Part shown: positions 1-64,000 of the stretch, in pieces | Layout: each line of letters opens with the position of its first letter | Position numbering within the stretch: position 1 is the first letter of the stretch | DNA from: Candidatus Yanofskybacteria bacterium RIFCSPLOWO2_02_FULL_41_13 | GTDB lineage: Bacteria > Patescibacteriota > Minisyncoccia > 2-02-FULL-40-12 > GWA2-44-9 | Assembly: GCA_001795735.1 (NCBI GenBank) | Contig: MGKQ01000001.1 | Location: 14,808-78,807, forward strand | Length of the DNA stretch: 64,000 nucleotides | Reading direction: 5' to 3' | Translations under genes and position numbers: made by a program | The notes under the pieces: generated by a model | Told to the model about the DNA's origin: nothing | Seen by the model: only the letters and a program-made list of their open reading frames with translations | Database searches by the model: none

Positions 1-315
1 GAACATCTGGAAAATTTTTCTCCCGCCCTAGATCACATCCTAGCAAGCACCAAGAAGATAATCATAGCCAGAACTTATCTCGGCGAAAAACAAGAACGGG
101 ATATTATGCTTAAAGAGCATAGCCAATATCCCTACCCTATGAATCAGTATTCTTTTTTGGATATCTTTAGAACATTCGCCAAATATAACTTTGAAGCGAA
201 GATAGTTCGCGATCGTTACACTGATTCCCTGCCCTATTATGTCCCTTTTGAAACCGTACCCGGACAGGGTTTGGTTAGAACTCAATATGTAATAGTAGGC
301 CGTAAAACAAAATGA
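1..315 (+). CDS. 3' end of an upstream gene (5'-truncated by the window edge), hypothetical protein
   Basis: Frame 1 is open from position 1 to TGA at 313-315. That stop overlaps the ATG of the next gene (ATGA coupling). Confidence 0.4.
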   Translation, partial: EHLENFSPALDHILASTKKIIIARTYLGEKQERDIMLKEHSQYPYPMNQYSFLDIFRTFAKYNFEAKIVRDRYTDSLPYYVPFETVPGQGLVRTQYVIVGRKTK

Positions 316-992
316 GACAAAGTTATACCTCAGTAGTTTATAACGAAACGAGAACACCAATAACCAAATACCCGGACCAACTGGCCGGTTACCTTATTCA
401 TAGGTTCGAATTAAAACCGGGTAATCGTCTTTTGGAACTAGGCTGTGGACGGGGCGATTTTATATCCGCCTTTAAACGAGCCGGCCTTAGCTGCGCCGGG
501 GTAGACAGAGAACCAGCAAGTATCCCCGGAATAGAAGTAAGAAAATGTGATCTATCCAAAGATCCCCTGCCATTTGAAGACGAAAGCTTTGATGTAGTTT
601 ATCACAAATCAGTTATTGAACACCTTTATCAGCCAGACCACATAATGGACGAAACCTACCGGATTCTAAAGAAAGGAGGAAAGTTAATTTTCCTAACCCC
701 CGACTGGGAAAGGCAACTAAAAACTTTTTATGAAGATATCACTCACTGCCGGCCGTATAACGTCACGGCCGTAAAAGACACTCTTTCTATGTGGGAAATG
801 CAAGATATATTGGCCGAAAAGTTTTATCAATACCCGCTATTTTGGCGCTGGCCCATCTTGAAATTTTTAGGCCTATTATTTAACCCCTTTATTTCCGTTA
901 AGCTGGCTCGCTGGTATACTCGTAAAACAAACAAGAAATTTTTTCAATTCTCCATAGAAACAATGGTTCTCGGATACGGTAAAAAGAAGTGA
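312..992 (+). CDS. class I SAM-dependent methyltransferase
   Basis: Motif I LELGCGRGDF followed by acidic motif II. ATGA overlap with the upstream ORF. Confidence 0.75.
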   Translation: MRQSYTSVVYNETRTPITKYPDQLAGYLIHRFELKPGNRLLELGCGRGDFISAFKRAGLSCAGVDREPASIPGIEVRKCDLSKDPLPFEDESFDVVYHKSVIEHLYQPDHIMDETYRILKKGGKLIFLTPDWERQLKTFYEDITHCRPYNVTAVKDTLSMWEMQDILAEKFYQYPLFWRWPILKFLGLLFNPFISVKLARWYTRKTNKKFFQFSIETMVLGYGKKK

Positions 993-1113
993 TATCAATA
1001 TGCAAATGAATTATGCCAATATGCAAATGTAATGCGAATGCCGCGAATATGCAAATACTACATTAATGTAATTCGCAATTCGTAGATTCGCATTAGATTC
1101 GTAGATTTGCATC
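992..1113. promoter_or_regulatory. iteron-like direct repeats (3x AATATGCAAAT[G/A]) plus an inverted ATTTGCAT and TTCGTAGATTCGCAT direct repeats upstream of the 1114 gene
   Basis: Repeats read directly from the sequence at 998-1009, 1018-1029 and 1047-1058. ATTTGCAT at 1105-1112 abuts the ATG. Confidence 0.45.
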
Positions 1114-2715
1114 ATGACTATTAACTTTAATTCTCCGAACTACCTACCAAATTCAGAACAACGACTAGAGCATCTCCGTCGTATTATTAATGGACGCCCG
1201 GTAGCTATTTTGGTCGCCGGCCCTTCGATTAGTGAACTGGAAGAAAGGATCGGCGAACTCTCCCAAGCGGATATTTGTTACTTCGGAATGAACAATTTTT
1301 TTGTTCAGGAAAATCACATTTTAAAAAAAATAGGCAAACATTTTTCCTTATTGGTTGAAGCTGTCGACAACACCAATAAATCATTCTCTTTGGTCTTCAA
1401 TAGAATTATAGACTTTCTGGACAGAAGTGAGGACAATATGCTTGTTTCTTCCTTTACGAACTTTAAAATATCAGGCCCGAATTTTGATTTCCAAAAATTT
1501 TTGCATAAATATAACAATAAACTTCTTTCCCCCTGCGGCGTTTACGACAGGACCGTACCGAATGATGCCCAGCCCCTGCATCTTATACATGGTAACTCAC
1601 TCTCGTGGCTGATATATTTAGCTATTATCGGCAAAGCCTCCAAAATTAGCCTGTTTGGGGCAGACGGTTACACTAAAAACGAGAATACAAAAAAGACGTA
1701 TTACCGCTCTGAAGAATATGGCACAATGCCCCAGAAACAGCTTATGAATAATACCGATAAAGGCTTCAATCCGGTTGTTCCACTTTCATTACAAAATATT
1801 TATAAAACCTACGATCTTAAACCAATACCAATTTTAAATTGTTCTGAAGTTAGCTTTTTAACTCCCTTTCCGAAGGTCTCATATGATGACGCTTTTAATT
1901 TCCTGCTGGGCATAAAGCACACGCAAGAGATTTCTGATCTGCGTATTCCAACCGCCTCAATTATCATCCCAACCCCGGTAGATGATGAAAAACTAAAGAA
2001 TACTTTGAAAAATATTGCCGAACAGTCTTATTCAAATTACGAGACGGTTATCGTCCAAAAGAGTTCAGATTTCTTGGACGCCATGAAAAAAGCCATATCT
2101 TCGGCCAAGGGAAAATATGTTTTCTACTGTCCGCCGGACAACAGCTATCCGGATATTCATTGGATTAATTCTTGCTTAGAAATACTAGAGAACAGGCCCC
2201 AGATTTCCTTAGTCTGCGGTCTGCCTAAAAATACTGAACGGCCTTGGCCAAAGAAAAAGTTTATATATTACTGGCTCAAGAAAAAAAACTTCTTCCCGCC
2301 GAACATGCTCTGCGTCCGAAAGCAAGTTCTGGAAAAGTTTCTGCTCGAGACTGATATCGTCCGTGCAAATACAGAGTTTGAGAATTGGCTGAACTTTAGC
2401 TTATTTTTTAATATGAGCGGGTACTTGCCGGCTTTTATTCCGACAACTATCGCCAAGCATGATCGGACAAGTGAAGACGATGAATCACTAGATAATTACA
2501 GGCGCCAAGTTAATGACTATAAGAATCGTCTCATCTTTAAAAAGACATCGCATCATTTCAGAGACGGCGACGGCAATATCCTACCGGGCAAATTCTATCT
2601 AAGCATATTTTTACTTTATGGTTTAGCCGAGAAAGTTAACAGTAGGTTGCCTCTTTCCTTGCACACTTACTTAAATATTGCTAAAAATATAGTTAGAAAA
2701 TTTTATCAAAAATAA
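1114..2715 (+). CDS. two-domain protein: N-terminal DUF115/Maf-like (MptE-like) domain fused to a degenerate GT2-like glycosyltransferase domain
   Basis: N-terminal GRPVAILVAGPSISE...YFGMNNF pattern as in motility-accessory-factor/DUF115 proteins. C-terminal IIIPTPVDD...YETVIV resembles GT-A fold family 2. Confidence 0.5.
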   Translation: MTINFNSPNYLPNSEQRLEHLRRIINGRPVAILVAGPSISELEERIGELSQADICYFGMNNFFVQENHILKKIGKHFSLLVEAVDNTNKSFSLVFNRIIDFLDRSEDNMLVSSFTNFKISGPNFDFQKFLHKYNNKLLSPCGVYDRTVPNDAQPLHLIHGNSLSWLIYLAIIGKASKISLFGADGYTKNENTKKTYYRSEEYGTMPQKQLMNNTDKGFNPVVPLSLQNIYKTYDLKPIPILNCSEVSFLTPFPKVSYDDAFNFLLGIKHTQEISDLRIPTASIIIPTPVDDEKLKNTLKNIAEQSYSNYETVIVQKSSDFLDAMKKAISSAKGKYVFYCPPDNSYPDIHWINSCLEILENRPQISLVCGLPKNTERPWPKKKFIYYWLKKKNFFPPNMLCVRKQVLEKFLLETDIVRANTEFENWLNFSLFFNMSGYLPAFIPTTIAKHDRTSEDDESLDNYRRQVNDYKNRLIFKKTSHHFRDGDGNILPGKFYLSIFLLYGLAEKVNSRLPLSLHTYLNIAKNIVRKFYQK

Positions 2716-2780
2716 ATTAAAAGTGAATTTTAAAACACGTCATAAAAAACTTGTCAATAATTTAATTATCCACTTTTTGC

Positions 2781-2809
2781 TTGACACCTTTTGACACCTT
2801 TTGATACTG
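2781..2809 (+). promoter_or_regulatory. promoter-like motif TTGACACC-TTTTGACACC-TTTTGATACT (duplicated -35-like TTGACA, -10-like GATACT)
   Basis: Perfect TTGACA at 2781 and 2791, and GATACT 16 nt after the first. The same composite motif recurs at 23616 and 24789. Confidence 0.5.
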
Positions 2810-2844
2810 TTAATCTGGGTAAGTTATTCTTTCTATTTTTATAT

Positions 2845-2888
2845 TTACCTGTACGGCCCGCTATCATATAAGCGGGCCGTACAGGTAA
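2845..2888. promoter_or_regulatory. perfect 18-bp-arm palindrome (TTACCTGTACGGCCCGCT / AGCGGGCCGTACAGGTAA) with an 8-nt loop in the leader of the HTH gene. Candidate operator or stable 5'-UTR hairpin.
   Basis: Arms checked base by base. GC-rich core. Ends 16 nt before the ATG at 2904. No T-run follows. Confidence 0.55.
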
Positions 2889-2903
2889 TAAACCTTTTAA
2901 ATT

Positions 2904-3149
2904 ATGGCTGAAATTAATCCAAACGAAGTCTACACAACAAGCGAGGCTCAATCGCTTCTTAAGATCAGCAACAGCACTATAAAGCGCCTTCTAAAAAGAG
3001 GTGCCATCAAGGCTAATAAAATAGGAGGACAATATCGCGTCATGGGCAAAGAACTTTTGAGACTCCTGTCCCCCACCATAGAAAGACGGGCAGTAGAAAC
3101 CTATCAACGCTTAAAGAAAAAAGTTAAAAGAAAAATTAAAACCTGGTAA
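2904..3149 (+). CDS. small helix-turn-helix DNA-binding protein (excisionase/MerR-like HTH_17 family)
   Basis: SEAQSLLKISNSTIKRLLKRGAIKANKIGGQYRV is the characteristic excisionase-family HTH. Confidence 0.65.
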   Translation: MAEINPNEVYTTSEAQSLLKISNSTIKRLLKRGAIKANKIGGQYRVMGKELLRLLSPTIERRAVETYQRLKKKVKRKIKTW

Positions 3150-3191
3150 GTATTTGTCCGAGAGTGAAATGATCGGTAACAAATACTTACC
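3145..3191. repeat. 13-bp perfect inverted repeat (GGTAAGTATTTGT / ACAAATACTTACC) hairpin overlapping the stop of the HTH gene
   Basis: Seen in sequence. 21-nt loop containing a CCGA/TCGG mini-stem. No T-run. Confidence 0.5.
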
Positions 3192-3479
3192 CCCTCACTC
3201 GAAATATGTATTATTTTTATGTGTTAAAATCAGAAAAAGACAACAATCTATACTTTGGGTATACGAATAATATAAAACAGAGATTTGAGGATCATAACAA
3301 GGGCAAGGTGAGCTCAACGAAGAACAGAAGACCGTTAACCTTGCCCTATTATGAAGCATACGAGTCAGAGAAAGATGCCAGGAACAGAGAACTACAAATT
3401 AAACGTAGAGCAAAAGCTTTTATTAGCTTAAAGCGAAGGATCATATATAGCATTATCTAATTTATTTCGAGTGAGGGGG
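3190..3479. repeat. perfect 16-bp inverted repeats (CCCCCTCACTCGAAAT / ATTTCGAGTGAGGGGG) precisely bracketing the GIY-YIG ORF
   Basis: IR-L at 3190-3205 abuts the ATG at 3206. IR-R at 3464-3479 starts 4 nt after the stop. Confidence 0.6.
3206..3460 (+). CDS. GIY-YIG domain small protein (UPF0213/YhbQ-like)
   Basis: YFYVLKS...LYFGYTNNIKQRFEDHN matches the GIY-YIG motif. About 84 aa. Confidence 0.75.
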   Translation: MYYFYVLKSEKDNNLYFGYTNNIKQRFEDHNKGKVSSTKNRRPLTLPYYEAYESEKDARNRELQIKRRAKAFISLKRRIIYSII

Positions 3480-3567
3480 TGCTGATAATTACAGCTACTC
3501 GCTTTCAAGGCGAAGATTCACGGGGGGAACTTCCTGGGAATCGCCTCCGCTCGTAGGTAATTATCGC

Positions 3568-4569
3568 ATGATCATAACCCGAACACCCTTTAGAATATCT
3601 TTCTTCGGCGGAGGAACTGACTATCCAACCTGGTACAAAGAAAACGGCGGATCGGTTCTGTCTGCCGCCATAAACAAGTATTGTTACATCACGTGCCGGT
3701 ATTTACCGCCATTTTTTAAATATAAACACAGAATCGTATACAGCCAGATTGAATCAGTAGATAAAATAGACCACATAGATCATCCGTCTGTCAGGGAGAC
3801 GATACGCTTTCTTAATATTGATAAAGGGCTGGAGATACACCACGACGGAGATTTGCCGGCTATGTCCGGGCTGGGATCTAGCTCTTCTTTTACTGTCGGC
3901 CTGATAAATGCTATAAGCGCATTAAATGGCACGCTAAAAACCAAGAGAGAGGTGGCCATGAATGCAATTCATATTGAGCAAAATATGATAAAGGAGAATG
4001 TCGGTTCTCAGGATCAGACAGCAGCGGCTTTTGGCGGACTAAACCGGATAGATTTTGGAGGGGCTAAGGAAATATCGATCAAGCCTCTAGTATTGAGCCC
4101 CAATCGGCTTGAGTCTCTTCAAGACCACCTAATGCTATTCTTTACCGGCTTATCACGAGATGCTTCAAAGATCGCAAAAGAACAGGTAACAAACATTAAA
4201 AATAGGGGCACTGAATTGAAATTGATGCACAGATTAGTTGATGAAGGAGAGGCAATTTTAGCAAACAGCAGAAAGGGATTAGATGAATTTGGAAAACTTC
4301 TGAATGAGGGGTGGAAAATAAAAAAATCATTGTCGTCAAAAATAACAAATCCCTATATTGATGACGTATATAAAGCCGGAATACGAGCCGGAGCGTTAGG
4401 GGGCAAACTGCTTGGTGCGGGAGGGGGAGGATTTATTCTATTCTTTGCAAAACCAGAGACGCATGAAAAAATAAAAAGCAAATTAAAAAATTTGCTTTTT
4501 GTCCCTTTCCGGTTTGACCATCTTGGCAGCCGGATTATATATACCGGGAATGACTTTGAAAAGTTCTAG
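3568..4569 (+). CDS. GHMP-family sugar kinase (HddA/heptose-7-phosphate-kinase-like or other sugar-1-kinase)
   Basis: GHMP motif GDLPAMSGLGSSSSFTVGL and C-terminal LLGAGGGGFILFFA. Confidence 0.75.
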   Translation: MIITRTPFRISFFGGGTDYPTWYKENGGSVLSAAINKYCYITCRYLPPFFKYKHRIVYSQIESVDKIDHIDHPSVRETIRFLNIDKGLEIHHDGDLPAMSGLGSSSSFTVGLINAISALNGTLKTKREVAMNAIHIEQNMIKENVGSQDQTAAAFGGLNRIDFGGAKEISIKPLVLSPNRLESLQDHLMLFFTGLSRDASKIAKEQVTNIKNRGTELKLMHRLVDEGEAILANSRKGLDEFGKLLNEGWKIKKSLSSKITNPYIDDVYKAGIRAGALGGKLLGAGGGGFILFFAKPETHEKIKSKLKNLLFVPFRFDHLGSRIIYTGNDFEKF

Positions 4570-5354
4570 AGACTCTTGCCCTGGCCTCCATCGATCACTA
4601 TTGAAGCGCCGTTTACTAGCCGTGCCTTGTCCGAGCAGATAAATGCTACGACATTCGCCACTTCTTCGGGTGAACCAAGTCGTCCCAAAGGAAAATTATC
4701 CATAACAAATTTATTGAACTCTTCTGGATTTTCTTTTTGTTTTTTATCCAGTCCCGTGTCAGGTATCATTATCTGTCCGGGAGCAACGCTGTTAAAAGTA
4801 ATTCCATCCCTCACTAAATCATGTTTAACAGCCAAGCTTTTCATGAAGCTTATCTGAGCACTCTTTGCCATACTATACCACGGTCTTCCCCCCGCTTCAC
4901 GCCCGCATATAGATGATATAGTAACTACCCTTCCCCATTTTTCCTTCCTCATAACAGGCAAGCATCGCATTGTAAACCCAATAGCTGCCGTAACATTTTT
5001 GTCATAAACTTCCTTCCACACATTTTCGGAAGTTTTTTCAACATCATCACTGCCCCAGCTTCCTCCTCCACCAACATTATTTATTAAAATATGTAACTTA
5101 CCCCACACACCAATTATCGTGCTCGTCACACGTTCAATATCCCGCGGTTTTGTGACATCCGCCACCAGACCAAGCCCAGTAACACCCTGACCGTTTATTT
5201 CCTCAACTACCTCAGCGACCCTCTCTACATTTCTTGCACAGATAGCTACATTACAGCCCTCTGCTGCCAGAGCAATAGCTATAGCTCGGCCTATCCCGTG
5301 ACTACCGCCGGTTACTAATGCATACTTACCACTTAATCCTAAGTTCATGTCCAC
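4566..5354 (-). CDS. short-chain dehydrogenase/reductase (classical SDR)
   Basis: TGGSHGIGRAIAIALAAEG Rossmann motif. Confidence 0.8.
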   Translation of the reverse strand: MDMNLGLSGKYALVTGGSHGIGRAIAIALAAEGCNVAICARNVERVAEVVEEINGQGVTGLGLVADVTKPRDIERVTSTIIGVWGKLHILINNVGGGGSWGSDDVEKTSENVWKEVYDKNVTAAIGFTMRCLPVMRKEKWGRVVTISSICGREAGGRPWYSMAKSAQISFMKSLAVKHDLVRDGITFNSVAPGQIMIPDTGLDKKQKENPEEFNKFVMDNFPLGRLGSPEEVANVVAFICSDKARLVNGASIVIDGGQGKSL

Positions 5355-5419
5355 CTCCTTAAATCGTAAGTTATCAAATAAACTGGCTACACAATAGAAT
5401 ACTATTCTGAGTTTGTCAA

Positions 5420-5447
5420 AAAAAATAGGCCGCTAGACCTATTTTAC
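5420..5447 (-). terminator. rho-independent terminator (minus strand) after the transketolase C-subunit
   Basis: AAATAGG / CCTATTT stem followed by a T-run on the minus strand. Confidence 0.45.
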
Positions 5448-5453
5448 TCCATA

Positions 5454-6398
5454 TTATCCAAGCCACTCATATATTCTTGCGACTAACGCATCTCTATCCA
5501 AACGAATCTGGGCATGGACATATTCACGCGTTCCATAAGTAAAACAATCTTCATCTTCAAGGGCAATCCTTTTTAGAGACACGGCTGATAACCCGTAATC
5601 GAATAAAAATTCGCTTATCAGCGAGCCAAGACCACCGATAGGACTATGCTCTTCTAGAGTAACAACTTTTTGACAACCGGTTAGAATTTCTGCCATTAGG
5701 CTAGAATTAAACGGCTTGATACGATACACGTCAACAACTCCGATATCAATTCCCCGAGAATTTAAAATATCTGCAACCGCTAAGGCCCTATGGACCATCA
5801 GCCCCGTTGAGATAATAATTACATCTTTTCCATTTCTGATTTTTGCTAAACCTGCATAAAAATTTTCTTCCCCGGTATAAATTGGCGGAGGATTATCCTT
5901 ATCGAATCGGATGTAAAGAGGTCCGTTAGTGTTTCGATGAGCAATCTCAGGAAAACGAGACAAGCTGACCGTATCAGATGCATTCAAGATCGTCATCCCA
6001 GAGATTGCCCGCAGAATTGATAAATCTTGAACAGCGTGATGTGTAGGTCCGGCATCACCATAAGAATACCCGGCTCCGACTCCCACCAAAGTAACAGGAA
6101 GACCCATTAAGCCTAAATCCACTTTTATTTGCTCATAACATCTCAGGGTAAGAAATGATGCGATTGCATGTACAAAAACTTTTTTACCACCCAAGGTCAA
6201 ACCGGCCGCAACACCTATTAAATTTTGTTCTGCAATCCCGCCATTGATTATCTGGCTGGGTATAGCTTGCTTAAATTTTTCGAAAGTATGAGCTTTCTGG
6301 TCGCCATGTATCAAAACGACACTGCTGTCGGCTAGAGCTAGAGTATATAGCTCCTCAAAAAAGGCATCCCGCATATCTGCGTAGTTTTTAACTTGCAT
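5454..6398 (-). CDS. transketolase, C-terminal (pyrimidine-binding) subunit of a split transketolase
   Basis: Transketolase C-terminal-section-like sequence. Start placed at the ATG with an AGGAG SD (11-nt overlap with the N-subunit gene). Confidence 0.8.
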   Translation of the reverse strand: MQVKNYADMRDAFFEELYTLALADSSVVLIHGDQKAHTFEKFKQAIPSQIINGGIAEQNLIGVAAGLTLGGKKVFVHAIASFLTLRCYEQIKVDLGLMGLPVTLVGVGAGYSYGDAGPTHHAVQDLSILRAISGMTILNASDTVSLSRFPEIAHRNTNGPLYIRFDKDNPPPIYTGEENFYAGLAKIRNGKDVIIISTGLMVHRALAVADILNSRGIDIGVVDVYRIKPFNSSLMAEILTGCQKVVTLEEHSPIGGLGSLISEFLFDYGLSAVSLKRIALEDEDCFTYGTREYVHAQIRLDRDALVARIYEWLG

Positions 6399-7221
6399 TT
6401 TCGTTCTCCTGATATGTAAGTTCCTGCCTAGCCTTAGCAGCAAATTCGCCCTTGGGTGCACCGTGATGCCAATTAGAGTTGTTCTCCATGAACGAAACCC
6501 CCTTGCCCTTTATGGTTTCGGCTATTATAGCCGTGGGCTTATCCGTTGGTTGTTTGGCTCTTTCAAAACCCGACAATATATCCTTAAAATTATGGCCGTC
6601 TACTTTTATCGTGCGCCAGCCAAATGCCTGCCATTTGTTTTCCATCAGAGCAGATCCTGAAAAATTCATGGTAAAATCGGAAGCGCCAATTTTATTATTA
6701 TCTATCACGGCAATCAGATTATTCAGTTGATGATTTTGACCAAACATGGCCGCCTCCCAGACAGAGCCCTCATTGCATTCAGCATCACCCAGAATCACTA
6801 CCGTAAGAAAATTACTTTTGTTCATTTTCGCGCTTAGGGCAAGGCCACAGGCAATACTTAATCCATGGCCCAGAGACCCTGAAGAGATTTCTATTCCCGG
6901 TATTAAATGGTCCGGGTGATCTCCAAGTATCGTTCCATTTTTACCACAATTTTCTAATTCCCCAACGTCGAAAAATCCTAAATCTCCTAAAATTGCATAA
7001 AGCCCAAGCATGGCATGGCCCTTACTAAATATCACCCTATCTCTGTTAGTATTATTTTTTAAGAGAGGAGATACGTTCAAAATACCACCATAGTAGAGGG
7101 CAACAAGGATCTCTACGCAAGAAAATGTACCACCTAGGTGGCCCCTGCCGGCACTAATGCACATTTCCAAAGCCTTCCTTCTAACCCAATTCGCCTTCCT
7201 ATCCAGTTCGTCTGTGTTCAT
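6388..7221 (-). CDS. transketolase, N-terminal (ThDP-binding) subunit of a split transketolase
   Basis: GDLGFFD...GDHPD...GSLGHGL...GDAECNEG are ThDP-binding motifs of the transketolase N-terminal section. Confidence 0.8.
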   Translation of the reverse strand: MNTDELDRKANWVRRKALEMCISAGRGHLGGTFSCVEILVALYYGGILNVSPLLKNNTNRDRVIFSKGHAMLGLYAILGDLGFFDVGELENCGKNGTILGDHPDHLIPGIEISSGSLGHGLSIACGLALSAKMNKSNFLTVVILGDAECNEGSVWEAAMFGQNHQLNNLIAVIDNNKIGASDFTMNFSGSALMENKWQAFGWRTIKVDGHNFKDILSGFERAKQPTDKPTAIIAETIKGKGVSFMENNSNWHHGAPKGEFAAKARQELTYQENENAS

Positions 7222-7362
7222 CTTTCCCTACCTATTTCTTTTTAAGGATCTTTCGTACAAAAAGCATACTATAGTTTTCAATTAAATCAAGCGGTTAGGT
7301 TGACAAGCATGATAAGATTATTTACTCTCCACTAATGCTTGGTACAAACGAGGGGCAGTAAG

Positions 7363-8481
7363 ATGACAAATAATACCAAAGCTCTTTACAAATCTAGGAC
7401 TGATTTCCAACCACAACTTGATACTTTTAAGCGTCGAACTTTACGGCAAATGGAGAATGTGCAAACACCCTATTACCCGATTTGTGTTAAGGATCTGATT
7501 AGCATAAAGGTATGCCCTTTGTGCCGTAATTCTCACATCGTTCCGATTGCCCAGGTATATTTAAAAGATAGGTTTACTTTTTTTTCTACCGGCGTATGCC
7601 AAAGTTGCGGATTTGTATTCCGAACAATATCGCCATCCTATGCCTGGTTTCAAAAACGCTGGCGACAAATAAGGACCGACTCCCTTGAACCATTTAATCC
7701 AGCAATAGAAAAAATCCGAAGGCGCCGTTACATGCAATACCTGCGTCTTATCCGAAAATATAAACCTTCCGGCAGCCTATTGGATATAGGCGCGGCAAAT
7801 GGAACCGGGTCTGCCTTACTTCACGAATACGGCTATGATGTTAACTGCATTGAACCGGAAGACAACAAAGCTCTAATCATTACAAACAAGCATGGGCTTC
7901 CCTTGGTTGCAAATGATATCGAAAAATTCTTGAACCGTACGAGTATAAAACAATACGACGTGGTTGTATTCGCTCACTGCCTAGAACACTTGGATAATCC
8001 AGTCAAGGTCATGCGTAAAATCAGACGTGCCATAAAGCCTGACGGCCTTCTGTATCTGGAAGTACCCATAATGAAAAATTTTGTCACCTGGAGCGATGCG
8101 CTGTATCTGACGCACAAAAGTAACTTCACAAAAGAGACACTTACATATCTGACTGAAACTTGCGGATTTGAAACTTTAGAAACAAGACGTTTCCGCCACA
8201 GCCGAAGCGAACCATTGGACTTCGGCATGGTGCTCCGGCCGATACAAAATACTTTCAAATCAATAAAATCAATAAAAAAAATTACTGCCAAAGACATCAT
8301 TACCATATGTAACCTGTATCGGCGCGGTCTGCCGCCGGCTTTCAGAAATTTTCCGGCTAAAATTCTGCGTTACGAAGTTAATGCAATTGAGCAATTTTAC
8401 TGCACACTCCGCCTCGATCATAAATCTCTAAAAGTACCCGCCGATCCGAATGGCGCTATTACCTTTGAACAGCACTCATAA
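7363..8481 (+). CDS. SAM-dependent methyltransferase with N-terminal Cys4 zinc-ribbon (sugar C-methyltransferase-like architecture)
   Basis: CPLCRNSH...CQSCGF zinc ribbon, then LLDIGAANGTG motif I. Start moved to the ATG preceded by GAGGGG SD (the ORF-track start is a TTG). Confidence 0.7.
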   Translation: MTNNTKALYKSRTDFQPQLDTFKRRTLRQMENVQTPYYPICVKDLISIKVCPLCRNSHIVPIAQVYLKDRFTFFSTGVCQSCGFVFRTISPSYAWFQKRWRQIRTDSLEPFNPAIEKIRRRRYMQYLRLIRKYKPSGSLLDIGAANGTGSALLHEYGYDVNCIEPEDNKALIITNKHGLPLVANDIEKFLNRTSIKQYDVVVFAHCLEHLDNPVKVMRKIRRAIKPDGLLYLEVPIMKNFVTWSDALYLTHKSNFTKETLTYLTETCGFETLETRRFRHSRSEPLDFGMVLRPIQNTFKSIKSIKKITAKDIITICNLYRRGLPPAFRNFPAKILRYEVNAIEQFYCTLRLDHKSLKVPADPNGAITFEQHS

Positions 8482-8484
8482 CAT

Positions 8485-8510
8485 ACCGCCATAATTATGG
8501 CGGTTTTTGA
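8485..8510 (+). terminator. rho-independent terminator
   Basis: ACCGCCAT / ATGGCGGT stem followed by TTTTT. Confidence 0.6.
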
Positions 8511-8568
8511 CATGCTATAAAAAATAGTTTATCTTAATGCCAAGCAAAAAACGAATTGGGAGGTTATC

Positions 8569-9528
8569 TTGCCTAAACTGCTATTGGACCTTTACAAAAA
8601 GATGTATTTGATTCGAGAAGCCGAAGCAGAAATACGCAGAGAATACAATAATGACGAAATGAAAACTCCAATGCATATGTCGTTGGGCAGTGAAGCTATT
8701 GTTGTGGGTGTATGCCATGCTCTACCTGAAAGTAATCACGTATACGGGACATACCGGAGCCACGCACTATATCTTGCTTTGACCGGCGAAACAGATAAAT
8801 TCTTTGCTGAAATGTACGGTAAGGCAACGGGCTGCGCCAAGGGTAAGGCCGGTTCGATGCACTTGTCATCACCGGAGCATGGCCTAATGGCCACATCGGC
8901 TGTTGTGGCGACAACTATCCCTTGGGCTTTGGGAGATGCTTTTCAGGCAGTTTATAGCAACATTAACCGAATTACCGCTGTTTTTTTTGGAGATGGCGCG
9001 ACCGATGAAGGCGTATTTTGGGAAACTTTAAATGCGGCCTGTCTAATGAAGCTGCCGATTCTATTTGTCTGTGAAGATAACGGACTGGCCATTCATACAT
9101 CAACTGAACAACGCCGAGGATACGATTCTTTAACGGATATAGTTAAGAAATTCAGATGCAACGTTTTGGAGGGTACCGGCAACGACGTCGTAGAAGTATA
9201 TGCTATGGCGAATAAGACAATTAATTATATTATAACAGATAAAAAACCGTCCTTCCTTTGTTTGAAATATTACAGATATCTTGAGCACGTCGGCGTCAAT
9301 GAAGATTTTAACGCCGGTTATAGGTCTAGAGAAGAGTTATTAAAATGGCTGGAGAAAGATCCGCTATACATACACCGCTTAAAGCTTACAGATCTCGGAT
9401 ACACTGACGAGGTGGAGGAGATTGAAAAACAAATCCGTGAACAGGTTCTTGCAAGCAGAATTAAAGCTCAGGAAGCGCCTTTTCCGGATAAAGATGAATT
9501 GATGAAGGGGGTTTTTTATGGAGAATAA
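8569..9528 (+). CDS. ThDP-dependent dehydrogenase E1 component, alpha subunit (PDH/acetoin-dehydrogenase E1-alpha-like)
   Basis: E1-alpha ThDP-binding region GDGATDEGVFWE..N. TTG start with GGGAGG SD. Confidence 0.8.
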   Translation: MPKLLLDLYKKMYLIREAEAEIRREYNNDEMKTPMHMSLGSEAIVVGVCHALPESNHVYGTYRSHALYLALTGETDKFFAEMYGKATGCAKGKAGSMHLSSPEHGLMATSAVVATTIPWALGDAFQAVYSNINRITAVFFGDGATDEGVFWETLNAACLMKLPILFVCEDNGLAIHTSTEQRRGYDSLTDIVKKFRCNVLEGTGNDVVEVYAMANKTINYIITDKKPSFLCLKYYRYLEHVGVNEDFNAGYRSREELLKWLEKDPLYIHRLKLTDLGYTDEVEEIEKQIREQVLASRIKAQEAPFPDKDELMKGVFYGE

Positions 9529-10567
9529 GAGGATCATTTCTTACTGCAAAGCGATCAACGAAGCGCTTTATCAGGAGATGGAGAGAGATGAGAGGATATT
9601 CGTTTACGGTTTGGACGTTGCGGATCACAAACGCACATTCGGCTCCGGTGAGGGCTTATTGGAACGTTTTGGGCCCAAGCGATATTTTTCCACCCCTCTT
9701 TCAGAAGATGCCATGATGGGTTTGGGCGGCGGCGGCGCTGTAGCCGGTTTACGCCCCATCAACGTACACATAAGAGTTGACTTTCTTTTGCTGTCCATGA
9801 ATCAGTTAGCAAACATGATTGCCCCCATACGCTACGGATCGGATGGAAAACTTTCTGTTCCATTGGTAATCCGCGCAATTATTGGGCGGGGCTGGGGCCA
9901 AGGATTCCAACATTCAAAAACTCTGCAAAGTGTTTTTGCCCACATTCCCGGATTAAAGGTAGTTATGCCAACTACGCCTTATGACGCTAAGGGATTGCTT
10001 ATATCCGCTATTCGCGACAATAATCCGGTTCTTATTCTGGAACATCGCCTACTTTACTGGCAGAAAGGCCGGGTTCCCGAAGAACCATTTACCGTTCCTC
10101 TCGGCCAAGCCAACGTTCTTAGACCGGGAACCGATATCACTATCGCCGCTACATCGTGGATGAACGTTGAAGCTTATACCGCCGCACGGATAATGGAAAA
10201 GCGCAGTGTAGATGTAGAGATAATTGACATCCGCTCAATCGCTCCGCTTGATGATAAGCTTGTAACTGAATCCGCCATTAAGACAGGTCATTTGATTGTA
10301 GCCGACTACGACTGGATTAATTGCGGCCTCTCAGCTGAAATTACCGCCAGAGTATATGAAAAATGTATGCATCAATTAAAATCACCGATTACAAGAATCG
10401 GTTTTGCGCCAACACCATGCCCAACCACGCGCCCGCTTGAAAATTTGTTCTATCCTGGCGCAGAAACGCTAGTTAGAGTTATCGAACAGAAACTTGGCCT
10501 TGAGAGAGCCGATCTATCTGAAGAAGAATTTTTTAGTTATGAGAATAAATTCCGCGGTCCGTTTTGA
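9518..10567 (+). CDS. ThDP-dependent dehydrogenase E1 component, beta subunit (transketolase-like)
   Basis: E1-beta-like sequence. SD AAGGGGG precedes the ATG. Overlaps the alpha gene. Confidence 0.8.
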   Translation: MENKRIISYCKAINEALYQEMERDERIFVYGLDVADHKRTFGSGEGLLERFGPKRYFSTPLSEDAMMGLGGGGAVAGLRPINVHIRVDFLLLSMNQLANMIAPIRYGSDGKLSVPLVIRAIIGRGWGQGFQHSKTLQSVFAHIPGLKVVMPTTPYDAKGLLISAIRDNNPVLILEHRLLYWQKGRVPEEPFTVPLGQANVLRPGTDITIAATSWMNVEAYTAARIMEKRSVDVEIIDIRSIAPLDDKLVTESAIKTGHLIVADYDWINCGLSAEITARVYEKCMHQLKSPITRIGFAPTPCPTTRPLENLFYPGAETLVRVIEQKLGLERADLSEEEFFSYENKFRGPF

Positions 10568-10593
10568 TCCAGCTTAGTTCCTTAAATTAACGC

Positions 10594-10626
10594 AAATCCC
10601 TGGCACAATGCCCGGGATTTTTATTT
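10594..10626 (+). terminator. rho-independent terminator after the E1-beta gene
   Basis: AAATCCC-TGGCA / TGCCCGGGATTT stem followed by a T-run. Confidence 0.55.
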
Positions 10627-10674
10627 AGAAAACTTGCTGGATTTTTAGTTTTTTTTAAGCTAAGTTAAGGTATT

Positions 10675-10959
10675 ATGAATCCCGAACGAGACAGCAAAAG
10701 CATATTTTATACATACGTACTAAGAAATGAGAATGGCCGTCTATATACAGGTTTTACTTATGACCTACGGAAACGCCTCAATGAACACAATGACAAAAAA
10801 TCAACATATACAAAATATCGAGGTCAATATGAGCTCATTTACTATGAAATGTGTCGAGATGAGAATGATGCTCGTCAAAGAAAAAAGTATCTTAAATCAG
10901 GCATGGGCAAACGCTACCTGAAAAACAGGTTGAGGCGTTTCCTGTCTCGTACGGGATGA
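10675..10959 (+). CDS. GIY-YIG domain small protein
   Basis: IFYTYVLRN...LYTGFTYDLRKRLNEHN. Confidence 0.75.
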   Translation: MNPERDSKSIFYTYVLRNENGRLYTGFTYDLRKRLNEHNDKKSTYTKYRGQYELIYYEMCRDENDARQRKKYLKSGMGKRYLKNRLRRFLSRTG

Positions 10960-11705
10960 AATTAATATCTTTAAATATCTGGGGTGGAAAGTTATATGAA
11001 CCGCTCATGGAATTTATCAGTGAAGCCAAAAAAGATACTGATATTTTTTGTTTTCAAGAACTCTTCTTCGGTAATAGGCCCGGATATGATGTAGGCGGAG
11101 CCAGAGCCAATATTGCCAAAGAGCTTGAAAGCGCCTTGCTGGAGTTCAATATTTATCCGTACTTTGCACCAAAAAACTCGTTCTTTATGGGAGAGATGGC
11201 TCTGTCGACAATAGGTCAAGCAATTTTCGTAAGAAAGAACTTGTCAGTTACCGATAAGGGAGGTTTTTATACTCATCATCCCGTTACAAACCATAGCGGG
11301 ATTTTTCAATACATTAAAATTAGGACTGATAAAGATGAATTTATTATTGGCAATATTCACGGCCTATGGCTGCCGACCGGAAAGCTAGATAACCCGGAGC
11401 GCATTAAACAATCCGAAATGATAATAGACCTTTATGCCACTCACAAGGGCAAGAAAATAATATGTGGCGACTTCAATCTCCGGCCTGAAACAGAAAGCAT
11501 CGCCATATTCAATAAAGATTTTAAAAACTTGATCAAAGATTTTGGGATAAACTCAACGCGCAGTTCTTTCTATAAAGATGCCGAGAGATATAAAGACTTC
11601 ATATCCGATTATGTTTTCGTTTCTAGGGATGTAAATGTAATGAATTTTAAGACGATAGATGCCTTCGTATCCGACCATCTACCGATTATGCTTGAGTTCT
11701 CGTAA
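10956..11705 (+). CDS. endonuclease/exonuclease/phosphatase (EEP) family protein
   Basis: N-terminal LNIWGG...DIFCFQE and C-terminal GDFN...SDHLPIMLEF are EEP signatures. ATGA overlap with the GIY-YIG ORF. Confidence 0.7.
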   Translation: MKLISLNIWGGKLYEPLMEFISEAKKDTDIFCFQELFFGNRPGYDVGGARANIAKELESALLEFNIYPYFAPKNSFFMGEMALSTIGQAIFVRKNLSVTDKGGFYTHHPVTNHSGIFQYIKIRTDKDEFIIGNIHGLWLPTGKLDNPERIKQSEMIIDLYATHKGKKIICGDFNLRPETESIAIFNKDFKNLIKDFGINSTRSSFYKDAERYKDFISDYVFVSRDVNVMNFKTIDAFVSDHLPIMLEFS

Positions 11706-11786
11706 AAGAACGAAACTGGGCCATATTGACTGGAGTATAAAAATATAACACTATTTAACCCAAAGTCCTTTAAAAAGAGGTGCTTA

Positions 11787-12989
11787 GTGAATTATAAATA
11801 TCCTCTTGCCACAGACACCGTGACCAAAGAAGACCTCCGTGCTTTGGCTGTCTGGCTGTTGAGTGATCCTGCGCCCCGCCTAACCATGGGGCCGTTAGTA
11901 AAAGAATACGAGCAAAGATGGTGCGACTGGCTTGGCAGAAATTTTGCTATCTCTTGCAGTACGGGTTCAGATGCCAATGAGTTAATGTATTACACCCTGC
12001 TCCGCTCAGGCCGGCTAAAGAACAAGAAAATTATCGTTCCAAGTGCCGCTTGGGTTACCAGTATTTCTCCGGCAATACATTACGGTTTTGAGCCGATTAT
12101 GTGCGATGCCGATTATGACACATGGGCTCTTAACAAGAGACATCTCAGAGCCTTACTCGAAGAGCACAATCCTTCTACGGTTTTTTTAGTTCAAGTACTT
12201 GGCATCCCTCACGATATGGATGACCTGATGAAACTAAAAAAGGAATACGGATTCTTCCTTCTTGAAGATACCTGTGCCGCAATCGGTTCCTCATATCATG
12301 GCCAAAAATTGGGAACATTCGGTGACATGTCTAGCATCTCAACCTATTACGGCCACCAGACACCGACCGTTGAGGGCGGAGTAGTATTTACAGATGATAA
12401 GGATCTCAATGATCTGCTTTTGATGTTAAGAAGTCATGGCTGGGTAGCACATGTTGATCCGGAGAAAAGAACCGAAATTTTAAAGAAATACGAAATCGAA
12501 GATATCGGAACCCATTTTCACTTCATTGAGCCCGGCTTTAATTCACGATTTACTGATATGCAGGCATTCCTCGGCCTGCGCCAGCTTGACCGAATAGAGT
12601 GGAACATCGAAAAAAGATCTTCTAACCACCGGCTCTACAAACAGATACTTGGTCACAGCGGTTTGTTTATGACCCAGGTTTATGACAAGGAGTCAGTTGT
12701 ATGCAGTATCCACTTTTGCGCCCTGGCCTTAAATTATGAGGAAAGAAATATAATTATTAAAGAGCTTCAGAACAACGGCATAGAAACCAGGCCGTTTACT
12801 TCGGGTAATCAGGGCCTTCAGCCATATTGGTTCAGAGAATATGGAAAGTTCTCCGCCTCCGTAGCCAATAAGCTTTATCACTGCGGGTTCTTCCTACCCA
12901 ATCACCCCTATCTTAAAACGGAAGACATCGAGTACATCTGTTCGGTAGCGATCAAGACAGCATTGGAATACAGAGAGGAGAATGGATAA
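11787..12989 (+). CDS. DegT/DnrJ/EryC1-family PLP/PMP enzyme with His at the canonical Lys position (sugar 3-dehydratase-like, E1/ColD-type)
   Basis: Family pattern D.CAAIG...SISTYYGHQTPTVEGG with H replacing the Schiff-base K. GTG start with GAGGTG SD. Confidence 0.7.
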   Translation: MNYKYPLATDTVTKEDLRALAVWLLSDPAPRLTMGPLVKEYEQRWCDWLGRNFAISCSTGSDANELMYYTLLRSGRLKNKKIIVPSAAWVTSISPAIHYGFEPIMCDADYDTWALNKRHLRALLEEHNPSTVFLVQVLGIPHDMDDLMKLKKEYGFFLLEDTCAAIGSSYHGQKLGTFGDMSSISTYYGHQTPTVEGGVVFTDDKDLNDLLLMLRSHGWVAHVDPEKRTEILKKYEIEDIGTHFHFIEPGFNSRFTDMQAFLGLRQLDRIEWNIEKRSSNHRLYKQILGHSGLFMTQVYDKESVVCSIHFCALALNYEERNIIIKELQNNGIETRPFTSGNQGLQPYWFREYGKFSASVANKLYHCGFFLPNHPYLKTEDIEYICSVAIKTALEYREENG

Positions 12990-13927
12990 TGCCCAGAGTT
13001 CTTGTCACCGGAGGCGCCGGGTATATCGGTTCGGTTCTGGTACCAATGCTTTTGAATGCCGGCCATGAGGTCATCGTACTTGATAACTTCATGTACAATC
13101 AGACTTCTCTACTTGACTGTTGTCACAACAAAAATCTGCTGATTATCAGAGGCGATTCCAGAGATGAAAAACGGATAGAAGATACTTTTAAAAACTACTG
13201 GCCTATAAGATATGTCATTCCCCTGGCTTGCATCGTCGGAGCTCCTGCTTGCGACAAAGACCCATGGTCTGCCAGAACGACCAACCTGGATGCGGTTAGA
13301 ATGATCGCCGACCGATGGAGACCAAGAATAATATTCCCCAACACTAACAGCGGTTACGGTATCGGCCAAGAAAGAAACTATTGCACTGAAGAGTCTTCGT
13401 TAAATCCAGTTTCTCTCTATGGCAAACTAAAAGTTGAAGCAGAAGAGGTATTATTAAAAAATGGAAATTCTGTGGTTCTCCGCCTGGCAACTGTTTTTGG
13501 AATCAGTCCGCGCATGCGTCTGGATTTGCTAGTTAATGACTTCGTTTACAGAGCCGTAAATGACCGCTATGTAGTACTCTTTGAGGGTAATTTTAAAAGA
13601 AACTACATCCACGTCCGAGATGTTGCAAGAGCATTTATGCATTGCATGGAAAACTTTAAGACGATGGATGGCCAAGTCTACAATGTCGGATTAAGTGATG
13701 CTAACCTTTCAAAATTGGAACTATGCGAGGAGATAAAGAAGCAAGTACCTGGCTTTTATTTTGCCGAAGCTAAAATAGGCGAAGATCCTGATAAACGCAA
13801 CTATATCGTCAGCAACGAAAAGATTGAGAAAACCGGATTTAAACCGGAGGTTTCTCTGCAAGAAGGAATTGCTGAGTTAATCAGAGGTTATCCGGTTATA
13901 AAAAATAACCATTTCTCAAATATTTAA
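12989..13927 (+). CDS. NAD-dependent epimerase/dehydratase (extended SDR)
   Basis: VLVTGGAGYIGS. Confidence 0.8.
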   Translation: MPRVLVTGGAGYIGSVLVPMLLNAGHEVIVLDNFMYNQTSLLDCCHNKNLLIIRGDSRDEKRIEDTFKNYWPIRYVIPLACIVGAPACDKDPWSARTTNLDAVRMIADRWRPRIIFPNTNSGYGIGQERNYCTEESSLNPVSLYGKLKVEAEEVLLKNGNSVVLRLATVFGISPRMRLDLLVNDFVYRAVNDRYVVLFEGNFKRNYIHVRDVARAFMHCMENFKTMDGQVYNVGLSDANLSKLELCEEIKKQVPGFYFAEAKIGEDPDKRNYIVSNEKIEKTGFKPEVSLQEGIAELIRGYPVIKNNHFSNI

Positions 13928-13932
13928 ATTTA

Positions 13933-13957
13933 AAAGGAGCCATATAGCTCCTTTTTT
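13933..13957. terminator. bidirectional rho-independent terminator between convergent genes
   Basis: AAAGGAGC / GCTCCTTT stem with TTTTTT. Confidence 0.6.
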
Positions 13958-13991
13958 GTTTACCTAAAACTTATTGCCCCGTAAGTCTGAT

Positions 13992-16067
13992 TTATACCGG
14001 TTCATTGGGCCGTATTGTATAAAGATAAGCACCGTTACGAAAACACCACCAGACGACTTTTCTCAGCCATTCTTCCAAAGAATCCCAGGATTCAGTTGTG
14101 CGATCAATGCAATACTCTGCTGGGCCTTCTTCGAGTATGGCCGGTTGTCCGGTAAAAATGTTTCTATAGAATTCCCAGACCCGGTAATTTAGTTTAATGG
14201 TGAGGTCGTGATCCTGGAACGGAAGCTTAAGAAGCGCCCGGTTAAGCCGAATTGCATCGTCAAGTATTATATCATTGACCGGGGCTGATCGGACGTTGCG
14301 CATAAGCCGAAGTGCCCGTTGAGCCTCTTCGTAAAAATCGGATAGCCGACCATTAACATATAATTTTATCATGGCGTATGCATCGGCCGGCCACCAAATA
14401 TCGAGCCATTCCCCGGAGTGACTGTACTCCTCTTGGCCCTGAGTTATTTTTGTCGCTTCGCTTAATAAGAATTGTCTTATGCTTGCTAGTACCGGGAATT
14501 CTTCTTCGGGAAGAAAGATTTTATGATTGCTGACGTCACGGTAATTTCCTTCTGAGAAAAGTTCTATCAGCTCCCGATAGCTTATGCCGCCAATCTGGTT
14601 CATGACTATTAAAGGAATCTGAAACATTTTATCAAAATGCAGAAAGGCAGACATCCAAGTGAACACCCTGGTACGAATCCAATCTTCCTTAGGCATAGTT
14701 TTTGTGGCAACTACCGCTTTCTGCCATTCATCTATGCCATCGGGAGTTTCTTCTTTCTTACCGTGAACGGTAAGTATTTTAATCGATACTGTTTTCATTC
14801 CGTACTCTTCCATATATTCAGGATTAGCCGCTTCGGCATTAGGCAAGATAGTAAATATATTAAAATGAATACGATTATGCTGGCCACCGGCAATAGTATT
14901 TGAGATGCCGTCAGCAAATGAGTCATATGTCTCATTGGGCATAGCCATAATCATATCAGTCACTATCATCGTACCCTTAGCGGCCATCTCATTCTGACGT
15001 GCCTGATAGGCTTCTACCTTCATATTGTCGCGGCGAATTGCCCTGAGAGTTTCCGCATTAGTTGACTGCAGTGACATAAGACCATCGGTCTTAAGTCCCG
15101 AGCGATCTAATATCGCTAACGCTTCAAATGAGTGGTCTTTCGGATTTTTTGCGTTTTGGGTTGCTATTGCCTTTGGAAATCCGTACTGCTCACGGATTTT
15201 CGCAAATTGTTCGGCAATCTTGACGTCCCGTTCTAAGATTCCAAAATTAGCATCCCCGATAAACGTATAGCCTATCTGATGCCGGCCGATCCATTCAATA
15301 TCACCACAGACCTGCTCCAAGGGAAACTTGGCCAGCTTATCTTCCGTCGCACCGCCCCAGTCACAAAATGTACATGCATATGGACAGCCTCGATTAGTCT
15401 CGAGAAGCACAATCCACTTTTGTTCCGGAAAAGATTTAATCAAATCGTCGAAAATCCCGGATTGGTAAGGTGACGGTACTACACCGAGATCAACAATACG
15501 AGGACGTCTAGGATTATGCACAAAGGTTCCGTCTTTACGTAAGTAACTTATCGATGGAATGTCTTCCCTCTCATAATTGCCGTCGAGCAACCGCTCAAGG
15601 ATATCTAGAAATACTGCTTCGCCCTCACCGTGACAGGCAATATCAATGAAGGGATAGTCCCGATGAAATGTTTCAGTAAAACTCTTGCGTAAACGTGTCA
15701 GCTGAATAAGACCGGCTGATTTTTTTTCACGGCCGAATCTTTTTAGTCCGTCTGGCACATGAGGACCACCGAAAACAATAATAATTTCCGGTTTTTGGCG
15801 CTTAAGCTCTCGGGCAATAGCACATGATAATTCAAAATTCCAAACGTAAACACTGAAAGCAACGATTTGAGCATCTATTAATTTAGCTACTGCAGATTCA
15901 ACGGTAAGCCGCTTATAGACCATCTGCAGAAATTCAAAACTGTTAGAATCGCGGGCGTACTTCTGGGCATAGGCCTTCAAATAACCGATAGATGGGGGCA
16001 GATAGCACTGACCATCCGAAAATTCGTTGCCGATCTGAGCCAAACCTATGGTTAGCTTTTTCATCAT
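13992..16067 (-). CDS. B12-binding-domain radical SAM protein (large, 691 aa; paralog of 18968..21133)
   Basis: N-terminal cobalamin-binding-like region, CPYACTFCDWG CxxxCxxC motif, conserved C-terminal roughly 250-aa extension shared with the paralog. Confidence 0.8.
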   Translation of the reverse strand: MMKKLTIGLAQIGNEFSDGQCYLPPSIGYLKAYAQKYARDSNSFEFLQMVYKRLTVESAVAKLIDAQIVAFSVYVWNFELSCAIARELKRQKPEIIIVFGGPHVPDGLKRFGREKKSAGLIQLTRLRKSFTETFHRDYPFIDIACHGEGEAVFLDILERLLDGNYEREDIPSISYLRKDGTFVHNPRRPRIVDLGVVPSPYQSGIFDDLIKSFPEQKWIVLLETNRGCPYACTFCDWGGATEDKLAKFPLEQVCGDIEWIGRHQIGYTFIGDANFGILERDVKIAEQFAKIREQYGFPKAIATQNAKNPKDHSFEALAILDRSGLKTDGLMSLQSTNAETLRAIRRDNMKVEAYQARQNEMAAKGTMIVTDMIMAMPNETYDSFADGISNTIAGGQHNRIHFNIFTILPNAEAANPEYMEEYGMKTVSIKILTVHGKKEETPDGIDEWQKAVVATKTMPKEDWIRTRVFTWMSAFLHFDKMFQIPLIVMNQIGGISYRELIELFSEGNYRDVSNHKIFLPEEEFPVLASIRQFLLSEATKITQGQEEYSHSGEWLDIWWPADAYAMIKLYVNGRLSDFYEEAQRALRLMRNVRSAPVNDIILDDAIRLNRALLKLPFQDHDLTIKLNYRVWEFYRNIFTGQPAILEEGPAEYCIDRTTESWDSLEEWLRKVVWWCFRNGAYLYTIRPNEPV

Positions 16068-16136
16068 TTACCCTTTAATATTGTAAATGTACATTTGCTG
16101 AATGATACTTAATGGCCGCTTCGTCGTCAACAGTAA

Positions 16137-16166
16137 AAAAGACCCTGTAGGGGGGTCTTTTTGTTG
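16137..16166 (-). terminator. rho-independent terminator (minus strand) after the RmlC-like gene
   Basis: AAAAGACCC / GGGTCTTTT stem with a T-run. Confidence 0.55.
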
Positions 16167-16700
16167 CTAGCTGTCTCTTCTTGAGAGGATAGGATTTCCG
16201 GTTGGCCAGGTGATATTGAATCGTGGATCGTTCCATTTAACGGTGAACTGATTCTTACCATCGGTATAATATTCCGATTGGTTATAGTGGAACACTGCCC
16301 AGTCGCTCAATATTAAGTGGCCGTTGGCATGCATGGGGGGAATAAGTATCTGAAGACAATTACGGGGAGTCAGGGTAAAGGCTTCCCATTTTCCAAAGGA
16401 CGGAGAAGTCTCATTGTAATTCATGACTACCAGGTATAGCTCTCCGTAGAGGCAGGAAATGAGCTTCCAGGTTTTAGGATCTCCATGCAAACCACGAAGA
16501 ACGTTTTTATGTGAAAGGGAGTAATCTTGTTCAACGAATTCAATTTTAATTCCGGCATCGAAGTATTCCTGTTTTTTATATACCTCGCCACAAACTCCAC
16601 GATAGTCTTCAAAAAAATAACGCTCTATCCGTAAAACTTCGGGTAAAGTTGTCTGCGAAACCTTAATCATATAGATACTATAGCATATAATTAAAACCAA
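16167..16700 (-). CDS. dTDP-4-dehydrorhamnose-3,5-epimerase-like cupin (RmlC family sugar 3,5-epimerase)
   Basis: FEDYRGV...VLRGLHGDP...KLISCLYGELYLVV matches the RmlC pattern. True start may be the internal MIKV (16670). Confidence 0.7.
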   Translation of the reverse strand: MVLIICYSIYMIKVSQTTLPEVLRIERYFFEDYRGVCGEVYKKQEYFDAGIKIEFVEQDYSLSHKNVLRGLHGDPKTWKLISCLYGELYLVVMNYNETSPSFGKWEAFTLTPRNCLQILIPPMHANGHLILSDWAVFHYNQSEYYTDGKNQFTVKWNDPRFNITWPTGNPILSRRDS

Positions 16701-16784
16701 ACTGTCAGTTGACTAAACATCATTCTCGGTATACTATTGATCATTGTTCATTCAAATTCAAACAAAGGTCTGGAGGCGGGTCTA

Positions 16785-17738
16785 ATGACAAAGAAAAGAG
16801 TTTTGGTTTGCGGAGCTAGCGGATTTATCGGAAGAAATATATTTGAACGGCTATCGGAACGCAAAGATATTGAACTTATAGGAACTTATCACAATAATCG
16901 TTTTAGCTCAGACCCGCGATTAGTTAAGGTTGACCTGACTGATAAACATGAAGTTAATGAATTACTAAAAGGCGTTGATATCTTAATTCAAGCCGCAGCA
17001 GTCACTTCCGGTTCAAAGCAAATAAAGGAGAGGCCCTTCATTCATATCACCGACAATGGAATTATGAATCTTCTTATGTATCAGGCATCCTTTGATCAGC
17101 GTATCGGAATGGTAATTTTCTTCAGTTGTTCAGTTATGTATCCCGGCGGCGACAAGCCGGCTAAAGAATCGGATCTTAATCTTAATGACGGCATGCATCC
17201 TACATATTTCGGGGCCGGTTGGACAAAAATCTATTTAGAAAAAATGTGTGACTTTTACTCGCGCCTGGGCCGGACTAAATTTCTTGTCATCCGACACTCA
17301 AACATATACGGTCCGTACGATAAATACGACCTTGAAAAATCTCATATGTTCGGCGCCAATGTTACTAAAGTTATGACGGCTAAAGATGGCGATGAAATTA
17401 CGGTCTGGGGAACGGGCCAGGAAAAACGAGATCTGGTATATGTGTCCGACCTGGTTGATTTTGTCGAGCTGGCTATGGCAAAGCAAGATCGGGATAGCTT
17501 TGACTTAGTTAATGTCGGCTGTGGTGAGGCCTTAAGCGTAAATGATATAATCTCAAAAATAATTACTGCTTCGGGTAAGAATCTATCTTTAGCACATAAC
17601 GTAACCGGACCGACCATTCCAGTTAGCATTACGCTTGATGCAACGAGAGCAAAAGATATATATGGCTGGCAGCCCAAAGTTTCACTTGATACCGGTATCG
17701 CCAGAACTATTGATTGGTATCGTAAAAATATTCTATAA
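16785..17738 (+). CDS. NAD-dependent epimerase/dehydratase (extended SDR; GDP-fucose-synthase/4-reductase-like)
   Basis: VLVCGASGFIGRN. Start set at the ATG preceded by GGAGG SD (the ORF-track start is 48 nt upstream). Confidence 0.75.
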   Translation: MTKKRVLVCGASGFIGRNIFERLSERKDIELIGTYHNNRFSSDPRLVKVDLTDKHEVNELLKGVDILIQAAAVTSGSKQIKERPFIHITDNGIMNLLMYQASFDQRIGMVIFFSCSVMYPGGDKPAKESDLNLNDGMHPTYFGAGWTKIYLEKMCDFYSRLGRTKFLVIRHSNIYGPYDKYDLEKSHMFGANVTKVMTAKDGDEITVWGTGQEKRDLVYVSDLVDFVELAMAKQDRDSFDLVNVGCGEALSVNDIISKIITASGKNLSLAHNVTGPTIPVSITLDATRAKDIYGWQPKVSLDTGIARTIDWYRKNIL

Positions 17739-17765
17739 AACCTCGAATTCTACGAGGTTTTTTAT
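17737..17765 (+). terminator. rho-independent terminator
   Basis: AACCTCG / CGAGGTT stem followed by TTTTT. Confidence 0.6.
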
Positions 17766-17771
17766 TGATTG

Positions 17772-17851
17772 ATCCCGTTAGAGGTCCGACTTGCCTAGAA
17801 GGCATGGTCAGCAGATGCACCACCAAGGGCGCATCTTACCTCTAACGGGAT
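17772..17851. mobile_element. divergent member of the CCCGTTAGA terminal-inverted-repeat element family (MITE-like or structured small RNA)
   Basis: 14-bp perfect IRs ATCCCGTTAGAGGT / ACCTCTAACGGGAT enclosing 52 nt with internal hairpins. TIR sequence is related to the elements at 51486 and 61162. Confidence 0.5.
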
Positions 17852-17914
17852 TGACACTCGCTATTAATTATGTAAAAATAACAATCAGCTATTTACCAAG
17901 ATAGGAGAAGATCG

Positions 17915-18883
17915 GTGAAGTATAGACCACTCGGAGCAAGCGGGATCATGGTATCTGAAATTGGATTTGGCGGCTGGGGCATCGGTGGAGTAACTCCAGG
18001 TCCAACCTCATATGGTCCGACTGACGACAATGAGTCTCGGAAAGCCCTGGAGGCAGCCTTTAATAACGGAATTAGTTACTATGATACTGCCGGTGTTTAC
18101 GGCAAAAGCGAAGAGTTGATCGGAAGAACTTTTAAGCACCGGCGGGGCCAAGTAGTTATCGGCACTAAGATAGGATTTCTGGAACACCATACTCCGCAAG
18201 ATTTTTCCAGAAAGAATATCTTCAGCACACTTGAAAAAAGTTTACGTAATCTGGGAACAGACTACGTTGATCTTTACCAGCTTCACAACCCAGATATTCA
18301 AAACCTGCGTATGGACGAAATTGTGAGCGCCCTGAAGGAATTAAAAATCAGAGGATTAGTCAGGGCCTTGGGTGTTTCCGTTAAACATCCTAACCATGGT
18401 TTATTAGCTCTTAAATACGGCGAATTTTGCTCTATACAAGTTAATCTCAGCATGATTGATCAGAGGGCAATTGATAACAGTCTCTTAGATCAAGCTAGGG
18501 AACAGGGCATTGGAATTATTGCACGCACACCTTTAAACTTTGGCTTTCTTACCGATAACGGAACAACAATGGATCTAAACTTCGGTCCTGAGGATCATAG
18601 GTCAGTTTGGCCAATGGAACAAAGGGTGGCCTGGCAAAAAGCGGCTCGTTTATTATCTGAAGTTCATCCCGAATATCCCCTAGCCACATTAGCGCTACGC
18701 TACTGTCTAAGCGTTACTGGAGTAAGTACTGTCATCCCCGGCCTACTTACGGTAAGTGACGTTTTGGAGAACACTACTACTTCAAACTTACCGCTATTGA
18801 GTCCCGAAACAATGGCTAAGATCAGAGAGATATACAACGACAATGACCAATTCTTTGTCCGACAGCCAAGTCCTCCTAAATAA
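17915..18883 (+). CDS. aldo/keto reductase
   Basis: AKR N-terminus GASGIMVSEIGFGGWGIGG. GTG start with AGGAGAAG SD. Confidence 0.8.
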   Translation: MKYRPLGASGIMVSEIGFGGWGIGGVTPGPTSYGPTDDNESRKALEAAFNNGISYYDTAGVYGKSEELIGRTFKHRRGQVVIGTKIGFLEHHTPQDFSRKNIFSTLEKSLRNLGTDYVDLYQLHNPDIQNLRMDEIVSALKELKIRGLVRALGVSVKHPNHGLLALKYGEFCSIQVNLSMIDQRAIDNSLLDQAREQGIGIIARTPLNFGFLTDNGTTMDLNFGPEDHRSVWPMEQRVAWQKAARLLSEVHPEYPLATLALRYCLSVTGVSTVIPGLLTVSDVLENTTTSNLPLLSPETMAKIREIYNDNDQFFVRQPSPPK

Positions 18884-18967
18884 GAGGGCTTTTTTATTCA
18901 ATGATTGCCAAAAGACCAACTTTAATGTATAAATACCGCTATGAACCTTAACAACTAGGGAGTTCTT

Positions 18968-21133
18968 GTGAGCTCAAAAATGATCCCGCTCAAGATAGCC
19001 GGAGAAAGTCCTCCTTACCCTACAGCGACGAAACCTCCATCAAAAATAATAAAAGTAGGGCAGATTCAGCTAAACACAAGTTTCTCTAATCAATACTATT
19101 TCCCACTCGCCGCCGGGATGAATCAGGCATATGCAAAAAAACATTTACGCTACTCGGATCATTACGAATTTAATGATACGATTTTCAGATTCCCTAAAAG
19201 CAGGAGGGAGATAGATGAAACGGCTGAAAAACTGAGTGAGAACCACCTGCTTCTGGTTGGAAACTACACATGGGGAGAACAGCACTCTTTGGCGTTAGCT
19301 CGTAGATACAAGCAGTACAATCCAAATGGAATTGTCGTCTTTGGAGGACCCCAGGTACCAGATAGCAAAAAACAATTCCGCAGAAACAGAACCATTGAGC
19401 TGACCGAGGAAGAGCAAAAGAGAAAAAGAGTAAGTTTTACGCCAAGCTATCATCACCTTAATCCGTTTATTGATATTTGCGTTCACGGCGAAGGTGAAAG
19501 ATCATTGCGATATGCTCTTGAACAAATGGCAATTGATGGTCTTCAAGACAAGACCGCAATTCCTTCTATCAGCTATATGGATGCGGATGGTAATTTCCGT
19601 TACAATGCCAAGCTTGAAAGAATGAATGATCGGGAGCTAGCCGAAACAGCATCACCATTTACAACTGGCATATTTGATACGCTCATACCGCTCTATCCTG
19701 AACTTGTATTTATAGCAATGTATGAAACGGATCGAGGCTGTCCATTTACTTGTACATATTGCGATTGGGGCGGCGCAACGGAAGACAAGATAAGCCGAAT
19801 GCCCATGGAAATGATCTATCAGGATATTATGTGGATGGGAGAGAGACGGATTCCATACGTATTTTTGTGCAATGCGAATTTCGGAATTCTCGAGCGCGAC
19901 ATACAAATTGCCGAATTTTTTGCCGAAGCGAAAGCTAAGTACGGATTTCCGGAAGCAATCAGCACTCAAAATTCAAAAAACCCCAAAAAGCACACGATTG
20001 AGGCTCTTAAAATTTTGCAGCGGGCCGGCATAAATAAAGCCACTGTGATGTCACAACAATCATTAAACCCTCCCACCCTGAAAGCAGTGAGACGCGATAA
20101 TATGCACCTTGATGAATACTACAAGATCCAGAAAGACTTGGCAGCCGAAGGAATTTATACAATGACTGATCTTATTCCCGGCATGCCGGAAGAGACGTAC
20201 GACACTTTATTTGACGGTATCGTGACGTTGATCACTAATGGCCAGCATAACCGCATCCAATTCAACATTCTTTCCAGACTAATTAATACCGAAATGGCTA
20301 ATGAAGAATATCAGGATTACTACGGATTCCAAACAGTAAAAACTCCGATCATTAATGCCCATGGAAGCAGAGGTGATACGGATACGGGAATCGAGGAACT
20401 GCAAGAGTTTGTTGTCGCAACCAATACTATGCCGCCCGAAGATTGGGTTAAAACATATGTCCTGTGTTGGACTATAAATCTAGTCTACTTCAGTAAACTT
20501 CTCCAGATTCCCATAATAGTTCTTAACAGAGTTTACGGTTTGGACTATCGCAAAATTTTTGAACTATTTCTTGCTGGACAATTCTCGCAATACGGAGATT
20601 TTCCGGTACTATCTGAAATTAATAAATTCCTGACTGAAGTTGGTTCCGGTATACAGAAAGGCGAACGGGGAGAATTTACTTACTCTAAAGAATATCTGAA
20701 TATTTACTGGATGTCAGATGAATATGTATTGATCAAAATGTGCAAAGAAGGAAAAATAGAACAATTTTATGAAGAAGCACATAGGCTGATATCACATCTT
20801 ATTGAACCTCACCAGGACAAGGGACCGCTTGATGAAGCCATTGAGTTAAATAAATCTTTACTGAAACTTCCATTCCAAACGAGCGACCTGGATCTAACTC
20901 TCACATACAGCATCTGGGAGATGTACAAGGCCGTACTTCGAGGCAGAGATGAAGATTTAAAACAGGGACATTATCGATATACGATCGACCGAACCACAAA
21001 AGACGAACGGGGTAGCAATTGGTGGGAATCGTGGGAAGATTGGTACAGACAGATGGTCTGGTACTGTAACCGCCGAGGTGCCTATCTTTATGGTAATGTA
21101 AATCCACATCAAGAGATCGCCGGTCATCATTAA
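18968..21133 (+). CDS. B12-binding-domain radical SAM protein (721 aa; paralog of 13992..16067)
   Basis: CPFTCTYCDWGGATEDK. Co-linear similarity with the other large radical SAM protein, including the C-terminal YxIDRTT...W..W...V.W.C.RRGAYLY region. Confidence 0.8.
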   Translation: MSSKMIPLKIAGESPPYPTATKPPSKIIKVGQIQLNTSFSNQYYFPLAAGMNQAYAKKHLRYSDHYEFNDTIFRFPKSRREIDETAEKLSENHLLLVGNYTWGEQHSLALARRYKQYNPNGIVVFGGPQVPDSKKQFRRNRTIELTEEEQKRKRVSFTPSYHHLNPFIDICVHGEGERSLRYALEQMAIDGLQDKTAIPSISYMDADGNFRYNAKLERMNDRELAETASPFTTGIFDTLIPLYPELVFIAMYETDRGCPFTCTYCDWGGATEDKISRMPMEMIYQDIMWMGERRIPYVFLCNANFGILERDIQIAEFFAEAKAKYGFPEAISTQNSKNPKKHTIEALKILQRAGINKATVMSQQSLNPPTLKAVRRDNMHLDEYYKIQKDLAAEGIYTMTDLIPGMPEETYDTLFDGIVTLITNGQHNRIQFNILSRLINTEMANEEYQDYYGFQTVKTPIINAHGSRGDTDTGIEELQEFVVATNTMPPEDWVKTYVLCWTINLVYFSKLLQIPIIVLNRVYGLDYRKIFELFLAGQFSQYGDFPVLSEINKFLTEVGSGIQKGERGEFTYSKEYLNIYWMSDEYVLIKMCKEGKIEQFYEEAHRLISHLIEPHQDKGPLDEAIELNKSLLKLPFQTSDLDLTLTYSIWEMYKAVLRGRDEDLKQGHYRYTIDRTTKDERGSNWWESWEDWYRQMVWYCNRRGAYLYGNVNPHQEIAGHH

Positions 21134-21139
21134 AAACAT

Positions 21140-21166
21140 AAATCCCGCAATTAGCGGGATTTTTAA
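21140..21166. terminator. bidirectional rho-independent terminator between convergent radical SAM genes
   Basis: AAATCCCGC / GCGGGATTT stem flanked by A- and T-runs. Confidence 0.65.
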
Positions 21167-21179
21167 TTTTATAAGGTTC

Positions 21180-22478
21180 TCAGTAAACCATTCCGTGGTC
21201 TCTAAGATATTGCTGAACCTGACGAATATTGTTTGCAATCTCTTCGCGGCTAAGTGACGGGCCCCAAGGAGTTTCCTTCTCATACTCAAACGGCAGACCG
21301 ACCTCTTCATCATCACCGAAACGAAACATTAGATGGGCATGCTTGGAGAGGTCTTTTTCAATACTCTTAATGCCTAAGGACTTTGCACTCTCATGAAAAA
21401 CAGAGCCGGGCACTACGTCTAGTCCCGAAAGAGCTACATAATCCGGCTTGACTTCTTCAAGGAACCGGATAGTCTTCTCAACTACTTGGTTTGTCTCACC
21501 CGGAAGACCGAAGATAATACAAACCTTTACTTTAATATCGTGCTTCTTTAACAATTCAATAAACCGGCGGTTTGCATCAACACTTTTCGACGGCTTATTT
21601 GATAACTCAAGCACTTTATCAGATTCAACGCTTTCAACTCCTATAGCTAACTCCAGACATCCGCTTTGCCGAGCGAGTTTTATAACTTCTTCCGATCCCA
21701 TTGGTATCGTCTGTCCTCTCCAGACGATGTTTTCGGAAGCAATAGCTTCAAACATGGCAACAGCTTCCTTGCGGTTAACGGGAATACACACCTCATCGCG
21801 CAGGTTAATCCCTTGCACTCCATAGCGCTCTTTCAGATATTTAATCTCGGCCGTAATCTGGTCGGGTCGCCTAAGCTCAAACCTATTCGGATTGTTATAT
21901 ACGCAAAAGCTACAGTGAAAAACACAACCGCGCGAGAAATAAACATTCGTTCCGGGAATCACACCATATTGAGAGAAATGCTTATCATTGACGATCTTGG
22001 AATCAGGGAGAAAATCCCGTTGCGGAAAAGGATATGAAGCAAAATGGAATATCTGATTACTTCTATACACAGGCTGTAAGCGATTAGCACGATAGTCTGC
22101 AAGCGCCTGTAATATCAACTCCTCGCCGCTGCCAACGATTGATGCATCAAAGACGCCGATGCATTCTTCCGTCAAGTGATCGACATGATTGCCACCGGCG
22201 ATATGTACACCGTTGATATGTTTTTGCTTTGTATCTCTGACGATGCCGTATATTTCAGGCGCATCAGCACTCTTCATAATCCAGTAGAAGTAAACGTCTC
22301 TTTCTGGCAGATCAACCCGTCGGCCCTTCGGCCAATCACGCAAATCTATGACATCAACGTTCAGATCCTTATCCCGCTCACGTAAGAAAGTCGCATAATA
22401 AAGTTCCCAAAGCGGCTGTAACTTTGCAGGGTCTTTCCAGTAATGCCAAGATGGCACAACAACAGCAACATTCAGCAT
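21180..22478 (-). CDS. B12-binding-domain radical SAM protein (432 aa)
   Basis: SRGCVFHCSFCVYN CxxxCxxC motif, preceded by a B12-binding-like N-terminal region. Confidence 0.75.
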   Translation of the reverse strand: MLNVAVVVPSWHYWKDPAKLQPLWELYYATFLRERDKDLNVDVIDLRDWPKGRRVDLPERDVYFYWIMKSADAPEIYGIVRDTKQKHINGVHIAGGNHVDHLTEECIGVFDASIVGSGEELILQALADYRANRLQPVYRSNQIFHFASYPFPQRDFLPDSKIVNDKHFSQYGVIPGTNVYFSRGCVFHCSFCVYNNPNRFELRRPDQITAEIKYLKERYGVQGINLRDEVCIPVNRKEAVAMFEAIASENIVWRGQTIPMGSEEVIKLARQSGCLELAIGVESVESDKVLELSNKPSKSVDANRRFIELLKKHDIKVKVCIIFGLPGETNQVVEKTIRFLEEVKPDYVALSGLDVVPGSVFHESAKSLGIKSIEKDLSKHAHLMFRFGDDEEVGLPFEYEKETPWGPSLSREEIANNIRQVQQYLRDHGMVY

Positions 22479-22615
22479 ACTATTTATCCTTTTTGTTTAA
22501 GAACTTTTCGACAAATGATACCATGCTCTAATGGTACAAGTCAACAAAGCTCGCTTGACACAGTAAAATCGCTTTAGTATAAAATCAAGTAGCACCTATA
22601 AAAGCTGGGGGGTTA

Positions 22616-23569
22616 GTGTTCAGAAATAGCAAAGTTTTAGTTACCGGTGGAACCGGCTTTATTGGCACAAACCTCATAAAAAGACTTCTCGAAACCGAGG
22701 CTATTGTCAGAGCCACTTTCCACCAACAAAAACCTACCGAATTTCTTGATCGAGTTAATTATGTAAAAGCTGAGCTCACGAAAGAAGAGGATTGTCGAAG
22801 GGTTGTCCAAGGATCTGATTACGTTTTTATGTGTTCAGCTTATGCTTTAGGCGCTGGAAAATCAGAAGAGGAAAAGGTTCGACATACAACCGCTGATATT
22901 GAAATGACTGCTCTTATGCTTGAAGCCGCCCATAGAGCAAGAGTTAAAAAATTTCTTTGGATAAGCAGTTGCACTATATACCCCCTGTCTGACGCTCCCC
23001 TGAAAGAAGAGCAGGGCCATGCCAACCCGCTTTTTGAAAAATATTTTATTGTGGGATCGACAAAAAGACGCGGAGAAAAACTCTGCCAGGAATATGCCGA
23101 AAAAACTACAAATCCAATGCCTGTTGTTATTGTCAGGCCAACCAGCGCTTACGGGCCTCATGAAAATTTAGCAACTTCTCATGTTATACCCGCTCTTATT
23201 CGAAAGGTTATCGAAAGACATGATCCGGTAGAGGTGTGGGGCGACGGTACAGCCATTAAAGACCTTATTTTTATAGATGATCTTACTAGAGGCATGCTTT
23301 TAGCGATGGAGAAGCTGGATAAATTTATGCCGATAAATCTCGGTTCCGGAGAACAGACAAGTATTAAAGAAATCATAGAAACTGTAATTCAAATCGACGG
23401 TTACAATAATGCCCGAATCGTTTTTGACACTTCTAAACCGACAATGCTCCCAAAAATGCTGGTTGATGTTACCAGAGCTAAAGAAGTTTTGGGCTTCAAA
23501 ACAACAACAAGCCTTGAAGATGGGTTGAGAATGACAATTGAGTGGTACAGACAGAATAAAAACAAGTAA
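22616..23569 (+). CDS. NAD-dependent epimerase/dehydratase (extended SDR; GDP-fucose-synthase-like 3,5-epimerase/4-reductase)
   Basis: VLVTGGTGFIGTNL. GTG start with GGGGGG SD. Confidence 0.75.
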   Translation: MFRNSKVLVTGGTGFIGTNLIKRLLETEAIVRATFHQQKPTEFLDRVNYVKAELTKEEDCRRVVQGSDYVFMCSAYALGAGKSEEEKVRHTTADIEMTALMLEAAHRARVKKFLWISSCTIYPLSDAPLKEEQGHANPLFEKYFIVGSTKRRGEKLCQEYAEKTTNPMPVVIVRPTSAYGPHENLATSHVIPALIRKVIERHDPVEVWGDGTAIKDLIFIDDLTRGMLLAMEKLDKFMPINLGSGEQTSIKEIIETVIQIDGYNNARIVFDTSKPTMLPKMLVDVTRAKEVLGFKTTTSLEDGLRMTIEWYRQNKNK

Positions 23570-23577
23570 TTTTTCGG

Positions 23578-23617
23578 AACCGCCCTGAGCTTATCGAATG
23601 GGCGGTTTTTATTTTTT
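23578..23617 (+). terminator. rho-independent terminator
   Basis: AACCGCCC / GGGCGGTT stem with a long T-run. Confidence 0.55.
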
Positions 23618-23645
23618 GACATAAACTGACACTTTTTGGTATCTT
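23616..23645 (+). promoter_or_regulatory. promoter-like motif TTGACATAAAC-TGACAC-TTTTTGGTATCT (third copy of the composite motif)
   Basis: Same architecture as 2781 and 24789. Sits immediately upstream of the 23670 gene. Confidence 0.45.
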
Positions 23646-23669
23646 TGCATAGTGGGTGTTTCTGCAATT

Positions 23670-24752
23670 ATGAATAACCATCCCTCGACAAATACAGGTA
23701 TTATAATTCCTACGATGGATAGGGCCGATTTTTTAATTCGACAACTTAGTTACTATGCATCGGTCAGATGCCCACACACTATTTATATTGGCGATTCAAG
23801 CTCCAAAGAAGAATCGGAAAAAATACAGAACGAAATCAAACGGCTCGGAAACATTATCAATGTAAGGTATCTTTATTTACCATCCCATAGTATTTGGCAG
23901 GCTCACTATCGTCTGACTACTGAGGTAAAGGAAAAATATACTTGCCTTAGTGGCGATGATGATTATCAGATCCCCAATTCAGTAACTAAATGTGCCGAAT
24001 TTCTGGAAGCTAATCAAGACTATACAACGGCGAGTGGTCATGCGGTGAGCTTCAGATTAAAACGGCATGGGGTATATGGGGAGCTTTTACGACTAGCTGA
24101 TTACCCAAGAGGACAGATAGAAAACGATACTGGGGCTGAAAGAATTATAAACTTTTTTAATAATTATTTTGTTACCTTTTTTTCAGTAAACAGGACTGAG
24201 CAGACTAGAGAATATTGGCGAAGCTCAGAAAAAATACCGGACAGATCATTTGGATCTGAAATCCTACCAAGTTCCTTGCCCTTAATCCATGGTAAATCTA
24301 AGATATTAGATTGCCTTAGCTTTGTGAGACAGATCCACAACCAACATCATACTCTAGCAAATACTTTTGATTGGATTACAAGCCCAGAGTGGCATCCATC
24401 CTACTTGATTGTTAAAGAAACACTTGCGAAAAATTTAGTTGCAAAAGATAATATTCCCGCTAAGAATGCTACTGAAGTTACGAGGCAATCTCTTTGGGCT
24501 CTTCTGAAGATACATCTTGCGAAAGATTATGAAATGAACTACCCCGCCAAAGAGATAAAGAGAATTGACAAACAAGGAGTAAAGTTCATAAAATCAAGGA
24601 TTGTCAGAATATTTCCGATCTCTAAGCCAATATACCGAATGCTGATAAAACCTCTTATAACCGGCAAGAAGGAGATGAATTTCGAAGTGCTTCAGCCTAA
24701 ATCAAAATACTATCAGGACTTTAAACCGGTGATGGATTCATTTACCGGATAG
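23670..24752 (+). CDS. GT-A fold glycosyltransferase-like protein (GT2-like, DxD present)
   Basis: IIIPTMDRADFL...IYIGDSSS...CLSGDDDY pattern of family-2-like transferases. Start set at the first ATG downstream of the promoter motif. Confidence 0.5.
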   Translation: MNNHPSTNTGIIIPTMDRADFLIRQLSYYASVRCPHTIYIGDSSSKEESEKIQNEIKRLGNIINVRYLYLPSHSIWQAHYRLTTEVKEKYTCLSGDDDYQIPNSVTKCAEFLEANQDYTTASGHAVSFRLKRHGVYGELLRLADYPRGQIENDTGAERIINFFNNYFVTFFSVNRTEQTREYWRSSEKIPDRSFGSEILPSSLPLIHGKSKILDCLSFVRQIHNQHHTLANTFDWITSPEWHPSYLIVKETLAKNLVAKDNIPAKNATEVTRQSLWALLKIHLAKDYEMNYPAKEIKRIDKQGVKFIKSRIVRIFPISKPIYRMLIKPLITGKKEMNFEVLQPKSKYYQDFKPVMDSFTG

Positions 24753-24788
24753 ACAAAAGTATAAACAATCTGTTGTTAATAACCTAAC

Positions 24789-24817
24789 TTGACACTTTTT
24801 GACACCTTTTGATACTA
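24789..24817 (+). promoter_or_regulatory. promoter-like motif TTGACACTTTTTGACACCTTTTGATACT upstream of the pseB-like operon
   Basis: Near-identical to the motif at 2781-2808. Confidence 0.5.
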
Positions 24818-24843
24818 TCAAATAGTTATTCTTCTGATCAACC

Positions 24844-25830
24844 ATGCTCGATAATAAGACAATTCTGATAACCGGGGGGACGGGTTCATTCGGCAAAAAT
24901 TTTGCCAAATTTTTACTCAAAAGTAGCGGGCTCAAAAAGCTCATTATTTTCAGCCGAGATGAGTTCAAGCAATACGAGATGCAGAAAGAAATAAGCGATC
25001 CGCGTATACGTTTTTTTATCGGTGATGTTCGGGATTTGCCACGTCTTCAGCGTGCCTTCCATGGTGTTGATATCGTTATCCATGCCGCCGCGCTTAAACA
25101 AGTTCCTACGCTGGAGTACAATCCCTTTGAAGCAGTAAAGACGAATATAATCGGGTCGCAGAATGTAATTGATGCTTCAATTGACCAGAGTGTTTCAAAA
25201 ACACTGCTCATTTCAAGCGACAAGGCTGTTCAGCCAATCAACCTTTATGGGGCGACTAAATTGGCCGCCGAAAAGCTTTTTGTGGCCGCAAACTCTTATA
25301 CATCGCTCACAAAACGTAGTATCTTCAGTGCGGTACGCTATGGTAATGTAATGGGAAGCCGAGGCAGTATCGTTGAGGCGCTTCTTAAAAAACCTGCCGC
25401 AGAAAAGGTATTTATAACCCATCCGGACATGACTCGTTTTTGGCTTACCCTGTCAGAGAGCTTCCACCTTGTTTTATTTGCTATTAAGCATATGGGTGGC
25501 GGAGAAATAATCGTGCCTAAAATTCCCAGCATGAAGATAACCGAACTTTTTGATGCCCTTGCTCCGCGGGCTAAAAAAGTAATCACCGGCATACGACCGG
25601 GAGAAAAAATTCATGAAACGCTTTTAACTGAGCATGAGGCGCGCAATACCATATTAGTAGGGAATCATTTCGTTATTCTTCCTGAATTTACTTCAAAACC
25701 AAAATTTTTCGAACATTACTATACGCTGGGAAGCAAGCTTGATAACCATACTCCCTTCGCCAGTGATAACAACACAGTATGGCTAACCAAAAAAGAACTA
25801 AAATCAAAAATAAAACCGACGCTACTCTAA
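24844..25830 (+). CDS. pseB: UDP-N-acetylglucosamine 4,6-dehydratase (PseB/FlaA1-like short CapD family)
   Basis: KTILITGGTGSFGKNF and overall PseB/FlaA1-type extended SDR of about 330 aa. Confidence 0.75.
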   Translation: MLDNKTILITGGTGSFGKNFAKFLLKSSGLKKLIIFSRDEFKQYEMQKEISDPRIRFFIGDVRDLPRLQRAFHGVDIVIHAAALKQVPTLEYNPFEAVKTNIIGSQNVIDASIDQSVSKTLLISSDKAVQPINLYGATKLAAEKLFVAANSYTSLTKRSIFSAVRYGNVMGSRGSIVEALLKKPAAEKVFITHPDMTRFWLTLSESFHLVLFAIKHMGGGEIIVPKIPSMKITELFDALAPRAKKVITGIRPGEKIHETLLTEHEARNTILVGNHFVILPEFTSKPKFFEHYYTLGSKLDNHTPFASDNNTVWLTKKELKSKIKPTLL

Positions 25831-26939
25831 AACGAAGTCCGATCCCCTATGGTCGACAGAGGATAGGCGCCGATGACATCAGAACAGTTATCAGTGTGCT
25901 CAAATCAGATTGGCTCACTCAGGGCCCTATGGTGAAAAGGTTTGAAGAATCATTAGCTCGTTACTGCGGAGCAAAATTTGCTGTTGCCGTATCCAGCGGT
26001 ACCGCCGCCCTTCATCTGGCGTATTTAGCCGCCGGACTTCAACCCGATGATGAAGTAATAACGACACCGAATACATTCGTTGCCACATCCAATATGCTTT
26101 TAGCCGTAAAAGCTAGGCCAGTTTTTTGCGATATCCGGCTGGATAATTACAACCTTGATGAAACTAAAATAGAATCGCTGATTACCTCCAAAACAAAAGC
26201 TATCGTACCGGTCCACTTCGCCGGACATCCCTGTGAAATGGATAGTATTCTGAGTCTGGCAAAAAAACATAATCTTCTCGTGATTGAAGATGCCTGTCAT
26301 GCATTGGGGGCATCGTATAAAAATACTAAAGTTGGTGGTATCGGAGATATGACTGTTTTTAGCTTTCATCCGGTCAAATCTATTACCACCGGCGAGGGAG
26401 GAGCAATACTAACAAACAATAAAAACTTTTATGAAAAATTATTATTATTAAGGTCTCACGGCATAACAAAGGATAAAAATGGATTCAATGTTATGGCCGA
26501 GCTGGGACATAATTACCGAGTTACGGATATTCAAGCAGCGCTTGGCTTAAGTCAGCTTAAGAAGCTAGATGGATTTATTAAAAAAAGAAGTGAGCTTATG
26601 TCCGGATATTATAGAGAGTTAAAAGATGTGAAGAATATCATACTCCCGAGAATAACTGAAAACATAATTTCCGCCGGTCATATTTTTATTATAAGAGTCA
26701 AAGACCGGGCAAAAAGGCTAAAATTGATGGAATTCCTAAAAAATAATGGCATCGGGGTTAACTTTCACTATCCGGCCGTTTACTCTCATCCTTATTACAG
26801 ACAGAATGGATATGACGGACTAACACTAGACAACGAGGAGATATATAGCAGTTCGTGCGTCACTCTCCCCCTCTACCCGAACTTAAAACTAGAAAGTATA
26901 GAGTATATCTGCGATAAAATAAAAACTTTTTTCAAATGA
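25779..26939 (+). CDS. pseC: DegT-family sugar aminotransferase with canonical Lys (PseC-like UDP-4-amino-4,6-dideoxy-sugar transaminase)
   Basis: IPYGRQ.I...D...WLTQG N-terminus and FSFHPVKSITTGEGG. Exact start uncertain (overlaps the pseB 3' end). Confidence 0.75.
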   Translation: MANQKRTKIKNKTDATLKRSPIPYGRQRIGADDIRTVISVLKSDWLTQGPMVKRFEESLARYCGAKFAVAVSSGTAALHLAYLAAGLQPDDEVITTPNTFVATSNMLLAVKARPVFCDIRLDNYNLDETKIESLITSKTKAIVPVHFAGHPCEMDSILSLAKKHNLLVIEDACHALGASYKNTKVGGIGDMTVFSFHPVKSITTGEGGAILTNNKNFYEKLLLLRSHGITKDKNGFNVMAELGHNYRVTDIQAALGLSQLKKLDGFIKKRSELMSGYYRELKDVKNIILPRITENIISAGHIFIIRVKDRAKRLKLMEFLKNNGIGVNFHYPAVYSHPYYRQNGYDGLTLDNEEIYSSSCVTLPLYPNLKLESIEYICDKIKTFFK

Positions 26940-27571
26940 TAAAATCAACTGCTCAGGAAAAATTTTGGTCATCGGAATTCGGCAAGGAATATATGGAAAG
27001 AAACACCCTTTCTCTGCAGGAGTTGAATAAACTTTATACAACGAACTTCGGCGTATCCCGTTCACGAATTAATAAAGATTTCCTGGGGAAATTAAAAATA
27101 GGAAACATTTTAGAGATTGGATGCAACGTCGGAAACCAATTAGCACTGCTCCAAGAAGAGGGTTTTAAGAATTTATATGGCATAGAAATATTTCCGAAGG
27201 CTGTAGAGCTGGCTAAAACCCACACCAAAAGTATCAATATAGTTCAGGGAAGCGGATTTGACCTCCCGTTTAAAGATAATAGCTTTGACCTTGTATTTAC
27301 TGCCGGGGTACTGATCCACATAAGTCCAAAAGATATAAAAAAAATCATGAAGGAAATACATCGGGTCAGTAAAAAGTACATCTGGGGATTTGAGTATTTT
27401 AGTCCAGACCACATTGCCATTCCCTATCGGGGCAATAAGGACCGGCTCTGGAAAGGTGACTTTGCTAAAATGTATACGAGCCAGTTCCCTGATCTAAAAT
27501 TAGTGAAGGAAAAAAGATATAAATACCTCCAAAACGACAACCTTGATTGTGGATTTCTATTAAAAAAATGA
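26936..27571 (+). CDS. class I SAM methyltransferase (pseudaminic-acid-biosynthesis-associated-methylase-like)
   Basis: ILEIGCNVGNQL motif I. ATGA overlap with the aminotransferase gene. Position inside the Pse-like module. Confidence 0.65.
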   Translation: MIKSTAQEKFWSSEFGKEYMERNTLSLQELNKLYTTNFGVSRSRINKDFLGKLKIGNILEIGCNVGNQLALLQEEGFKNLYGIEIFPKAVELAKTHTKSINIVQGSGFDLPFKDNSFDLVFTAGVLIHISPKDIKKIMKEIHRVSKKYIWGFEYFSPDHIAIPYRGNKDRLWKGDFAKMYTSQFPDLKLVKEKRYKYLQNDNLDCGFLLKK

Positions 27572-29388
27572 GAACATATTTACTGTTCGAGATAGCCAAC
27601 TCCCACGGAGGGTCGAAGGATTATGTATATAAGCTGATAGACGCCCTTCCGCAGGGAAAAAATACCCGCCTTCGCCAAGGCTTCGGCGGGCAAGCCGGGA
27701 TAAAGTTCCAGGTTTTTAAATATGACCAGCTCGCCCTAAAAGATTATGAATGGTACAAGGTTTACGTAAAATTATTTTTCGATAAGGCCAGCTGGAAGAA
27801 GATACTGTTATACACTAAAGGCAAGGGTTTTGATATTTGGATAGACGTTTTTGACTTATATAGTGTCGAAGTGCTTAAGGATAATTTAAATTTAGTTACC
27901 GGCATAAAACTTCAGTCTTCCGTACTGGATAATCTTAGGGTCCTAAAAGGTCTTTCGGAGGTCATAAGGGGCAAGAAGATTAAAGTTATTCTAAATGTTG
28001 CCGGAAGAGAGATAGATAACATAAAAGAAATCCTGACCGATATTAGAGCCGGCTACTTTAGTAACGAGATAATGCTTCAGTGCGGATTCCAGGCCTATCC
28101 GACCGACGCCGAAGACCTGACGATACACAAAATACATGTTTTAAAGTCGGAATTTCCGGACCTAGTCGTATCTTATGCTGACCATGTTGACGGCAAGTCT
28201 CCCCTAGCCTTTGATGTTCCCGTTTTTGCAGTTCTGGCCGGAGCGGGACACATTGAAAAGCATGTCTGCCTGGACAGAAAAAAAACTAAATATGATTTTC
28301 AATCTGCAGTAGAGCCTCATGAACTCACCCTATTGCTATACAAACTAAAGGAGTGCGAAAAAATATTAGGAACAAAACTTATATCCGAAAAAGAGGCAAA
28401 CTATCTTAAGACGACAATAGAAAAACCAATAACTTCCGTTGATATAAGGGCGAGAGATGTTATAAATCTCAAAAATTTCGATTTCAGACGAACTTCTCAG
28501 GAAGGGCTAACTGTCGGCGAGTTGAAAGAAATGATGAAGAAAAGATATGTATTCAGCAAAGACGTTAAGACAGGACAAACAATAAAAAAAAGTAGTTTGA
28601 AAAAGGCGAGGATAGGGGTGCTAATCGCTTGCCGGATGAAATCAACCAGACTAAAGCACAAGGCCGTACTTCCTATCGGTAAATTCAGCTCGATAGAAAG
28701 ATGCATAATAAATGCAAAGAAAATAAAATCAGCTGATGAAATAATCTTAGCCACATCTGCCTTAGCCGAAGACCAGATCCTTAAAAAATATGCCTTGAAG
28801 CACAAGATAAGATTTTTTGCCGGAGACCCGGAAGATGTAATCGCAAGATTTTTGGGGGCTACAGAAAAATACAACTTGGATATAGCTATCAGAGTTACCG
28901 GCGATTGTCCGATAGTTTCATACGAAATGGCTGAGTTTATACTTCAAAGACATTTTGAAAAAGGCAATGACTATACCGGACCAAAAGCGTTCGCCGTCGG
29001 CCAGAATAGCGAAATATACAGCGTAAACACCTTAAAGAGGGTGCTAGAATACTTGGGCGACGCCAGACATTCAGAATATATGACCTGGTACATGCTGACC
29101 AATAAAGACATATTTCAAGTGGATATGGCTGAATTACCGAAAGAATGGGTACGGAACTATCGCCTAACCCTTGATGTTCAGGAAGACCTTGATATGTTCA
29201 ACGCACTGTTTGAGAAGCTTGGAATCAAGGAACCAAGTATAAAAAATGTGTTTGATGTTATCGATAAGAATCCAAGGATACACGAACTCAATGACGCCAT
29301 CGGCTTAAAATACAAAACTGACCAGAAATTAATAGACTTATTAACTAGAGAAACTAAAATTAATCCCCCTAGACCCAAACGACTATGA
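27568..29388 (+). CDS. two-domain protein: N-terminal NeuB/PseI-like TIM-barrel domain fused to C-terminal acylneuraminate cytidylyltransferase-like (PseF/SpsF-like) domain
   Basis: N-terminal LLFEIANSHGG resembles the NeuB family. C-terminal IGVLIACRMKSTRLKHKAVLPIG resembles CMP-sugar synthetases. ATGA-coupled start at 27568. Confidence 0.6.
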   Translation: MRTYLLFEIANSHGGSKDYVYKLIDALPQGKNTRLRQGFGGQAGIKFQVFKYDQLALKDYEWYKVYVKLFFDKASWKKILLYTKGKGFDIWIDVFDLYSVEVLKDNLNLVTGIKLQSSVLDNLRVLKGLSEVIRGKKIKVILNVAGREIDNIKEILTDIRAGYFSNEIMLQCGFQAYPTDAEDLTIHKIHVLKSEFPDLVVSYADHVDGKSPLAFDVPVFAVLAGAGHIEKHVCLDRKKTKYDFQSAVEPHELTLLLYKLKECEKILGTKLISEKEANYLKTTIEKPITSVDIRARDVINLKNFDFRRTSQEGLTVGELKEMMKKRYVFSKDVKTGQTIKKSSLKKARIGVLIACRMKSTRLKHKAVLPIGKFSSIERCIINAKKIKSADEIILATSALAEDQILKKYALKHKIRFFAGDPEDVIARFLGATEKYNLDIAIRVTGDCPIVSYEMAEFILQRHFEKGNDYTGPKAFAVGQNSEIYSVNTLKRVLEYLGDARHSEYMTWYMLTNKDIFQVDMAELPKEWVRNYRLTLDVQEDLDMFNALFEKLGIKEPSIKNVFDVIDKNPRIHELNDAIGLKYKTDQKLIDLLTRETKINPPRPKRL

Positions 29389-30548
29389 AACTAAAATACT
29401 GCACAAAATGTGTAATGCCAGCCACAAAACCCGATCTTTTTTTTGATAAGGATGGGGTATGCGACGCATGCAGATCAGCAGAACTCAAATATGACAAAAT
29501 AAAGGGTATCGACTGGAATGCCCGACGCAAAGAATTTGAGCGCATTATCGAAAAGTACCGCTCCAAGGACGGAAAAAATTATGATTGCATCATTCCTGTC
29601 AGTGGCGGCAAAGATAGCCACTACCAAACTTATATCATGAAGGTGGTTTACAAAATGAATCCCCTTCTTGTTTGCTTTGAACAAACAAAAATCAGCGAAT
29701 TGGGCAAAAAGAATATGGAAAATATCAGGAAATTCGGGTGCGACATGATATATTTTAAGAAAAATCCGGAAGTATACCGAAAATTGGAGGTAGAAGGATT
29801 AAAACGAGTCGGCGACAACGACTGGCCGAATCATGTAGGCTGTTTTACTATTCCCGTAAGAGTAGCCGTTCAATTCAACATACCTTTGCTTATCTGGGGA
29901 GAAAATTCCCAGCTGGAATACGGCGGGCCGGCAACGGCCAGGGAGAAAAATTACCTTGATCGTAGATGGATGGAAGAATTCACCCTTTTAGGTAATCGTG
30001 TCGAGGACATGATAGGCGTAGATGGAATAACCAAAGAAGATATGCTCATCTACACTTATCCGGACGACAAAGACTTGAAGCGAGTCGGCGTTACGGGTCT
30101 TTTTTTAGGTTATTTTTTCTTGTGGGATCAGCGCAAGCAAGTAGAGCTCATAAGAAAGAAGTATGGATTCAATATAAAAGAAGATGGCCCCATAGAGGGA
30201 ACGTACACGAACTACGAGAATCTTGATGATGCAACCGTGGGACTGCATGATTACCTTAAATTCACTAAGTATGGTTTTGGCCGGGGAACAGATCATGCAT
30301 GTACCGATATCCGGAACGGCCGGATAACCAGAGAAGAGGGACTGGATCTTGTACGAAAATATGATGGCAAATATCCTTATTACGGAGTAAAAAGCTTCTG
30401 TGAAATGTCGGGCATGAGCAAGAAAGAGGTTGATAAATATATTGATTCTTTCACTAATAAGCAGATATTCAAAATGGATAAAAGAGGTAAGTTTTTACGT
30501 GATATGGCGGGTAATCTAATAAAAAATAACTATGACAACGAGCTTTAA
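29385..30548 (+). CDS. N-acetyl sugar amidotransferase (PP-loop ATPase; WbpG/WbuX/PseA-like)
   Basis: CTKCVMP zinc ribbon and PP-loop IIPVSGGKDS. Followed by HisH/HisF paralogs, as in acetamidino-sugar pathways. Confidence 0.8.
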   Translation: MKLKYCTKCVMPATKPDLFFDKDGVCDACRSAELKYDKIKGIDWNARRKEFERIIEKYRSKDGKNYDCIIPVSGGKDSHYQTYIMKVVYKMNPLLVCFEQTKISELGKKNMENIRKFGCDMIYFKKNPEVYRKLEVEGLKRVGDNDWPNHVGCFTIPVRVAVQFNIPLLIWGENSQLEYGGPATAREKNYLDRRWMEEFTLLGNRVEDMIGVDGITKEDMLIYTYPDDKDLKRVGVTGLFLGYFFLWDQRKQVELIRKKYGFNIKEDGPIEGTYTNYENLDDATVGLHDYLKFTKYGFGRGTDHACTDIRNGRITREEGLDLVRKYDGKYPYYGVKSFCEMSGMSKKEVDKYIDSFTNKQIFKMDKRGKFLRDMAGNLIKNNYDNEL

Positions 30549-31149
30549 AAAAGTTGTTATCATTGATTACCAGATGGGTAATGTAGCATCGGTTATTAAG
30601 GCATTCGAGAAGCTAGGAGCAAAGATTAAATTATCCCGAAATAAAAATGATATAGAAAAAGCTGAATATCTTGTCTTGCCCGGGGTAGGAGCTTTCGGAG
30701 ATGGAATGAAGAATCTCAAACAGTTTGGAATAATTGATGTTCTCTCACGGCAAGTAAAGAAAGGCGTGCCATTTCTAGGTATTTGCCTGGGGATGCAATT
30801 GTTAGCTGAGCGAGGTTATGAATTCGGAGAGTGCAAGGGTCTTGGCTGGATAAAAGGCAAGGTAATAAAACTCAAATCTCCCACCGTACCCCATATCGGC
30901 TGGAACGATGTGAGGGTAACTAAAAATAAAAAAATTCTAAGCAATCTGCCTGATAATAATTTTTACTTTATCCACAGTTATTTTTTAAAACCCAACAACA
31001 AGTCGATAATAGCAGCTACTTGCAAACATGGACATGAGTTTACCGCCGCCATAGAACAAGGAAATATTTGGGGCACCCAGTTCCATCCCGAAAAAAGCCA
31101 GTCAAGCGGACTGAAGGTCTTGGATAACTTCCTGAACTACCATGCTTAA
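30532..31149 (+). CDS. hisH: imidazole glycerol phosphate synthase HisH-like glutamine amidotransferase (WbuY-like)
   Basis: VIIDYQMGNVASV...GICLGMQ...HPE class I GATase. Confidence 0.8.
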   Translation: MTTSFKKVVIIDYQMGNVASVIKAFEKLGAKIKLSRNKNDIEKAEYLVLPGVGAFGDGMKNLKQFGIIDVLSRQVKKGVPFLGICLGMQLLAERGYEFGECKGLGWIKGKVIKLKSPTVPHIGWNDVRVTKNKKILSNLPDNNFYFIHSYFLKPNNKSIIAATCKHGHEFTAAIEQGNIWGTQFHPEKSQSSGLKVLDNFLNYHA

Positions 31150-31915
31150 AACCAGAGTGATGCCCTGCATGCTTTTCAATGGCCTGCATTTGATAAAGAC
31201 TATACAATTCGACCAGATCAGAAACCTTGGAAATCCGGTCCAAATGGCCAGAGTATACAATTCGCGCAACGTTGATGAACTTATATTTATAGACATGAAA
31301 GCGACTGAAGAAGACAGACCTCCAGCTTATGAAATTATAAAAGATATAATTGCCGAATGCTTTATGCCTTTAACCGTTGGAGGAGGAATTCATTCCATAG
31401 AAGTTATTCATAGATTACTAAAAATCGGAGCTGATAAAGTATGCATAAATTCCGAGGCCATAAATAATCCCGCCTTTGTGACTGCCGCCGCAAAAAAATT
31501 TGGAAGCCAATGCATCGTGATAAGTATTGACGTTAAACAAGTCCGTAAAGACCACTATGTTTTTAAATCGCGGGGACGAGAAAATACAAACATAACCGTA
31601 ATCGAATGGGTTAAACAGGTAGAGAAACTAGGCGCCGGAGAGATATTCCTTACTTCAATCGACAAAGATGGAACCATGGATGGATACGATTTGGACCTCA
31701 TAAAAAAAGTTAGCTCCGCCGTGTCAGTTCCTGTCATTGCCTGTGGTGGAGCAGGCAAAGTCCAGGATATAATTGATGCAGTAAAACTCGGTGGCGCTGA
31801 TGCCATATCGCTTGCCAGCATCTTCCATTATGGGGGTCACACGCCAAACAGCATAAAGCAAAGAATGTATAATGCCGGAATACCCGTAAGATTCATTGAC
31901 AAGAACCAAATATAA
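31142..31915 (+). CDS. hisF: imidazole glycerol phosphate synthase HisF-like cyclase subunit (WbuZ-like)
   Basis: RVMPCML...VGGGI...ADKV TIM-barrel HisF pattern. Confidence 0.8.
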   Translation: MLKTRVMPCMLFNGLHLIKTIQFDQIRNLGNPVQMARVYNSRNVDELIFIDMKATEEDRPPAYEIIKDIIAECFMPLTVGGGIHSIEVIHRLLKIGADKVCINSEAINNPAFVTAAAKKFGSQCIVISIDVKQVRKDHYVFKSRGRENTNITVIEWVKQVEKLGAGEIFLTSIDKDGTMDGYDLDLIKKVSSAVSVPVIACGGAGKVQDIIDAVKLGGADAISLASIFHYGGHTPNSIKQRMYNAGIPVRFIDKNQI

Positions 31916-31923
31916 AATATAAT

Positions 31924-32580
31924 ATGATTCAGTACTTTAATATCCGAGGGACTATGATTAAAAAAATTGACATCATAACCGTACTTGGCGGAAGTTTATT
32001 TAAAGAAGCTGACGGCAATTGGAGAACCACGAGCTTTGAGGATCTCCAACATAATGGCGCGGCGGGCATGGGTGACAATCTGCGAGTTATTGCCGGAAAT
32101 TTACTTTTTCAGACGCTACATCGAAAATTGCCTGGCTCAGTTCTGGTATCTGGAGGAAGAGGCAAAAATTGTAACGATTCGGCTAAACCAACGGTATCTT
32201 CTATTATGAAGAAAGAACTTATAGCACTTGGCCTTCCGGGAAAATTCATAGCCGAAGACCCTCATTCTAATTCTACTTATGCTCAACTTCTCTGGTTAAG
32301 CAAGTATATGAACAATAAAACTGGCATAGTCGGCATAGTATCAAATGAGTACCATTTGCCACGAATACAGGCATTTATTGACTGGCGGCCGGAATTAAAT
32401 CTGTTATGTGATAGGGCCGCCTTAATATCTGCCGAGCAAATCCTTACCGCTAAAGATCCTAAAAAATGGCGTGAGAAAATAAGCGATGCTTATAGAACCA
32501 GCGCGATGCAGGATATTATAGCCCGCGAAAAAAACGGAATTGAGAATATCAAGAAGGGGCAATACAAATTTTATGTCTAA
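31924..32580 (+). CDS. DUF218 (YdcF/SanA-like) domain protein
   Basis: VSGG...AEDPHSNSTYAQ...HLPR pattern of DUF218. Confidence 0.55.
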   Translation: MIQYFNIRGTMIKKIDIITVLGGSLFKEADGNWRTTSFEDLQHNGAAGMGDNLRVIAGNLLFQTLHRKLPGSVLVSGGRGKNCNDSAKPTVSSIMKKELIALGLPGKFIAEDPHSNSTYAQLLWLSKYMNNKTGIVGIVSNEYHLPRIQAFIDWRPELNLLCDRAALISAEQILTAKDPKKWREKISDAYRTSAMQDIIAREKNGIENIKKGQYKFYV

Positions 32581-33313
32581 GGCAAATAACTTATTTATAA
32601 TTTTCGGGACATCCAGGGGTCTGGGCTTTGCCTTGTGCAATTATATATTGCAATTCTCCCATAATGATATTCTGGCGATAGACAGGAGAAAGCTACCGGG
32701 CATTTCTTCTGGTCGCCTCCAAAGAACTATTATTGACTTATCTAAACCTCTCTCGCCAACTGCAATATCAGGTCTACTTCGTTCTTCACTCCTAAAAAAT
32801 TATAAGAACCTGTATCTCATAAATAACGCTTCCCTTCTGGAGCCGATAGGTCCCGCCGGTAAGGTTAATACAGTTGAACTAACACGGCTAGCCAGTGTTA
32901 ATTTTCTGAATTATGCCGTTATTATTAACGAGTTCATGAGACGAACTAAAAATCTGAGAGCGCGCAAAAGAATACTTAATGTCACTTCAGGCGCTTCTGT
33001 TCATCCCCAGTATGGCCTAGCGGGATACTGCAGTACAAAAGCTGCGCTTGAAATGTTTGGAAGCTGTATCTTTCTAGAGCAACAGGTGCTTAATCAGGTA
33101 GAGATTATGTCTTTTAGGCCGGGCGTTATAAATACGGATATGCAAAAAAAACTACGGGAAAGCTCGGGGGCAAATTTTCTGAATAATAAGGTTCATCAGG
33201 AATTGTATACAAAAAATGCCCTACTTACTCCCGAATACGTAGCAAAAATAATGTACGGTACTTTAACTGCCCGTAAAAAATGGGCTGAGCCAATTTTAGA
33301 TTTAAGTATATGA
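32573..33313 (+). CDS. short-chain dehydrogenase/reductase
   Basis: FIIFGTSRGLGFAL. Start set at the ATG overlapping the upstream stop. Confidence 0.7.
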   Translation: MSKANNLFIIFGTSRGLGFALCNYILQFSHNDILAIDRRKLPGISSGRLQRTIIDLSKPLSPTAISGLLRSSLLKNYKNLYLINNASLLEPIGPAGKVNTVELTRLASVNFLNYAVIINEFMRRTKNLRARKRILNVTSGASVHPQYGLAGYCSTKAALEMFGSCIFLEQQVLNQVEIMSFRPGVINTDMQKKLRESSGANFLNNKVHQELYTKNALLTPEYVAKIMYGTLTARKKWAEPILDLSI

Positions 33314-34344
33314 TCAAAGCTCTTGTTACTGCATGCGGCGGAGATATAGGGCAAGGGGTCATAAAATCCCTTCGAATGTCCGGTGAAAAAATAAGAGTCA
33401 TCGGCACCGAAATCACAGCTGACAATTGCGGATTATTTATGGCTGACAAAGGTTATATACTTGAACCGGTTCTTAAAAATGAGAAAAGATACCTGAAGCA
33501 GTTAGTTGCCATATGTAATGAGGAACGGGTCGATATCGTATTTGTATGTTTTGAAGCCGAACAATCTGCCATTGCCAGCGCGATAAATATACTAAATAAA
33601 AAAACAGGGGCTTACTTTGTAGTTCAGTCCAAAAAGACTTTAGATATCTGTCAGGAAGACAAATCGCTCACATACGCATTTCTGTCTAAGCGGGGCATCC
33701 GAGTACCCGAAACCTACACGACAAAGAAAATGGCTGAAATATTGATTAAAAAGTATGGTTGGCCTATTATTCTTAAGCCTAGACAGAGTTCCGGATCAAG
33801 AGATGTACACATAATCCGTACACGAAAAGAGCTTGATATCTTATGGGATAAGATAGACAAGCCCTTGATCCAAGAATACATCAACAACGGTCAGGATGAC
33901 GAATATACAGTCGGTGTCTTCTTAAATAAGGATTCCGAGGCCCTAGGAGCAATTGCTATGTTAAGAAAACTAAAACTGGGAATGACTTGGCATGCGATAG
34001 TCAATCATTACCCGGACATAGAGGAGATCGCCGGAAAGACCGCAGAGAGCGTAGGCGCAATAGGACCATGTAATATACAAATTCGAAGAGATAGAAACAA
34101 CAAGCCATGCGTCATAGAGATAAACGCCAGAATCTCAAGTACCACTGTATTCAGAGCAAAATTAGGATTTAACGAGGCCCTGGCATCTATAGACTATTTC
34201 TTAAAAGGTAAGATACCTAAGCTAAGTCACAGACCGGCCGTAATAATGCGTACATTTGGTGAGTATATAGTTCCATTAGATAAATATCTAAAAATTAAAT
34301 CGAAAAATATTACTAATGCAAATGAAAAGTATGAAACCAATTAG
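33310..34344 (+). CDS. ATP-grasp domain protein (carboxylate-amine ligase-like)
   Basis: Pre-ATP-grasp N-terminal domain, then WPIILKPRQSSGSRDV...EYIN and EINAR ATP-grasp motifs. ATGA-coupled. Confidence 0.65.
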   Translation: MIKALVTACGGDIGQGVIKSLRMSGEKIRVIGTEITADNCGLFMADKGYILEPVLKNEKRYLKQLVAICNEERVDIVFVCFEAEQSAIASAINILNKKTGAYFVVQSKKTLDICQEDKSLTYAFLSKRGIRVPETYTTKKMAEILIKKYGWPIILKPRQSSGSRDVHIIRTRKELDILWDKIDKPLIQEYINNGQDDEYTVGVFLNKDSEALGAIAMLRKLKLGMTWHAIVNHYPDIEEIAGKTAESVGAIGPCNIQIRRDRNNKPCVIEINARISSTTVFRAKLGFNEALASIDYFLKGKIPKLSHRPAVIMRTFGEYIVPLDKYLKIKSKNITNANEKYETN

Positions 34345-35398
34345 TATTGAAACAAGGGGGGGCATAAGGCACATAGGGCCAGGCTACCCCTCTTTTATTG
34401 TCGCCGAACTATCAGGAAACCATAGCCAATCATACAAAACTGCCTGCAAAATTATTGACGCGATAGCAGACACAGGCGCCGATGCCGTAAAACTCCAGAC
34501 TTACACCGCCGATACGATGACCATCGATTCGGATAAAAAATACTTTAAACTGACAGGGAGCAAGCTTTGGAAAGGAGAGACGCTCTATGGTCTATATAAA
34601 AAAGCATCTACTCCCTGGGACTGGCATCCGAGATTAAAAAGCTACGCCGAGAAGAGAGGCCTTGTATTTTTTTCCACTCCTTTTGACAATACCGCTGTTG
34701 ATTTTTTAAAAAAAATGAATGTTCCTCTTTACAAGGTCGCCTCATATGAACTGACCGACACTCCCTTGCTCCAAAAAATTGCCAGTACAAAAAAGCCTGT
34801 TATTTTGTCCAGGGGCATGGCTTCAATCAAAGAAATAGGCCTAGCTATAAATACATTAAGAAAATACGGAACGAGACAAATCGCAGTATTGCATTGCATA
34901 AGTTCATATCCTACAGACCCAAAGGATATGAATCTTAGAACTATTCCTGACATAATGAGTAGATTCCGGGTTATTTCTGGATTGTCGGACCACAGCATTA
35001 CCAACAATGCTGCTATCGCCTCCATAGCCCTGGGAGCAAGCATCATTGAAAAGCATATTACCCTGAACCGCCACGACAAAGGAGTCGATTCTAAATTTTC
35101 TTTGGAACCACATGAATTTAAAGATCTCGTTAAAGCAGTGAGGGAGACGGAGAATGCTTTGGGCAAAATACATTATGCTACAACGCTCTCAGAGATAAAT
35201 GACAAATTATATCGTCGGTCTTTATTCATAACCAAGAGCATTCGGAAGGGAGAAAAATTTACCAAAAATAACACCAGGATAATTAGACCCGGTTACGGCC
35301 TAGCACCAAGATACTTCAGTATGGTAATCGGGAAAAAAGCTAAGAAAAATATAGAGAGGGGGACTCCCCTGACCCGGAGACTCATCTTGTCAAAATAG
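34316..35398 (+). CDS. pseI: nonulosonic acid synthase (NeuB/PseI family) with C-terminal SAF domain
   Basis: AELSGNHSQSYKTACKIIDAIADTGADAVKLQTY...LHCISSYP plus C-terminal SAF-like region. Confidence 0.8.
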   Translation: MQMKSMKPISIETRGGIRHIGPGYPSFIVAELSGNHSQSYKTACKIIDAIADTGADAVKLQTYTADTMTIDSDKKYFKLTGSKLWKGETLYGLYKKASTPWDWHPRLKSYAEKRGLVFFSTPFDNTAVDFLKKMNVPLYKVASYELTDTPLLQKIASTKKPVILSRGMASIKEIGLAINTLRKYGTRQIAVLHCISSYPTDPKDMNLRTIPDIMSRFRVISGLSDHSITNNAAIASIALGASIIEKHITLNRHDKGVDSKFSLEPHEFKDLVKAVRETENALGKIHYATTLSEINDKLYRRSLFITKSIRKGEKFTKNNTRIIRPGYGLAPRYFSMVIGKKAKKNIERGTPLTRRLILSK

Positions 35399-35450
35399 GA
35401 TGGAATGGTATATTTTAATACGAGTTCTTTAATTTTTCCAAGGAGATAAG

Positions 35451-36362
35451 ATGTCTGATTTAACAGCATTTCGACAACCTCTTCCGGGCGTATTACGCAT
35501 AGAGCCTGCATCAGCCTGCAATTTTAAATGCATCCACTGCCCAACCGGCCTAGGTATGAATCCGGATACGGGGATCATGACTGAAGAGACTTTTTCCGGT
35601 ATTCTTAGCCGAATTAAGCATTTACAATTCCGCGTTATTGTTCTCTACCATGGAGGCGAACCTTTGCTGAATCCCAGGTTTGCTGAAATGATCAAACGTG
35701 TCAGGCCTTACACTAAATTCATAAAAACGGTTACTAATGGTTCCATTTTGACTCAACGTCGTATAGATGAGATACTGGCAAGCGATCTTGATCTGATTGA
35801 GGTATCTATTGATGGCGATTCGCCGGAAGAGAACGATCAAATACGCAAGAACGCAAAATGTGAAAAAATCATTACTGCCGTTAAAGCAATTATTGATACT
35901 AAAAGGCGCCTAGGCCTGGACAGGCCCAAGGTGAATATTGGCAATGTGCGTATTCCGGGTTCAAATACCAATACCAACCTACCTCCAGACGTACCAGAGT
36001 TTTTAAAAAAAGCTTTTGTAGGTTACGAACAGGACATCATGTTTCGTATGTATTATGCTTTAGTCTGGGCAAATATGATAGGCAGTGAAAATAAAATTCC
36101 TGAAAATAACTATTGTGACAACGTGGTGAATACCATCACTGTTCGCCATAATGGAGACGTGGTGCCATGCTGTTACGATTTGACCAGCTCCATGGTCATG
36201 GGCAACCTCCTTACTGAATCCCTTGAGAGTATCTGGAACAATGACCGCTATTTAAAACTTAGGGCGGCTATCGCAAATTTTCAGCCGCCAGCCCCGTGCC
36301 AAAACTGCCTAGTTCTATATCCTTCCCGCCACTTAAAATCCAGTGAAATCAGCCTGGTATGA
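35451..36362 (+). CDS. radical SAM protein with C-terminal Cys-rich SPASM-like region
   Basis: ASACNFKCIHCP motif, C-terminal CCYDL...C..CQNC. AAGGAG SD. Confidence 0.7.
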   Translation: MSDLTAFRQPLPGVLRIEPASACNFKCIHCPTGLGMNPDTGIMTEETFSGILSRIKHLQFRVIVLYHGGEPLLNPRFAEMIKRVRPYTKFIKTVTNGSILTQRRIDEILASDLDLIEVSIDGDSPEENDQIRKNAKCEKIITAVKAIIDTKRRLGLDRPKVNIGNVRIPGSNTNTNLPPDVPEFLKKAFVGYEQDIMFRMYYALVWANMIGSENKIPENNYCDNVVNTITVRHNGDVVPCCYDLTSSMVMGNLLTESLESIWNNDRYLKLRAAIANFQPPAPCQNCLVLYPSRHLKSSEISLV

Positions 36363-36365
36363 TCT

Positions 36366-37259
36366 ATGCAGCGCGCACTATGCGCGCTTTTAATTCTAAA
36401 TAAAAAGATTCCGATGAATCCGATACGATCGATTAAAAAAATAGCTTTGCAGTATCAACTATATTTTAAATATCGTGATATGCTAGCAAAGAATAAAAAG
36501 CTTAAAAATACCGAGAGCAAGCGGTGTTTTATTATAGGTACCGGACCCTCTGTTAAAGACCAGGACTTATTGCGCTTAAAAGATGAGGATACATTTGTAG
36601 TAAACTCTTTTTGGAATCACCCGCAATATAAAGAAATAAACCCTAAGTACTACGTGATGATAGATTGGGATATATTCCCTGTCGGTGATCAAAAAGGTAA
36701 TTTCGTATCAGATGAAGTTATACAAAAGCAAGAACTGTTGAATTCTTGCTCAACTAAATTCTTCTTTCACTCATTCGGCAAAGAATTTATAGAAAAAAAC
36801 GGGCTCCTGCAGAATAACAGAATCTACTACCTAATGAACCATGGGGTAATGGATGAAAAATTAAAATTCAACATTGATATAGAAAAGGTTATTCCATACA
36901 CAAAAAACGTAATTGTAGCTTCAATAATGATTGCTGCCTACATGGGCTTTGAGGAAATATACCTTCTCGGCTGTGAACATGACTACCTGGCATATCCGGC
37001 ACAGAAGTACTACGAGAAGTTTCCCCATTTTTTTAAAAATCCCTACGAGCTTAGCAATAAAAAATCATCGAGTTATTATATTATGGCCGTTATGCCGTAT
37101 GAAAAACATATTTACAACTCTCTTATTTTATTTAGGAACTACCGCCTGCTGAAAGAGAAGCTGAGCAGAGAAAAACCTAATCTTAAGATTTATAATGCCA
37201 CACCCAATAGTTATTTAGACGTATTTCCGATGGTTAAATATGAGGACATTATTCTCTAA
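36366..37259 (+). CDS. DUF115 (Maf / motility-accessory-factor-like, MptE-like) protein
   Basis: CFIIGTGPSV...FVVNSF pattern as in the DUF115 domain of Maf proteins. Confidence 0.5.
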   Translation: MQRALCALLILNKKIPMNPIRSIKKIALQYQLYFKYRDMLAKNKKLKNTESKRCFIIGTGPSVKDQDLLRLKDEDTFVVNSFWNHPQYKEINPKYYVMIDWDIFPVGDQKGNFVSDEVIQKQELLNSCSTKFFFHSFGKEFIEKNGLLQNNRIYYLMNHGVMDEKLKFNIDIEKVIPYTKNVIVASIMIAAYMGFEEIYLLGCEHDYLAYPAQKYYEKFPHFFKNPYELSNKKSSSYYIMAVMPYEKHIYNSLILFRNYRLLKEKLSREKPNLKIYNATPNSYLDVFPMVKYEDIIL

Positions 37260-37280
37260 GAAGCTCTGCCCTAAAAGTCT

Positions 37281-38087
37281 CTAGATTTTACGATACACAT
37301 GCTCAGGCACAACGGTCTTGCATGATTTTTTAATAAAATCAAAAGTGGCATCTCTTTGCTCCTGCGCTTGTCTAATATGAGTCCAGCTAAAATCGCTTTC
37401 TTTCGGAAATTTTATAATTAATATCCCGCCTTCTCGCATAGACTCAATCAGGCCCTGAGCAATTTTAAGAGGTTCTGTTGTATGCTCGAGACAATCAATA
37501 GCTACCACGCCGGCATAGTGATTTTTAGGTAATTGCTCCTTGCCAAGATTTATTATTTTACAAGCATAGGGAAACATCCATTTTGATATAAAATCTAATG
37601 CACATGACGGAATATCGGCAGCATCAACCGCTTTAAAGCCCTTGGAGAAAAGATAATGGAAAAAAACGCCCGAACCACAGCCAAAATCCAGTATTGGCTC
37701 ATTTTTTTTCACCGAACTTTTAAGAATATGGTATGTCTGAACCATTTTCTTCTTACAGCCATAATCGTACTTGCTGTAATAAGCCTGTCTCCAAATATCC
37801 ATATCGTGTTCCTGATAAAAGTGCTCTATCGAAGCCTGGTCATTTCTGGAGCGCGAATTCCATAATTCTTCAGCCCCTATTCTTGAAAAGTAGTAGCGAG
37901 CCCTAAGCTCTTCGTCTGAATCAAGATTATACGCTTTCTTAACAAATGGAATTATGCTCATGGCCGAGAATGAAGACTTGGAAAACATTCTCAGTAGAAA
38001 GTAATCCCATATTAAAAACTTACCCGATAAAGTAGTATATGGAAACTGACTGAAGGCTTTCATTAGATTTTTTAACTGCATAGACAT
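37281..38087 (-). CDS. class I SAM methyltransferase with a roughly 140-aa N-terminal extension
   Basis: ILDFGCGSGVFFHYL. Start uncertain: the ORF-track start is TTG at 38120, and 38087 is the first internal ATG. Confidence 0.65.
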   Translation of the reverse strand: MSMQLKNLMKAFSQFPYTTLSGKFLIWDYFLLRMFSKSSFSAMSIIPFVKKAYNLDSDEELRARYYFSRIGAEELWNSRSRNDQASIEHFYQEHDMDIWRQAYYSKYDYGCKKKMVQTYHILKSSVKKNEPILDFGCGSGVFFHYLFSKGFKAVDAADIPSCALDFISKWMFPYACKIINLGKEQLPKNHYAGVVAIDCLEHTTEPLKIAQGLIESMREGGILIIKFPKESDFSWTHIRQAQEQRDATFDFIKKSCKTVVPEHVYRKI

Positions 38088-38167
38088 GACAAATATTACA
38101 TTTTTTAGATCGTTTTGCAACCAGACATTAAGTTGTCAGATCATCTAATTTATGACAAAATGCATGG

Positions 38168-38920
38168 ATGATTTCCCTAGATACTCATTATACCGACAAA
38201 AAATTCTGGAACAGCTACTTTAAAGGACGAGTCATGCGTCCTATTGAGCACACTCCTTTCGCCGATATTTTTATTAAATATTTAACCCCCGACCCGACCA
38301 AACACGTATTTGAGGTCGGCTGTGCTGGAGGAATCTATCTCGCCTACTTAGCTAAGACCTTCGGATATCATGCTTCGGGTATAGATTATTCCGACGAGAT
38401 TGAGCGAACACGAGCACTGTTCGAATTCTATAAACTACCGGAACCAATATTATATAAAGAGGATTTTTTTTATTTTCGCCCTCCGCATCTGTATGATGTC
38501 GTCTGTTCGGTCGGTTTTGTAGAGCACTTTGAAGATTTCCAAGACATTGTCCGTCGCCATGCCGCCCTAGTGGCTGATGGTGGAACTCTCATCATCACCA
38601 TGCCCCATTTTGGCGGACTACAATATGCTTTTCACTGGCTCCTGGACCGTGAAAATCTACGGAAGCATAATACTAGAATCATGAGTCCAAATTCGCTTAG
38701 GGATGCGTTCGCCGAACTACCTTTTAAACTGAAATACCTTGATTACTATAAAACATTCGGATTTTGGACCGAAAGGAAAAACCTGGCTTCATGGGAAAAA
38801 GCAGTCTTCTGGAGCATTCATAAATTCGGTAAAATACTGCAAGTTGCCTTAGGATACGAACGTCCTAACCGTTGGGTTTCACCGCATATAGTTTGCGTTG
38901 CAAAAAAAATTAAAATTTAA
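38168..38920 (+). CDS. class I SAM methyltransferase
   Basis: VFEVGCAGGIYLAYLA. Confidence 0.7.
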   Translation: MISLDTHYTDKKFWNSYFKGRVMRPIEHTPFADIFIKYLTPDPTKHVFEVGCAGGIYLAYLAKTFGYHASGIDYSDEIERTRALFEFYKLPEPILYKEDFFYFRPPHLYDVVCSVGFVEHFEDFQDIVRRHAALVADGGTLIITMPHFGGLQYAFHWLLDRENLRKHNTRIMSPNSLRDAFAELPFKLKYLDYYKTFGFWTERKNLASWEKAVFWSIHKFGKILQVALGYERPNRWVSPHIVCVAKKIKI

Positions 38921-38923
38921 TCA

Positions 38924-40138
38924 ATGAGAGTCCTCCAAATTAATACGGTTGATACCAGAGGCGGGGCGGCTAAAGTCGCCTATCGACTTAAAAATGGATT
39001 GCTCAAGCTTGGACATAAGGCAGATATGATCGTTGCCCGAAAATATTCTCAGGATAAGGATGTTCATCTTTTGAGGCCCTATAACCGACTGCGAGAGAGG
39101 GCTGTTCGTAAATTAACCTACTGGCTGGCTGATGATCTGGACTTTTCTCCGTCCAGACATATTAGGAAAATAGAGTCATACCGCAACGCTGACGTAGTTA
39201 ACCTTCATAATATACACTCAAACTATTTCAACCTCGGCACACTTCCCGCTATTACTAAGGATAAACCCACCGTCTGGACTTTACACGACATGTGGGCACT
39301 GACGGCCCACTGTGCCTATACCATGGACGGTCCGGTTTCTAATGGTTTTTTTCAATGCTCAGATCTTGATTCTTATCCACCTATCGGTTGGCATAACGAG
39401 AAGTATCTAGAATGGAAGAAGAGGAGAGTTTACAGCCGATCTAATTTTCATATCGTAGTCCCCTCGCGCTGGCTTCTTGGTAAAGTAAAGCAAACTGTAC
39501 TGGCCGAAAAACCGGCATCAGTTATTTACAATGGCATTGACGTCAATATTTTTAATCCTAAGTCCCAGCAAAAAATCCGCGAAGAATTGGGTCTGCCGAA
39601 AGATAAGTTCATAATTCTATTTGCCTCAAAAGGCGGCCTCGACCAGCAACGTAAAGGCTACGACTTTGTACAATCTGTTTCACAATCATTAAAAGATAAT
39701 CCTAATGTCCTTTCCCTTATCATTGGCGGCGACCAAACCGTTAAAACCTCAAACCTAATAAAGACAGGCTACATCGGCGATGAGTCTCTCTTGGCAAGAT
39801 ACTTCTCTGCAGCAGACATATTCCTATTCCCCTCCACTGCGGATAACTGTCCCCTGGTGGTTCTTGAAGCCCTAGCCTGCGGCCTACCGGTCGTTTCATT
39901 CGCCACAGGAGGCATTCCTGAGCTTGTTGAACATCAAAAAACAGGCTATATTGCCCGTTATAAAGATTCTGAAGATCTCACTGCCGGCGTTCGCTGGATG
40001 CTGACACTTTCACCGGCTGAACGAGACGCAATGAGAGAATCTGCAGTTTCCAAGATTCTCTCTGGATTTACTCTGGATCACATGACTAGACAGTATCTGG
40101 AGTTATATAAGTCGATGCTGGGACAGAAGAAGTCTTAA
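38924..40138 (+). CDS. glycosyltransferase family 4 (GT-B, group 1)
   Basis: C-terminal FPSTADNCPLVVLEALACGLPVVSFATGGIPE. Confidence 0.8.
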   Translation: MRVLQINTVDTRGGAAKVAYRLKNGLLKLGHKADMIVARKYSQDKDVHLLRPYNRLRERAVRKLTYWLADDLDFSPSRHIRKIESYRNADVVNLHNIHSNYFNLGTLPAITKDKPTVWTLHDMWALTAHCAYTMDGPVSNGFFQCSDLDSYPPIGWHNEKYLEWKKRRVYSRSNFHIVVPSRWLLGKVKQTVLAEKPASVIYNGIDVNIFNPKSQQKIREELGLPKDKFIILFASKGGLDQQRKGYDFVQSVSQSLKDNPNVLSLIIGGDQTVKTSNLIKTGYIGDESLLARYFSAADIFLFPSTADNCPLVVLEALACGLPVVSFATGGIPELVEHQKTGYIARYKDSEDLTAGVRWMLTLSPAERDAMRESAVSKILSGFTLDHMTRQYLELYKSMLGQKKS

Positions 40139-40818
40139 TATTCTATAGCATCTTTGCCCACAATTAAGTCCGTCAGCTTAATACTATTGTTTCTGTTCAT
40201 ATCCCTGACCAGATCTTCCGGTCTGGTTTTGTCCTTGAAAGAAACCGAGAAATAAAACTCTCCATCGCCCTCAGTGTTAGTTTTGTGCTGTAAAAGCTTA
40301 TAAGAATTGAGGTGTTTATCAAATAATTCCTCATAAAACTCGCTTTTAAAATTTTTGTCAGCTATAAATGTCAGCAAAAATCCGTCTTGAGCCACAGACC
40401 CGAAATTATATTTATCTAGAAAGTAGATTACCGCCAGTAAGGCTCCTGTTCCTATAACAGAAATTATATAGTTAGCCGTTCCAACTCCCATACCGACAGC
40501 TAAACTAAAAAACAGATAGGTGGCATCTTTTGTGTCTTTTATAATGGTCCTAAATCTTATCAAAGTAAACACACCCAAGATACCTAGAGCTCTAACAATA
40601 TTATTTCCTAAAATCATCATTGCGATAGCCGCTAAAACAGACATCATTACCAGAGATTCCACGTAAGAACGGGAATAGGACAATCCGCGATGGGTCTTTT
40701 TGTAAATAACAGCTATCAGCAAACTCAGACCGAAAGAAAGCAGAATATTAAAAATAATAATGGCCGCGCTAAGCTCGGTAAGCGCCAAGTCAGTTGTGTT
40801 TAAAAAATTTGTGTTCAT
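40135..40818 (-). CDS. DUF4956-like integral membrane protein
   Basis: Multi-TM small protein immediately downstream of a VTC-domain gene (a conserved neighbourhood). Confidence 0.5.
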   Translation of the reverse strand: MNTNFLNTTDLALTELSAAIIIFNILLSFGLSLLIAVIYKKTHRGLSYSRSYVESLVMMSVLAAIAMMILGNNIVRALGILGVFTLIRFRTIIKDTKDATYLFFSLAVGMGVGTANYIISVIGTGALLAVIYFLDKYNFGSVAQDGFLLTFIADKNFKSEFYEELFDKHLNSYKLLQHKTNTEGDGEFYFSVSFKDKTRPEDLVRDMNRNNSIKLTDLIVGKDAIEY

Positions 40819-40829
40819 TAAATGCTGGA

Positions 40830-41558
40830 TTACCTTAATAACGGATTAAACCGGTGCAGTGCTTCGACCGATTTCTCGTATTTAGAATAGGTGTCGGCCC
40901 TTAGGTTATGCTTGGATATAATCTTTTTAAGCCAGAAAGGAAGCATATACTTAAATTTAATCTCCATAACCATCTTGCCCCTATTGACCGGTTTCATGAA
41001 AGAATTATACATAAAGTTATGGCCCTTGCAAGCTTCCAGGCTGGAATCAAAAGTAAGTCTTAAGTTCTTAAGCTCGTTAAGATAAGCTCTTCGCTTATAA
41101 CGTACCGCGACTGCCGGTTTGATTGAGTTACTGACCGCATTCCATAAAATCTCATTTTTCTTACCTATTTCTTTCTCAGCCCATTTTTTCTCAAGCAAAG
41201 ACACATTTCCGCGCATAAAAAAATCTTCGAACTCACTGTTGGTCAGTAGCATCCTGGTTTTGAAATTTTCCTGCTGATGCTTGTTCTTTATCTCGAGCCA
41301 TACTGTTTGGGATTCACCAATCGTCGGTTTATAAACACGTAATCTGAACTTTTTCCTCCTTATCAGACCGTCGATTTTATCTCTGTAGTCGGAAAGATCA
41401 TAGGAATCGTAATACAAGCTGGTTACAAAGTACTCGCCGTTAAGTGAGCTTATATTAGAATCCGGCTTCATCCCATACTTAACAATGTCCTTTTCTATCA
41501 GATATGCAGTATTAGGATCAATCTCATATTTGAATTCAAATCTAAATTTTTTACTCAT
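40830..41558 (-). CDS. VTC-domain (polyphosphate-polymerase-like / CYTH-like) protein
   Basis: FEFKYEI...RYKRRAYL pattern of bacterial VTC domain proteins. Confidence 0.55.
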   Translation of the reverse strand: MSKKFRFEFKYEIDPNTAYLIEKDIVKYGMKPDSNISSLNGEYFVTSLYYDSYDLSDYRDKIDGLIRRKKFRLRVYKPTIGESQTVWLEIKNKHQQENFKTRMLLTNSEFEDFFMRGNVSLLEKKWAEKEIGKKNEILWNAVSNSIKPAVAVRYKRRAYLNELKNLRLTFDSSLEACKGHNFMYNSFMKPVNRGKMVMEIKFKYMLPFWLKKIISKHNLRADTYSKYEKSVEALHRFNPLLR

Positions 41559-43977
41559 TTTTGTTTCTGTTAAAAACTAGATTATAAATATTAGCCGGCA
41601 AGATCTTACTCAATTCCGGCTCTATTTGACTTATGGCCGTACCGCCCTCATATCCTCCTTCTACGATGCTGTCATTTACGATTAAGCTTGAGAATTCATC
41701 TTTCTCAATTTCTACCGGATTCCCCCAGATCACGGATCTGCTGACCTGGGCCTTCCCGCCGTTAATAAAGCTTGGTTTCTTTCTGTATAGATAGAGGCCG
41801 TGGCTTTTATTCCCTATTATTTTGTTATTATCGATAACCGCATCGGAAAAATCCTTAACCGCAATGCCGGTATTGCATCCGGCTATAATATTACCCGAGA
41901 TTACGAGACTTGATTTCTCTCCTACGCTTATGCACTTATCTCCATAGCCGGCTATCTGGTTATTAACAATCTCAATCCGAGTTCCGGAAAGATCGATGGC
42001 ATCGCCATTATTTCCTCCAAGAATATTATTTATAAACCTGCTGTTTTCTACTTTTCCATTAGAAATAAAATCCAAATCCATACCATCAGAGCTGTTATTC
42101 TCAAATAAACTATTCCTAATGACGATCGATCCCAAAATCGCATGAAAACCATCATCTGATTTTCCATTCTTAAATACTGAATTTTCAACTAAAGATTCCG
42201 CATTATGTAATGAAAACTGAGAAAGAAAATTTACTCCGTTTATCAGGTCTGACGATCCTCCGCTTACTATTATATTACTGAAATAATTTTTATCAGAACC
42301 GGTATTAACGACGGCAAAAACACCCCAGGGTTTGTCCGAGCTAGGATATGAAGGAGCCATTAAAATCTGGTTTCGGCTATCACCGTCAGCGGTTACCGAA
42401 CCGTAGGAAACCAGAGAAACTCCCGGGTTAAAGAGTAGTTGAGCTCCCGGTTCAATTACCAGCCTCAGACCGCTCGGGACTACAACGGTTTTATAAAAGA
42501 TGTGACTTCCGGCACTAATGACTACCGTCTTTTCATTAACTTTTTTAAATTGAGGATTTTCAGCAATGAACTGATTGACGCTTTTTATCACATCCGGCAA
42601 ATACTTAAAACTACCGCTAAAATTAAGCTTACTAGAATAAGACAAACTTTCAGGAACATGGGATTCTTTGATCGCCCTTAAGGTTACGAGCTCTCCGGCT
42701 TTTTGGAAGTTTTTTACTATTAATTCACGGCTCTTGCTATTAGCCCTATTAAAGGAGAAGTTATTCTCATTTTTGGCCTGATCGCTATAAAATTCGTTTT
42801 TTGTAGACGCGACTATACTGTCGTAATAATTTAGATCGTTAGTTAGGTTGTCTTCATTCTGAACATAATTTTTTAAAATATCCAGAAACTTATCGGAATA
42901 AACTTTATTTTTAAATATTCTCTTTACTAGCAGAGGCTGATTGCTGTTATAAACTTTATCTTTTAACTCTTCCAGCTCTATATCCCAGACTATTGGTTCA
43001 AATTTGCCCGTTTCGCGTCTAAACAGCAAGACCAAGTTGCTTGAATCACTCTGATGGGCAGAACCCGAAAGCACAGTCACCAACTGCCATTTATAAATTT
43101 TTTCCAGATCAACAAGCTTGTCTATATATTTATAAAAAACTTCATCCGGAGCTTTAGCGACCAGTTCTCTTAGGGCATCGAGCTCCTCAAATGGCCCATT
43201 TTCATTTTTAACGCCGGCAGTATAACTCTTCCAATAAGAAAATGGGAGCTTATTTCCATCTGGCGACATAGCTTCACTAGTATCATTATTGGATAATATG
43301 TTGTCGGTATCAGCTATTCCGTTCTTATCTAAGAATTCAGTTGACCAGGCTTCTGAGGCAAGATAAACCCCGAAGTCTCTTTTATTGATATTCAACCTCA
43401 CAAATTTAATATCCGGAGCAAGTACGCCCATTTTTTCGGCCCGATATGAATTAAGGGCTGAAACAAAATAACCGCGGTCTAAGGGGATAATTAAATTCAA
43501 TTCCCGCATTCCTTGGAAAAGATTATCTGAAGGAAATTTAATTTTAAGTGATTTTTGTTCAGCCTGCCAATGATTCTGCATCAATCCCCGATATCGTATT
43601 TTGATTTTTGACTGATAACCGTCGTCACCGGCAAAATAGGCATTAACATAGTTTTTATTACTATCAGATAAAAATCCGTAATCCATTTTTTCTAAATCAA
43701 CCGGAACACTGTTATTCAGCTTCTCAACATTCTGAATATCTATAAAAACATGATACAGGGGCAAGTCGCTTTGTTTGAACCAGAAAGATAGAAATGCAAT
43801 ATTAGGAAGCTTTTTGATGGATCTCCAGCTATGGGAGAAGTAATTCTTTAATGGGGTTTTTATATTTTTAAAACTTGGATATGTTAAAAAAGCAAAAATT
43901 ATAAATAAAATAAGCCCATAAATTGCGGGTTTTTTTCTTAATAAGAAACGGCTCTTTTTAATATGTCTTGATGGCAT
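41551..43977 (-). CDS. CotH-like kinase-fold protein with N-terminal TM segment and C-terminal right-handed parallel beta-helix repeats
   Basis: KIRYRGLMQNHW...LKIKF...RELNLIIPLDRGYF...GVLAPDIKFVRLNINKRDFGVYL matches the CotH pattern. C-terminal NNxxDGxDL / ISGNIIAG repeats are pectate-lyase-like. Confidence 0.55.
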   Translation of the reverse strand: MPSRHIKKSRFLLRKKPAIYGLILFIIFAFLTYPSFKNIKTPLKNYFSHSWRSIKKLPNIAFLSFWFKQSDLPLYHVFIDIQNVEKLNNSVPVDLEKMDYGFLSDSNKNYVNAYFAGDDGYQSKIKIRYRGLMQNHWQAEQKSLKIKFPSDNLFQGMRELNLIIPLDRGYFVSALNSYRAEKMGVLAPDIKFVRLNINKRDFGVYLASEAWSTEFLDKNGIADTDNILSNNDTSEAMSPDGNKLPFSYWKSYTAGVKNENGPFEELDALRELVAKAPDEVFYKYIDKLVDLEKIYKWQLVTVLSGSAHQSDSSNLVLLFRRETGKFEPIVWDIELEELKDKVYNSNQPLLVKRIFKNKVYSDKFLDILKNYVQNEDNLTNDLNYYDSIVASTKNEFYSDQAKNENNFSFNRANSKSRELIVKNFQKAGELVTLRAIKESHVPESLSYSSKLNFSGSFKYLPDVIKSVNQFIAENPQFKKVNEKTVVISAGSHIFYKTVVVPSGLRLVIEPGAQLLFNPGVSLVSYGSVTADGDSRNQILMAPSYPSSDKPWGVFAVVNTGSDKNYFSNIIVSGGSSDLINGVNFLSQFSLHNAESLVENSVFKNGKSDDGFHAILGSIVIRNSLFENNSSDGMDLDFISNGKVENSRFINNILGGNNGDAIDLSGTRIEIVNNQIAGYGDKCISVGEKSSLVISGNIIAGCNTGIAVKDFSDAVIDNNKIIGNKSHGLYLYRKKPSFINGGKAQVSRSVIWGNPVEIEKDEFSSLIVNDSIVEGGYEGGTAISQIEPELSKILPANIYNLVFNRNKNE

Positions 43978-44098
43978 AGAGCGAAAGAGTAGCGGTAAAT
44001 TTATTAGCTAGACTAAGACAATTCTGGATAAAAGGATATACTAAAAAAGACCTAGAGTCAATCCCCGATCCCAAGAGTAAAATGCGAAAAAATTGTAA

Positions 44099-44134
44099 AT
44101 AAAAACCCCTTCTGTCTCATAGGGGTTGTTTTTT
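44099..44134 (-). terminator. bidirectional rho-independent terminator downstream of the 44136 radical SAM gene
   Basis: AACCCCT / AGGGGTT stem flanked by A- and T-runs. Confidence 0.55.
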
Positions 44135-44135
44135 A

Positions 44136-45710
44136 TCATTGCTTCGGTGCCATTGAGCGGACATTTGCAATTCTTTCAGGCTTATTAATAAACTCCCAGG
44201 CTTTCCTTGAAATAAATTCCAGATACCAAGGATCAATTAAAGTTTTTACAGTCGGCCTCATCCAGTCCAGGTCAGCTATGTCTATTCCAGGCAATAACAG
44301 ATTATTCGCCATTACATAATCATATAATTCCGTACCCGGAAAAGGGGTAACTATGGTCAGATTAACATAGGCCGAACCGGCATCCAGATGCTTTTTAGCG
44401 GCAAGAATTGTCTCGGCCAGTTCTTCGTAGGTCTCATCCGGATAACCGATAAGATAGCAACTGGAAACGGTGATACCGACGGAATTGGCTTTCTTTATCA
44501 AAGCTGATATGTCGTATGTTTCGTGACGTATCTTTCCAGAAACCCACTTATCAATAATTCTCTGGGAACCGGATTCTACTGGGAATGATAGCCGGTCGAA
44601 ACCAGCCTCAGCCATTGTTTCAAGCATCTCGTCATCTACTACAATCTTTTCGCCTTCATTTTTGTGAAGATGAGAAAGATTAACTCCGTTAACATCGCCT
44701 AATTTAAAGCCGTATTTAATCAGCATCTTAAAGATAGCTAAAGCCCTCTTCTTTTTTGCCAGCAACGAATCATCCTCTATATAAATATACTGGGCTCCGA
44801 GCTCTTTTATCACAAGGGCTTCTCTCTCAACACGCTCTTCGGATTGGAATCTGAACTTGCCTATATTGCCGGTGATTGATCCTTTCTGCTCCCCAGAAAT
44901 ATGGCAAAACGTGCAAACATAAGGACAACCCCTTGAAGTCATCATTGATACATAGATGTTGGGTTTTTCCAGATCCCCCTGCTTTCTGAGCGAACCACCA
45001 TGGGGCCGGTTAATAAGTCCTATCCTCTTTAGAGGAAGCTTATGCCTGGCGGGAATCGGCAGATTATCTAAATTCATCTCTATCTCGCCGACCGGATTTA
45101 TCTGAATTTTTCCATCATTTAAGAAAGCGGCTCCGTTTACACCGGAAAAATCACGGTTTCCCCGACGCAAAACATTACCTATCTGAACAATCGTCTGTTC
45201 GGCCTCTGAAGTGCAGATAAGATGCGCTCCTGCATCAAAGAATCTTTTCATCTGGGTGCGTGCATTGATTCCGCCCATAATGATTAACTTTTCAGGATAA
45301 GCCCGCGATATTAGCTGGACAGTTTCCTCAACCATATAGGTTTGAGGCGTAAATATTGAGCTAATGCCGATAACATCGTAGCTCGCACATTCTTTAATAA
45401 TAGCTTCCGGTGAAAGACCGACCCTGACCATTCCATTAGAAAGCGGCGTTTCTCTTTCAAATGATTCTTTCATGCTATGCCTATTTTCGTTCCCGACACA
45501 GCAGTCCAGAATATCGGCTTCGAAATTATTTTGCTCAAGAGCGGCGGCAAGATATAGATTACCCAAAGATACTTCAGGCTTTACCGTACCGAATGTCTTA
45601 TCATGACGCTGAGGCGAGTACATCAACAAAAATTTGGGATCCCTAATATTTTTTAGTAAAGGCGGGGAACTATCATTACTTTGCACCTGAGCTCCTGTCT
45701 GTATTTTCAT
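44136..45710 (-). CDS. B12-binding-domain radical SAM protein (524 aa)
   Basis: N-terminal B12-binding-like region, SRGCPYVCTFCHISGE. Confidence 0.75.
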   Translation of the reverse strand: MKIQTGAQVQSNDSSPPLLKNIRDPKFLLMYSPQRHDKTFGTVKPEVSLGNLYLAAALEQNNFEADILDCCVGNENRHSMKESFERETPLSNGMVRVGLSPEAIIKECASYDVIGISSIFTPQTYMVEETVQLISRAYPEKLIIMGGINARTQMKRFFDAGAHLICTSEAEQTIVQIGNVLRRGNRDFSGVNGAAFLNDGKIQINPVGEIEMNLDNLPIPARHKLPLKRIGLINRPHGGSLRKQGDLEKPNIYVSMMTSRGCPYVCTFCHISGEQKGSITGNIGKFRFQSEERVEREALVIKELGAQYIYIEDDSLLAKKKRALAIFKMLIKYGFKLGDVNGVNLSHLHKNEGEKIVVDDEMLETMAEAGFDRLSFPVESGSQRIIDKWVSGKIRHETYDISALIKKANSVGITVSSCYLIGYPDETYEELAETILAAKKHLDAGSAYVNLTIVTPFPGTELYDYVMANNLLLPGIDIADLDWMRPTVKTLIDPWYLEFISRKAWEFINKPERIANVRSMAPKQ

Positions 45711-45803
45711 TTTTAAGGTACCCTCGACTACAAATTAGCGCTTGAGACAAAATAACAAAAAAGTATTTAGATAACAACTGCCTCTGTGAATAAGAATACC
45801 GCG

Positions 45804-46862
45804 TTATAATTCCTTAATCCTATCTAGTAAATTTTTAGCTAAAATTTCTGATTTTAGTTCTTCTTGATACAGTCTATAACCATTCTCAGCTATCCTTTCC
45901 AGCTCTTGAGGATTGTTCTTTGCCCACAGTATTTTTTGAGCTAAAGACTGGGCATTAGCCGGTTCACAAGTGATACAGGTCTTCCCCGGCTCAAGAAGCT
46001 CAAGGATTCCCCTATTAGACGCGGTCAGATACGGTAAGCGCATGACCAATGACTCATAAACCTTATGGGGAATGGTTCTCTCCAGGCGCTCATGATCTGA
46101 TAATTGACCTATACTTAAGTGGCATTTCTGCATAAGACCCCTTAACTCCTCTACGGGGACAAAATTAGATGTAAGCTTAAGATTGACTAGCCTAAGCCCG
46201 TCTATCATTTTTTTTATTTTATCCAAAAGTTGACCGCCACCGCCATGCACAATAAACTCAATGTCATTATTTTCTAAGATTTTAGCCGCCCGAACTAAAT
46301 ATTCTACTCCCGTTTCTGGCAAAAAGGCCCCCCTAAATAAGACAGCGAATGTTGATAATTTTCCGGTTGAAGAGTCATAAAAAAATTTATCCTCATCAAC
46401 GCCAATCCAATTTCTAAATACTTTTTCTCTATTAACTTTAAATAGTTTTTTAAAATAATCTGCCTGGCTATCTGACTCAACAACGATTAGGTCAGAAATA
46501 TGTACGGCTATAAAATCAAGCAACCAATAATATCCGGCCTTAACCGAAAATCTGGAAGCCAAAGCCCTTGAGACTATCATTCTCTCATATACCGATAGAA
46601 CGGCGTTATAAATAATTTTTTTTCGGCAAAAAAAACGCAGAAATATAACTAAACCAGGACTATCATATCCAACGATAACTGTATCCGTATTTTTTGAGTT
46701 GCGTCTATAAAAAGACCAAAGAGCTAAAAAGCTGAAAGCTCCCCCGCCCTTAAGACCAAACTCCAGAACTTCTACCCCGTTCTCCCTTAGTCCTTTTATA
46801 CAGACCGAGTTAAGTGCATATTCCAGCCGCGAATTGCTTAAGTATATTATTTTTTTAATCAT
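45804..46862 (-). CDS. GT-B fold glycosyltransferase-like protein (GT4-like, or PseG-like UDP-sugar hydrolase)
   Basis: C-terminal domain FIVHGGGG...VYESLVMRLPYLTASNRGILELL resembles the GT-B nucleotide-binding domain. Confidence 0.45.
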   Translation of the reverse strand: MIKKIIYLSNSRLEYALNSVCIKGLRENGVEVLEFGLKGGGAFSFLALWSFYRRNSKNTDTVIVGYDSPGLVIFLRFFCRKKIIYNAVLSVYERMIVSRALASRFSVKAGYYWLLDFIAVHISDLIVVESDSQADYFKKLFKVNREKVFRNWIGVDEDKFFYDSSTGKLSTFAVLFRGAFLPETGVEYLVRAAKILENNDIEFIVHGGGGQLLDKIKKMIDGLRLVNLKLTSNFVPVEELRGLMQKCHLSIGQLSDHERLERTIPHKVYESLVMRLPYLTASNRGILELLEPGKTCITCEPANAQSLAQKILWAKNNPQELERIAENGYRLYQEELKSEILAKNLLDRIKEL

Positions 46863-46871
46863 CCCAGTATA

Positions 46872-47183
46872 TCAACTTCCAGAGCCAAACGCTTTGGTGC
46901 GTCTGTACTCTTTAAGCCTTAGACTTAAAAATATCCTACCCCTTGTCGTTTTAAGATAACCTTCTCTGCGTTTGGCATCTTGCTCATTAGTACAGCCTTC
47001 AAAATATATTAGCTTGAATGGTAACCTGAACTTTGTACTGAAATTGAAGCCTTTATTATGTTCATCTATTCTTCTGCGCAGGTTATTTGTGTAACCAATG
47101 TATAACCTATCGTCCTTGATACTTTGTAGCACATAGATATAGAAGAACATGCTGGAAGCTGTATTACTGGGCATGTGATTCAT
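46872..47183 (-). CDS. GIY-YIG domain small protein
   Basis: FFYIYVLQS...LYIGYTNNLRRRIDEHNKG. Confidence 0.75.
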   Translation of the reverse strand: MNHMPSNTASSMFFYIYVLQSIKDDRLYIGYTNNLRRRIDEHNKGFNFSTKFRLPFKLIYFEGCTNEQDAKRREGYLKTTRGRIFLSLRLKEYRRTKAFGSGS

Positions 47184-48033
47184 TTAGTAAAGTTAGTTCT
47201 TCCTCCCAATTATAATTTCCCCAATTTTTATATTTTTTTCTTAGTTCATCGTTCTCATGTCCGGGATGACAACCAAGTTCTATAATTTTATCTGGATATT
47301 TTTTCAATAACTCTTTTGCTGACTTGATGTCTCTATCGCTCAAATTTCCGGCATTAACAAAACCGACGGAAAAATCGTTGCAAACAAGGCCAGCCTTTCT
47401 TACTTTTCTTTTTGCTATCGCCGACAAAAAGTTTAGAAACAACAGTTGAAGTTTTCTAAATAATTTGCCACCCAAAAAGCTAAACGGTTCATTTACGATA
47501 CGAATGTATGGAATCTGGCGTTCCTTGGCCAGCTTAACAACAATTTCTGTAATTCCCGGTAGCAGATGTAAATGCTGATGGCTATTTATGAAAGATAGTT
47601 TGATACCGGCTTGAATGCACTTATTTAACTGAGCCCTTAGTTCCGCCTCCACTTTTTTGAGACTAATTAATCCTAAAATATATTTGATGAAAAATATCCT
47701 GTGGTTTTTAGGAAAAACGGTCTGAGTAATGGGTCTCTCCTCAACCAAAACCAGATGTATCCCGTACGAAGTCTCGCTCGCGCTAAGAGCACGAGTCCTT
47801 TGGACCTCGGCGAGGCTACTTCGTACGGGATGAACCCCGATGTTTGGAAGTTCAACTTCCAAACATCGGTGGACGGCATCATCAAAAGCCGGACCATTAG
47901 CCATCAGAGAGGCACCGTCTATCTTGGCTCCTTTTAATAAAAAAATGATTCCATCGTTAATGGATTTGTTAAGACCGAGATCGTCAGCAATAATCCTCAA
48001 GTTACCAATTCCCAAGTTACGACTTACAATCAA
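47164..48033 (-). CDS. YdjC/ChbG-family carbohydrate deacetylase (NaxD/HpnK-like)
   Basis: N-terminal IIADDLGLNKSINDGI and overall YdjC-like pattern. TTG start. Confidence 0.65.
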   Translation of the reverse strand: MIVSRNLGIGNLRIIADDLGLNKSINDGIIFLLKGAKIDGASLMANGPAFDDAVHRCLEVELPNIGVHPVRSSLAEVQRTRALSASETSYGIHLVLVEERPITQTVFPKNHRIFFIKYILGLISLKKVEAELRAQLNKCIQAGIKLSFINSHQHLHLLPGITEIVVKLAKERQIPYIRIVNEPFSFLGGKLFRKLQLLFLNFLSAIAKRKVRKAGLVCNDFSVGFVNAGNLSDRDIKSAKELLKKYPDKIIELGCHPGHENDELRKKYKNWGNYNWEEELTLLNESHAQ

Positions 48034-48061
48034 TTCCAGATTTACAATGTTTCAAAAGTTT

Positions 48062-48089
48062 GAAAATTGAAAATTGAAAATTGAAAATT
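48062..48089. repeat. heptanucleotide tandem repeat (GAAAATT)x4 in the spacer between the GT2 stop and the deacetylase start
   Basis: Seen in sequence. The last unit overlaps the GT2 stop codon. Confidence 0.8.
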
Positions 48090-49083
48090 ATAAAGCATGT
48101 ACTCCATATGGCGTTTCCTTTATACTCTCACCTTCAATATTGCATGTTTCCGAGACAATATACAAAGGCCGCCCCTTAACCTCATTGAACATTTTATACA
48201 AGTACTCCCCTACTATACCGAGAACCATCAGCTGAATACTGCCCAAGAACAAAACCAATATAACTAAAGTTGCCCAACCGGCGATCAAAGGATTAGGATT
48301 AACGTAATGATCAATAACGACATAACCGGAGAAGATTATACTTACAAACAGAACAAAGAGTCCCGCCCAGAAAGCCATCCTTAAAGGAAAGGCTGAAAAA
48401 GAGGTAACTCCGCTCAATACCAGTTTGATTAATCTTTTAATATTATATTTCGGCTTGCCGGCTATTCTTGATTCAGCAACATAGGGCACATACTTCTTCT
48501 TGAAACCAATCCACTGAATCATACCCCGCAGATATCTTTCTCTTTCCGGCAGTTTTTTCAAAGCATTAACCACTCTCCTCTTGTATAAAGCGAAGTCGGA
48601 AACATTTCTAAACTCCAGATTCGTGATCATGCTCATTAGCTTGTAAAAACCCTTTCCCCCGGCCTCCCTTAATTTAGAGTTCTGCTTGTTATCTAATCTT
48701 TCGCCTATAACAATATCGGCCCCTTCTTCGGCATGCTTAATAAATGTAGGTATCAGATGAGGCGGGTGCTGAAGATCTCCATCCATAGTCAGAACCATTG
48801 AACCCCTTGAGAAGTCCAGGCCAACATTAAAGGCAGCCTGATGGCCGAAGTTCCTTGATAGCTTAATTACCTTAAACTTAGAGTCCCTGTCGGCAGTTTC
48901 TTTTATCAATTCAAAAGTTCTATCGGTTGAACCATCGTCAACAAAAATAACCTCACAGCTTTTGGCGACGCTCTTGCAAACGCCGTTTATAGCTTCTATA
49001 AGAAAGGGTATTGCCTCCTCCTCATTAAAAAGCGGGATAACTATAGATAAATAAGTGCTTTTTGACATTCCATTATAATACAA
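48088..49083 (-). CDS. GT2 polyprenyl-phosphate glycosyltransferase (ArnC/GtrB/DPM1-like)
   Basis: LSIVIPLFNEEEAI...VDDGSTDRT...DGDLQHPP and two C-terminal TM helices. Confidence 0.8.
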   Translation of the reverse strand: MYYNGMSKSTYLSIVIPLFNEEEAIPFLIEAINGVCKSVAKSCEVIFVDDGSTDRTFELIKETADRDSKFKVIKLSRNFGHQAAFNVGLDFSRGSMVLTMDGDLQHPPHLIPTFIKHAEEGADIVIGERLDNKQNSKLREAGGKGFYKLMSMITNLEFRNVSDFALYKRRVVNALKKLPERERYLRGMIQWIGFKKKYVPYVAESRIAGKPKYNIKRLIKLVLSGVTSFSAFPLRMAFWAGLFVLFVSIIFSGYVVIDHYVNPNPLIAGWATLVILVLFLGSIQLMVLGIVGEYLYKMFNEVKGRPLYIVSETCNIEGESIKETPYGVHAL

Positions 49084-49107
49084 TCAAAACTTACTTTTGT
49101 AAATAAA

Positions 49108-50760
49108 TCATATTCTTGAACAGTCAAAAATATAAGACTCTATTTTTTTATCCTGAAACTTTTTTAATAGAGGGCACTTCGAAATCACCGGCCAGTAGCG
49201 TCCGTTTTTATCTATGGCCGGAAAATCAACAATCATATACTGACCCTGATAGGCATTTATCCTCTCACTATAATCGCGCGTCGGAGCAGTATAAAATCTA
49301 GCATTATATTTGCCGTTTAATTTTAAATAGTAAGCCCCGATATCGTAATAAGTTATAACTTCCTTAACGGAATTACTGGAATTAACATATTGGATCGTTT
49401 CTTTCGCCACCTTGTCTACGCTGCCGTTTAGAGGGCCGGATAAATATTCAGCCGAAAAAAGGATGTTATATACGACTCCAAAAACAATGAATGCAGCTAA
49501 AAATAAACTTCTCCTATTCTTCACGAATAGTGCTCCGGCCAAAGATACAACGGAAATTAACCAAGTCAAAATTATAAAAATAGCCGAAAAGTAAAATCCT
49601 GAAGGGCCGGAACCGCCAGTAAAAGGAATTAGAAAACTGAGATCTAAAGACTTAACTCTGTCTAAGTAGGCCGTCTTCGGATTCAGAGGCAAGACATCAT
49701 GGGGCAAAGACAGGATAAAATAAGAGATGAGAATAAAAGCAGCCGCAACTACAATGTAAATATTTCTACTAATTGCCTGTTTTTTTAGAAGATCGGTTAT
49801 TACCTGAGCACTTATAAGAACCGAGGGAACTATCCAAAACATGAAATATCTCTCTATCGTAAGAGTGGCAAAATCAAATAAAATGAGATAAAAAATTAAG
49901 TTAATAAATAAATATATAAACCATATCCTATATCTTCTTAATACATCCCTCATAAAGACTCCGCACAAAACGGGCAGAAGCAAAAATGGCGAAAGCCAGA
50001 CTAAAGATTTGAAAATTTTAAAGACTAAGTCGAAATAGGCTCTTGATCCGAAATTAAAGCTTTTAAAGTGGCCGGCATACTCAACGACCATTTCCATGCG
50101 AGTGGCATAAAAATAATAGAATGCCGCGAAAACGGCTAAAAGTACCGCCAGCCACGGCCATAATTTGTGAACAGTCTTTCTAAGCCCGCCGCCATCTTTG
50201 GAACCGTAAAATTTTATTGCCTGATCAACGATCAGCGCTCCGATAAATAATAAGAAGCTCAGCTTGGTCAGAAATCCACCAATTATAGCTAGTCCGAATA
50301 AAACGAACCACCGTTTTTCTCTTCGTCCCTTTTCTGAAATATGCAGAAAAGAATAATAGGCAAGTAATATAAAAAATGGCAAAAAAGCACCATCTATGTC
50401 TATCTGTAAATTAGCTATCAGGCTATAAATATTAACTGTGAAAAGTCCGGCCGCAATCAATGCAACCCCTTTACTCTGCGTAGCCTTCAGAGAAATTATA
50501 TAAATTAAAATTAAATTAAAAAAGCTAAACAAAAATGGAACAATTCTCAAATAATCTAATCCGAAGATGCGTCCGGCAAATTTATAAGCAAACTCCGATA
50601 AGGGCGGGTGCGGACTTTCCAGGTTGCCAAAAAAAGGATTGGCAATACTTGCCCATCTATATTCGTCTTGATGATAGATCTGATCAAAACCCAGAAACCT
50701 GGAGACAACAAAAAAAACAACCAAACCCACAAGCAATAAAGTATATTTATCAAATCTCAT
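49108..50760 (-). CDS. ArnT/PMT-like (GT39/GT83-type) polytopic membrane glycosyltransferase
   Basis: More than 10 predicted TM helices. First-loop YHQDEYRWASIA motif (DE) typical of PMT_2/ArnT. Confidence 0.65.
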   Translation of the reverse strand: MRFDKYTLLLVGLVVFFVVSRFLGFDQIYHQDEYRWASIANPFFGNLESPHPPLSEFAYKFAGRIFGLDYLRIVPFLFSFFNLILIYIISLKATQSKGVALIAAGLFTVNIYSLIANLQIDIDGAFLPFFILLAYYSFLHISEKGRREKRWFVLFGLAIIGGFLTKLSFLLFIGALIVDQAIKFYGSKDGGGLRKTVHKLWPWLAVLLAVFAAFYYFYATRMEMVVEYAGHFKSFNFGSRAYFDLVFKIFKSLVWLSPFLLLPVLCGVFMRDVLRRYRIWFIYLFINLIFYLILFDFATLTIERYFMFWIVPSVLISAQVITDLLKKQAISRNIYIVVAAAFILISYFILSLPHDVLPLNPKTAYLDRVKSLDLSFLIPFTGGSGPSGFYFSAIFIILTWLISVVSLAGALFVKNRRSLFLAAFIVFGVVYNILFSAEYLSGPLNGSVDKVAKETIQYVNSSNSVKEVITYYDIGAYYLKLNGKYNARFYTAPTRDYSERINAYQGQYMIVDFPAIDKNGRYWPVISKCPLLKKFQDKKIESYIFDCSRI

Positions 50761-51490
50761 TTTTCTGAATTACCATTAATATAGAGATGCCAAAAGAAAA
50801 ATTCATGAACTTTAGAAAATAGGTTTCTAGGTTAAAGATGGCATAAAATAAACTGTTTAGAGAAGGGTTATTAATTTCAAAATCAGATTCTCTGGCCTTC
50901 AGTTTAAGCAGTCTAGATAATAGCCTGACTGCAACAATTGGCAAAAATAAAAAGGTGTTAAAGTAGGTTTTTCTTAATATTTTAAGGTTGGGATTTTTAT
51001 TTATAACTGCCGACAATGACTCGGCCGTATACCGCCTGAAGTGGTGGGCAACCTCATCCTGAACCCCCCAAAGCCACTGATATGCCGGAACAGCTATAAT
51101 CAGTCTGCCACCCGGCTTTAAGGCCCTTTCTATGGCCCTAATTGCCCCCAAATCGTCCTCTATATGCTCAATAACATCCAAGGTCATTATGAGGTCAAAA
51201 CCGCCCTCTGGAGCCCTAATTTCGCTATTATTAACGACCTCTAAATTACGGATGCCCCGAGATCTGCCAAACTCAATAGCCTCAGCCGAGATATCGGCTC
51301 CGGATGCATTGAAGCCAAGCCTTTGCAAGAAACCAACGTTATATCCTGAGCCACAGCCAAAATCAAAAATTTTTGCCGTTTTCGGTATTTTATACTTTTT
51401 TATTAATGCCAGAATAACTTTTCTCCTGACCCTAAACCACCAGTGACTACCCTCTGTCTCAAAATATGTTTTATAAAAATTCTTATCCAT
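50750..51490 (-). CDS. class I SAM methyltransferase
   Basis: IFDFGCGSGYN. Start codon ATG (MDKNF) lies at the junction with the repeat element. The ORF-track start 51514 is a GTG inside the element. Confidence 0.7.
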   Translation of the reverse strand: MDKNFYKTYFETEGSHWWFRVRRKVILALIKKYKIPKTAKIFDFGCGSGYNVGFLQRLGFNASGADISAEAIEFGRSRGIRNLEVVNNSEIRAPEGGFDLIMTLDVIEHIEDDLGAIRAIERALKPGGRLIIAVPAYQWLWGVQDEVAHHFRRYTAESLSAVINKNPNLKILRKTYFNTFLFLPIVAVRLLSRLLKLKARESDFEINNPSLNSLFYAIFNLETYFLKFMNFSFGISILMVIQKNEI

Positions 51491-51610
51491 CCCGCTTAGA
51501 AGTAGTGCAAGCACCCACTACCACCATATGATGCCGCACACTATTAATTATTGACTGATATTCATATCATTTAACCCGTTTAGAGTACTTCTAACGGGAT
51601 TCATTTATTC
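51486..51610. mobile_element. roughly 125-bp terminal-inverted-repeat element, copy A (MITE-like)
   Basis: Ends CATCCCGCTTAGAAGTAG ... GTACTTCTAACGGGATTCAT. Near-identical to copy B at 61162. Overlaps the last codons of gene 51591..52541 and the start of the MTase gene. Confidence 0.65.
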
Positions 51611-52541
51611 TTTTTCTTGCCATATCAATCCCGTAAGCAAACATTTCATGGCGGCGAGGGCTGGTATAATGTTTCATAACCATATTATCACCGAGAAAAC
51701 CTTTAATTGCATACCTCTCCGTTGATAGGAATTTATAATTTACTTGGGCAAAAAGACAAGTCCATCCCTCCATCTCAATAAAATAATCGTTAAGGGGTCT
51801 TTTTGTATGTTCTAAATACTCCGAAAACTGACTGACAGTAAATTTATCTTTATTGATTACTATGTAACCGCCATTTAGCAAAGCCGCTTTATTTTCTTTG
51901 AGATTATACTTCTGAGTATAAAAGTCATCCATTTGCAGAAAAAAGTCCAGCTCATCGCCAATATGACGCTGAACCATGGCGTCATAATCGGTTTTTCCTG
52001 AAATAAAATCTACTACTTCTGTCGGTTCCTTATAATAAAGTATGTCTGAATCGCTGGCTATTACTTTTTTTGCCTTGCTAAAAACAATTATATTGGTCAG
52101 CTTATCGAAAAAAAAGTGGCATTCCAGTCTTGATTTTTTGATAATCTCGGGAATGCCGGGCATTTCTAAAATACGTTTAGTGGTCTCGTCTCGAAACATT
52201 ACTTTAACATTCGGGAACTTGCTTAGAATTAATTTTTCTGTGGCCTTGTCTATCGTCCCATCATCGTGAATAACCACAACCGGTTTTAGTTTTGAGTGAA
52301 AAAGGAAAGACCTAAGCATCCAAGCGAACATCCAAAGACCCTGGCCGTGCCTTGAGCAAATAGTGTGGAGCTCAAAATCAGGATCGGGAACATAATCAAA
52401 ACAAGGCAAGCGGGAAAATAAATAATTGCCGAAAAATCTGTTTTTAAAATACGGCCACCAATAGCGCGGACCGTATCCTCTCTCAATTAGATGCTTAAGA
52501 TAAAACAGTTCTACTTTTATTCTTTTAAAGTTTTTAACCAT
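51591..52541 (-). CDS. hypothetical protein, possibly GT-A-like glycosyltransferase (DxD)
   Basis: VVVIHDDGTID...SDSD. No family recognised with confidence. Confidence 0.35.
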   Translation of the reverse strand: MVKNFKRIKVELFYLKHLIERGYGPRYWWPYFKNRFFGNYLFSRLPCFDYVPDPDFELHTICSRHGQGLWMFAWMLRSFLFHSKLKPVVVIHDDGTIDKATEKLILSKFPNVKVMFRDETTKRILEMPGIPEIIKKSRLECHFFFDKLTNIIVFSKAKKVIASDSDILYYKEPTEVVDFISGKTDYDAMVQRHIGDELDFFLQMDDFYTQKYNLKENKAALLNGGYIVINKDKFTVSQFSEYLEHTKRPLNDYFIEMEGWTCLFAQVNYKFLSTERYAIKGFLGDNMVMKHYTSPRRHEMFAYGIDMARKRINESR

Positions 52542-52545
52542 TGGA

Positions 52546-53001
52546 TTAACTTTTCATAATATATCCCCACTTAGATTCGAGAAAATGACGCTGTTCTTCA
52601 ATGATATTGTCGGGTAAAGATTTGAATATCTTTATTTCTGACGAATCCTCATTCGGTTTCATTAAAGTAGCTTCTGCCAAGCACAAAAAGACCAAACCCA
52701 CGCTAAAGCCGAATCCTCTTTCTTTCTCTTCACTATCATAATCAATATACCCAAGCAGTTCTCGGATGCTAACCTCAATTCCAAGCTCTTCAGCCGCCAC
52801 CCTTTTTACTGCATCCGTAACTTTCTCTTTGTAAAAAACAGTTCCGCCAGGAATATGCCATTTGCCGCGATATGAAGGTAATTTTCTCAATGAAAGAATA
52901 ACGCCTTCAGGAGTTTTCACGACTAGCTCAACGCAAAGACGAGGTACTCTGGAATAAATATTTTTAAACTCCTCGTGCGAAAACGGCTTATTATTGCCCA
53001 T
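52546..53001 (-). CDS. NUDIX hydrolase
   Basis: Nudix box GGTVFYKEKVTDAVKRVAAEELGIEV. Confidence 0.8.
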   Translation of the reverse strand: MGNNKPFSHEEFKNIYSRVPRLCVELVVKTPEGVILSLRKLPSYRGKWHIPGGTVFYKEKVTDAVKRVAAEELGIEVSIRELLGYIDYDSEEKERGFGFSVGLVFLCLAEATLMKPNEDSSEIKIFKSLPDNIIEEQRHFLESKWGYIMKS

Positions 53002-53057
53002 GGTTATTAGAATTTAGACTTATTAATACTAGGATATTCGGCTAAATTTGGCAATAA

Positions 53058-53082
53058 AAAACGCCCTTGTGGCGTTTTAAAA
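53058..53082 (-). terminator. rho-independent terminator (minus strand) after the DegT-like gene
   Basis: AAAACGCC / GGCGTTTT stem. Confidence 0.5.
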
Positions 53083-53084
53083 AG

Positions 53085-54305
53085 TTAAACTTTTCGTAAA
53101 TAATCCGTTACGACATCCATAACGTAGCCTAAGTGTTCTTGGCGCAATCCGTGATGACAACCGATAAGAAGTCCCTGAGCCATAATCATATCAGAATTAA
53201 CCAAATCACCATAAACACGGTGGTTAATATTCTTATAGGGCGGATGTCGCAGAATGTTTCCCGCAAACAGCACCCTCGTCTGAATGTTTTTTCCTTCCAT
53301 ATAGAGCATCAATTCGGTTCGTTTTATCGATGAATCTTCGCGGATAGTAAACGGGAATGCCAGCCAGCGAACATCACTTTTAGTGACGGCCTGACGAGGT
53401 AATACAAAGTGTTCCGGAAAGCCGGCAAAAAAATCGTATAGAACCTTGAAATTTCTCTTACGAATCTGATCGAACTCGCTCAAGCGTGATAGCTGGACAA
53501 GTCCAAACGCAGCTTGAGGATCCAGGGCCTTGAAATTAAAACCAAGCTCACGAAAAACAAACTTACCATCATACTGAATATCATTCAAAAAGAAATTAAA
53601 GCGAATATCGGGATGCTCATCATAATATTCCGCCGAGGCTCTACCCCAGTCTCTAACGATCTGGGTAAAATCAGCATCGGCCTTATTCTTGAACATTACC
53701 ATCCCCCCGCCGCCCATTGCTGTAATTATGTGAGAGGCATAGAAACTGGTCGTACTGGCATCTGCATATTTACCTGTCGGCTCGCCTCTAATCGTACCGC
53801 CGATCGAATCACAGCTGTCCTCTATCAGCACCAAATTATGATCGTCGGCCATCCGACGCAATTCAGCCATATCATTAAGATTGCCTATCAGGTGGGGTAT
53901 CATCAAACCAACCGTATCGGAATCAATCGCCCCCTCAACAAGATTCAAATCCACATTATATGTATCCGGCTCAACATCAACAAAAACCGGGATGAGTCCC
54001 GATTCAATCAGGGGATTAACAGTTGTGGCAAAAGTGCAAGCCGGAGTTATTACCTTACCGCCCCGAACCTTGCCCAAGAGCGCTCTTATGGCAAGTAGAT
54101 TTGCCGAAGAACCTGAATTGACGAATAGCGCAAAGTTCTGGCCAAAAATTTCAGCCACCTGTTTTTCAAACGTTTTGGTATATCTGCCGATGCCCAGCCA
54201 ATCGTTGTTTAAGCACTCCAGAACGGAGGCTATCTCTCTCTCTCCGAAGATTGCTCGACTGTAATAAACCTTGTCTTTTCCGGGTACAAATGGATGGTTT
54301 TCCAA
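53085..54305 (-). CDS. DegT/DnrJ/EryC1-family PLP/PMP enzyme with His at the canonical Lys position (second 3-dehydratase-like protein)
   Basis: TTSFYASHIITAMGGGG, where aminotransferases have SF..K...GEGG. Confidence 0.7.
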   Translation of the reverse strand: MENHPFVPGKDKVYYSRAIFGEREIASVLECLNNDWLGIGRYTKTFEKQVAEIFGQNFALFVNSGSSANLLAIRALLGKVRGGKVITPACTFATTVNPLIESGLIPVFVDVEPDTYNVDLNLVEGAIDSDTVGLMIPHLIGNLNDMAELRRMADDHNLVLIEDSCDSIGGTIRGEPTGKYADASTTSFYASHIITAMGGGGMVMFKNKADADFTQIVRDWGRASAEYYDEHPDIRFNFFLNDIQYDGKFVFRELGFNFKALDPQAAFGLVQLSRLSEFDQIRKRNFKVLYDFFAGFPEHFVLPRQAVTKSDVRWLAFPFTIREDSSIKRTELMLYMEGKNIQTRVLFAGNILRHPPYKNINHRVYGDLVNSDMIMAQGLLIGCHHGLRQEHLGYVMDVVTDYLRKV

Positions 54306-54437
54306 GATACTCCTTATTTTTTATATGTGCTAGTTAATAGTGTTACAATGTCTTCGGCAACTTTGCAATATTGACTCATAGCTTTTTTTATAGTACAGAT
54401 ATGAGCAAGCTGTTCCTTTATAACTCAAGGGGCGAGA

Positions 54438-56294
54438 ATGAAACTGACAGACTATCTAGCTCAGTATTTAGCTGATTTGGGTATTAAAAAAGTTTTCCTT
54501 ATCACCGGTGGAGCTTGCGCTCATATTGTAGATTCGCTTGGAAAAAATCCAAATATCGACTACGTCTGCATGCAACATGAACAGGCTGCCGCAATGGCCG
54601 CGGATGCCTATGCTCGAGTAACCAAAAATATAGGAGTTGCCGTCGCAACTTCCGGTCCGGGAGCAACTAATCTCATAACCGGTGTTTGCTGTTCTTATTT
54701 TGATTCAATTCCAACGCTGATGATAACCGGTCAGGTAAACTTGTGGGAAACTAAGGGTGAAAGAAAAATACGACAATTCGGATTCCAAGAAACCGATATC
54801 GTTGATATCGTCCAGCCGATAACTAAATTTGCCGAAATAGTTAAAGATCCTGATAATATAAAATATTTGCTTGATAAGGCTGTTTATATTGCCAAATCAG
54901 AAAGACCGGGTCCTGTCTGGCTGGATATTCCGATGAATGTTCAGCATGCCGAGATTGAGCCGGATCGGCTTATAGGTTTTGATCCTGAAATTTATCACGA
55001 ACATGATGAGCCGCCGTTACAGAAATACACGGACTTAACTTCATACGATATGTGGGGTATTTTAGGCAAGCTAAAAAAATCAAAAAGACCCATAATTATC
55101 GCCGGCTCTGGAATAAAATTAGGTCGAGCCGAAAATGAATTTCTAAAAACGCTGAGTGTGCTAAAAATCCCTGTCGTATCAACTTGGAGCGGAATTGATA
55201 TTCTGCCCCACGATCATGAACTATATATCGGTCAATTTGGCGTCTATGGAAACAGGGCGGCTAACTTTGCTGTTCAAAATTCAGATTTACTTCTGAGCCT
55301 GGGCTCACGTCTTGATACGCGTCAAACTGGCGGTCAGCCTAAAACATTTGCCAGAGAAGCATTTAAGATCGTAGTCGATATTGACAAAACAGAGCTAGAC
55401 AAGCAATGGGTAATAGCCGATATGCCGATAAATGCTGATGTAAATGATTTTCTTACGAAACTAAATATTTTTGTTTCTTATTCTGATGACCACCTTCCAA
55501 ATTTTTCAGATTGGCATTCAATCTGTCTAAACTGGAAACAAAAATATCCGGCCGTTCTTCCCGAATACTATCAGCAGGAAGGATCAGTTAACTCTTATGT
55601 TTTTATTAAAGCATTGTCGGAAAAACTTCCCCCGAACTCGATAATTATCCCTGATCAGGGTGGTAACCTAACTTGGACAATCCAAGGATTTAAAGTAAAA
55701 AGTGGCCATCGATTATTCTCGGCTTTCGGCAACTCGCCGATGGGCTATGCCATGCCGGCATCAATCGGAGCCGCTTTCGCCGATCCTACAGCAAATATAA
55801 TTTGTATCGACGGAGACGGTGGGTTCCAGATGAACATCCAAGACCTTCAGACGATCAGACACTATAACCTGCCAATAAAAATGTTCATTCTTAATAATAA
55901 TTCTTACGGAATTATTAAACAATTCCAGGAAGTTTATTTTGAGGGACGCTATGAAGCTACTGTCAAAGAAACTGGCTATACTGCTCCCGATTTTGTAAAA
56001 GTTGCTCAAGCCTATGGAATTGTAGCAGAAACTATTAGAGATCACTCTGGGATTGATCAAAAACTAGATAGAGTGCTCGCATTCGAAGGACCTATTATAT
56101 GCGACGTAAGATTAGATGAATCACAGAAACTAGTACCCAAACTTGTGGCCATAAAAACGGCTGACGGGAAATATATCAGTAAGCCGATTGAAGATATGAT
56201 TCCCCTGTTGCCCAGAGATGAGTTCAAAGAAAACATGATTGTAAAACCGCTTGAAGAGAATGACGGCACCAAAAAACCGTCGGAGATAAACTAA
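54438..56294 (+). CDS. ThDP-dependent acetolactate-synthase-like enzyme (IlvB/YerE-like large subunit)
   Basis: N-terminal ThDP-pyrimidine domain, central domain, C-terminal GDGGFQMNIQDLQT...NN ThDP motif. Confidence 0.8.
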   Translation: MKLTDYLAQYLADLGIKKVFLITGGACAHIVDSLGKNPNIDYVCMQHEQAAAMAADAYARVTKNIGVAVATSGPGATNLITGVCCSYFDSIPTLMITGQVNLWETKGERKIRQFGFQETDIVDIVQPITKFAEIVKDPDNIKYLLDKAVYIAKSERPGPVWLDIPMNVQHAEIEPDRLIGFDPEIYHEHDEPPLQKYTDLTSYDMWGILGKLKKSKRPIIIAGSGIKLGRAENEFLKTLSVLKIPVVSTWSGIDILPHDHELYIGQFGVYGNRAANFAVQNSDLLLSLGSRLDTRQTGGQPKTFAREAFKIVVDIDKTELDKQWVIADMPINADVNDFLTKLNIFVSYSDDHLPNFSDWHSICLNWKQKYPAVLPEYYQQEGSVNSYVFIKALSEKLPPNSIIIPDQGGNLTWTIQGFKVKSGHRLFSAFGNSPMGYAMPASIGAAFADPTANIICIDGDGGFQMNIQDLQTIRHYNLPIKMFILNNNSYGIIKQFQEVYFEGRYEATVKETGYTAPDFVKVAQAYGIVAETIRDHSGIDQKLDRVLAFEGPIICDVRLDESQKLVPKLVAIKTADGKYISKPIEDMIPLLPRDEFKENMIVKPLEENDGTKKPSEIN

Positions 56295-57298
56295 TGGAAT
56301 ATATGTATGGACTGCATAGTCACACTTGGGATTCGATAGAAATTGAAGACGCCAAGAAATTAATTGGCCCTATTCTGATACTTGGCGCATCTGGATTTAT
56401 TGGCGCCAAACTTTTTTTCAATTTAAGCCAGTGTCGCAATGATATCTTCGGATGTTCTAGAGACATTAAGAACAGCTGGAGATTCAAGTATCATAATTGG
56501 CAGAATCTGGAGAGTCTTGATATCACGAACTATAAAGAAGTTGAGCGTTTATCTAAGAGAATCAGGCCGAAAACCATTTTTAATTTATCTTCTTACGGAG
56601 GACATAGCCATCAGACGGATATCGAACAAATCCATCAGGTTAACTATATCGGAGCAACTAACATACTGAGGGCCATAGCCGATATAGAGTACGGTGCTTT
56701 TATACAGGCGGGCAGTTCATCTGAATACGGTTTGAATTCTGCCGGTCCAAAGGAAGATGCTAAACTGGTACCAAATAGTGCTTACGCCGAATCTAAGGTT
56801 AAGTCATATTACATGGTAAATTACTATGGCCAAGCCATGTTTCCGGTAATGCACTTGAGGCTATATTCTATTTACGGACCCTGGCAGGAAAGAAAAACAC
56901 TAATGCCCGTACTGATATCCCACTGTCTAGAAAATAAATGGCCTCCGCTTGTGGACAAAGAAGCTTCACATGACTTTGTCTATGTAGACGATTGTGCCTA
57001 TGCTTTCGTAAAAGCCGCCCTGGCTCTGTACGAAAAGAAGGGCTTCGGAAAAGCCGTAAATATAGCTACTGGAGTAAAAACAAAGACAGAAGATTTAGTA
57101 AAAATATCCCAAAGAATATTTGGTGTTACTTCAGAACCGATATTCGGCTCCATGCTAAATGAGGGACGGGACCTTGTGAACTGGTATGGGAATCCTGAAT
57201 TGGCTCTAAAAGAGCTCAGCTGGTATCCCAGAGTCGGACTGAACCAAGGCATTGAATTAACAAGCCGATGGGAACAAGAATTTAAAAAGACCGCATGA
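56294..57298 (+). CDS. NAD-dependent epimerase/dehydratase (extended SDR)
   Basis: ILILGASGFIGAKLF. Confidence 0.7.
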   Translation: MEYMYGLHSHTWDSIEIEDAKKLIGPILILGASGFIGAKLFFNLSQCRNDIFGCSRDIKNSWRFKYHNWQNLESLDITNYKEVERLSKRIRPKTIFNLSSYGGHSHQTDIEQIHQVNYIGATNILRAIADIEYGAFIQAGSSSEYGLNSAGPKEDAKLVPNSAYAESKVKSYYMVNYYGQAMFPVMHLRLYSIYGPWQERKTLMPVLISHCLENKWPPLVDKEASHDFVYVDDCAYAFVKAALALYEKKGFGKAVNIATGVKTKTEDLVKISQRIFGVTSEPIFGSMLNEGRDLVNWYGNPELALKELSWYPRVGLNQGIELTSRWEQEFKKTA

Positions 57299-57312
57299 GC
57301 GGTTTTTTATTT
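57288..57312 (+). terminator. weak rho-independent terminator
   Basis: ACCGC / GCGGT short stem with TTTTTTATTTTT. Confidence 0.35.
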
Positions 57313-57356
57313 TTGAATTGATTTATGCAAAAATATATGACAGGATATAAAAATAT

Positions 57357-58226
57357 ATGACTGAATTTGAAAAACTTATTCACGAATATTCATTTTTTTA
57401 CGACAAGGGTTTATTCTCCCAAAAAACCTCAAAGCTAGAACAGCGCTACCGGGAATACTTGAACTTGGAAAATCTTGCTTCAACCAAAGAAACAGCCCAG
57501 CTTATAGCTAAAGTGGCTAACCGACACCTTAAGAAAACCGGTCCCATAGATGCACTCGAGATTGGCTCCGGCATCGGCGGCCTGGCAGTCGCCATGGCAC
57601 GCCTTGGAAATCGCCATGTTACCGGCATTGAACCTGAAGCGCCGGCAGTCAAAGCTTCATCGCTTCGCGCTCAAAAGTACAAAAATATTAAGGCAGAATT
57701 TATACAAGGATACGGAGAAAAAATACCATTGCCGGATAGATCGTTTGATCTAGCCTATACTCAATCCGTCCTCGAACATGTAACAGACATTCAAAAAGTT
57801 ATATCCGAAGCATACCGTGTTTTACGGCCCGGAGGAGTAATTTACATTGAAACGCCAAATTATCTTTGGCCGGTGGAACAGCATTACAAAACTTTCTTCC
57901 CCCCCCTTCTCCTAAAACCGCTGGCACGCCTTTACCTAAGACTGCGAAAGAAGAATCCCGATGGCATTAACACCCTCAACTACGTCACGCCGATAAATAT
58001 CCGCCGATATCTCAAAAAGGCCGGTTTTATAAACATTACCGATAACACCTTGGAAGAATACGCCGGAAAGCTGAATGACCTTTCACGCATTAAACACAGG
58101 AGATACCTGCGGGTCCTTCTTAAAATCCCCCTCGCCTCTTCTATAATCAGCGGCGTAATTCATTCATTACTCAAACTTGGATTGTATCCGGGACTAAAAA
58201 TGAGTGCGCAGAAGAACATCATTTAA
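57357..58226 (+). CDS. class I SAM methyltransferase
   Basis: ALEIGSGIGGLAVAMA. Confidence 0.7.
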   Translation: MTEFEKLIHEYSFFYDKGLFSQKTSKLEQRYREYLNLENLASTKETAQLIAKVANRHLKKTGPIDALEIGSGIGGLAVAMARLGNRHVTGIEPEAPAVKASSLRAQKYKNIKAEFIQGYGEKIPLPDRSFDLAYTQSVLEHVTDIQKVISEAYRVLRPGGVIYIETPNYLWPVEQHYKTFFPPLLLKPLARLYLRLRKKNPDGINTLNYVTPINIRRYLKKAGFINITDNTLEEYAGKLNDLSRIKHRRYLRVLLKIPLASSIISGVIHSLLKLGLYPGLKMSAQKNII

Positions 58227-59371
58227 ACAAAAGACAATATATTCTTGACTCTGCGCTCCCAGGTATAATTCTTAACATCCTCCATGGCTTTTTTGGAAAG
58301 TTGAAAGCCCAAGTCGGGTTCACTTAATATTCTGCCTATCCCCCGGTCTAAATCGCCAGGTTTATTCGGGTTAACTAAAATTGAGTTTTGATCATTAAGG
58401 ACTTCTGCGATCGATGGTAAATTGCTCGCGACAATCGGACAGCCTGACGCCATGTATTCAAAAAGCTTAACCGGCGAAGTATTTAGATAAACCTTATCTT
58501 TAGCCGAATTAGGCAATGTCAGAACATCGGCCGCTTTTAGATAAACCGGAATTTCTTTATGCGATTTGTGACCTAAGATCAAAACGTTTTTCAACCCCCT
58601 CGCTTTTTCCCTAAATTTCTTGATATCATAGTCCATCCCCCCGACAAAAATAAATAACACAGCATCTCTTTCTTGGAAATTGGAAACTAGAAATTGGAAA
58701 TTCCTTGCTGTTTCCAACAAGGAATAAACTCCCTTCCACTCGAATAAGTGACCTGTGTACATGACTATCTTTGAATCTTGGGACAGACTTAACTTCTTTC
58801 GTGCTTCCTCCTTTGATATCTGTATATCAAATTCGTTCATATCAACACCGTCATGAGCAACTAAAACGTTATCAGCCGAAAAGCCGATATTTAAAAACTT
58901 GCCCCTGAGGCTTTCCGAAATAGTAACTACTTTTAAATTCCTGGCCAGAAATCTTCTGTAAAAAAATATTCTGGCATCAGAAAAATTATGAGCCTCAAAA
59001 ACAATTTTTTTATTGAAGAAGCTTAGAAAATATAACGGCCACTCGTCGCGGGAATAAATAATATCGGCTTTTTGGACAACGGCGTAAAAAGAAAGAAGCA
59101 GGGCAGATATAACTCCCTTAATGTTGACTGCAATTTTATCAAGCCGACCGGAAAAATAAAAATCCGGTGCCCATATTCTTTTTATCTTAAAATTTGTTCT
59201 GACGGAATAGTATGAGCAGAGCTCATCTCTGATGTGATTGTCTCTGAAAGGATACAGTAGAGTCACCTCAAGACCCTGCAATGCAAAAGTTTCGCACATC
59301 TTAGCAATTTGGACACCATATGCTTTTTCTGTCGGCAACCTTAAATTAGCAATAAATAAAAGTTCTCTCAC
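58223..59371 (-). CDS. GT4 glycosyltransferase containing an in-frame heptamer repeat tract
   Basis: GT4 C-terminal EYMASGCPIVASN. Tract TTGGAAA-TTGGAAA-CTAGAAA-TTGGAAA at 58673-58700 encodes NFQFLVSNFQ. Confidence 0.75.
   Translation of the reverse strand: MRELLFIANLRLPTEKAYGVQIAKMCETFALQGLEVTLLYPFRDNHIRDELCSYYSVRTNFKIKRIWAPDFYFSGRLDKIAVNIKGVISALLLSFYAVVQKADIIYSRDEWPLYFLSFFNKKIVFEAHNFSDARIFFYRRFLARNLKVVTISESLRGKFLNIGFSADNVLVAHDGVDMNEFDIQISKEEARKKLSLSQDSKIVMYTGHLFEWKGVYSLLETARNFQFLVSNFQERDAVLFIFVGGMDYDIKKFREKARGLKNVLILGHKSHKEIPVYLKAADVLTLPNSAKDKVYLNTSPVKLFEYMASGCPIVASNLPSIAEVLNDQNSILVNPNKPGDLDRGIGRILSEPDLGFQLSKKAMEDVKNYTWERRVKNILSFV
58673..58702. repeat. imperfect heptanucleotide tandem repeat (TTGGAAA family, 4 units) inside the GT4 coding sequence
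   Basis: Seen in sequence. Confidence 0.8.
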
Positions 59372-60067
59372 TTATTTGTAGTTAGACCTGGAAAACTTCC
59401 TAACTAACGGCTTGACTAGCTCTTTAATAAACCGAGGCGGTTTTATGTATATTGAAGATGTGACCATATTTTTAAGAGACAAAGTATACAAACTTTCAAC
59501 TGCATCTTTCAAGGAGCTTCTCCTGCATTTTGTGGCAAAGAGTATGTTATCTATAAAGCCTGCGTTTCTAAATTTCCTGGATCTAAGTATGTATCTTGAG
59601 ACGACTTTCCTTACATCGGGATAATTAAACGTTGCATCATGATATGCAATAATTCCGCCTTCTCTCAAATAAGGCTCCCAAAGCAGAAAATCAGTTTCGG
59701 CCATTTTATAAGTATGATCGCCGTCAATCCAGAGAAAATCAACCGGTTTATTCCAGTTCTTGCTGGCCTCCTCTGATGTTGCAACCACAACCTCAACAAA
59801 CCCATCAACATTATGTTTATTCAGGTTGCTCTTAAGCTGACCTAGGGCCAAATCGTCAAAATATTGAGGATCTATAGCGTAAACCCTTCCTTTTTTATCT
59901 GAATTCTTCAGAGCATCGGCCAATACCACGGTTGAGCGGCCATAAAGACTGCCTATTTCTACTATCGTGCCGCCGTTTTTACGAACAACATCATACAAAA
60001 AATCAGCCTCTCTCTTAGAAAGAAAGCCTGGGATATCATTTAAAATACGGTCCAGATCTTTTGCCAT
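59372..60067 (-). CDS. class I SAM methyltransferase (CmcI/O-MT family-3-like)
   Basis: TIVEIGSLYGRST...WIDGDH pattern. Confidence 0.6.
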   Translation of the reverse strand: MAKDLDRILNDIPGFLSKREADFLYDVVRKNGGTIVEIGSLYGRSTVVLADALKNSDKKGRVYAIDPQYFDDLALGQLKSNLNKHNVDGFVEVVVATSEEASKNWNKPVDFLWIDGDHTYKMAETDFLLWEPYLREGGIIAYHDATFNYPDVRKVVSRYILRSRKFRNAGFIDNILFATKCRRSSLKDAVESLYTLSLKNMVTSSIYIKPPRFIKELVKPLVRKFSRSNYK

Positions 60068-60122
60068 ACTTTTTAGGTTATACCATTTCCGCTAAAAAAC
60101 AAACCGGCAGTATATAACAAAT

Positions 60123-60932
60123 TTATATTTTTTGAGCCACGACTAATATCTCAAAGCCAAAATGCTTTGAGATATATCTGTTTGATATAGAATCTAATAA
60201 TCTAACACTCACGTCTAGTATCTTTGCCGCAAACTTCATAAATTTAGGGTGATACCGAGAAAGACAATATGCAACGAAAAATCCGTCAGTAGCCAAAACT
60301 TTACAATTAGATGCCTTCGCAAGATCTTTTAATTCTTTGATCTTGAAAGATTTTTCAAAACCATATTCATAGTTTTTGCCCTTGATCATCTTAAATAATT
60401 TATGCGGGTTCCAGTAATTATTTACTGATACAATTAAAATTCCGTTTTTCCTCAACATTTGTGCCATAACTGCAAAAGCCCTTCTATAATCTTTTAGGTG
60501 CTGTATCGTTGCATCGGAAAAAACTATATCAAATTGTCCATCCTGAAATGGTAGATTAAAAACATCCGCTTGTTTAAATTCAACATTAGCTATATTTAAA
60601 TGAGCGGCAAGCCCTTTTGCCACTGCAAGTGACTCCTCCAGAATATCCGTTAGCACAAACTTGGATTCCGGAAAATCTCGAGCCAGTGCGATGCCATATC
60701 TCCCCGTACCTGTTCCGATATCAAGGAAACTAAACTTTTTAGAAGGTACATATTTCTTTATTATCGGATATCCTCTGACGAATAGCTGATTTTTAAGAAT
60801 TTTATCAACCTTGCTAAGACGAGCCTGTTTATCCCAGACATTGCTCCAGATAGTATTAATTGATTTTTGAGGTTTTGTATTTTCCATCTCAGTCATTAAT
60901 AAGAGAAGCATAGATCTCAATCTGCTTATCAA
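60123..60932 (-). CDS. class I SAM methyltransferase
   Basis: FLDIGTGTGRYGIALA...DIVFS. Confidence 0.7.
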   Translation of the reverse strand: MISRLRSMLLLLMTEMENTKPQKSINTIWSNVWDKQARLSKVDKILKNQLFVRGYPIIKKYVPSKKFSFLDIGTGTGRYGIALARDFPESKFVLTDILEESLAVAKGLAAHLNIANVEFKQADVFNLPFQDGQFDIVFSDATIQHLKDYRRAFAVMAQMLRKNGILIVSVNNYWNPHKLFKMIKGKNYEYGFEKSFKIKELKDLAKASNCKVLATDGFFVAYCLSRYHPKFMKFAAKILDVSVRLLDSISNRYISKHFGFEILVVAQKI

Positions 60933-62252
60933 TTAAAACTTTAGAATTATACTTTTCTTCCACCAATTTCCTGCCGTTTGCCCCTAATTCAGTTAAAAGC
61001 TCTGGATGGTCTATTAAGTATAATATCTTTTCGGCCAGCGCTCTAAAATCGCCCTCGTTTACAAGGAATCCGTTATAGCCATCCCCCACCTGATCAGGAA
61101 GACCGCTGTGTCTTGTAGTAATGACAGGCAACCCGGTAGCTAAAGCTTGTGAAATAATTACATTCATCCCGTTAGAAGTAGTGCAAGGCACCCACTACCA
61201 CCGTACGGTGCCATACATTACTAATTATTGTTTGATTGACATTCATGTTATTTAACCCGCTTAGAGTACTTCTAACGGGATTCATATTATTCAGTATCTC
61301 CATCCTTGGCCGTTTTTGACGGCTGAACAAAGAAGCTCATATTCTGGAAAAAATCTAATATCCGTTCTATTGCCATAAATCCTTTAAACTCCACAACGTC
61401 ATTCAAGCCCAATGTTCCCGCTAAAGAATGGATTTTTTCTCTCAACGGCCCGTCTCCAATCATATAGCACCTGAATTTTTTTGAGGTCTTTTCTTTGACA
61501 ATGGCCAGAGCGCGCAAGAGGTCGTCAAAACCTTTTTTCTCCACAAATCTGCCGACCGAAACAATATTTATTTCTTTATTCTCGGATATCGCCCTCTCCT
61601 TAAAATTATAGTTATCCAAGTTTATGCCAATGGGATGAACCAGTACTTTTTCTGAAGAAAATCCGTGTCCTACTACCCTTCGCTTCATGTCCTCAGACAT
61701 AACGAAGAACAAAGCTGATTCTTCTATTAATCCCCGATAGATAGCAATCCCTTTTTCTTTTATTCTTTTACTGACATCCTGGCCGTAAAGTGAAGTGATA
61801 AATTTTTCCTTAATACCCAAAACTTTTTTTATCATGACAAAGTTAGACCCGACATTGCCAAAGTGACAATGATACAAATCGTATTTTTTACCGAAAAAAG
61901 GCTTTAAATCCCAGAACAAAACTTTAAAATTAGATGCAATTTTAAAAATAGATGCCGGCCTATAGAGTAACAGTCTGACTAACCGAGGTCCAGCCATAAT
62001 AATTCTCAGTATTTTGTTAGCCGGAACGCTAAGATACATTGTCTTTTTGTCTAACCCGTATTGAAAATACCTCTTGGATATATGGTCCTTGTTCGCCCCG
62101 CCTCGATTAAAGGCGTAAATCTCAACCCCGACCCCCCGGTCGATCAGATCACAAGCCTGATCAATAATAAAAGTTTCGGATATTTCCGGAAAACTGCCTA
62201 CAATAAAGGCGACTCTTAAGTTTTGCTTTTTATTTATATTAACTGAACTCAT
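60889..62252 (-). pseudogene. GT4 glycosyltransferase split into an N-terminal fragment (61287..62252) and a C-terminal fragment (60889..61167) by insertion of the roughly 125-bp repeat element
   Basis: N-fragment ends ...FVQPSKTAKDGDTE-stop. C-fragment resumes GMNVIISQALATGLPVITT. Together they rebuild the conserved GT4 E-G-x-G...EAMA-G-PVI core. Confidence 0.55.
61162..61292. mobile_element. roughly 125-bp terminal-inverted-repeat element, copy B (MITE-like), inserted in a GT4 gene
   Basis: Aligns end to end with copy A (TCATCCCGTTAGAAGTAGTGCAAGGCACCCACTACCACC ... TTTAACCCGCTTAGAGTACTTCTAACGGGATTCAT). Contains the 12-bp perfect palindrome CACCGTACGGTG. Confidence 0.65.
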
Positions 62253-63424
62253 AGACTGTGAAAAAAATTATAAAACTTGGTGGACACGACCTGATAGCCA
62301 TAAGCATTGTGAACAAACTCCCGGCCTGCCCTGCCCATAGATATTCTTTTTTGTTCATCGTTAGCTAATAACGCCATGGCCTCTTTCAATTCCTTGTGGT
62401 CATCATAGGATTTAATAAGAATGCCAGTTTTGCCGTCTAATACAATTTCAGTTATCGAACCAGAAGTAGTGCTGATAACCGGCAATTCCATAGACGACGC
62501 TTCCTGAATGGAATACGGCAATTGGTCTTCCCATCCGCCATAGGGAATACTCGGATACAAAAAAATATCAGAACTATTGTAGAGCTCCCAGACTCCGTCC
62601 CGCTCAAGCCACGGTACTCTAATAATAAAATCTTTTAGTTTCAGCTCTTCAATCATCGACTCTATCATCAGGCCATATTCCCCCTCACCAAGACCGGCGA
62701 GAATTAAACGGACGTTTGGTATGGTTTCTGAAATTTCCTTAAAAGCCCTGATAATCAGATGGACCCCCTTGCGGTGAGCAACCATTCCGGCAAATCCAAA
62801 AACTACGTAATCTTTCAGGTCTATACCCTTAAAAGATTTTTTTGAATAATCTCGCTTAAAGAAATCTGTATCAAGACCCATCGCCGGTATAACAACCATC
62901 GGTTTATCCGTAATAGATTTCATCACTTTCTCTGCCCGGATACTTCCGCACACAACTCCGTCACATAATGCCATATTCAAGTTAATAACAAACTTTTGGA
63001 TAGCGCCCCTCAATCCTTTAAATTTACTCTCATAAGAAACATTCTCCCAAGTAAAAACGATGAACTTAGCTCCAAACAGTTTGGCAAAAATACACTCATA
63101 TAAAGTAGTCAGAAGATTCGGCTCACTGATACTAAGAATTATATCCGGCTTCTGCTCACGAAGAATAAATGGAAACATCGGCATCCAGCCCTTTAAGATT
63201 CCGCCGATAAGAGGATAATTTGAGTGGTGAAAAAAAGCCTTGGTAGTATGGACATTTTTGCCGGGAGTAGGTTTGAATACATACCTTCCGCCCTTTATCG
63301 GCCACCTCTCAGGTACAAGAAAATGAATATCATCTGTACGGGGATAACCGCTGAATGTTTTCATATAACTCTCATTCGCAAATGTATAGCCGGATATTAA
63401 AATTTTTAGATTACCGGGTGTCAT
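62249..63424 (-). CDS. GT4 glycosyltransferase
   Basis: C-terminal EDQLPYSIQEASSMELPVISTTSGSITE (E..EA...PVI.T). Confidence 0.75.
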   Translation of the reverse strand: MTPGNLKILISGYTFANESYMKTFSGYPRTDDIHFLVPERWPIKGGRYVFKPTPGKNVHTTKAFFHHSNYPLIGGILKGWMPMFPFILREQKPDIILSISEPNLLTTLYECIFAKLFGAKFIVFTWENVSYESKFKGLRGAIQKFVINLNMALCDGVVCGSIRAEKVMKSITDKPMVVIPAMGLDTDFFKRDYSKKSFKGIDLKDYVVFGFAGMVAHRKGVHLIIRAFKEISETIPNVRLILAGLGEGEYGLMIESMIEELKLKDFIIRVPWLERDGVWELYNSSDIFLYPSIPYGGWEDQLPYSIQEASSMELPVISTTSGSITEIVLDGKTGILIKSYDDHKELKEAMALLANDEQKRISMGRAGREFVHNAYGYQVVSTKFYNFFHSL

Positions 63425-64000
63425 TGTCTGATTATATTGCTTATTTTATTTATCAAATTATCAAGATTATGGTTATGGATGACATAATCCCTTAAATCTG
63501 CCGTATTCTGTTTTTTGCCGGAAATCTCAATTTTTTCGGCTAACTGAGTTGGGTCATTCTCGTTAAATATTAGCTCTTTCGGTAAAAAAGAGCGAGATGA
63601 ATCGTTTGAACTTAGGACTTTTATCCCGCAAGCCATCGCCTCAAGAAGCACCTTGTCCACGCTTCCGGTTTTTGAAAGGTGAATAAAAATGTCGTGTGAT
63701 TGGTAGTATACCGGCAAATCTTTGTGATTCACTTTTCCAACAAAATTAAATTGATCTTGTAACTTGTAACTTGTAACTTGTAACTTTATTTTTTTTTCAT
63801 ATTCTTTGTCGCTCTCCAGCGCCGCTTCTCCTGCTATAGTTACGGAAAAATCAACCCCCTTACTCTTTAGTAACCTTGCCGCATCGATCAATACTTCATA
63901 ATTCTTCACCAGTGCAATTCTCCCCACGCTCAATATCTTAAATTGGAAATTGGAAATTGGAAATTGGAAATTGGGCTTGAAAAGCCCGGTGTCTATTCCA
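63421..64000 (-). CDS. GT4 glycosyltransferase, 5' end beyond the window; contains two heptamer repeat tracts in frame
   Basis: LLEAMACGIKVLSS C-domain motif. The frame stays open upstream through (TTGGAAA)n to the window edge. Confidence 0.65.
   Translation of the reverse strand, partial: GIDTGLFKPNFQFPISNFQFKILSVGRIALVKNYEVLIDAARLLKSKGVDFSVTIAGEAALESDKEYEKKIKLQVTSYKLQDQFNFVGKVNHKDLPVYYQSHDIFIHLSKTGSVDKVLLEAMACGIKVLSSNDSSRSFLPKELIFNENDPTQLAEKIEISGKKQNTADLRDYVIHNHNLDNLINKISNIIRQ
63756..63783. repeat. heptanucleotide tandem repeat (CTTGTAA)x4 inside the GT4 coding sequence (encodes KLQVTSYKLQ)
   Basis: Seen in sequence. Confidence 0.85.
63941..63975. repeat. heptanucleotide tandem repeat (AATTGGA / TTGGAAA) x4.7 inside the same GT4 coding sequence (encodes PNFQFPISNFQF)
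   Basis: Seen in sequence. Followed by a GGGCTTGAAAAGCCC hairpin. Confidence 0.85.

Follow-up and report, generated by a model that had tools for sequence, protein, structure and literature searches.

A small GIY-YIG nuclease gene in CPR bacteria probably resides in the loop of a mobile hairpin element

The window analysed here is a 64,000-nucleotide stretch of contig MGKQ01000001.1 (assembly GCA_001795735.1) of Candidatus Yanofskybacteria bacterium RIFCSPLOWO2_02_FULL_41_13, and all coordinates are positions within it. Between an HTH gene and a GHMP-kinase gene, the window carries a small GIY-YIG ORF that is framed by an inverted repeat (IR) and by two further hairpins, H1 and H3:

3145..3191, + strand: H1, the left flanking hairpin, with a 13-bp perfect stem and a 21-nt loop
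3150..3567, + strand: the complete block by which the window exceeds the orthologous empty site (remainder of H1, IR, ORF, IR and H3)
3189..3206, + strand: left arm of the IR, ACCCCCTCACTCGAAATA, which holds the family core ACCCCC(W)CAC and ends with the A of the start codon
3206..3460, + strand: GIY-YIG nuclease ORF of 84 aa, a single domain, without a Shine-Dalgarno (SD) sequence and with its start codon adjoining the stem
3463..3480, + strand: right arm of the IR, TATTTCGAGTGAGGGGGT, with perfect pairing and covariation across the family
3481..3567, + strand: H3, the right flanking long imperfect hairpin, with the outer stem GCTGATAATTAC / GTAATTATCGC, abutting the ATG of the GHMP-kinase gene

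A sequence-only reading of this DNA had described a perfect IR of 16 bp; the repeat is indeed perfect, but its length is 18 bp. It had also placed the IR tightly around the ORF, and this is so, with the left arm taking in the A of the ATG and the right arm lying 3 nt, rather than 4 nt, past the TAA stop. The 13-bp perfect stem of H1 was found as described (3145-3157 / 3179-3191), includes the HTH stop codon (3147-3149) and shares 2-3 nt with the IR. Likewise, the pair GATAATTAC/GTAATTATC is present before the next gene (3484-3492 / 3557-3565), where it forms the outer stem of H3, which ends one base before the ATG of that gene at 3568. Within the 64-kb window, the 16-mer of the IR occurs at only two sites, both at the element, and the IR itself is present in one copy; the arm sequence motif of the element reads ACCCCCTCACTCGAAAT. 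In 1640 random intervals of the same length taken from related loci, perfect bracketing IRs reached 13 bp at most. The other two GIY-YIG ORFs of the window, 10675-10959 (+) and 46872-47183 (-), have no bracketing IR, as had been stated, the best being 5-6 bp. Seven contigs encoding the exact protein did not differ from the window (100% identity) in the 1-kb region compared, 2701-3700, and hence gave no comparative signal.

The predicted RNA fold of 3130-3580 reached -127.1 kcal/mol, as compared with -92.7 +/- 5.9 for shuffled sequences (z = -5.9), and H1, the IR stem and H3 adjoin in this fold without any spacer. A terminator scan found no terminator-like site and no U-tract at the locus, and promoter-like sites were found only upstream of the HTH gene, in a number about the same as in shuffles. 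No Rfam family reached its gathering score in the whole window, nothing meaningful was hit at E<=10 in 2800-3650, and no tRNA or tmRNA gene was found in the window. An intrinsic terminator was rejected because of the missing U-tract, and an integron cassette because attC is on one side only and an integrase is absent. A group I intron was also rejected, given no ribozyme core in the Rfam searches (gathering score in the whole window, E<=10 in 2800-3650), a result to be read with the caution that a 256-nt ORF within a stem can hide a core from covariance models, while the non-ORF part amounts to only ~165 nt.

The ORF matches the Pfam family PF01541 (GIY-YIG) with 59.6 bits against a cut-off of 22.6 (E=3.7e-16), and the AlphaFold2 model of the 84-aa protein (pLDDT 94.6) has the topology b1-b2-a1-b3-a2. 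The best PDB folds in Foldseek were the UPF0213 protein BH0048, Slx1 and I-TevI, and the N-terminal domain of UvrC was also matched. Eight residues, Y5, Y16, G18, R26, H30, N31, E50 and E62, are invariant in 25 homologs; these correspond to the residues of the GIY-YIG motif (Tyr/Tyr-Gly/Arg/His-Asn/Glu) and would have the catalytic roles of that motif. While pN is 0.10-0.15, synonymous sites are saturated (pS 0.6-0.99), and dN/dS was ~0.1 for the single calculable pair; these values point to purifying selection on the ORF. We also compared the protein by hhalign with SsnA of Neisseria gonorrhoeae, the reference for which was found by tblastn in an N. gonorrhoeae record and confirmed by its NTS flanks. 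The identity was 30% (probability 96.9%, E 1.7e-10), as compared with 40% (E 9.5e-16) for the UPF0213 protein YazA, and the window protein appears from these alignments to be nearer UPF0213/YazA than SsnA. No recognised transposase (DDE, HUH, serine or tyrosine recombinase) was found in the element, the sole ORF of which is the GIY-YIG domain, and no relatives of the ORF were found in viral contigs, giving no sign of phage carriage.

For comparison, we examined 81 loci encoding relatives of the ORF in other CPR genomes, with the 1640 intervals as a control; the genome scan for relatives was based on a 9-sequence alignment, and individual loci are denoted below by L numbers. A perfect bracketing IR of at least 10 bp was found in 59 of the 81 loci but in only 0.6% of the control intervals, and one of at least 12 bp in 54 loci against 0.06%; about a quarter of the related ORFs are without an IR. 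The family ORF is a stand-alone GIY-YIG protein of 84-86 aa, and the element measures ~290 bp as a core module and ~420 bp with the flanking hairpins at the window locus. The outer core of the arms is conserved as ACCCCC(W)CAC / GTG(W)GGGGGT, and the inner part covaries (43-46 loci). When the arms were anchored on their sequence cores alone, Watson-Crick pairing at the inner positions 9-20 was seen in 80% of the cells, as against 40% when the right arms were dealt to other loci (maximum of 500 permutations, 50%). The covariation score was 0.528, compared with 0.173 for shuffled arms (0/500) and 0.07-0.18 for slid registers, and 16 of 22 pairs were changed on both sides. The IR core is identical in the window, L008 and L010, with one compensated change in L009, and it is thus retained between the window and L008/L010 although the synonymous sites of the ORF are saturated. 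By this comparative evidence, the arms are shown to be a conserved arrangement that is constrained to pair; because matching of both ends to the specificity of one protein could also yield covariation, we infer the pairing, in DNA or in RNA, from the perfection and the length of the repeat. The mismatches in the IRs (10 G.T, 7 A.C and 15 others) have no G.U strand asymmetry, and this test is not informative in favour of an RNA stem.

We then turn to the sites at which the element resides. The flanking contexts of window-type copies number at least 21. In 35 of 38 loci the long ORF upstream runs in the same direction as the element, as do the adjacent RNA genes in all 13 cases. In L047 and L087 the cassette lies inside helix 6 of 16S rRNA, this helix being short in L082, and in L041, L042, L070, L080, L082, L088 and L093 cassettes are found in the 16S-tRNA spacer or at tRNA ends. 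Also, the cassette of L049 apparently interrupts RNase P RNA, as suggested by a P4 strand, GGAAAGTCCG, located upstream of the cassette and by an Rfam alignment that covers the 3' part of the model only. Four MAGs contribute two IR-bracketed loci each. L121 carries two copies with 1 mismatch in ~300 nt, and the identity runs from TTACCCCC to GGGGGTGC, exactly the outer ends of the arms; the flanks of these copies differ, and their left flanking hairpins are only about 80% similar. This pair could reflect gene conversion between nearby paralogs instead of transposition.

The orthologous junctions are the most direct evidence. L129 (Yanofskybacteria, GCA_016181145.1) has the same methyltransferase-glycosyltransferase-HTH-kinase synteny as the window and a kinase of 87% identity, and its HTH-kinase junction is simply TAA-TTT-ATG, whereas the window has 418 nt extra there (3150-3567). 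The junctions of L130 and L131 are also without the element; all three are syntenic loci of related genomes, and their kinases are the closest homologs found. These junctions show that the window element was gained as one block, inserted after the HTH stop codon and ahead of the kinase start codon. The empty junction has the form CTGGTAA-(TTT or TTATCGC)-ATGATCATAACC. The sequence-only reading had looked to relatives with the same ORF and no IRs as the case against a cassette; the outcome was the opposite, in that the orthologous loci lack the element as a whole. At another junction, HIT/rpsU, the ORF is present in L010/L011, and no GIY-YIG ORF is found in L123, L125 and a third contig. A hairpin sequence like H3 is nevertheless kept there in L123 and, faintly, in L125, and near-identical H3-like hairpins without an ORF are present twice upstream of rpsU in L123; from the retained sequence, the L123/L125 junctions appear to be ORF-less remnants, not clean empty sites.

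Some elements are also accompanied by target duplications. A 71-nt ORF-less element is present in L070 and absent in L082, and CTTG is single at the empty site and duplicated at the filled one. Of 58 elements, 16 are flanked by exact 4-nt direct repeats, against 2.6 expected (maximum 8 in 2000 permutations), and the repeat sits directly outside the C-run and the G-run. Longer flanking direct repeats are enriched in a subset of loci and are heterogeneous. In the window-type subfamily, in contrast, no 4-bp duplication was found directly outside the arms, where the flanks are conserved as TTA|..|TGC. The sole duplication candidate at the window locus is an imperfect 9-nt direct repeat bordering the extra block, GGTAAGTAT at 3145-3153 and GGTAATTAT at 3556-3564; the right copy is also part of the L123 hairpin, so that the 9-mer may be intrinsic to the element.

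We found 13 IR pairs that have the family core but no ORF, in addition to one copy with an internally deleted ORF (L088 1117-1286). Minimal hairpins of 26-29 nt with family arms were found at L098 2409-2434, L036 2575-2601 and L011 6821-6848, and the ORF of L066 has a complete ORF-less hairpin element on each side. As far as their sequences go, the ORF-less copies are shown to be MITE-like derivatives.

Taken together, the suspicion of a mobile or selfish cassette is supported: the same IR surrounds relatives of the ORF in unrelated contexts, the element is missing from three syntenic loci, and the L121 copies match arm to arm. Presence and absence at orthologous sites and the occupation of many unrelated sites show, at the level of genome comparison, that the element is mobile. 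The IR of the window probably belongs to one member of a hitherto undescribed family of tiny, selfish and mobile hairpin elements in CPR/Patescibacteria, with a nuclease gene in the loop. The IR had been taken as a cassette boundary; there is a mobile block, but its 418 nt (3150-3567) reach beyond the IR, and the 18-bp IR appears to lie inside longer, structured terminal inverted repeats, as a conserved portion of them, and not to mark the outer limit. In window-type copies, the left end indeed has a three-tier hairpin design (TTGTC / inner stem / CGAG..GA apex) that recurs reverse-complemented at the right end. In the window-type subfamily ~75 nt of the left end can be aligned with the reverse-complemented right end, the hairpin design being shared, and H3, when reverse-complemented, bears the H1-type apex CGAGCGGAGGCGA. 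This mirror-image design suggests that both ends are recognised as DNA. As for the homing-endonuclease fold, a classical homing endonuclease is not what the element encodes, which has neither an intron nor an additional DNA-binding domain and is not tied to one target gene. An mRNA stem sequestering the ORF, also considered in the sequence-only reading, would probably exist alongside mobility, given that the element nearly always runs in the direction of host transcripts and lies inside structured RNA genes.

The element would then be a hairpin in which the two arms pair and the sole gene, that of a GIY-YIG nuclease, occupies the loop. We suppose that this nuclease, a presumed relative of GIY-YIG enzymes specific for structures or hairpins (Slx1, SsnA), acts on DNA and recognises the conserved junction of arm and hairpin on opposite strands at the two ends, probably while the arms are single-stranded or extruded. 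Its cuts may start copying or transposition, and joining would be completed by host functions. No GIY-YIG enzyme is known to catalyse strand transfer, and the insertion chemistry is therefore conjecture. With no promoter or SD sequence of its own, the gene may be expressed from read-through transcripts of the host. In RNA, the arms, H1 and H3 would form three abutting helices that fold the insert away and place the upstream stop next to the downstream start; such folding would explain the tolerance of the element between tightly coupled genes, inside 16S rRNA and RNase P RNA and at tRNA flanks. The best reading is therefore a selfish, transposon-like hairpin cassette, presumably moving in this manner. 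It is conceivable, albeit doubtful, that these elements are autonomous prokaryotic DNA transposons, namely, hairpin-ended units with 4-bp target duplications and the 84-aa GIY-YIG nuclease as the sole protein.

Alternatively, the ORF-less hairpins ACCCCC(W)CAC..loop..GTG(W)GGGGGT might be the primary dispersed repeat, which the nuclease cuts, and the gene would be copied into the loop by break repair with the arms and flanking hairpins as homology; the element would then encode a free-standing homing endonuclease with a repeat as its target, and this would not be transposition of a whole hairpin. The minimal family hairpins of L098, L036 and L011 would fit this idea, as would the L066 ORF between its two ORF-less neighbours and the ORF-less H1/H3-like hairpins that L123 keeps where L010/L011 are filled. 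Also in L121, identity that stops at the arms next to left hairpins of ~80% similarity is what is expected of a gene copied into an already related site. The filled/empty pair and the 4-bp duplication of the 71-nt ORF-less element, however, argue that the whole hairpin is mobile, and the empty site of the window locus has no hairpin but only TAA-TTT-ATG. Moreover, the internally deleted ORF of L088 indicates that at least some short forms derive from long ones, and arms of ~20 bp are short for recombinational repair. We hence regard such homing into hairpins as unlikely.

The IR might instead serve only to make a long double-stranded RNA stem with no part in DNA mobility, either sequestering the start codon to silence a toxic nuclease or allowing excision by RNase III as in the intervening sequences (IVS) of 23S rRNA. 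RNase III processes hairpin MITEs (Correia elements) in Neisseria mRNAs, and this is a precedent. The start codon that adjoins or sits in the stem, the ORF without an SD and the very stable predicted fold would all suit an RNA stem, and so would the cassettes located at the tips of 16S rRNA helices and, it seems, within RNase P RNA, where the function of the host RNA needs a basal stem, as well as the invariable co-direction with adjacent RNA genes. GIY-YIG ORFs outside group I/II introns in CPR rRNA (PMC11270868) are also in line with it. Nonetheless, a role confined to RNA is improbable in our view: the ends mirror each other over ~75 nt including the apex motifs, which would be different RNA motifs on one strand but are the same DNA motif on opposite strands; the sense strand has no excess of G.U-compatible mismatches; the arms are kept in ORF-less copies, which have target duplications; and a mere stem would need no conserved outer core sequence.

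SsnA is a hairpin-specific ssDNA nuclease that modulates transformation, and its gene is flanked on both sides by its own target repeats, a layout called IS-like by the authors (Chenal et al. 2025, Nat Commun, PMC11893778). The NTS-ssnA-NTS layout is, by analogy, the nearest described counterpart of the element: SsnA (CDD cd10448) is likewise a stand-alone, single-domain GIY-YIG protein of ~90 aa and is homologous to the CPR protein, and we verified in N. gonorrhoeae that inverted hairpin repeats lie on both sides of ssnA, each with an oriented conserved tail towards the gene. In the CPR element, however, the arms pair across the gene and hold it in the loop, whereas Ssn has two self-contained hairpins; its mobility is visible in filled and empty sites, target duplications and rRNA insertions, while none has been demonstrated for ssnA; and the available sequence does not contain the CPR motif as hundreds of scattered copies. 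The SRM consensus HGTCWYN(0-2)YYVSBRHN(0-5)WNVSBRGN(0-2)RNCYNB has no match on either strand in 3001-3700 and one in the whole window. Given the SsnA precedent, the inverted NTS pair bracketing N. gonorrhoeae ssnA and the homology of the proteins, the CPR protein might be a domesticated host nuclease of the Ssn type, controlling, for example, incoming single-stranded DNA, with the repeats as regulatory or recognition sites. We consider this very improbable in light of its selfish behaviour, namely, presence and absence, at least 21 contexts, rRNA insertions, several copies per genome or contig and decaying copies; furthermore, the SRM consensus is absent at the element, the protein is nearer UPF0213/YazA than SsnA, and the IR motif is not dispersed in the 64-kb window. 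A merely coincidental or local structure, such as a terminator or attenuator that encloses a small ORF by chance, would suit an intergenic position between two co-directional genes and hairpins adjoining their stop and start codons, but is refuted by the lack of a U-tract and of a terminator-like site, by the same IR around homologous ORFs in dozens of unrelated loci and by the absence of the element from the orthologous L129-L131 junctions.

Other known systems resemble the proposed hairpin cassette in part. The UPF0213/YazA/YhbQ proteins (PDB 1zg2, 1ywl; related to the Slx1 nuclease domain) are its best matches in sequence and fold, with the same size and a single domain, but Bacillus subtilis yazA belongs to a fixed housekeeping operon, trmNF-yazA-rsmI, where it overlaps its neighbours, and has no bracketing IR or sign of mobility. 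I-TevI and the Seg proteins, the GIY-YIG homing endonucleases, share the catalytic fold and are also selfish nuclease genes between or within host genes; the CPR protein differs in having 84 aa with no DNA-binding domain and no group I intron, and its element in having many unrelated sites, not one cognate site, and a bracketing IR. REP/RAYT and IS200/IS605 have hairpin-recognising HUH transposases with palindromic repeats, and IS200/IS605 elements make no target duplication. They too have a small gene between inverted hairpin repeats and scattered ORF-less palindromic derivatives; in these systems and in MITEs (Correia, Rickettsia palindromic elements), as in the CPR family, DNA hairpins are probably recognition elements, and insertions are tolerated in transcripts or genes. 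The CPR enzyme, however, is GIY-YIG and not HUH or DDE, the element is far smaller (~0.3-0.4 kb), and the family has 4-bp duplications unlike IS200/IS605. With an insertion sequence or a MITE-type transposon it shares terminal inverted repeats and filled and empty orthologous sites.

In CPR rRNA genes, GIY-YIG ORFs have been described in insertions that are not group I/II introns and were judged to be "outside the context of homing", and an RNase III-type IVS was suggested separately for short, non-intron rRNA insertions (Tsurumaki et al. 2024, PMC11270868). L047 and L087 are such non-intron insertions with a GIY-YIG ORF at a 16S helix tip; the tip of helix 6 is replaced, and the basal stem resembles that of an IVS. 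The copy of the window, in contrast, lies in an mRNA operon, and the bracketing IR, the spread beyond rRNA genes, the ORF-less derivatives and the target duplications are not described in that study (PMC11270868).

A single odd IR has thus led to a family that is defined and open to testing, namely, hairpins that hold a nuclease gene in the loop, across CPR/Patescibacteria. With this family, the so far unexplained GIY-YIG insertions of CPR rRNA genes that are not introns could be explained. Filled and empty sites, target duplications and ORF-less forms provide evidence of mobility that the work on Ssn could only suggest for hairpin-flanked GIY-YIG genes. The family also supplies many natural pairs of arm and enzyme with which cleavage specific for sequence or structure could be examined in a nuclease of only 84 aa, a matter of practical interest for ssDNA tools. 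If the nuclease alone drives insertion, it would be a new enzyme class in prokaryotic transposition, and an autonomous transposon of ~290 bp would be the smallest autonomous mobile element known. Folding into a closed stem would let the element live in rRNA, RNase P RNA, tRNA flanks and tight gene junctions while sparing them; in this way, selfish DNA could persist in streamlined genomes that have hardly any intergenic space, as the insert folds aside.

Finally, the left junction of the window deserves a comment. The first 5 nt of H1, GGTAA, are the remainder of a Trp codon and the TAA stop of the host HTH gene, and the orthologs L129 and L130, whose sites are empty, retain TGGTAA. Host sequence here forms part of the flanking hairpin stems, and base-pairing may take part in target choice. 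The nuclease would be expected to cut at or near ACCCCCTCAC, on opposite strands at the two ends.

The inverted repeat around the 84-residue GIY-YIG ORF is correctly observed and highly non-random, and it is best described as part of a family of hairpin-shaped, transposon-like elements whose loop encodes a stand-alone GIY-YIG nuclease. One intact member of this family lies in the window, where it separates two genes that used to be neighbours. The sequence-only reading had reported a perfect repeat of 16 bp; direct reading of 2400-4300 together with a repeat finder confirmed that it is perfect but gave its length as 18 bp, and the 16-mer does not occur in the 64-kb window beyond its two arm positions. 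The locus is composed of the following features.

2904-3149, HTH_17/excisionase-type gene of 81 aa, its stop codon inside the hairpin H1
3145-3191, H1, a 13-bp perfect hairpin directly 5' of the repeat-bracketed ORF
3189-3206, left arm of the inverted repeat, ACCCCCTCACTCGAAATA (repeat finder)
3206-3460, 84-aa GIY-YIG ORF bracketed by the repeat (Pfam GIY-YIG domain, 59.6 bits)
3463-3480, right arm of the inverted repeat, TATTTCGAGTGAGGGGGT (repeat finder)
3481-3567, H3, a long imperfect hairpin directly 3' of the repeat, with the outer stem GATAATTAC/GTAATTATC

As had been noticed before, the upstream 13-bp hairpin includes the stop codon of the HTH gene, and the imperfect pair preceding the next gene turned out to be the outer stem of H3, which ends one base ahead of the GHMP-kinase ATG (3568). 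When the region was folded as RNA, H1, the stem of the arms and H3 adjoined without spacers, and the fold was far more stable than those of shuffled sequences (-127.1 vs -92.7 ± 5.9 kcal/mol). No bracketing repeat was found around the other two GIY-YIG ORFs of the window, 10675-10959 (+) and 46872-47183 (-), again in agreement with the first description. These two are 35% and 44% identical to the first ORF and are wedged between, or overlap, polysaccharide-synthesis genes; the former contains a perfect 13-bp inverted repeat within its coding sequence (10769-10781/10930-10942).

The exact window protein was found on Candidatus Yanofskybacteria (Parcubacteria, CPR) contigs from the Rifle aquifer, all of which were identical to the window across the compared 1-kb region (2701-3700), and more distant relatives were therefore needed for comparison. 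Homologs with 71-83% amino-acid identity are placed in quite different locations and have the same arms: 3' of a DJ-1 gene (L008), between unknown ORFs (L009), and between HIT and rpsU (L010 and L011). In comparisons of the window with L008, L009 or L010, the ORF is saturated at synonymous sites (pS about 0.9-0.96; pN about 0.10-0.13), and despite this the arm core is the same in L008 and L010 and has one compensated change in L009 (CCCTCTCAC/GTGAGAGGG). A scan with one genome per species gave 80 further loci, nearly all from CPR/Patescibacteria, and a perfect bracketing repeat of at least 10 bp was present in 59 of the 81 loci (at least 12 bp in 54) vs 0.6% (0.06%) of 1640 control intervals. 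The arms are both conserved and covarying: the outer core, ACCCCC(A/T)CAC...GTG(T/A)GGGGGT, is kept, and the inner arm varies by lineage yet stays complementary. Indeed, with arms anchored on the sequence cores only, inner positions 9-20 were Watson-Crick paired in 80% of cells vs 40% when right arms were dealt to other loci; both sides had changed in 16 of 22 pairs by a formal covariation count, and the covariation score was 0.528 vs 0.173 in shuffles (0/500) and 0.07-0.18 in slid registers. The start codon, and the last codons together with the stop codon, often lie within the arms. A few typical cassettes came from MAGs labelled Gammaproteobacteria, Bdellovibrionales, Planctomycetia, Omnitrophota or Cloacimonadota, which could be errors of binning or labelling, or genuine spread beyond CPR. 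Three loci (L071, L075 and L091; ORF at 1203 or 3001) represent a subfamily of the same ORF (90-101 aa) without the inverted repeat, in which a tRNA 3' end directly precedes the ORF and a 17-nt copy of that end comes after it (e.g., AATCCCGATGGGACCGC); this target pattern is a different, integrase-like one.

That the ORF travels as a selfish or mobile cassette, as had been proposed, is supported by its many contexts, by presence/absence polymorphism including this very locus, and by duplications and ORF-less forms in relatives. A metagenome scan for arms like those of the window added 24 loci, and copies of this window-type subfamily now occupy at least 21 different flanking contexts. All three orthologous loci compared (L129, L130 and L131) were without the element. 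L129 comes from another Yanofskybacteria genome, which shares the methyltransferase-glycosyltransferase-HTH-kinase order and has an 87% identical kinase; its junction reads ...CTGGTAA TTT ATG..., vs 418 nt (3150-3567) between the same TAA and ATG in the window; the kinase of L130 and L131 is 82% identical. H1 begins with 5 nt of host DNA (GGTAA), namely the Trp-stop of the HTH gene, and these are kept in L129 and L130. The window insert is edged by an imperfect 9-nt direct repeat (GGTAAGTAT/GGTAATTAT), which may be a target duplication, microhomology or coincidence. Compared with L129, a second block, of ~88 nt, is additional in the window (2814-2901); it lies between the promoter-like TTGACACCTTTTGA boxes, which are repeated, and the start of the HTH gene, and has a perfect 18-bp hairpin (2845-2862/2871-2888; ends TTACC..GGTAA); CTGGGTAAGTTATT at 2814 is similar to CTGGTAAGTATTT at 3141, and the block may be another hairpin insertion.

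At the HIT/rpsU junction, which is filled in L010 and L011, no GIY-YIG ORF was present in L123, L125 and a third contig; since H3-like hairpin sequence is retained in L123 and faintly in L125, these count as ORF-less remnants, not as clean empty sites. Among the fetched loci, ORF-less arm pairs of 26-170 nt were found thirteen times, and in one further copy (L088, 1117-1286) the ORF has an internal deletion. In L070, a 71-nt ORF-less family member (1579-1649) is absent from the orthologous spacer of L082, and CTTG, single at the empty site of L082, stands on both sides of the insert. The 4 nt directly outside the C-run and G-run were identical in 16 of 58 elements with the family core vs 2.6 expected (maximum 8 in 2000 permutations). 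L121 contains two copies 1.7 kb apart with one difference in about 300 nt; the identity tract spans exactly TTACCCCCTCAC to GTGAGGGGGTGC, and, of the flanking hairpins, those on the left are about 80% similar and those on the right unrelated. L112 is a recombinant that joins the left flank of one L121 copy to the right flank of the other around a single cassette; recombination between cassette copies has here deleted or duplicated a segment of about 1.7 kb that holds two ORFs (349 and 126 codons).

Structured RNA genes, assigned by Rfam annotation, are also among the contexts. Alignment to the 16S rRNA of L082 placed the cassette of L047 and L087 within the 16S rRNA gene in place of the tip of helix 6, with the arms extending the helix. 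In L049, the conserved P4 strand of RNase P RNA immediately precedes the cassette and the remaining ribozyme follows it, suggesting that the cassette interrupts this RNA. The cassette abuts tRNA 3' ends in L042 and L080, and tRNA 5' ends in L041, L088 and L093; in L070 and L082 it occupies the 16S-tRNA spacer and likewise adjoins the tRNA 5' end. At four tRNA 5' ends, the terminal G-run of the element and the duplicated 4 nt restore the first bases of the tRNA, and such insertions hence survive; in L070/L082, L088 and L093, the G-run with the duplicated 4 nt (CGCG, CGTG, CCAG) recreates the first 7-9 nt, so that insertion inside a tRNA gene leaves an intact copy, with a short 5' fragment upstream. 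L088 has a 29-nt duplicated tRNA 5' piece as well.

H1 of the window-type subfamily is built in three tiers (outer stem, TTGTC junction, inner stem and apex CGAGC..GCGAA), and the reverse-complemented right end aligns to the left end over about 75 nt with the same design. The ends, being mirror images, are therefore long, internally structured terminal inverted repeats with the 18-bp repeat innermost. Placement of the same motifs on opposite strands argues for recognition of the ends as DNA, because one RNA strand would show different motifs; no excess of G.U-compatible sense-strand pairs was found among the arm mismatches. Hairpins almost identical to H3 of the window occur twice, with no ORF, upstream of rpsU in L123, and the flanking hairpins are hence semi-independent modules. 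In L025 (about 3262-3340), an ATG in the H3 hairpin is in frame with a pilin-like N-terminus (..SAG|FTLIELLV), and the downstream prepilin-type gene thus appears to take its leader peptide and start codon from the element.

The GIY-YIG ORF has no SD, and neither sequence reading nor a promoter scan revealed a convincing promoter belonging to it. In 35 of 38 loci it runs in the same direction as its upstream neighbour, and adjacent RNA genes are likewise co-directional (13/13), consistent with expression by read-through of host transcripts. Where both flanks of window-type copies were readable, the first base pairs of H1 mostly include the upstream stop codon and the downstream ATG comes directly after H3 has closed (L023 and L025 have no ATG directly after H3); in L129, stop and start are separated by 3 nt. 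H1, the arm stem and H3 meeting at one junction would reunite the upstream stop with the downstream start, and in RNA genes the folded insert would form a closed helical extension. Such a fold may protect host expression and is a plausible reason for the perfectly kept pairing.

The nuclease is conserved and intact, with GIY-YIG motif residues invariant in 25 homologs. A confident AlphaFold2 model of the 84-aa protein (pLDDT 94.6) shows a minimal GIY-YIG core that carries a long basic helix at its C-terminus, and the best structural matches were UPF0213 BH0048, the Slx1 nuclease domain (rmsd 2.1 Å over 70 columns), I-TevI and the UvrC N-domain. The CPR protein is 40% identical to B. subtilis YazA of UPF0213 (hhalign E 9.5e-16) and 30% identical to SsnA, the hairpin-specific ssDNA nuclease (hhalign E 1.7e-10; bona fide N. 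gonorrhoeae ssnA, 94 aa). These alignments indicate homology to both proteins, nearer to UPF0213, but the CPR gene behaves like neither resident gene. YazA is encoded in a fixed housekeeping operon. The gonococcal ssnA has seven exact NTS repeats in 1.6 kb, with an inverted NTS pair around the gene. The element's nuclease would presumably act on the arms, possibly as single-stranded, hairpin or cruciform DNA. Stand-alone GIY-YIG genes associated with hairpins are a known kind, as are palindromic elements resembling MITEs. Chenal et al. 2025 (PMC11893778) described a single-domain GIY-YIG ssDNA nuclease with flanking hairpin repeats and remarked on its IS-like layout, with CPR outside the scope of their study; according to Tsurumaki et al. 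2024 (PMC11270868), GIY-YIG ORFs of CPR rRNA insertions are not in introns and seemingly stand outside homing. Full-text literature searches found no description of the present arrangement, and there is a substantial chance that the family is a new class of transposon.

A second hairpin repeat family (ATCCCGTWMGARGT...ACYTCKWACGGGAT) occurs three times in the window (17772-17851, 47759-47831 and 61156-61291), and in L070 (about 1448-1552) a similar element (CCCCATTAGAGAT..ATCTCTAACGGGG, about 105 nt) forms an indel relative to the orthologous 16S-tRNA spacer of L082; several families of MITE-like hairpins thus seem to reside in CPR genomes. Small genes of the 23S_rRNA_IVP/bAvd family, which is typical of rRNA intervening sequences, are scattered among housekeeping genes near the HIT-rpsU loci (L011, 1667-2029; L125, 5708-5986; L126, 5708-5956) and may be another class of travelling small ORFs in CPR genomes. 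Finally, a perfect 16-bp palindrome with a 1-nt centre (CCGATGTTTGGAAGTT/AACTTCCAAACATCGG; window 47837-47869) adjoins an ATCCCGT.. hairpin, inside or beside ORF 47164-48033.

Follow-up and report, generated by a model that had tools for sequence, protein, structure and literature searches.

Probable ThDP-dependent carbon branching of keto-sugar nucleotides in a cell-surface glycan island of Candidatus Yanofskybacteria

Described systems and the layout of the island

Moving a hydroxyacetyl group onto a keto sugar is the proposed role of the split transketolases (TKs) in miharamycin and amipurimycin biosynthesis. Pairs of the alpha-keto acid dehydrogenase 2 superfamily (alpha-KADH2) branch keto sugars using a two-carbon unit of pyruvate, the activity of KbDH having been assayed in vitro (PMC12247030), and the E1 pair Pau11/12 installs a C-4' acetyl branch that is then reduced by the aldo-keto reductase (AKR) Pau7 (PMC4753412). 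The third precedent is the ThDP lyase YerE with its partner YerF (PMC9306805), known from the yersiniose system. The earlier note on the DNA studied here had invoked YerE, AviB1/B2-type E1 pairs and split TKs, and these precedents are real (PMC9306805; PMC12247030 and PMC4753412 for the latter two).

The DNA, a 64-kb stretch that we call the window, comes from a Candidatus Yanofskybacteria (Patescibacteria), a tiny, uncultured groundwater bacterium, and its ThDP proteins trace to Yanofskybacteria MAGs. The segment 5454-10567 encodes a split TK, a class I methyltransferase with a Zn ribbon and the alpha and beta subunits of an E1 pair, and a gene resembling acetolactate synthase (ALS) lies separately at 54438-56294. 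What was established directly is which genes are present, the families they belong to, their active-site residues and the conservation of their neighbourhoods; from these, we infer all substrates, products and the order of steps. We consider it likely that the window forms part of a glycan island for the cell surface, at least 64 kb long, with two separate sugar-nucleotide tailoring modules, and that the whole is best explained by ThDP-dependent C-branching, possibly also chain extension, of keto-sugar nucleotides destined for a cell-surface glycan. In both modules, the ThDP enzymes would build C–C bonds on a keto sugar, most likely adding two-carbon pieces to activated sugars. The core proposal of the earlier note, branched or chain-extended sugars made by ThDP enzymes, stands as a proposal, and scores and neighbourhoods agree with it. 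The note had also placed three ThDP systems in one glycan cluster: all do lie in one island, but the ALS-like and E1/TK modules are 44 kb apart within its 64 kb and therefore probably serve different sugars.

The split transketolase

The split TK is encoded by separate, overlapping genes, as the earlier note had it. The N-terminal (PP) subunit, TK-N (6388..7221, minus strand; Transketolase_N, 128 bits; PDB 6yak, 207 bits), ends with a stop codon at 6388-6390, and the C-terminal (Pyr + C) subunit of a non-canonical clade, TK-C (5454..6398, minus strand; Transket_pyr + Transketolase_C), has its real start in its 5454-6461 reading frame at an ATG at 6398, after an AGGAGA ribosome-binding site, giving an 11-nt overlap. 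TK-N retains the motifs GH, SKGH, DHP, WHHG and GDAECNEG...NN; residues H37, H77, H110, H258, D155 and N185, which cover the catalytic histidines and the ThDP and metal ligands, are kept in nearly all of 37 aligned relatives. TK-C is mislabelled as DXP synthase in UniRef. In human TK numbering, it retains Arg318 and Glu366, the latter being the cofactor Glu conserved in 83/83 TK sequences, and carries S345H, H416G, D424A (with an Asp at 423) and R474K. The phosphate-binding His416 is replaced by Gly in 32/36, 148/150 and 81/83 sequences of three samples, the second consisting of the 150 nearest cluster representatives of TK-C, none of which has His416; across the clade, Ser345 is lost and Lys mostly takes the place of Arg474. 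In contrast, the best PDB match of TK-C, the canonical split TK of C. hydrogenoformans (6yaj), retains the His, Asp and Arg. These changes suggest that the cofactor and donor chemistry would be intact and the acceptor/phosphate pocket remodelled; His416 may have been lost also in other non-canonical split TKs of different roles.

The neighbourhoods were surveyed in a TK-centred sample and in an E1-centred census of 80 loci, with neighbours counted on the 63 that have at least 8 kb downstream and with TKs near E1 found by construction. Both put the relatives in sugar-nucleotide operons. With TK at the centre, 3/3 close homologues adjoin E1 alpha/beta; in sampling of the same kind, 30/36 metagenome loci with a length of 9 kb or more have sugar-nucleotide genes, and no pentose-phosphate context appears among the loci with annotated gene families. 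The association of E1 and TK is more than chance within the E1-centred census: the pairing recurs in 25/63 loci, the TK beginning directly after E1 beta in 17 of these, and four loci (L023, L032, L044 and L070) have the split TK in one unbroken row with E1 alpha, E1 beta and a YerE-like gene. Directly downstream of the TK pair, the window has a classical (FabG-like) short-chain dehydrogenase/reductase (SDR; 4566..5354, minus strand; adh_short_C2, 175 bits; under every NCBIfam cut-off), which may reduce the carbonyl of the branch or extension. The classical SDR occurs in 24/63 E1 loci; its orthologues (53-84% identity) come after TK-C in seven loci (L010-L012, L050, L054, L058 and L083) and downstream of E1 beta in loci devoid of TK.

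The split TK could be an ordinary, if divergent, transketolase that makes sedoheptulose-7-phosphate for a GDP-heptose pathway, with sugar nucleotides acted on by the E1 pair and the YerE-like enzyme alone. The production of sedoheptulose-7-phosphate is a textbook transketolase reaction, and all catalytic and cofactor residues for it are in place. A GHMP sugar kinase lies close by (3568..4569, plus strand; GHMP_kinases_N and GHMP_kinases_C), its closest named family and best NCBIfam match being HddA, the D-glycero-D-manno-heptose 7-phosphate kinase (151 bits, far under the 600-bit cut-off); in 38/63 E1 loci, orthologues (50-70% identity) lie no more than 10 kb from E1 alpha/beta, frequently with SIS (GmhA-like) and NTP_transferase/HAD genes after them, and HddC/GmhB-like genes too occur in relatives. 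The window itself holds no GmhA (SIS), GmhB/HddC or sugar-1-phosphate nucleotidyltransferase. We nevertheless find a heptose-supplying TK unlikely: the residues that would hold the substrate phosphate are lost clade-wide, the summed scores of the subunits (255 + 184) remain under the TK equivalog cut-off of 488, and the gene is flanked by E1 beta and by tailoring SDR, AKR or radical SAM genes, not by gmhA. Furthermore, the TK pair of relatives is present as two paralogues, both accompanied by a separate SDR, and the presence of TK tracks that of AKR (16/25 vs 5/38 loci, p = 7e-5, not corrected for phylogeny).

The E1 pair and its neighbours

The PDH-E1-like pair reported in the earlier note is confirmed by its domains, E1_dh (161 bits) in E1 alpha (8569..9528, plus strand) and Transket_pyr + Transketolase_C in E1 beta (9518..10567, plus strand), the two genes overlapping by 11 nt. 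E1 alpha belongs to a heterodimeric ThDP enzyme of the alpha-KADH2 superfamily and has its best PDB matches, of 117 bits only, in the E1 alpha subunits of BCKDH and PDH. E1 beta retains its catalytic His (QHS), the catalytic histidines of both subunits are the same as in true PDH E1, and neither subunit has a sequence feature that separates branching from dehydrogenase function. We propose that the pair is a branching enzyme that would install a pyruvate-derived C2 (acetyl) unit. Relatives of E1 alpha at 50-79% identity are found in glycan loci of many phyla, and E1 beta orthologues accompany them in 63/63 E1 loci.

Another reading is that the E1 pair and/or TK leave the sugar ring alone, either making a small non-sugar substituent, such as an acyl group of acetoin or glycolyl type on nonulosonic acids, or cleaving C–C bonds in a retro-acyloin manner and thereby shortening a side chain. 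Genes for decorated nonulosonic acids (PseB/PseC-like, NeuB, ATP-grasp and HisH/HisF-like) do lie in the same island at 24.8-37.3 kb, and ThDP enzymes cleave as well as form acyloins, acetoin:DCPIP oxidoreductase being an example. We hold this to be quite improbable, however, as most related loci lack nonulosonic-acid genes nearby, extended SDRs, RmlC-like epimerases and 3-dehydratases flank the E1 pair on both sides in relatives, and a dehydratase paired with a ThDP enzyme fits the logic of yersiniose.

The genes around the pair differ in how closely they follow it. The methyltransferase at 7363..8481 (plus strand; Methyltransf_23, 63 bits, residues 118-273) has the N-terminal CPLC...CQSC and is, as the earlier note stated, a Zn-ribbon class I SAM enzyme, but its assignment to the sugar C-methyltransferase architecture is weak, and it is not demonstrably of the TylC3 type: Pfam gives no match to Methyltransf_13/14, and the C-methyltransferases TcaB9, TylC3 and KijD1 in the PDB are matched with E of about 3e-3 only. 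It is not a conserved E1 neighbour, recurring in 1/80 loci (L014, also Yanofskybacteria). On the other side lies a ColD-type PMP-dependent sugar 3-dehydratase (11787..12989, plus strand; best PDB match ColD, 2gms, 165 bits), with a His and no Lys at the position of ColD His188 (YYGHQTPT), as in 17 orthologues. Its gene directly adjoins E1 beta in three loci (L010, L012 and L016) and is paired with an extended SDR (12989..13927, plus strand; Pfam Epimerase and GDP_Man_Dehyd), probably a dehydratase, oxidase or reductase producing or using a keto sugar; a ColD-like gene is present in 9/63 E1 loci and is accompanied by the SDR in 7/9 (Fisher p = 2e-5, not corrected for phylogeny). Further along are a B12-binding radical SAM enzyme of the KedN5-family C-methyltransferase type (13992..16067, minus strand; Pfam B12-binding and Radical_SAM; 254 bits on NF033712 vs a cut-off of 700; orthologues in 11/63 E1 loci), an RmlC-like sugar-nucleotide 3,5-epimerase (16167..16700, minus strand; dTDP_sugar_isom 142 bits; rmlC 127 bits vs 156; 43/63) and an extended SDR resembling GDP-L-fucose synthase, a 4-reductase or epimerase (16737..17738, plus strand; GDPFucSynFcl 134 bits, its best NCBIfam match), which recurs among the E1 loci. 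The AKR (17915..18883, plus strand; Aldo_ket_red, 195 bits; 21/63) is, by analogy with Pau7, a candidate branch ketoreductase, and L010 and L011 show the same rSAM721-AKR-SDR synteny. Two radical SAM enzymes (18968-21133, plus strand; 21180-22478, minus strand) and a second Fcl-like SDR (22616-23569, plus strand), all placed by Pfam and NCBIfam, would probably carry out additional tailoring in this pathway.

For this first module (about 3.5-23.6 kb), we suggest the following course. The ColD-type dehydratase and its partner SDR would generate a 3-deoxy-4-keto sugar nucleotide, which probably carries GDP and may derive from a heptose; the two appear to be replaced, in most relatives, by a conserved extended SDR directly upstream of E1 alpha (65/80 loci). 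E1 alpha/beta, acting without E2/E3, would then decarboxylate pyruvate, and the hydroxyethylidene-ThDP carbanion would attack the sugar carbonyl to give a tertiary alcohol with an acetyl branch, whose carbonyl may be reduced by the classical SDR and/or the AKR. The split TK would move a two-carbon ketol (hydroxyacetyl) onto this sugar nucleotide or a related one, at a carbonyl that is either a ketone, resulting in branching, or a terminal aldehyde, resulting in chain extension. Finally, the RmlC-like and Fcl-like enzymes would set the stereochemistry, and the radical SAM enzymes would supply C-methyl groups.

The second module and the occurrence of the ThDP enzymes

The second module (51.6-58.2 kb) resembles the yersiniose system in combining a 3-dehydratase with a YerE-like ThDP lyase. 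The lyase, a member of the decarboxylase superfamily (54438..56294, plus strand), has all three TPP_enzyme domains and lies, as described in the earlier note, beside an extended SDR (56294-57298, plus strand; assigned by Pfam, with weak dehydratase-type NCBIfam matches only) and a class I methyltransferase (57357-58226, plus strand; Pfam). The SDR starts at the last base of the lyase frame and is possibly a YerF-type branch reductase or a 4,6-dehydratase; this adjacency is absent from L007-L009. On the other hand, a DegT-type 3-dehydratase is found beside the YerE-like gene in 4/4 contexts, the window and these three loci. In the window, this enzyme (53085..54305, minus strand) is E1/DdhC-like (PDB 3bcx, 321 bits; RfbH 384 bits vs a cut-off of 423), with a His at H220 and Cys193 retained and C251, C253 and C261 of the [2Fe-2S] motif missing. 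Both of the 3-dehydratase candidates listed in the earlier note thus exist, each with His in place of the aminotransferase Lys, but the E1-type label of the second fails with the Fe-S cysteines; in 20/20 dehydratase sequences examined, the catalytic His is present and those cysteines are absent. Having no Fe-S site, the E1/DdhC-like dehydratase would have to work in the ColD manner. Its conserved partners are a NUDIX hydrolase (PF00293) and a 316-aa protein without a family match (51591..53001, minus strand), and the triad adjoins the YerE-like gene in L007 and E1 alpha/beta in L001-L003. Judging from these residues and neighbours, the dehydratase would supply the YerE-like lyase, to be followed by the SDR and the methyltransferase, and the lyase would add an acyl branch to a 3-deoxy-4-keto sugar nucleotide; with no aldolase gene near the lyase, the branch is, by the known scheme, probably acetyl from pyruvate.

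It is very improbable that we are looking at ordinary PDH E1, TK and ALS genes lying by chance in a glycan island, a reading that can point to Pfam domain architectures identical to those of the housekeeping enzymes and to the UniRef labels "Acetolactate synthase" and "DXP synthase" of two of the proteins, but that the scores and neighbourhoods already contradict. Besides the TK subunits with their altered substrate pocket, E1 alpha scores 250 bits on the PDH model TIGR03182 (cut-off 394), E1 beta 280 on NF006667 (321) and the ALS-like protein 432 on the acetohydroxyacid synthase (AHAS) equivalog (538); the last is nearer to YerE-like lyases (JanthE, 8rph, 403 bits; PpYerE, 5ahk, 368 bits) than to true AHAS (at most 277 bits). 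Pfam scans that covered essentially all window ORFs of at least 100 aa found no lipoyl/E2, E3, ilvN or ilvC, and none of E2/E3 or ilvN/ilvC was found in 13 annotated related loci, in agreement with the earlier note's view that the pair has no E2/E3 partners. The scores below curated cut-offs, the missing partners and relatives in sugar-nucleotide operons, the latter conserved over about eight phyla, support the conclusion that the four ThDP proteins are not stray genes of central metabolism.

The earlier note held such chemistry to be uncommon outside antibiotic pathways, which does not agree with the E1 alpha clade: its relatives number at least 527 among species-representative genomes and come from about eight phyla, including Patescibacteria, Omnitrophota, Planctomycetota, Chloroflexota and Desulfobacterota, and the loci inspected are all glycan-type. 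Two of the three ThDP enzyme types have previously been reported mainly from antibiotic producers, and here they are common in the surface-sugar loci of many uncultured bacteria; their apparent rarity outside antibiotic pathways is a reflection of what has been studied.

The E1 alpha/beta pair among three ThDP enzyme types

A 2025 review counts exactly three ThDP superfamilies with a known or proposed role in branching keto sugars (PMC12247030), and by family placement all of them are represented in the window. The earlier note had picked out a split transketolase (TK), a PDH-E1-like alpha/beta pair and an acetolactate synthase (ALS)-like gene, and ORF listing together with Pfam and NCBIfam scans confirmed each; the same approach found no lipoyl/E2, E3, ilvN or ilvC domain anywhere in the 64 kb, in agreement with the claim that the E1 genes lack E2/E3 partners. 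We reject the reading of these genes as ordinary PDH, TK and ALS copies, as the proteins miss the curated cut-offs, have neither E2/E3 nor ilvN/ilvC beside them and are found in sugar-gene neighbourhoods.

The genes for E1 alpha (8569-9528) and E1 beta (9518-10567), both on the plus strand, overlap by 11 nt. Catalytic residues do not separate the pair from a true PDH E1, the alpha-His (YRYLEH) and the beta-His (QHS) both being kept, and the ThDP motif GDGATDEG...N is invariant in our E1 alpha sequence set (A1). As a catabolic PDH E1, the pair falls short: against the curated equivalogs, E1 alpha reaches 250 bits for a cut-off of 394 and E1 beta 280 for one of 321, the solved BCKDH and PDH E1 alpha structures in the PDB match E1 alpha with only 117 bits, and E2/E3 domains are lacking in the related loci L001-L013 as they are in the window. 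Homologues of the pair are abundant in metagenomes at 56-79% identity and, in annotated contigs, always lie among sugar genes and never with E2/E3.

The earlier note held such enzymes to be uncommon outside antibiotic pathways. This is contradicted by a scan of one genome per species, which returned at least 527 relatives of E1 alpha, spread over about eight phyla, with every inspected locus of the glycan type. The best 80 of these are 50-70% identical to the window protein and come from Patescibacteria (21 loci), Planctomycetota (12), Omnitrophota (11), Chloroflexota (8) and Desulfobacterota (7), with fewer from Acidobacteriota, Proteobacteria, Nitrospinota and Elusimicrobia and one from a Nanoarchaeota MAG. 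The locus binned as Nanoarchaeota (L068, JAUYPG010000004.1) carries ColD-like, SDR, E1 alpha, E1 beta, SDR and HddA-like genes at 54-67% identity to the bacterial versions, which is explained by a horizontal transfer to DPANN archaea or else by an error of binning.

The gene content around the pair was counted in a tblastn census with the window proteins, covering 63 loci with at least 8 kb downstream. E1 beta is present in all 63, an RmlC-like gene in 43, an HddA-like kinase in 38, a split TK in 25, an orthologue of the classical SDR in 24, an aldo-keto reductase (AKR) in 21, a B12-rSAM gene in 11, a ColD-like gene in nine and an ALS-like gene in five; where a split TK occurs, it starts directly after E1 beta in 17 of the 25 loci. 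A conserved extended SDR stands immediately upstream of E1 alpha in 65 of the 80 loci and is missing from the window, where its role is taken by the ColD-like gene (11787-12989) and its partner SDR (12989-13927), as in L016, L024, L061, L068, L079 and L090. The arrangement in L001-L003 comprises DegT, NUDIX, an unknown protein, B12-rSAM, RmlC and extended SDRs, while in L005 and L006 the order is extended SDR, E1 alpha, E1 beta, (DegT), SDRs, RmlC, SDR, GHMP kinase, SIS and NTP_transferase/HAD; the last four gene types of the latter correspond to the GmhA/HddA/GmhB/HddC set of the GDP-heptose pathway. In four loci, E1 alpha/beta, a YerE-like gene, TK-N and TK-C are contiguous (L023 9346-15120, L032 6854-17595, L044 10055-16924 and L070 10067-17485), and these three-superfamily operons come from Patescibacteria, Pirellulales, Saccharibacteria and Omnitrophota.

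Alpha-KADH2 E1 alpha/beta pairs are exemplified by those of the aldgamycin, kibdelomycin, avilamycin, paulomycin and trioxacarcin clusters; the branching pairs of this type number about 120 clusters and install C2 branches only, KbDH having been tested in vitro (PMC12247030). In the paulomycin pathway, the E1 pair Pau11/12 installs an acetyl branch and the AKR Pau7 reduces the branch in vitro (PMC4753412), a combination paralleled in the window by the E1 pair and the AKR gene at 17915-18883 on the plus strand. The likeness to AviB1/B2, AlmDI/DII, Pau11/12 and KbDH-alpha/beta is one of gene organisation and context, all being heterodimeric E1 enzymes with overlapping genes and without E2/E3; as with the AviB1/B2-type pairs, the window genes are set amid deoxysugar genes, and AKR and SDR enzymes are on hand for reduction of an acetyl branch, as Pau7 does. 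However, while the AviB1/B2-type pairs belong to actinomycete antibiotic clusters and dTDP-type deoxysugars, the window clade occupies surface-glycan loci of uncultured bacteria in about eight phyla and, unlike the antibiotic pairs, is often linked to heptose genes of the HddA, GmhA and HddC types and to Fcl-like and ColD-like (GDP-type) enzymes, with a split TK in 40% of the census loci.

The split transketolase

TK-N, the N-terminal subunit, is encoded on the minus strand at 6388-7221 (Transketolase_N, 128 bits). The gene for TK-C, with Transket_pyr and Transketolase_C domains, starts on the same strand at an ATG at 6398 with AGGAGA on its 5' side; as the TK-N stop lies at 6388-6390, the two genes share 11 nt, and the overlap first read from the sequence is thus borne out. 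A classical FabG-like SDR (4566-5354) comes after the TK pair and is convergent with a GHMP kinase gene (3568-4569).

The two subunits score 255 and 184 bits against the 488-bit cut-off of the curated transketolase equivalog (NCBIfam), and, unlike a canonical TK, the window enzyme has no pentose-phosphate context. The catalytic machinery is in place: the TK-N histidines H37, H77, H110 and H258 (human numbering throughout) and the ThDP/metal ligands are kept in nearly all relatives, and TK-C retains Arg318 and the cofactor-activating Glu366. What has changed is the pocket of TK-C, with S345H, H416G, D424A (an Asp being found one position earlier) and R474K. In TK structures, Ser345, His416 and Arg474 are ligands of the substrate phosphate, and Asp424 contacts the acceptor 2-hydroxyl; all four of these phosphate and acceptor residues are absent from the window enzyme. 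The closest structural-sequence match, the split TK of Carboxydothermus hydrogenoformans (PDB 6yaj/6yak), shares the subunit split, the ThDP/metal ligands and the catalytic histidines of TK-N but has His, Asp and Arg at positions 416, 424 and 474, where the window TK-C has Gly, Ala and Lys.

The exchange at position 416 marks the whole group. The residue is Gly, rarely Ala or Ser, in all 36 TK-C sequences of E1-linked loci, and among the 150 nearest TK-C representatives, found by searching exhaustively through 1.84 billion cluster representatives, there are 148 Gly, one Ser and one Ala. A metagenome scan centred on TK, a sampling that takes away the ascertainment bias of the E1-centred census, gave Gly (rarely Ala or Ser) in 81 of 83 sequences. 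The three closest TK-N homologues that were looked up (59-80% identity) all adjoin E1 alpha/beta. In the 36 TK metagenome loci of at least 9 kb, sugar-nucleotide genes are recognisable in 30, including extended SDRs in 25, DegT-type genes in 17 and HddA-like kinases in 11, and no pentose-phosphate context was seen among the TK metagenome loci with annotated gene families. The AKR is found in 16 of 25 TK-bearing E1 loci as against 5 of 38 TK-less ones (p = 7e-5, uncorrected for phylogeny).

The closest relatives have a second, far more divergent split TK (13576-15317 in L010 and L011, 6379-8084 in L012). This pair is 32-41% identical, has Ala at 416 and Lys at 474, comes with a classical SDR of its own and adjoins the E1 genes as well as the first TK; the C-subunit of the L012 copy is broken into two ORFs by a split or a frameshift.

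Split-gene TKs have been proposed for the hydroxyacetyl branching of miharamycin and amipurimycin, with 13 predicted, "all from Streptomycetes", and none characterised; this type and the E1 alpha/beta type have been assigned mainly to antibiotic clusters (PMC12247030). The window TK resembles the miharamycin and amipurimycin enzymes by gene organisation, with separate N and C genes, a sugar-tailoring cluster and adjacent oxidoreductases. In contrast to the predicted miharamycin-type TKs, confined to Streptomycetes, its clade is found in widespread environmental bacteria, forms an operon with E1 alpha/beta and bears the His416-to-Gly signature. Our literature search returned no report on transketolase and E1 genes in heptose or polysaccharide clusters.

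The YerE-like lyase and the 3-dehydratases

The ALS-like gene (54438-56294, plus strand) encodes the three TPP_enzyme domains N, M and C by Pfam, and alignment to PDB 8rph places the ThDP-binding GDG...NN motif at "cidGDGgfqmniq...fiLNNnsyg". By PDB scores, the protein is nearer to characterised YerE-like enzymes than to acetohydroxyacid synthase (AHAS), with 403 bits against 8rph and 368 against 5ahk, as opposed to 277 for the best genuine AHAS; on TIGR00118 it reaches 432 bits for an AHAS cut-off of 538. The entry 5ahk, deposited as acetolactate synthase II, we assume to be PpYerE, partly from the 2025 review's mention of a PpYerE structure. The other, 8rph, is taken to be JanthE by the CDG motif described for that enzyme (PMC12247030). 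JanthE is again the top match of the ALS-like protein in the three-superfamily operon of L044 (302 bits versus 235 for AHAS). By these comparisons, 54438-56294 encodes a YerE-like lyase, predicted to add an acyl branch.

Downstream of the lyase lie an extended SDR (56294-57298) and a methyltransferase (57357-58226), and upstream, in divergent orientation, a DegT-family gene (53085-54305). YerE itself transfers an acetyl unit from pyruvate to CDP-4-keto-3,6-dideoxyglucose and YerF reduces the product, whereas ErwE, MMAR_2332 and MyGE use longer keto acids and have an aldolase gene alongside; the logic of yersiniose synthesis is that a 3-deoxy-4-keto sugar is made and its ketone is then attacked by an acyl-anion equivalent (PMC9306805). 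The window protein has the same three-domain ThDP fold and canonical GDG...NN motif as YerE and the YerE-like lyases of acyl-branched LPS sugars (ErwE, MMAR_2332, MyGE, JanthE and PpYerE), and as in the published YerE scheme, a PMP 3-dehydratase (which would supply the 3,6-dideoxy-4-keto acceptor), an SDR and a methyltransferase stand beside the lyase. There is no aldolase gene near the window lyase, which favours a C2 donor. Its neighbourhood also contains no nucleotidyltransferase, no CDP-glucose synthase, no clear 4,6-dehydratase and no E3 (AscD).

Two 3-dehydratase candidates of the E1/ColD kind had been proposed in the window; both lie beside the ThDP modules and have His-type active sites, and an E1-type label does not hold for the second. 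Both share the fold of ColD (GDP-4-keto-6-deoxymannose 3-dehydratase) and E1/DdhC (CDP-6-deoxy-L-threo-D-glycero-4-hexulose 3-dehydrase), their top PDB matches, the Lys of aminotransferases being exchanged for the catalytic His. The protein of 11787-12989 matches ColD best (165 bits) and has His at the position of ColD-His188; like 17 orthologues, it shows the ColD pattern of a catalytic His for the Schiff-base Lys and no Fe-S cluster. The protein of 53085-54305 matches E1/DdhC best (321 bits) and scores 384 bits on RfbH for a cut-off of 423; compared with the E1 (DdhC/RfbH) 3-dehydrases, it has the His at His220 and keeps Cys193 but is without Cys251, Cys253 and Cys261 of the [2Fe-2S] motif (C-X57-C-X1-C-X7-C). 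With three of the four Fe-S cysteines gone, the E1/E3 electron-transfer route is closed to it, and in this respect the window differs from the yersiniose system. The 20 dehydratase partners of ThDP enzymes in our collection, ColD-like or E1-like, all have the His and lack the Fe-S triad.

Dehydratases that resemble E1/DdhC and retain the catalytic His and Cys193, but none of the remaining three Fe-S cysteines, are also found in L007-L009, with no E3 reductase gene nearby, and in these three loci, as in the window, the His-type 3-dehydratase adjoins the ALS-like gene. Judged by its residues, this Fe-S-less subgroup presumably works in the ColD way; both window ThDP modules would then adjoin a PMP 3-dehydratase of ColD mechanism, which fits the logic of yersiniose synthesis. 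The 3-dehydratase has two regular companions, a NUDIX hydrolase and a 312-370-aa protein without annotation (51591-53001 in the window), which accompany either the YerE-like lyase (the window and L007) or the E1 pair (L001-L003); the unannotated protein gave no family match. For the YerE-like module, the presence of NUDIX may hint at a GDP-linked substrate.

The island and the sugars it may make

Beyond the ThDP modules, the island contains PseB/PseC-like genes, two NeuB genes, a CMP-sugar synthetase fusion, HisH/HisF-like, ATP-grasp and Maf-like DUF115 genes, about nine glycosyltransferases, about ten methyltransferases and five radical SAM enzymes. A nonulosonic-acid gene set of pseudaminic or legionaminic type occupies 24844-37259, with a fusion of NeuB and CMP-synthetase (27547-29388), a HisH/HisF-like pair (30532-31915), a second NeuB (34316-35398) and a Maf-like DUF115/MptE-like protein (36366-37259), and besides these PseB-like, PseC-like, ATP-grasp and SPASM radical SAM genes. 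The Maf-like protein is a hint of protein glycosylation, and flagella are not expected in this organism. At 40135-43977, amid the glycan genes, stands a triad of a CotH kinase-like protein with a beta-helix domain (808 aa), a VTC-domain protein and a DUF4956 protein. The island runs on past the right end of the window, where the only further genes are four GT4 glycosyltransferases (L094). Genomes of this group are typically about 1 Mb in size, so that 64 kb or more of contiguous glycan genes make up a large share of the coding capacity.

Less certain is the role of the 372-aa methyltransferase encoded between the TK and E1 genes (7363-8481, plus strand), for which a sugar C-methyltransferase architecture had been claimed. 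Enzymes of the TylC3/TcaB9 type combine a Zn-binding N-terminal domain (Methyltransf_13), a class I core and a Methyltransf_14 domain at the C-terminus. The window protein has CPLC...CQSC, a CxxC...CxxC pattern, ahead of a class I core, and matches TcaB9, TylC3 and KijD1 in the PDB near threshold (E of 3e-3 to 9e-3); Pfam Methyltransf_13/14 gives no match even at E = 1, and the assignment is weak. The gene was found in only 1 of 80 E1 loci and does not belong to the conserved part of the module. The GHMP kinase is distantly HddA-like (151 bits for a 600-bit cut-off), and of the heptose activation genes, neither GmhA (SIS) nor HddC/GmhB is found in the window or past its right end; the window also holds no nucleotidyltransferase. 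A promoter and terminator scan of 3.4-14.1 kb gave counts no higher than in shuffled controls.

Two small GIY-YIG ORFs (3206-3460 and 10675-10959), 39% identical to each other, each lie between terminal inverted repeats, the first between perfect 18-nt repeats that are unique in the window (3189-3206/3463-3480) and the second between 23-nt repeats of 87% (10679-10701/10935-10957). The second ORF and an ORF of the endonuclease/exonuclease/phosphatase family (10956-11705) separate E1 beta from the ColD-like gene; these two are directly adjacent in relatives, and 10675-11705 thus looks inserted and is possibly mobile.

Window proteins are identical to those of several Candidatus Yanofskybacteria MAGs from the Rifle aquifer; the segment from about 52.5 to 64 kb matches MGJR01000027.1 (GCA_001794375.1), and the region around the E1 pair is also on the Rifle scaffold ANAN16-1_SAMN03842439 scaffold_458 in ENA. 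They are annotated as "hypothetical protein" at NCBI, and in UniRef TK-C is a "DXP synthase" and the ALS-like protein an "Acetolactate synthase".

On the best-supported reading of these genes, the products of the island would be one or more C-branched, perhaps chain-extended, sugars of a surface glycan, and comparative genomics supports the earlier note in its core proposal of ThDP-dependent branched or chain-extended sugars. What the analysis shows for the window pathway is family placement, residue patterns and conserved gene order, while its acceptor, donors, order of steps and products are inferred. The acceptor is probably a GDP-linked 4-keto sugar, as indicated by the ColD-like, Fcl-like, NUDIX and HddA-like neighbours, and the likely donors are pyruvate for the E1 pair as well as for the YerE-like enzyme and a ketol for the TK. 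More speculatively, the E1 pair and then the split TK with its remodelled pocket might act on a GDP-keto-heptose or similar substrate to give an undescribed, doubly branched or chain-extended sugar of C9-C11, in a pathway conserved in Patescibacteria, Omnitrophota, Planctomycetota, Chloroflexota and others; we regard this as a tentative and rather doubtful proposal. If true, it would be the first demonstration of a TK that accepts a nucleotide sugar, and the three known ThDP sugar-branching classes would be primarily cell-envelope enzymes of uncultured bacteria, not antibiotic enzymes. Patescibacteria are thought to have no outer membrane, so the glycan would not be a classical LPS. YerE-like decarboxylases have been tied to LPS, with more than 200 predicted (PMC12247030), and our literature search found no report connecting YerE-like enzymes or branched sugars to Patescibacteria.

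Overall, branching enzymes of the E1 and TK types seem to be envelope enzymes of wide occurrence, and their genes form operons together and with heptose-type genes. The bias towards antibiotic producers is one of literature sampling, and the enzymes are common in glycan loci of uncultured bacteria: the window and its relatives suggest that the same three ThDP types, frequently combined in a single operon, are widely distributed over surface-glycan loci, including those of the ultra-small Patescibacteria. If confirmed, the finding would correct "hypothetical", "DXP synthase" and "acetolactate synthase" annotations, make Gly at TK His416 a simple marker for telling sugar-tailoring from metabolic TKs and give biocatalysis a large and diverse source of carboligases that accept ketones. 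New higher-carbon branched sugars would also be predicted on the surfaces where these epibionts meet their hosts.

What the first reader, a model, noticed from the sequence alone, without database searches (positions are those of the whole stretch)
11787..12989. Two DegT-family proteins carry His in place of the catalytic Lys (E1/ColD-type sugar 3-dehydratases); a third in the cluster keeps the Lys
In the DegT/DnrJ/EryC1 family the PLP Schiff-base lysine sits in the motif SF(H/Y)..K....GEGG. The PseC-like protein (25779..26939) has FSFHPVKSITTGEGG. The protein at 11787..12989 has SISTYYGHQTPTVEGG and the one at 53085..54305 has TTSFYASHIITAMGGGG, both with His at that position. This Lys-to-His replacement is the known hallmark of the PMP-dependent 3-dehydratases: E1 (DdhC/AscC) of CDP-3,6-dideoxyhexose pathways and ColD of GDP-colitose. 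Two such enzymes in one locus implies two separate 3,6-dideoxy (or 3-deoxy) sugar branches, feeding the ThDP branch-adding enzymes nearby.
Basis: partly seen in the sequence, partly recalled or inferred. Interest (0 to 1): 0.6.

Follow-up and report, generated by a model that had tools for sequence, protein, structure and literature searches.

The report
Two histidine-type sugar 3-dehydratases, no iron-sulfur
Two of the three DegT-family enzymes in this candidate-phyla-radiation glycan island do carry histidine where the cofactor-binding lysine normally sits, which marks them as sugar 3-deoxygenases that need no iron-sulfur reductase. Each sits in a gene cassette, conserved across phyla, that probably feeds thiamine-dependent enzymes building branched sugars.

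Summary
P1 (11787-12989) has His190 and P2 (53085-54305, minus strand) has His192 in the column of ColD His188, E1 His220 and the PseC lysine (Lys200 of 25779-26939). The His is invariant in 240 of 240 homologues.

In a neighbour-joining tree, P1 groups with ColD, P2 groups with E1, and all lysine-type proteins fall outside.

New points:
1. Neither protein nor any of the 240 homologues has E1's C251/C253/C261 [2Fe-2S] cysteines. No E3-like reductase lies nearby. ColD-type chemistry (enamine hydrolysis, PMP regenerated from glutamate) is therefore the likely mechanism for both.
2. P1 is not a ColD orthologue (28% identity). It overlaps (TAATG) a 56-58% identical homologue of C. jejuni Cj1427, the GDP-heptose C4-dehydrogenase. 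This pairing holds in 76 of 80 loci across phyla, with heptose-kinase-like and heptose-epimerase-like genes alongside. The predicted product is a GDP-3-deoxy-4-keto-heptose, so far reported only from in vitro enzyme mixing in the one paper read here.
3. P2's family sits with RmlB-like 4,6-dehydratases.
4. Both cassettes usually include a thiamine-dependent enzyme of one of three interchangeable classes.

Verdict: a known enzyme kind in new variants. Substrates and chemistry are inferred, not shown.

The parts
11787..12989 (+). P1: His-type DegT protein (400 aa), sister lineage to ColD. Predicted PMP-dependent C3-dehydratase of a GDP-4-keto-heptose.
   Evidence: Pfam PF01041 at 1.7e-67. Best solved relative is ColD 2gms at 1.7e-47, but only 28% identity. 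The NJ tree gives P1 family + ColD bootstrap 80. 204 species genomes carry the family.
12354..12356 (+). Codon of P1 His190 (CAC), in the position of the Schiff-base lysine.
   Evidence: Invariant in 120/120 homologues.
12989..13927 (+). SDR (312 aa) whose ATG overlaps the P1 stop (TAATG). Cj1427-like GDP-heptose C4-dehydrogenase that would make the 4-keto substrate of P1.
   Evidence: Full-length match to PDB 6vo6/6vo8 at E 4.4e-115 and 56-58% identity. The entry titles name Cj1427. Present in 76/80 P1-family loci and 45/45 loci with full flanks.
3568..4569 (+). GHMP kinase, heptose-kinase-like (HddA/WcbL type).
   Evidence: Best PDB matches are 3k85, 4usk (WcbL) and 4n3o at 1e-33 to 1e-42. 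NCBIfam HddA scores 150 bits, below its cut-off of 600. Present in 34/45 full-flank P1-family loci at 55-72% identity.
16167..16700 (-). RmlC-fold cupin epimerase, closest to GDP-D-glycero-4-keto-D-lyxo-heptose 3,5-epimerases.
   Evidence: Best PDB matches are 8dco and 8db5 at 1e-35, ahead of dTDP RmlC 1dzr at 9e-29.
16737..17738 (+). GDP-fucose-synthase-like SDR, a candidate C4-reductase.
   Evidence: NCBIfam GDP-L-fucose synthase scores 134 bits, below cut-off. Best PDB matches are GDP-fucose synthetases at about 1e-24.
8569..10567 (+). PDH-E1 alpha/beta-like ThDP enzyme pair (8569-9528 and 9518-10567), a candidate acetyl-branch donor.
   Evidence: Pfam E1_dh, Transket_pyr and Transketolase_C. 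TIGR03182 scores 249 bits, below cut-off. Present in 22/45 full-flank P1-family loci. This enzyme class is known as a sugar brancher (PMC12247030).
5454..7221 (-). Split transketolase (C-terminal part 5454-6461, N-terminal part 6388-7221), a candidate hydroxyacetyl-branch donor.
   Evidence: Pfam and NCBIfam transketolase at 255 bits. Split transketolases lie next to P1- and P2-family genes in many loci.
13992..16067 (-). B12-binding radical-SAM enzyme of the KedN5 family, a candidate C-methyltransferase.
   Evidence: NF033712 scores 254 bits. B12-rSAM genes occur in 23/45 full-flank P1-family loci.
53085..54305 (-). P2: His-type DegT protein (406 aa), sister lineage to E1 but without the [2Fe-2S] cysteines. 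Predicted reductase-independent NDP-4-keto-6-deoxyhexose C3-dehydratase.
   Evidence: Best solved relative is E1 3bcx at 6.5e-95, 43% identity. NCBIfam RfbH scores 384 bits against a cut-off of 423. The AF2 model has pLDDT 94, and Foldseek's top hit is E1 at TM 0.91. The Cys motif is absent.
53730..53732 (-). Codon of P2 His192 (CAC), in the position of the Schiff-base lysine.
   Evidence: Invariant in 120/120 homologues.
54438..56294 (+). ALS/YerE-like ThDP enzyme (618 aa), divergent from P2 across 132 bp. Candidate acyl-branch adder.
   Evidence: Pfam TPP_enzyme_N/M/C. Acetolactate synthase models score 432 bits, below cut-off. The same enzyme type lies near P2 homologues in 7/29 loci, and a split transketolase in 14/29. 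For the YerE precedent see PMC9306805.
56294..57298 (+). SDR (334 aa) overlapping the ThDP gene's stop (TAATG). In the YerF position, a candidate side-chain or C4 reductase.
   Evidence: Pfam Epimerase; junction sequence.
25779..26939 (+). P3: true PseC-type aminotransferase that keeps the lysine (Lys200, codon 26376-26378).
   Evidence: TIGR03588 scores 447.9 against a cut-off of 423.5. A PseB-like gene lies directly upstream. The lysine column is shown.

Best explanation
P1 and P2 are PMP-dependent nucleotide-sugar C3-dehydratases. The histidine that replaces the Schiff-base lysine acts as the acid/base that expels the 3-OH from the PMP-ketimine of a 4-keto sugar.

Neither has E1's [2Fe-2S] site, so both most likely finish the cycle as ColD does. 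The 3,4-ene intermediate is released, the enamine hydrolyses to the 3-deoxy-4-keto sugar plus ammonia, and PMP is regenerated from L-glutamate, giving 2-oxoglutarate. No E3-type reductase is needed.

The two enzymes belong to two different cassettes.

P1 cassette. P1 is translationally coupled to a Cj1427-type C4-dehydrogenase. Heptose-kinase-like, GDP-heptose-epimerase-like and GDP-fucose-synthase-like genes lie nearby. The likely route is GDP-D-glycero-D-manno-heptose, then GDP-4-keto-heptose, then (by P1) GDP-3-deoxy-4-keto-heptose with O6 retained.

P2 cassette. In related genomes P2 sits directly after an RmlB-like 4,6-dehydratase. It most likely converts an NDP-4-keto-6-deoxyhexose to the 3,6-dideoxy-4-keto sugar, as in the yersiniose route.

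In both cassettes the 3-deoxy-4-keto product is the probable ketone acceptor for a ThDP enzyme (PDH-E1-like, split transketolase or YerE-like) that adds a carbon branch at C4, followed by SDR reduction and methylations.

What is shown: the residue identities, the absence of the cysteines, the phylogeny and the synteny. What is inferred: the substrates, the products, glutamate dependence and the link to the ThDP step.
For: His at the catalytic column:
- It aligns with ColD His188 and E1 His220.
- It is invariant in 240/240 homologues.

Phylogeny:
- The His-type proteins form one clade (bootstrap 84).
- P1 family + ColD has bootstrap 80 and P2 family + E1 has 87.

Cofactor-site columns shared with ColD and E1:
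- GS.AN loop; Asp of the 'ED' motif; Ser five residues before the His.
- Trp 29 residues (P1) or 28 residues (P2) after the His; Arg335/344; Asn341/350.

No iron-sulfur route:
- E1 C251/C253/C257/C261 fall in a deleted loop in P1, P2 and all 240 homologues.
- Only the C193 equivalent is kept, and ColD and PseC have it too.
- Only 3 cysteines (P2 family) or 4 (P1 family) are conserved at 80% or more.
- The review PMC8987622 states that E1 and SpnQ need the 4-Cys cluster plus a reductase, whereas ColD lacks the cluster and uses hydrolysis plus glutamate.
- No Fer2/FNR-type gene appears in the window's Pfam map or in the 10 kb beyond each end.
- No ORF with a plant-type ferredoxin motif plus FNR motifs was found among 2,912 ORF segments of 176 loci.

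P1 cassette:
- The downstream SDR is 56-58% identical over its full length to Cj1427, with a TAATG overlap.
- That SDR is present in 76/80 loci from Patescibacteria, Elusimicrobia, Nitrospira, Deltaproteobacteria, Acidobacteria and Nanoarchaeota.
- Heptose-kinase-like GHMP kinase.
- GDP-heptose 3,5-epimerase-like cupin.
- GDP-fucose-synthase-like SDRs.
- Cj1427 plus a ColD-type C3-dehydratase make GDP-D-glycero-3-deoxy-4-keto-heptose in vitro (PMC10680097).

P2 cassette:
- An RmlB-like gene (TIGR01181 at 310-317 bits), an SDR and a split transketolase or YerE-like gene lie around P2 homologues.
- YerE uses the E1/E3 product as its acceptor, and YerF then reduces the side chain (PMC9306805).
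- All three ThDP classes are documented or proposed sugar branchers (PMC12247030).
Against: - No activity data exist for either family.
- P1 is only 28% identical to ColD, and P2 only 43% to E1. Substrate transfer by homology is therefore weak.
- The window holds no recognisable sugar-1-phosphate nucleotidyltransferase, GmhA, or 4,6-dehydratase.
- The GHMP kinase is far below the HddA cut-off (150 vs 600 bits).
- P2 has a one-residue insertion and Gly instead of Glu after the His (SH..TAMGGGG vs HHIT-MGEGG). The consequence of this is unknown.
- SpnQ, a His-type enzyme, can transaminate when no reductase is present, so a His does not strictly exclude amino transfer.
- Gene neighbourhood does not prove that the ThDP enzymes use the dehydratase products.
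- A reductase could be encoded elsewhere in the genome.
Confidence: 0.6

Rival explanations
1. Classical E1/E3-type radical deoxygenation. P2, and perhaps P1, receives electrons from a reductase or ferredoxin encoded elsewhere and reduces the 3,4-glucoseen-PMP intermediate.
For: P2's closest characterised relative is E1 (6.5e-95; TM 0.91). JGI pipelines name homologues 'CDP-6-deoxy-D-xylo-4-hexulose-3-dehydrase' or 'E1'. Only part of the genome was seen.
Against: Three of E1's four cluster cysteines (C251, C253, C261) are missing because the loop is deleted, in P2, in P1 and in all 240 homologues. Too few cysteines are conserved to build another 4-Cys site. No E3/FNR-like gene occurs in 176 loci or in the window's Pfam map.
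Confidence: 0.06
2. P1 and/or P2 act as 4-aminotransferases, the activity SpnQ shows without a reductase, and make 4-amino-4-deoxy sugars rather than 3-deoxy sugars.
For: SpnQ, also His-type, transaminates with PLP and glutamate when no reductase is present (review PMC8987622). The fold and cofactor site are those of sugar aminotransferases.
Against: According to the same review, ColD and E1 show no such activity under similar conditions. The His is invariant over hundreds of sequences, and both families branch inside the dehydratase clade. The cassettes nearly always hold a ThDP enzyme, which needs a ketone acceptor. The window already has a Lys-type PseC.
Confidence: 0.1
3. P1 is an orthodox ColD that acts on GDP-4-keto-6-deoxy-D-mannose made by a GDP-mannose 4,6-dehydratase encoded elsewhere, giving a colitose-like 3,6-dideoxyhexose. 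The Cj1427-like neighbour serves another step.
For: ColD is the best solved match and the tree sister. GDP-fucose-synthase-like SDRs, which resemble ColC, lie nearby. A Nudix protein with weak similarity to GDP-mannose mannosyl hydrolase lies at 52546-53001.
Against: Identity to ColD is 28%, whereas true ColD-type enzymes share 62-67% (PMC10440746). No GMD-like gene scores near its cut-off in the window. The strict P1/Cj1427-like pairing (76/80 loci, overlapping codons) and the heptose-type kinase and epimerase point to a 4-keto-heptose made by oxidation, not by 4,6-dehydration.
Confidence: 0.12
4. The His variants are catalytically dead or have a non-enzymatic role.
For: Loss of the Schiff-base lysine inactivates ordinary PLP enzymes.
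Against: Both families are strongly conserved across many phyla, with an intact cofactor-site motif set. The same substitution is the working residue in ColD, E1 and SpnQ.
Confidence: 0.02

Closest known systems
ColD (GDP-4-keto-6-deoxy-D-mannose 3-dehydratase, E. coli O55; PDB 2gms) and the C. jejuni HS:5/HS:11 C3-dehydratases
   Same: DegT fold. His in place of the Schiff-base Lys. No iron-sulfur cluster. Probable GDP-sugar context. Tree sister of the P1 family. The expected mechanism is enamine hydrolysis with glutamate-driven PMP regeneration.
   Different: P1 is only 28% identical, whereas ColD-type enzymes share 62-67% with each other. Its fixed partner is a Cj1427-type C4-dehydrogenase rather than a 4,6-dehydratase, so O6 is probably retained. 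The residue before the His is Gly, not Ser, and ColD Glu162 corresponds to Ala164 in P1.
E1 (CDP-6-deoxy-L-threo-D-glycero-4-hexulose 3-dehydrase, DdhC/AscC/RfbH; PDB 3bcx) with its reductase E3
   Same: P2 shares 43% identity, the same fold (TM 0.91) and His at position 220. It lies next to a YerE-like ThDP enzyme plus an SDR, as in the yersiniose pathway E1/E3, then YerE, then YerF.
   Different: P2 and its whole family lack C251, C253 and C261 of the [2Fe-2S] motif, and no E3 was found. P2 scores below the RfbH cut-off. It has an insertion and a Glu-to-Gly change after the His. The associated 4,6-dehydratase in related loci is RmlB-like, not CDP-glucose-type.
SpnQ (dTDP-4-keto-2,6-dideoxyglucose 3-dehydratase, spinosyn pathway)
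   Same: His-type DegT 3-dehydratase.
   Different: SpnQ has the 4-Cys [2Fe-2S] motif and uses general ferredoxin or flavodoxin reductases. P1 and P2 lack the motif. No SpnQ sequence was available here for a direct comparison.
Cj1427 plus C3-dehydratase, an in vitro combination from the Raushel laboratory (PMC10680097)
   Same: The same two enzyme types that are fused into an operon here: a C4-dehydrogenase recycled by 2-oxoglutarate, and a PLP/glutamate-dependent C3-dehydratase. Together they make GDP-D-glycero-3-deoxy-4-keto-heptose.
   Different: That combination was artificial, mixing enzymes from serotypes HS:2 and HS:5, and the paper calls the products novel. Here the pair is a natural and widespread gene couple, followed by ThDP, radical-SAM and SDR genes.
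PseC (UDP-4-amino-4,6-dideoxy-N-acetyl-beta-L-altrosamine transaminase)
   Same: P3 (25779-26939) is a member. It scores above the curated cut-off, keeps the lysine and follows a PseB-like gene.
   Different: P1 and P2 score far below the PseC cut-off (177 and 182 bits against 423.5) and carry His in place of the lysine.

Membership tests
PMP-dependent nucleotide-sugar 3-dehydratases (ColD/E1/SpnQ class) | DegT/DnrJ/EryC1 (fold-type I aminotransferase) fold | tested here: met
   PF01041 at 1.7e-67 (P1) and 4e-84 (P2). The P2 model has pLDDT 94, and its top Foldseek hits are E1 and ColD.
PMP-dependent nucleotide-sugar 3-dehydratases (ColD/E1/SpnQ class) | Histidine in place of the Schiff-base lysine | tested here: met
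   P1 His190 and P2 His192 align with ColD His188, E1 His220 and PseC Lys200. Invariant in 240/240 homologues.
PMP-dependent nucleotide-sugar 3-dehydratases (ColD/E1/SpnQ class) | Branches with characterised dehydratases rather than with Lys-type aminotransferases | tested here: met
   NJ tree with 100 bootstraps: His-type clade 84; P1 family + ColD 80; P2 family + E1 87. The sample was small, with 8 Lys-type rows (7 distinct sequences).
PMP-dependent nucleotide-sugar 3-dehydratases (ColD/E1/SpnQ class) | Catalyses C3 deoxygenation of an NDP-4-keto sugar | not testable with these tools
   Needs an enzyme assay.
E1 (RfbH/DdhC/AscC) type | Four-cysteine [2Fe-2S] motif (C193, C251, C253, C261 in Yersinia E1; ligand numbering is from my memory of Agnihotri et al. 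2004, and the review confirms a 4-Cys motif) | tested here: not met
   The loop holding C251/C253/C257/C261 is deleted in P1, P2 and all 240 homologues. Only the C193 equivalent remains, and ColD and PseC also have it.
E1 (RfbH/DdhC/AscC) type | Dedicated reductase partner E3 (ferredoxin-NAD(P) reductase family with a plant-type 2Fe-2S domain) | tested here: not met
   No such Pfam domains in the window or in the 10 kb beyond each end. The motif scan of 176 loci found none. The rest of the genome was not seen.
E1 (RfbH/DdhC/AscC) type | Passes the curated RfbH model NF011936 (cut-off 423 bits) | tested here: not met
   P2 scores 384.3 bits and P1 scores 169.8 bits.
ColD type (GDP-4-keto-6-deoxy-D-mannose 3-dehydratase) | No iron-sulfur cluster, with the catalytic His | tested here: met
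ColD type (GDP-4-keto-6-deoxy-D-mannose 3-dehydratase) | Orthologue-level similarity to ColD (characterised members share 62-67% identity; PMC10440746) | tested here: not met
   P1-ColD 28% and P2-ColD 29%.
ColD type (GDP-4-keto-6-deoxy-D-mannose 3-dehydratase) | Works after a GDP-mannose 4,6-dehydratase and before a ColC-type synthase | tested here: not met
   No SDR in the window comes near the gmd cut-off. P1's fixed partner is Cj1427-like. GDP-fucose-synthase-like SDRs are present but score well below cut-off.
ColD type (GDP-4-keto-6-deoxy-D-mannose 3-dehydratase) | PMP regenerated by L-glutamate, with ammonia released | not testable with these tools
   Inferred from the absence of a cluster and a reductase.
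Cj1427-type GDP-heptose C4-dehydrogenase (for the SDR at 12989-13927) | Full-length, high similarity to Cj1427 | tested here: met
   E 4.4e-115. Residues 3-311 align to 4-311 at 56-58% identity. The next-best PDB hit is only 7e-21.
Cj1427-type GDP-heptose C4-dehydrogenase (for the SDR at 12989-13927) | Ping-pong oxidation of GDP-D-glycero-D-manno-heptose, with bound NADH re-oxidised by 2-oxoglutarate | not testable with these tools
   This property of Cj1427 is described in PMC10680097. It was not assayed here.
PseC (for P3, 25779-26939) | Passes TIGR03588, keeps the Schiff-base Lys and is adjacent to PseB | tested here: met
   447.9 bits against a cut-off of 423.5. Lys200. The upstream gene has PF02719 at 6.5e-92.

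The most novel reading that the evidence does not exclude
The P1/Cj1427-like pair is a natural, phylum-spanning pathway to GDP-3-deoxy-4-keto-heptoses, sugars so far reported only from in vitro enzyme mixing in the one paper read here. The two enzymes may be cofactor-coupled: P1 turns glutamate into 2-oxoglutarate to reload PMP, and the dehydrogenase consumes exactly that 2-oxoglutarate to re-oxidise its bound NADH. The keto product is then C-branched by whichever ThDP module the genome carries (PDH-E1-like, split transketolase or YerE-like), giving unknown branched eight- or nine-carbon sugars on the surfaces of CPR bacteria, Nitrospira and Elusimicrobia. In parallel, P2 would represent an E1 lineage that does without the iron-sulfur/E3 radical route.
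Probability: 0.35. Interest if true: 0.65.

Novelty: new variant of a known kind. Interest (0 to 1): 0.5.

Why it matters
The histidine hallmark itself is textbook, and pipelines already label relatives as 'E1'. That label is mechanistically misleading here, because neither family can bind E1's cluster and no reductase is nearby.

The work defines two large uncharacterised families:
- P1 family: at least 204 species genomes.
- P2 family: at least 590 metagenome loci.

Each family has a fixed partner: a Cj1427-like C4-dehydrogenase for P1 and an RmlB-like 4,6-dehydratase for P2. Both associate recurrently with three interchangeable ThDP carboligase types.

This gives a testable route to natural 3-deoxy-heptoses and to new C-branched sugars. 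It also supplies new ketone-accepting ThDP biocatalysts and reductase-free 3-deoxygenases for glyco-engineering.

Finally, a small-genome CPR bacterium devotes more than 64 kb to exotic glycan chemistry. That bears on how these episymbionts present their cell surface.

Tried and rejected
Papers not held. The primary papers on E1 (PMC2782820), SpnQ (PMC2515268), ColD (PMC2242600) and Cj1427 (PMC7509852, PMC7500870, and the DOI) could not be read. Mechanistic statements therefore rest on the review PMC8987622 and on PMC10680097 and PMC10440746. The numbering of E1's cluster ligands is from my memory, although the cysteines themselves are visible in the 3bcx alignment.

Searches that failed or found nothing:
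- A text search for '6VO6' found nothing relevant.
- Two literature queries failed on syntax.
- A literature search for iron-sulfur-free E1-like dehydratases found nothing.

The Cj1427-like SDR model. The single-sequence AlphaFold model was poor (pLDDT 42). Its Foldseek run was used only to read the PDB entry titles that identify 6vo6 and 6vo8 as Cj1427. Its structural scores are meaningless.

An alternative cluster site in P1. I considered whether the P1 family's four conserved cysteines (57, 106, 163, 306) could form a different cluster. Two of them (106 and 163) are shared with the Lys-type PseC. By fold-type-I topology they should lie on distant strands, which is inference.

Missing upstream enzymes. 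I looked for a 4,6-dehydratase, a nucleotidyltransferase or GmhA in the window and found none convincing.

The solved entry 9wvy ('putative NDP-4-keto-6-deoxyglucose-3-dehydratase') was not inspected residue by residue.
Full report
**Observation.** The three ORFs exist as described: P1 at 11787-12989 (+, 400 aa), P2 at 53085-54305 (-, 406 aa) and P3 at 25779-26939 (+, 386 aa), each with the quoted peptide. A blastp sweep of all ORFs of at least 300 aa finds no other DegT-family gene in the window. All three match Pfam PF01041 strongly.

P3 passes the curated PseC model (447.9 against 423.5 bits) and follows a PseB-like gene.

HMMER alignments against solved structures place P1's His on ColD His188. 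The H188N and H188K mutant chains (3b8x, 2r0t) mark that exact column. P2's His falls on E1 His220, marked by the H220K chain 3bb8.

A joint MAFFT alignment puts PseC Lys200, P1 His190, P2 His192, ColD His188 and E1 His220 in one column. The codons are given. The His is invariant in 120/120 homologues of each protein.

**Source.** The closest relatives carry Candidatus Yanofskybacteria and other Patescibacteria labels. The right-hand end of the window is on NCBI contig MGJR01000027.1 of assembly GCA_001794375.1.

The window is one continuous glycan-biosynthesis island containing:
- a Pse/nonulosonic-acid module;
- many methyltransferases and glycosyltransferases;
- five or more radical-SAM genes;
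- three different ThDP enzymes.

The island continues beyond both ends of the window.

**Relation to known 3-dehydratases.** In a neighbour-joining tree with 100 bootstraps, the His-type proteins form one clade (support 84). Within it, the P1 family pairs with ColD (80) and the P2 family pairs with E1 (87). All eight Lys-type rows (seven distinct sequences) fall outside.

Identities are modest: P1-ColD 28%, P1-E1 27%, P1-P2 23%, P2-E1 43%. By comparison, the characterised ColD-type enzymes of E. coli, Yersinia and C. jejuni share 62-67% (PMC10440746). P1 is therefore a separate lineage, not a ColD orthologue.

P2 falls below the curated RfbH cut-off (384 against 423 bits). Its AlphaFold model (pLDDT 94) superposes best on E1 (TM 0.91).

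Cofactor-site columns are shared by both families with ColD and E1: the GS.AN loop, the Asp of 'ED', the Ser five residues before the His, and a Trp, an Arg and an Asn further on.

**The iron-sulfur question.** According to the review PMC8987622:
- E1 and SpnQ hold a four-cysteine [2Fe-2S] cluster. They need E3 or a ferredoxin/reductase pair to reduce the 3,4-ene intermediate.
- ColD has no cluster. It hydrolyses the enamine and reloads PMP from glutamate.

In the E1 chain, the cysteines C251, C253, C257 and C261 sit in the loop [21 protein letters not shown]. That loop is shortened and cysteine-free in P2 (RDWGRASAEYYDEHPDIRF), in P1 and in all 240 homologues. Only the C193 equivalent survives, and ColD and PseC have it as well.

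Only three cysteines (P2 family) or four (P1 family) are conserved at 80% or more.

No ferredoxin-reductase-type gene appears in the Pfam map of the window or in the 10 kb beyond each end. A motif scan of 2,912 ORF segments in 176 loci found none.

I conclude that both enzymes most likely use ColD-type chemistry. This is an inference from absence. The rest of the genome was not seen.

**P1's cassette.** The gene after P1 (12989-13927) overlaps its stop codon (TAATG). It is 56-58% identical over its full length to PDB 6vo6/6vo8 (E 4.4e-115), with the next hit at only 7e-21. The entry titles identify these as Cj1427 of C. jejuni.

[quoted passage not shown] It recycles its tightly bound NADH with 2-oxoglutarate (PMC10680097).

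Other neighbours point the same way:
- a GHMP kinase whose best solved relatives are heptose kinases;
- an RmlC-fold cupin whose best matches are GDP-D-glycero-4-keto-D-lyxo-heptose 3,5-epimerases;
- GDP-fucose-synthase-like SDRs.

A scan of species-representative genomes found 204 genomes with a P1-family gene. They span Patescibacteria, Elusimicrobia, Nitrospira (including the complete Ca. N. defluvii genome), Deltaproteobacteria, Acidobacteria, Nanoarchaeota and others.

| Gene near the P1 homologue | All 80 loci kept | 45 loci with full flanks |
|---|---|---|
| Cj1427-like SDR | 76 | 45 |
| Heptose-kinase-like GHMP kinase | 51 | 34 |
| Any ThDP enzyme | 67 | 42 |
| B12-binding radical-SAM | 38 | 23 |

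Among the 45 full-flank loci, 22 carry a PDH-E1-like enzyme, 10 a split transketolase and 15 a YerE-like enzyme. Some loci carry more than one class.

The Raushel laboratory obtained GDP-D-glycero-3-deoxy-4-keto-heptose by mixing Cj1427 with a ColD-type C3-dehydratase from another serotype, and described such sugars as novel. The gene pair found here suggests that nature already runs that route.

A possible extra, purely inferred, is cofactor coupling. P1's PMP reload yields one 2-oxoglutarate per turnover, and the dehydrogenase consumes one.

**P2's cassette.** In the window, P2 is divergent, across 132 bp, from an ALS/YerE-like ThDP enzyme. That enzyme is in turn overlapped (TAATG) by an SDR. 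This is the layout of the yersiniose logic, in which YerE adds an acyl branch to the E1/E3 product and YerF reduces it (PMC9306805).

At least 590 metagenome loci encode the family. In the 29 loci of at least 12 kb:
- 19 hold an RmlB-like SDR, often directly upstream. The two examples scanned, from L007 and L009, score 310-317 bits on TIGR01181, below its cut-off of 365.
- 21 hold a 306-aa-type SDR.
- 21 hold a ThDP enzyme (split transketolase in 14, YerE-like in 7, PDH-E1-like in 1, with one locus holding two).
- Only one holds a Cj1427-like gene.

In L096 (72% identical P2 homologue, otherwise syntenic with 47164-54305), an SDR plus split transketolase replaces the YerE-like plus SDR pair. 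The ThDP module is therefore exchangeable.

The window itself has no convincing 4,6-dehydratase or nucleotidyltransferase, so P2's substrate here is less certain.

**ThDP branchers.** The review PMC12247030 lists exactly these three enzyme classes as known or proposed sugar C-branchers: YerE-like decarboxylases, alpha-keto acid dehydrogenase E1 alpha/beta pairs and transketolases. All three occur in this window.

**Rivals.**
- An E1/E3-type radical route is unlikely without the cysteines.
- A SpnQ-like aminotransferase role is possible but fits poorly with the ThDP association and the invariant His.
- An orthodox colitose role for P1 fits poorly with its fixed Cj1427-like partner.
- A dead enzyme is excluded by the strong conservation.

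1. No E3 is needed or present.
2. P1 probably makes a 3-deoxy-heptose rather than a 3,6-dideoxyhexose.
3. P2 is a cluster-free sister lineage of E1.

The enzyme kind is known. The two families and their cassettes are uncharacterised variants. All substrate and product assignments remain predictions.

Noticed in passing
5454-7221 (-), 8569-10567 (+), 54438-56294 (+): All three classes of ThDP enzymes that the literature lists as sugar C-branchers occur in one window: a split transketolase, a PDH-E1 alpha/beta-like pair and an ALS/YerE-like enzyme. In the related locus L096 the YerE-like module next to the P2 homologue is replaced by a split transketolase, which looks like module swapping.
   Followed up: partly
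40135-43977 (-): A trio of DUF4956, VTC-domain and CotH-kinase/beta-helix genes sits in the middle of the glycan island. The same trio lies next to a P2 homologue in L165 (about 11635-15100). Its function here is unknown.
   Followed up: no
2904-3460 and about 10675-11705: Small mobile-element-like ORFs lie inside the cluster: an HTH/excisionase-like ORF of 81 aa (2904-3149), a GIY-YIG ORF of 84 aa (3206-3460), a second GIY-YIG ORF just before 10956, and an endonuclease/exonuclease/phosphatase-family gene (10956-11705) directly upstream of P1.
   Followed up: no
13992-16067 (-), 18968-21133 (+), 21180-22478 (-), 35451-36362 (+), 44136-45710 (-): Five radical-SAM genes, two with B12-binding domains (one of them a KedN5-family C-methyltransferase at 254 bits). 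This is notable in a small-genome CPR lineage not expected to make cobalamin. More such genes lie just upstream of the window (L001).
   Followed up: no
24844-37259 (+): A pseudaminic/nonulosonic-acid module: PseB, PseC, a NeuB fused to a CMP-transferase (27547-29388), a second NeuB, a HisH/HisF-like pair, an ATP-grasp enzyme, a SPASM radical-SAM enzyme and an MptE-like (Maf-type?) protein. Another NeuB plus CMP-transferase pair lies upstream of the window (L001 7672-9343).
   Followed up: no
53085-54305 (-), residues 187-202: The P2 family has the motif SFYASH(I/N)(I/M)TA(M/A/G)GGGGM. Compared with E1 and ColD, it has a one-residue insertion and Gly where they have the Glu of the usual G/M-E-G-G. 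This is conserved across the family and unexplained.
   Followed up: partly
L039 14834-16060 and L049 14493-15716: In two Elusimicrobia genomes a P2-like gene (39% identity) with a YerF-like SDR lies 5-6 kb downstream of the P1 homologue. Co-occurrence of the two His-type families is therefore not unique to this window.
   Followed up: partly
49108-50760 (-) and 51591-52541 (-): Two ORFs with no Pfam match (550 aa and 316 aa) are conserved next to the P2 homologue in L096 (53% and 64% identity). They are unknown members of the P2 neighbourhood.
   Followed up: no
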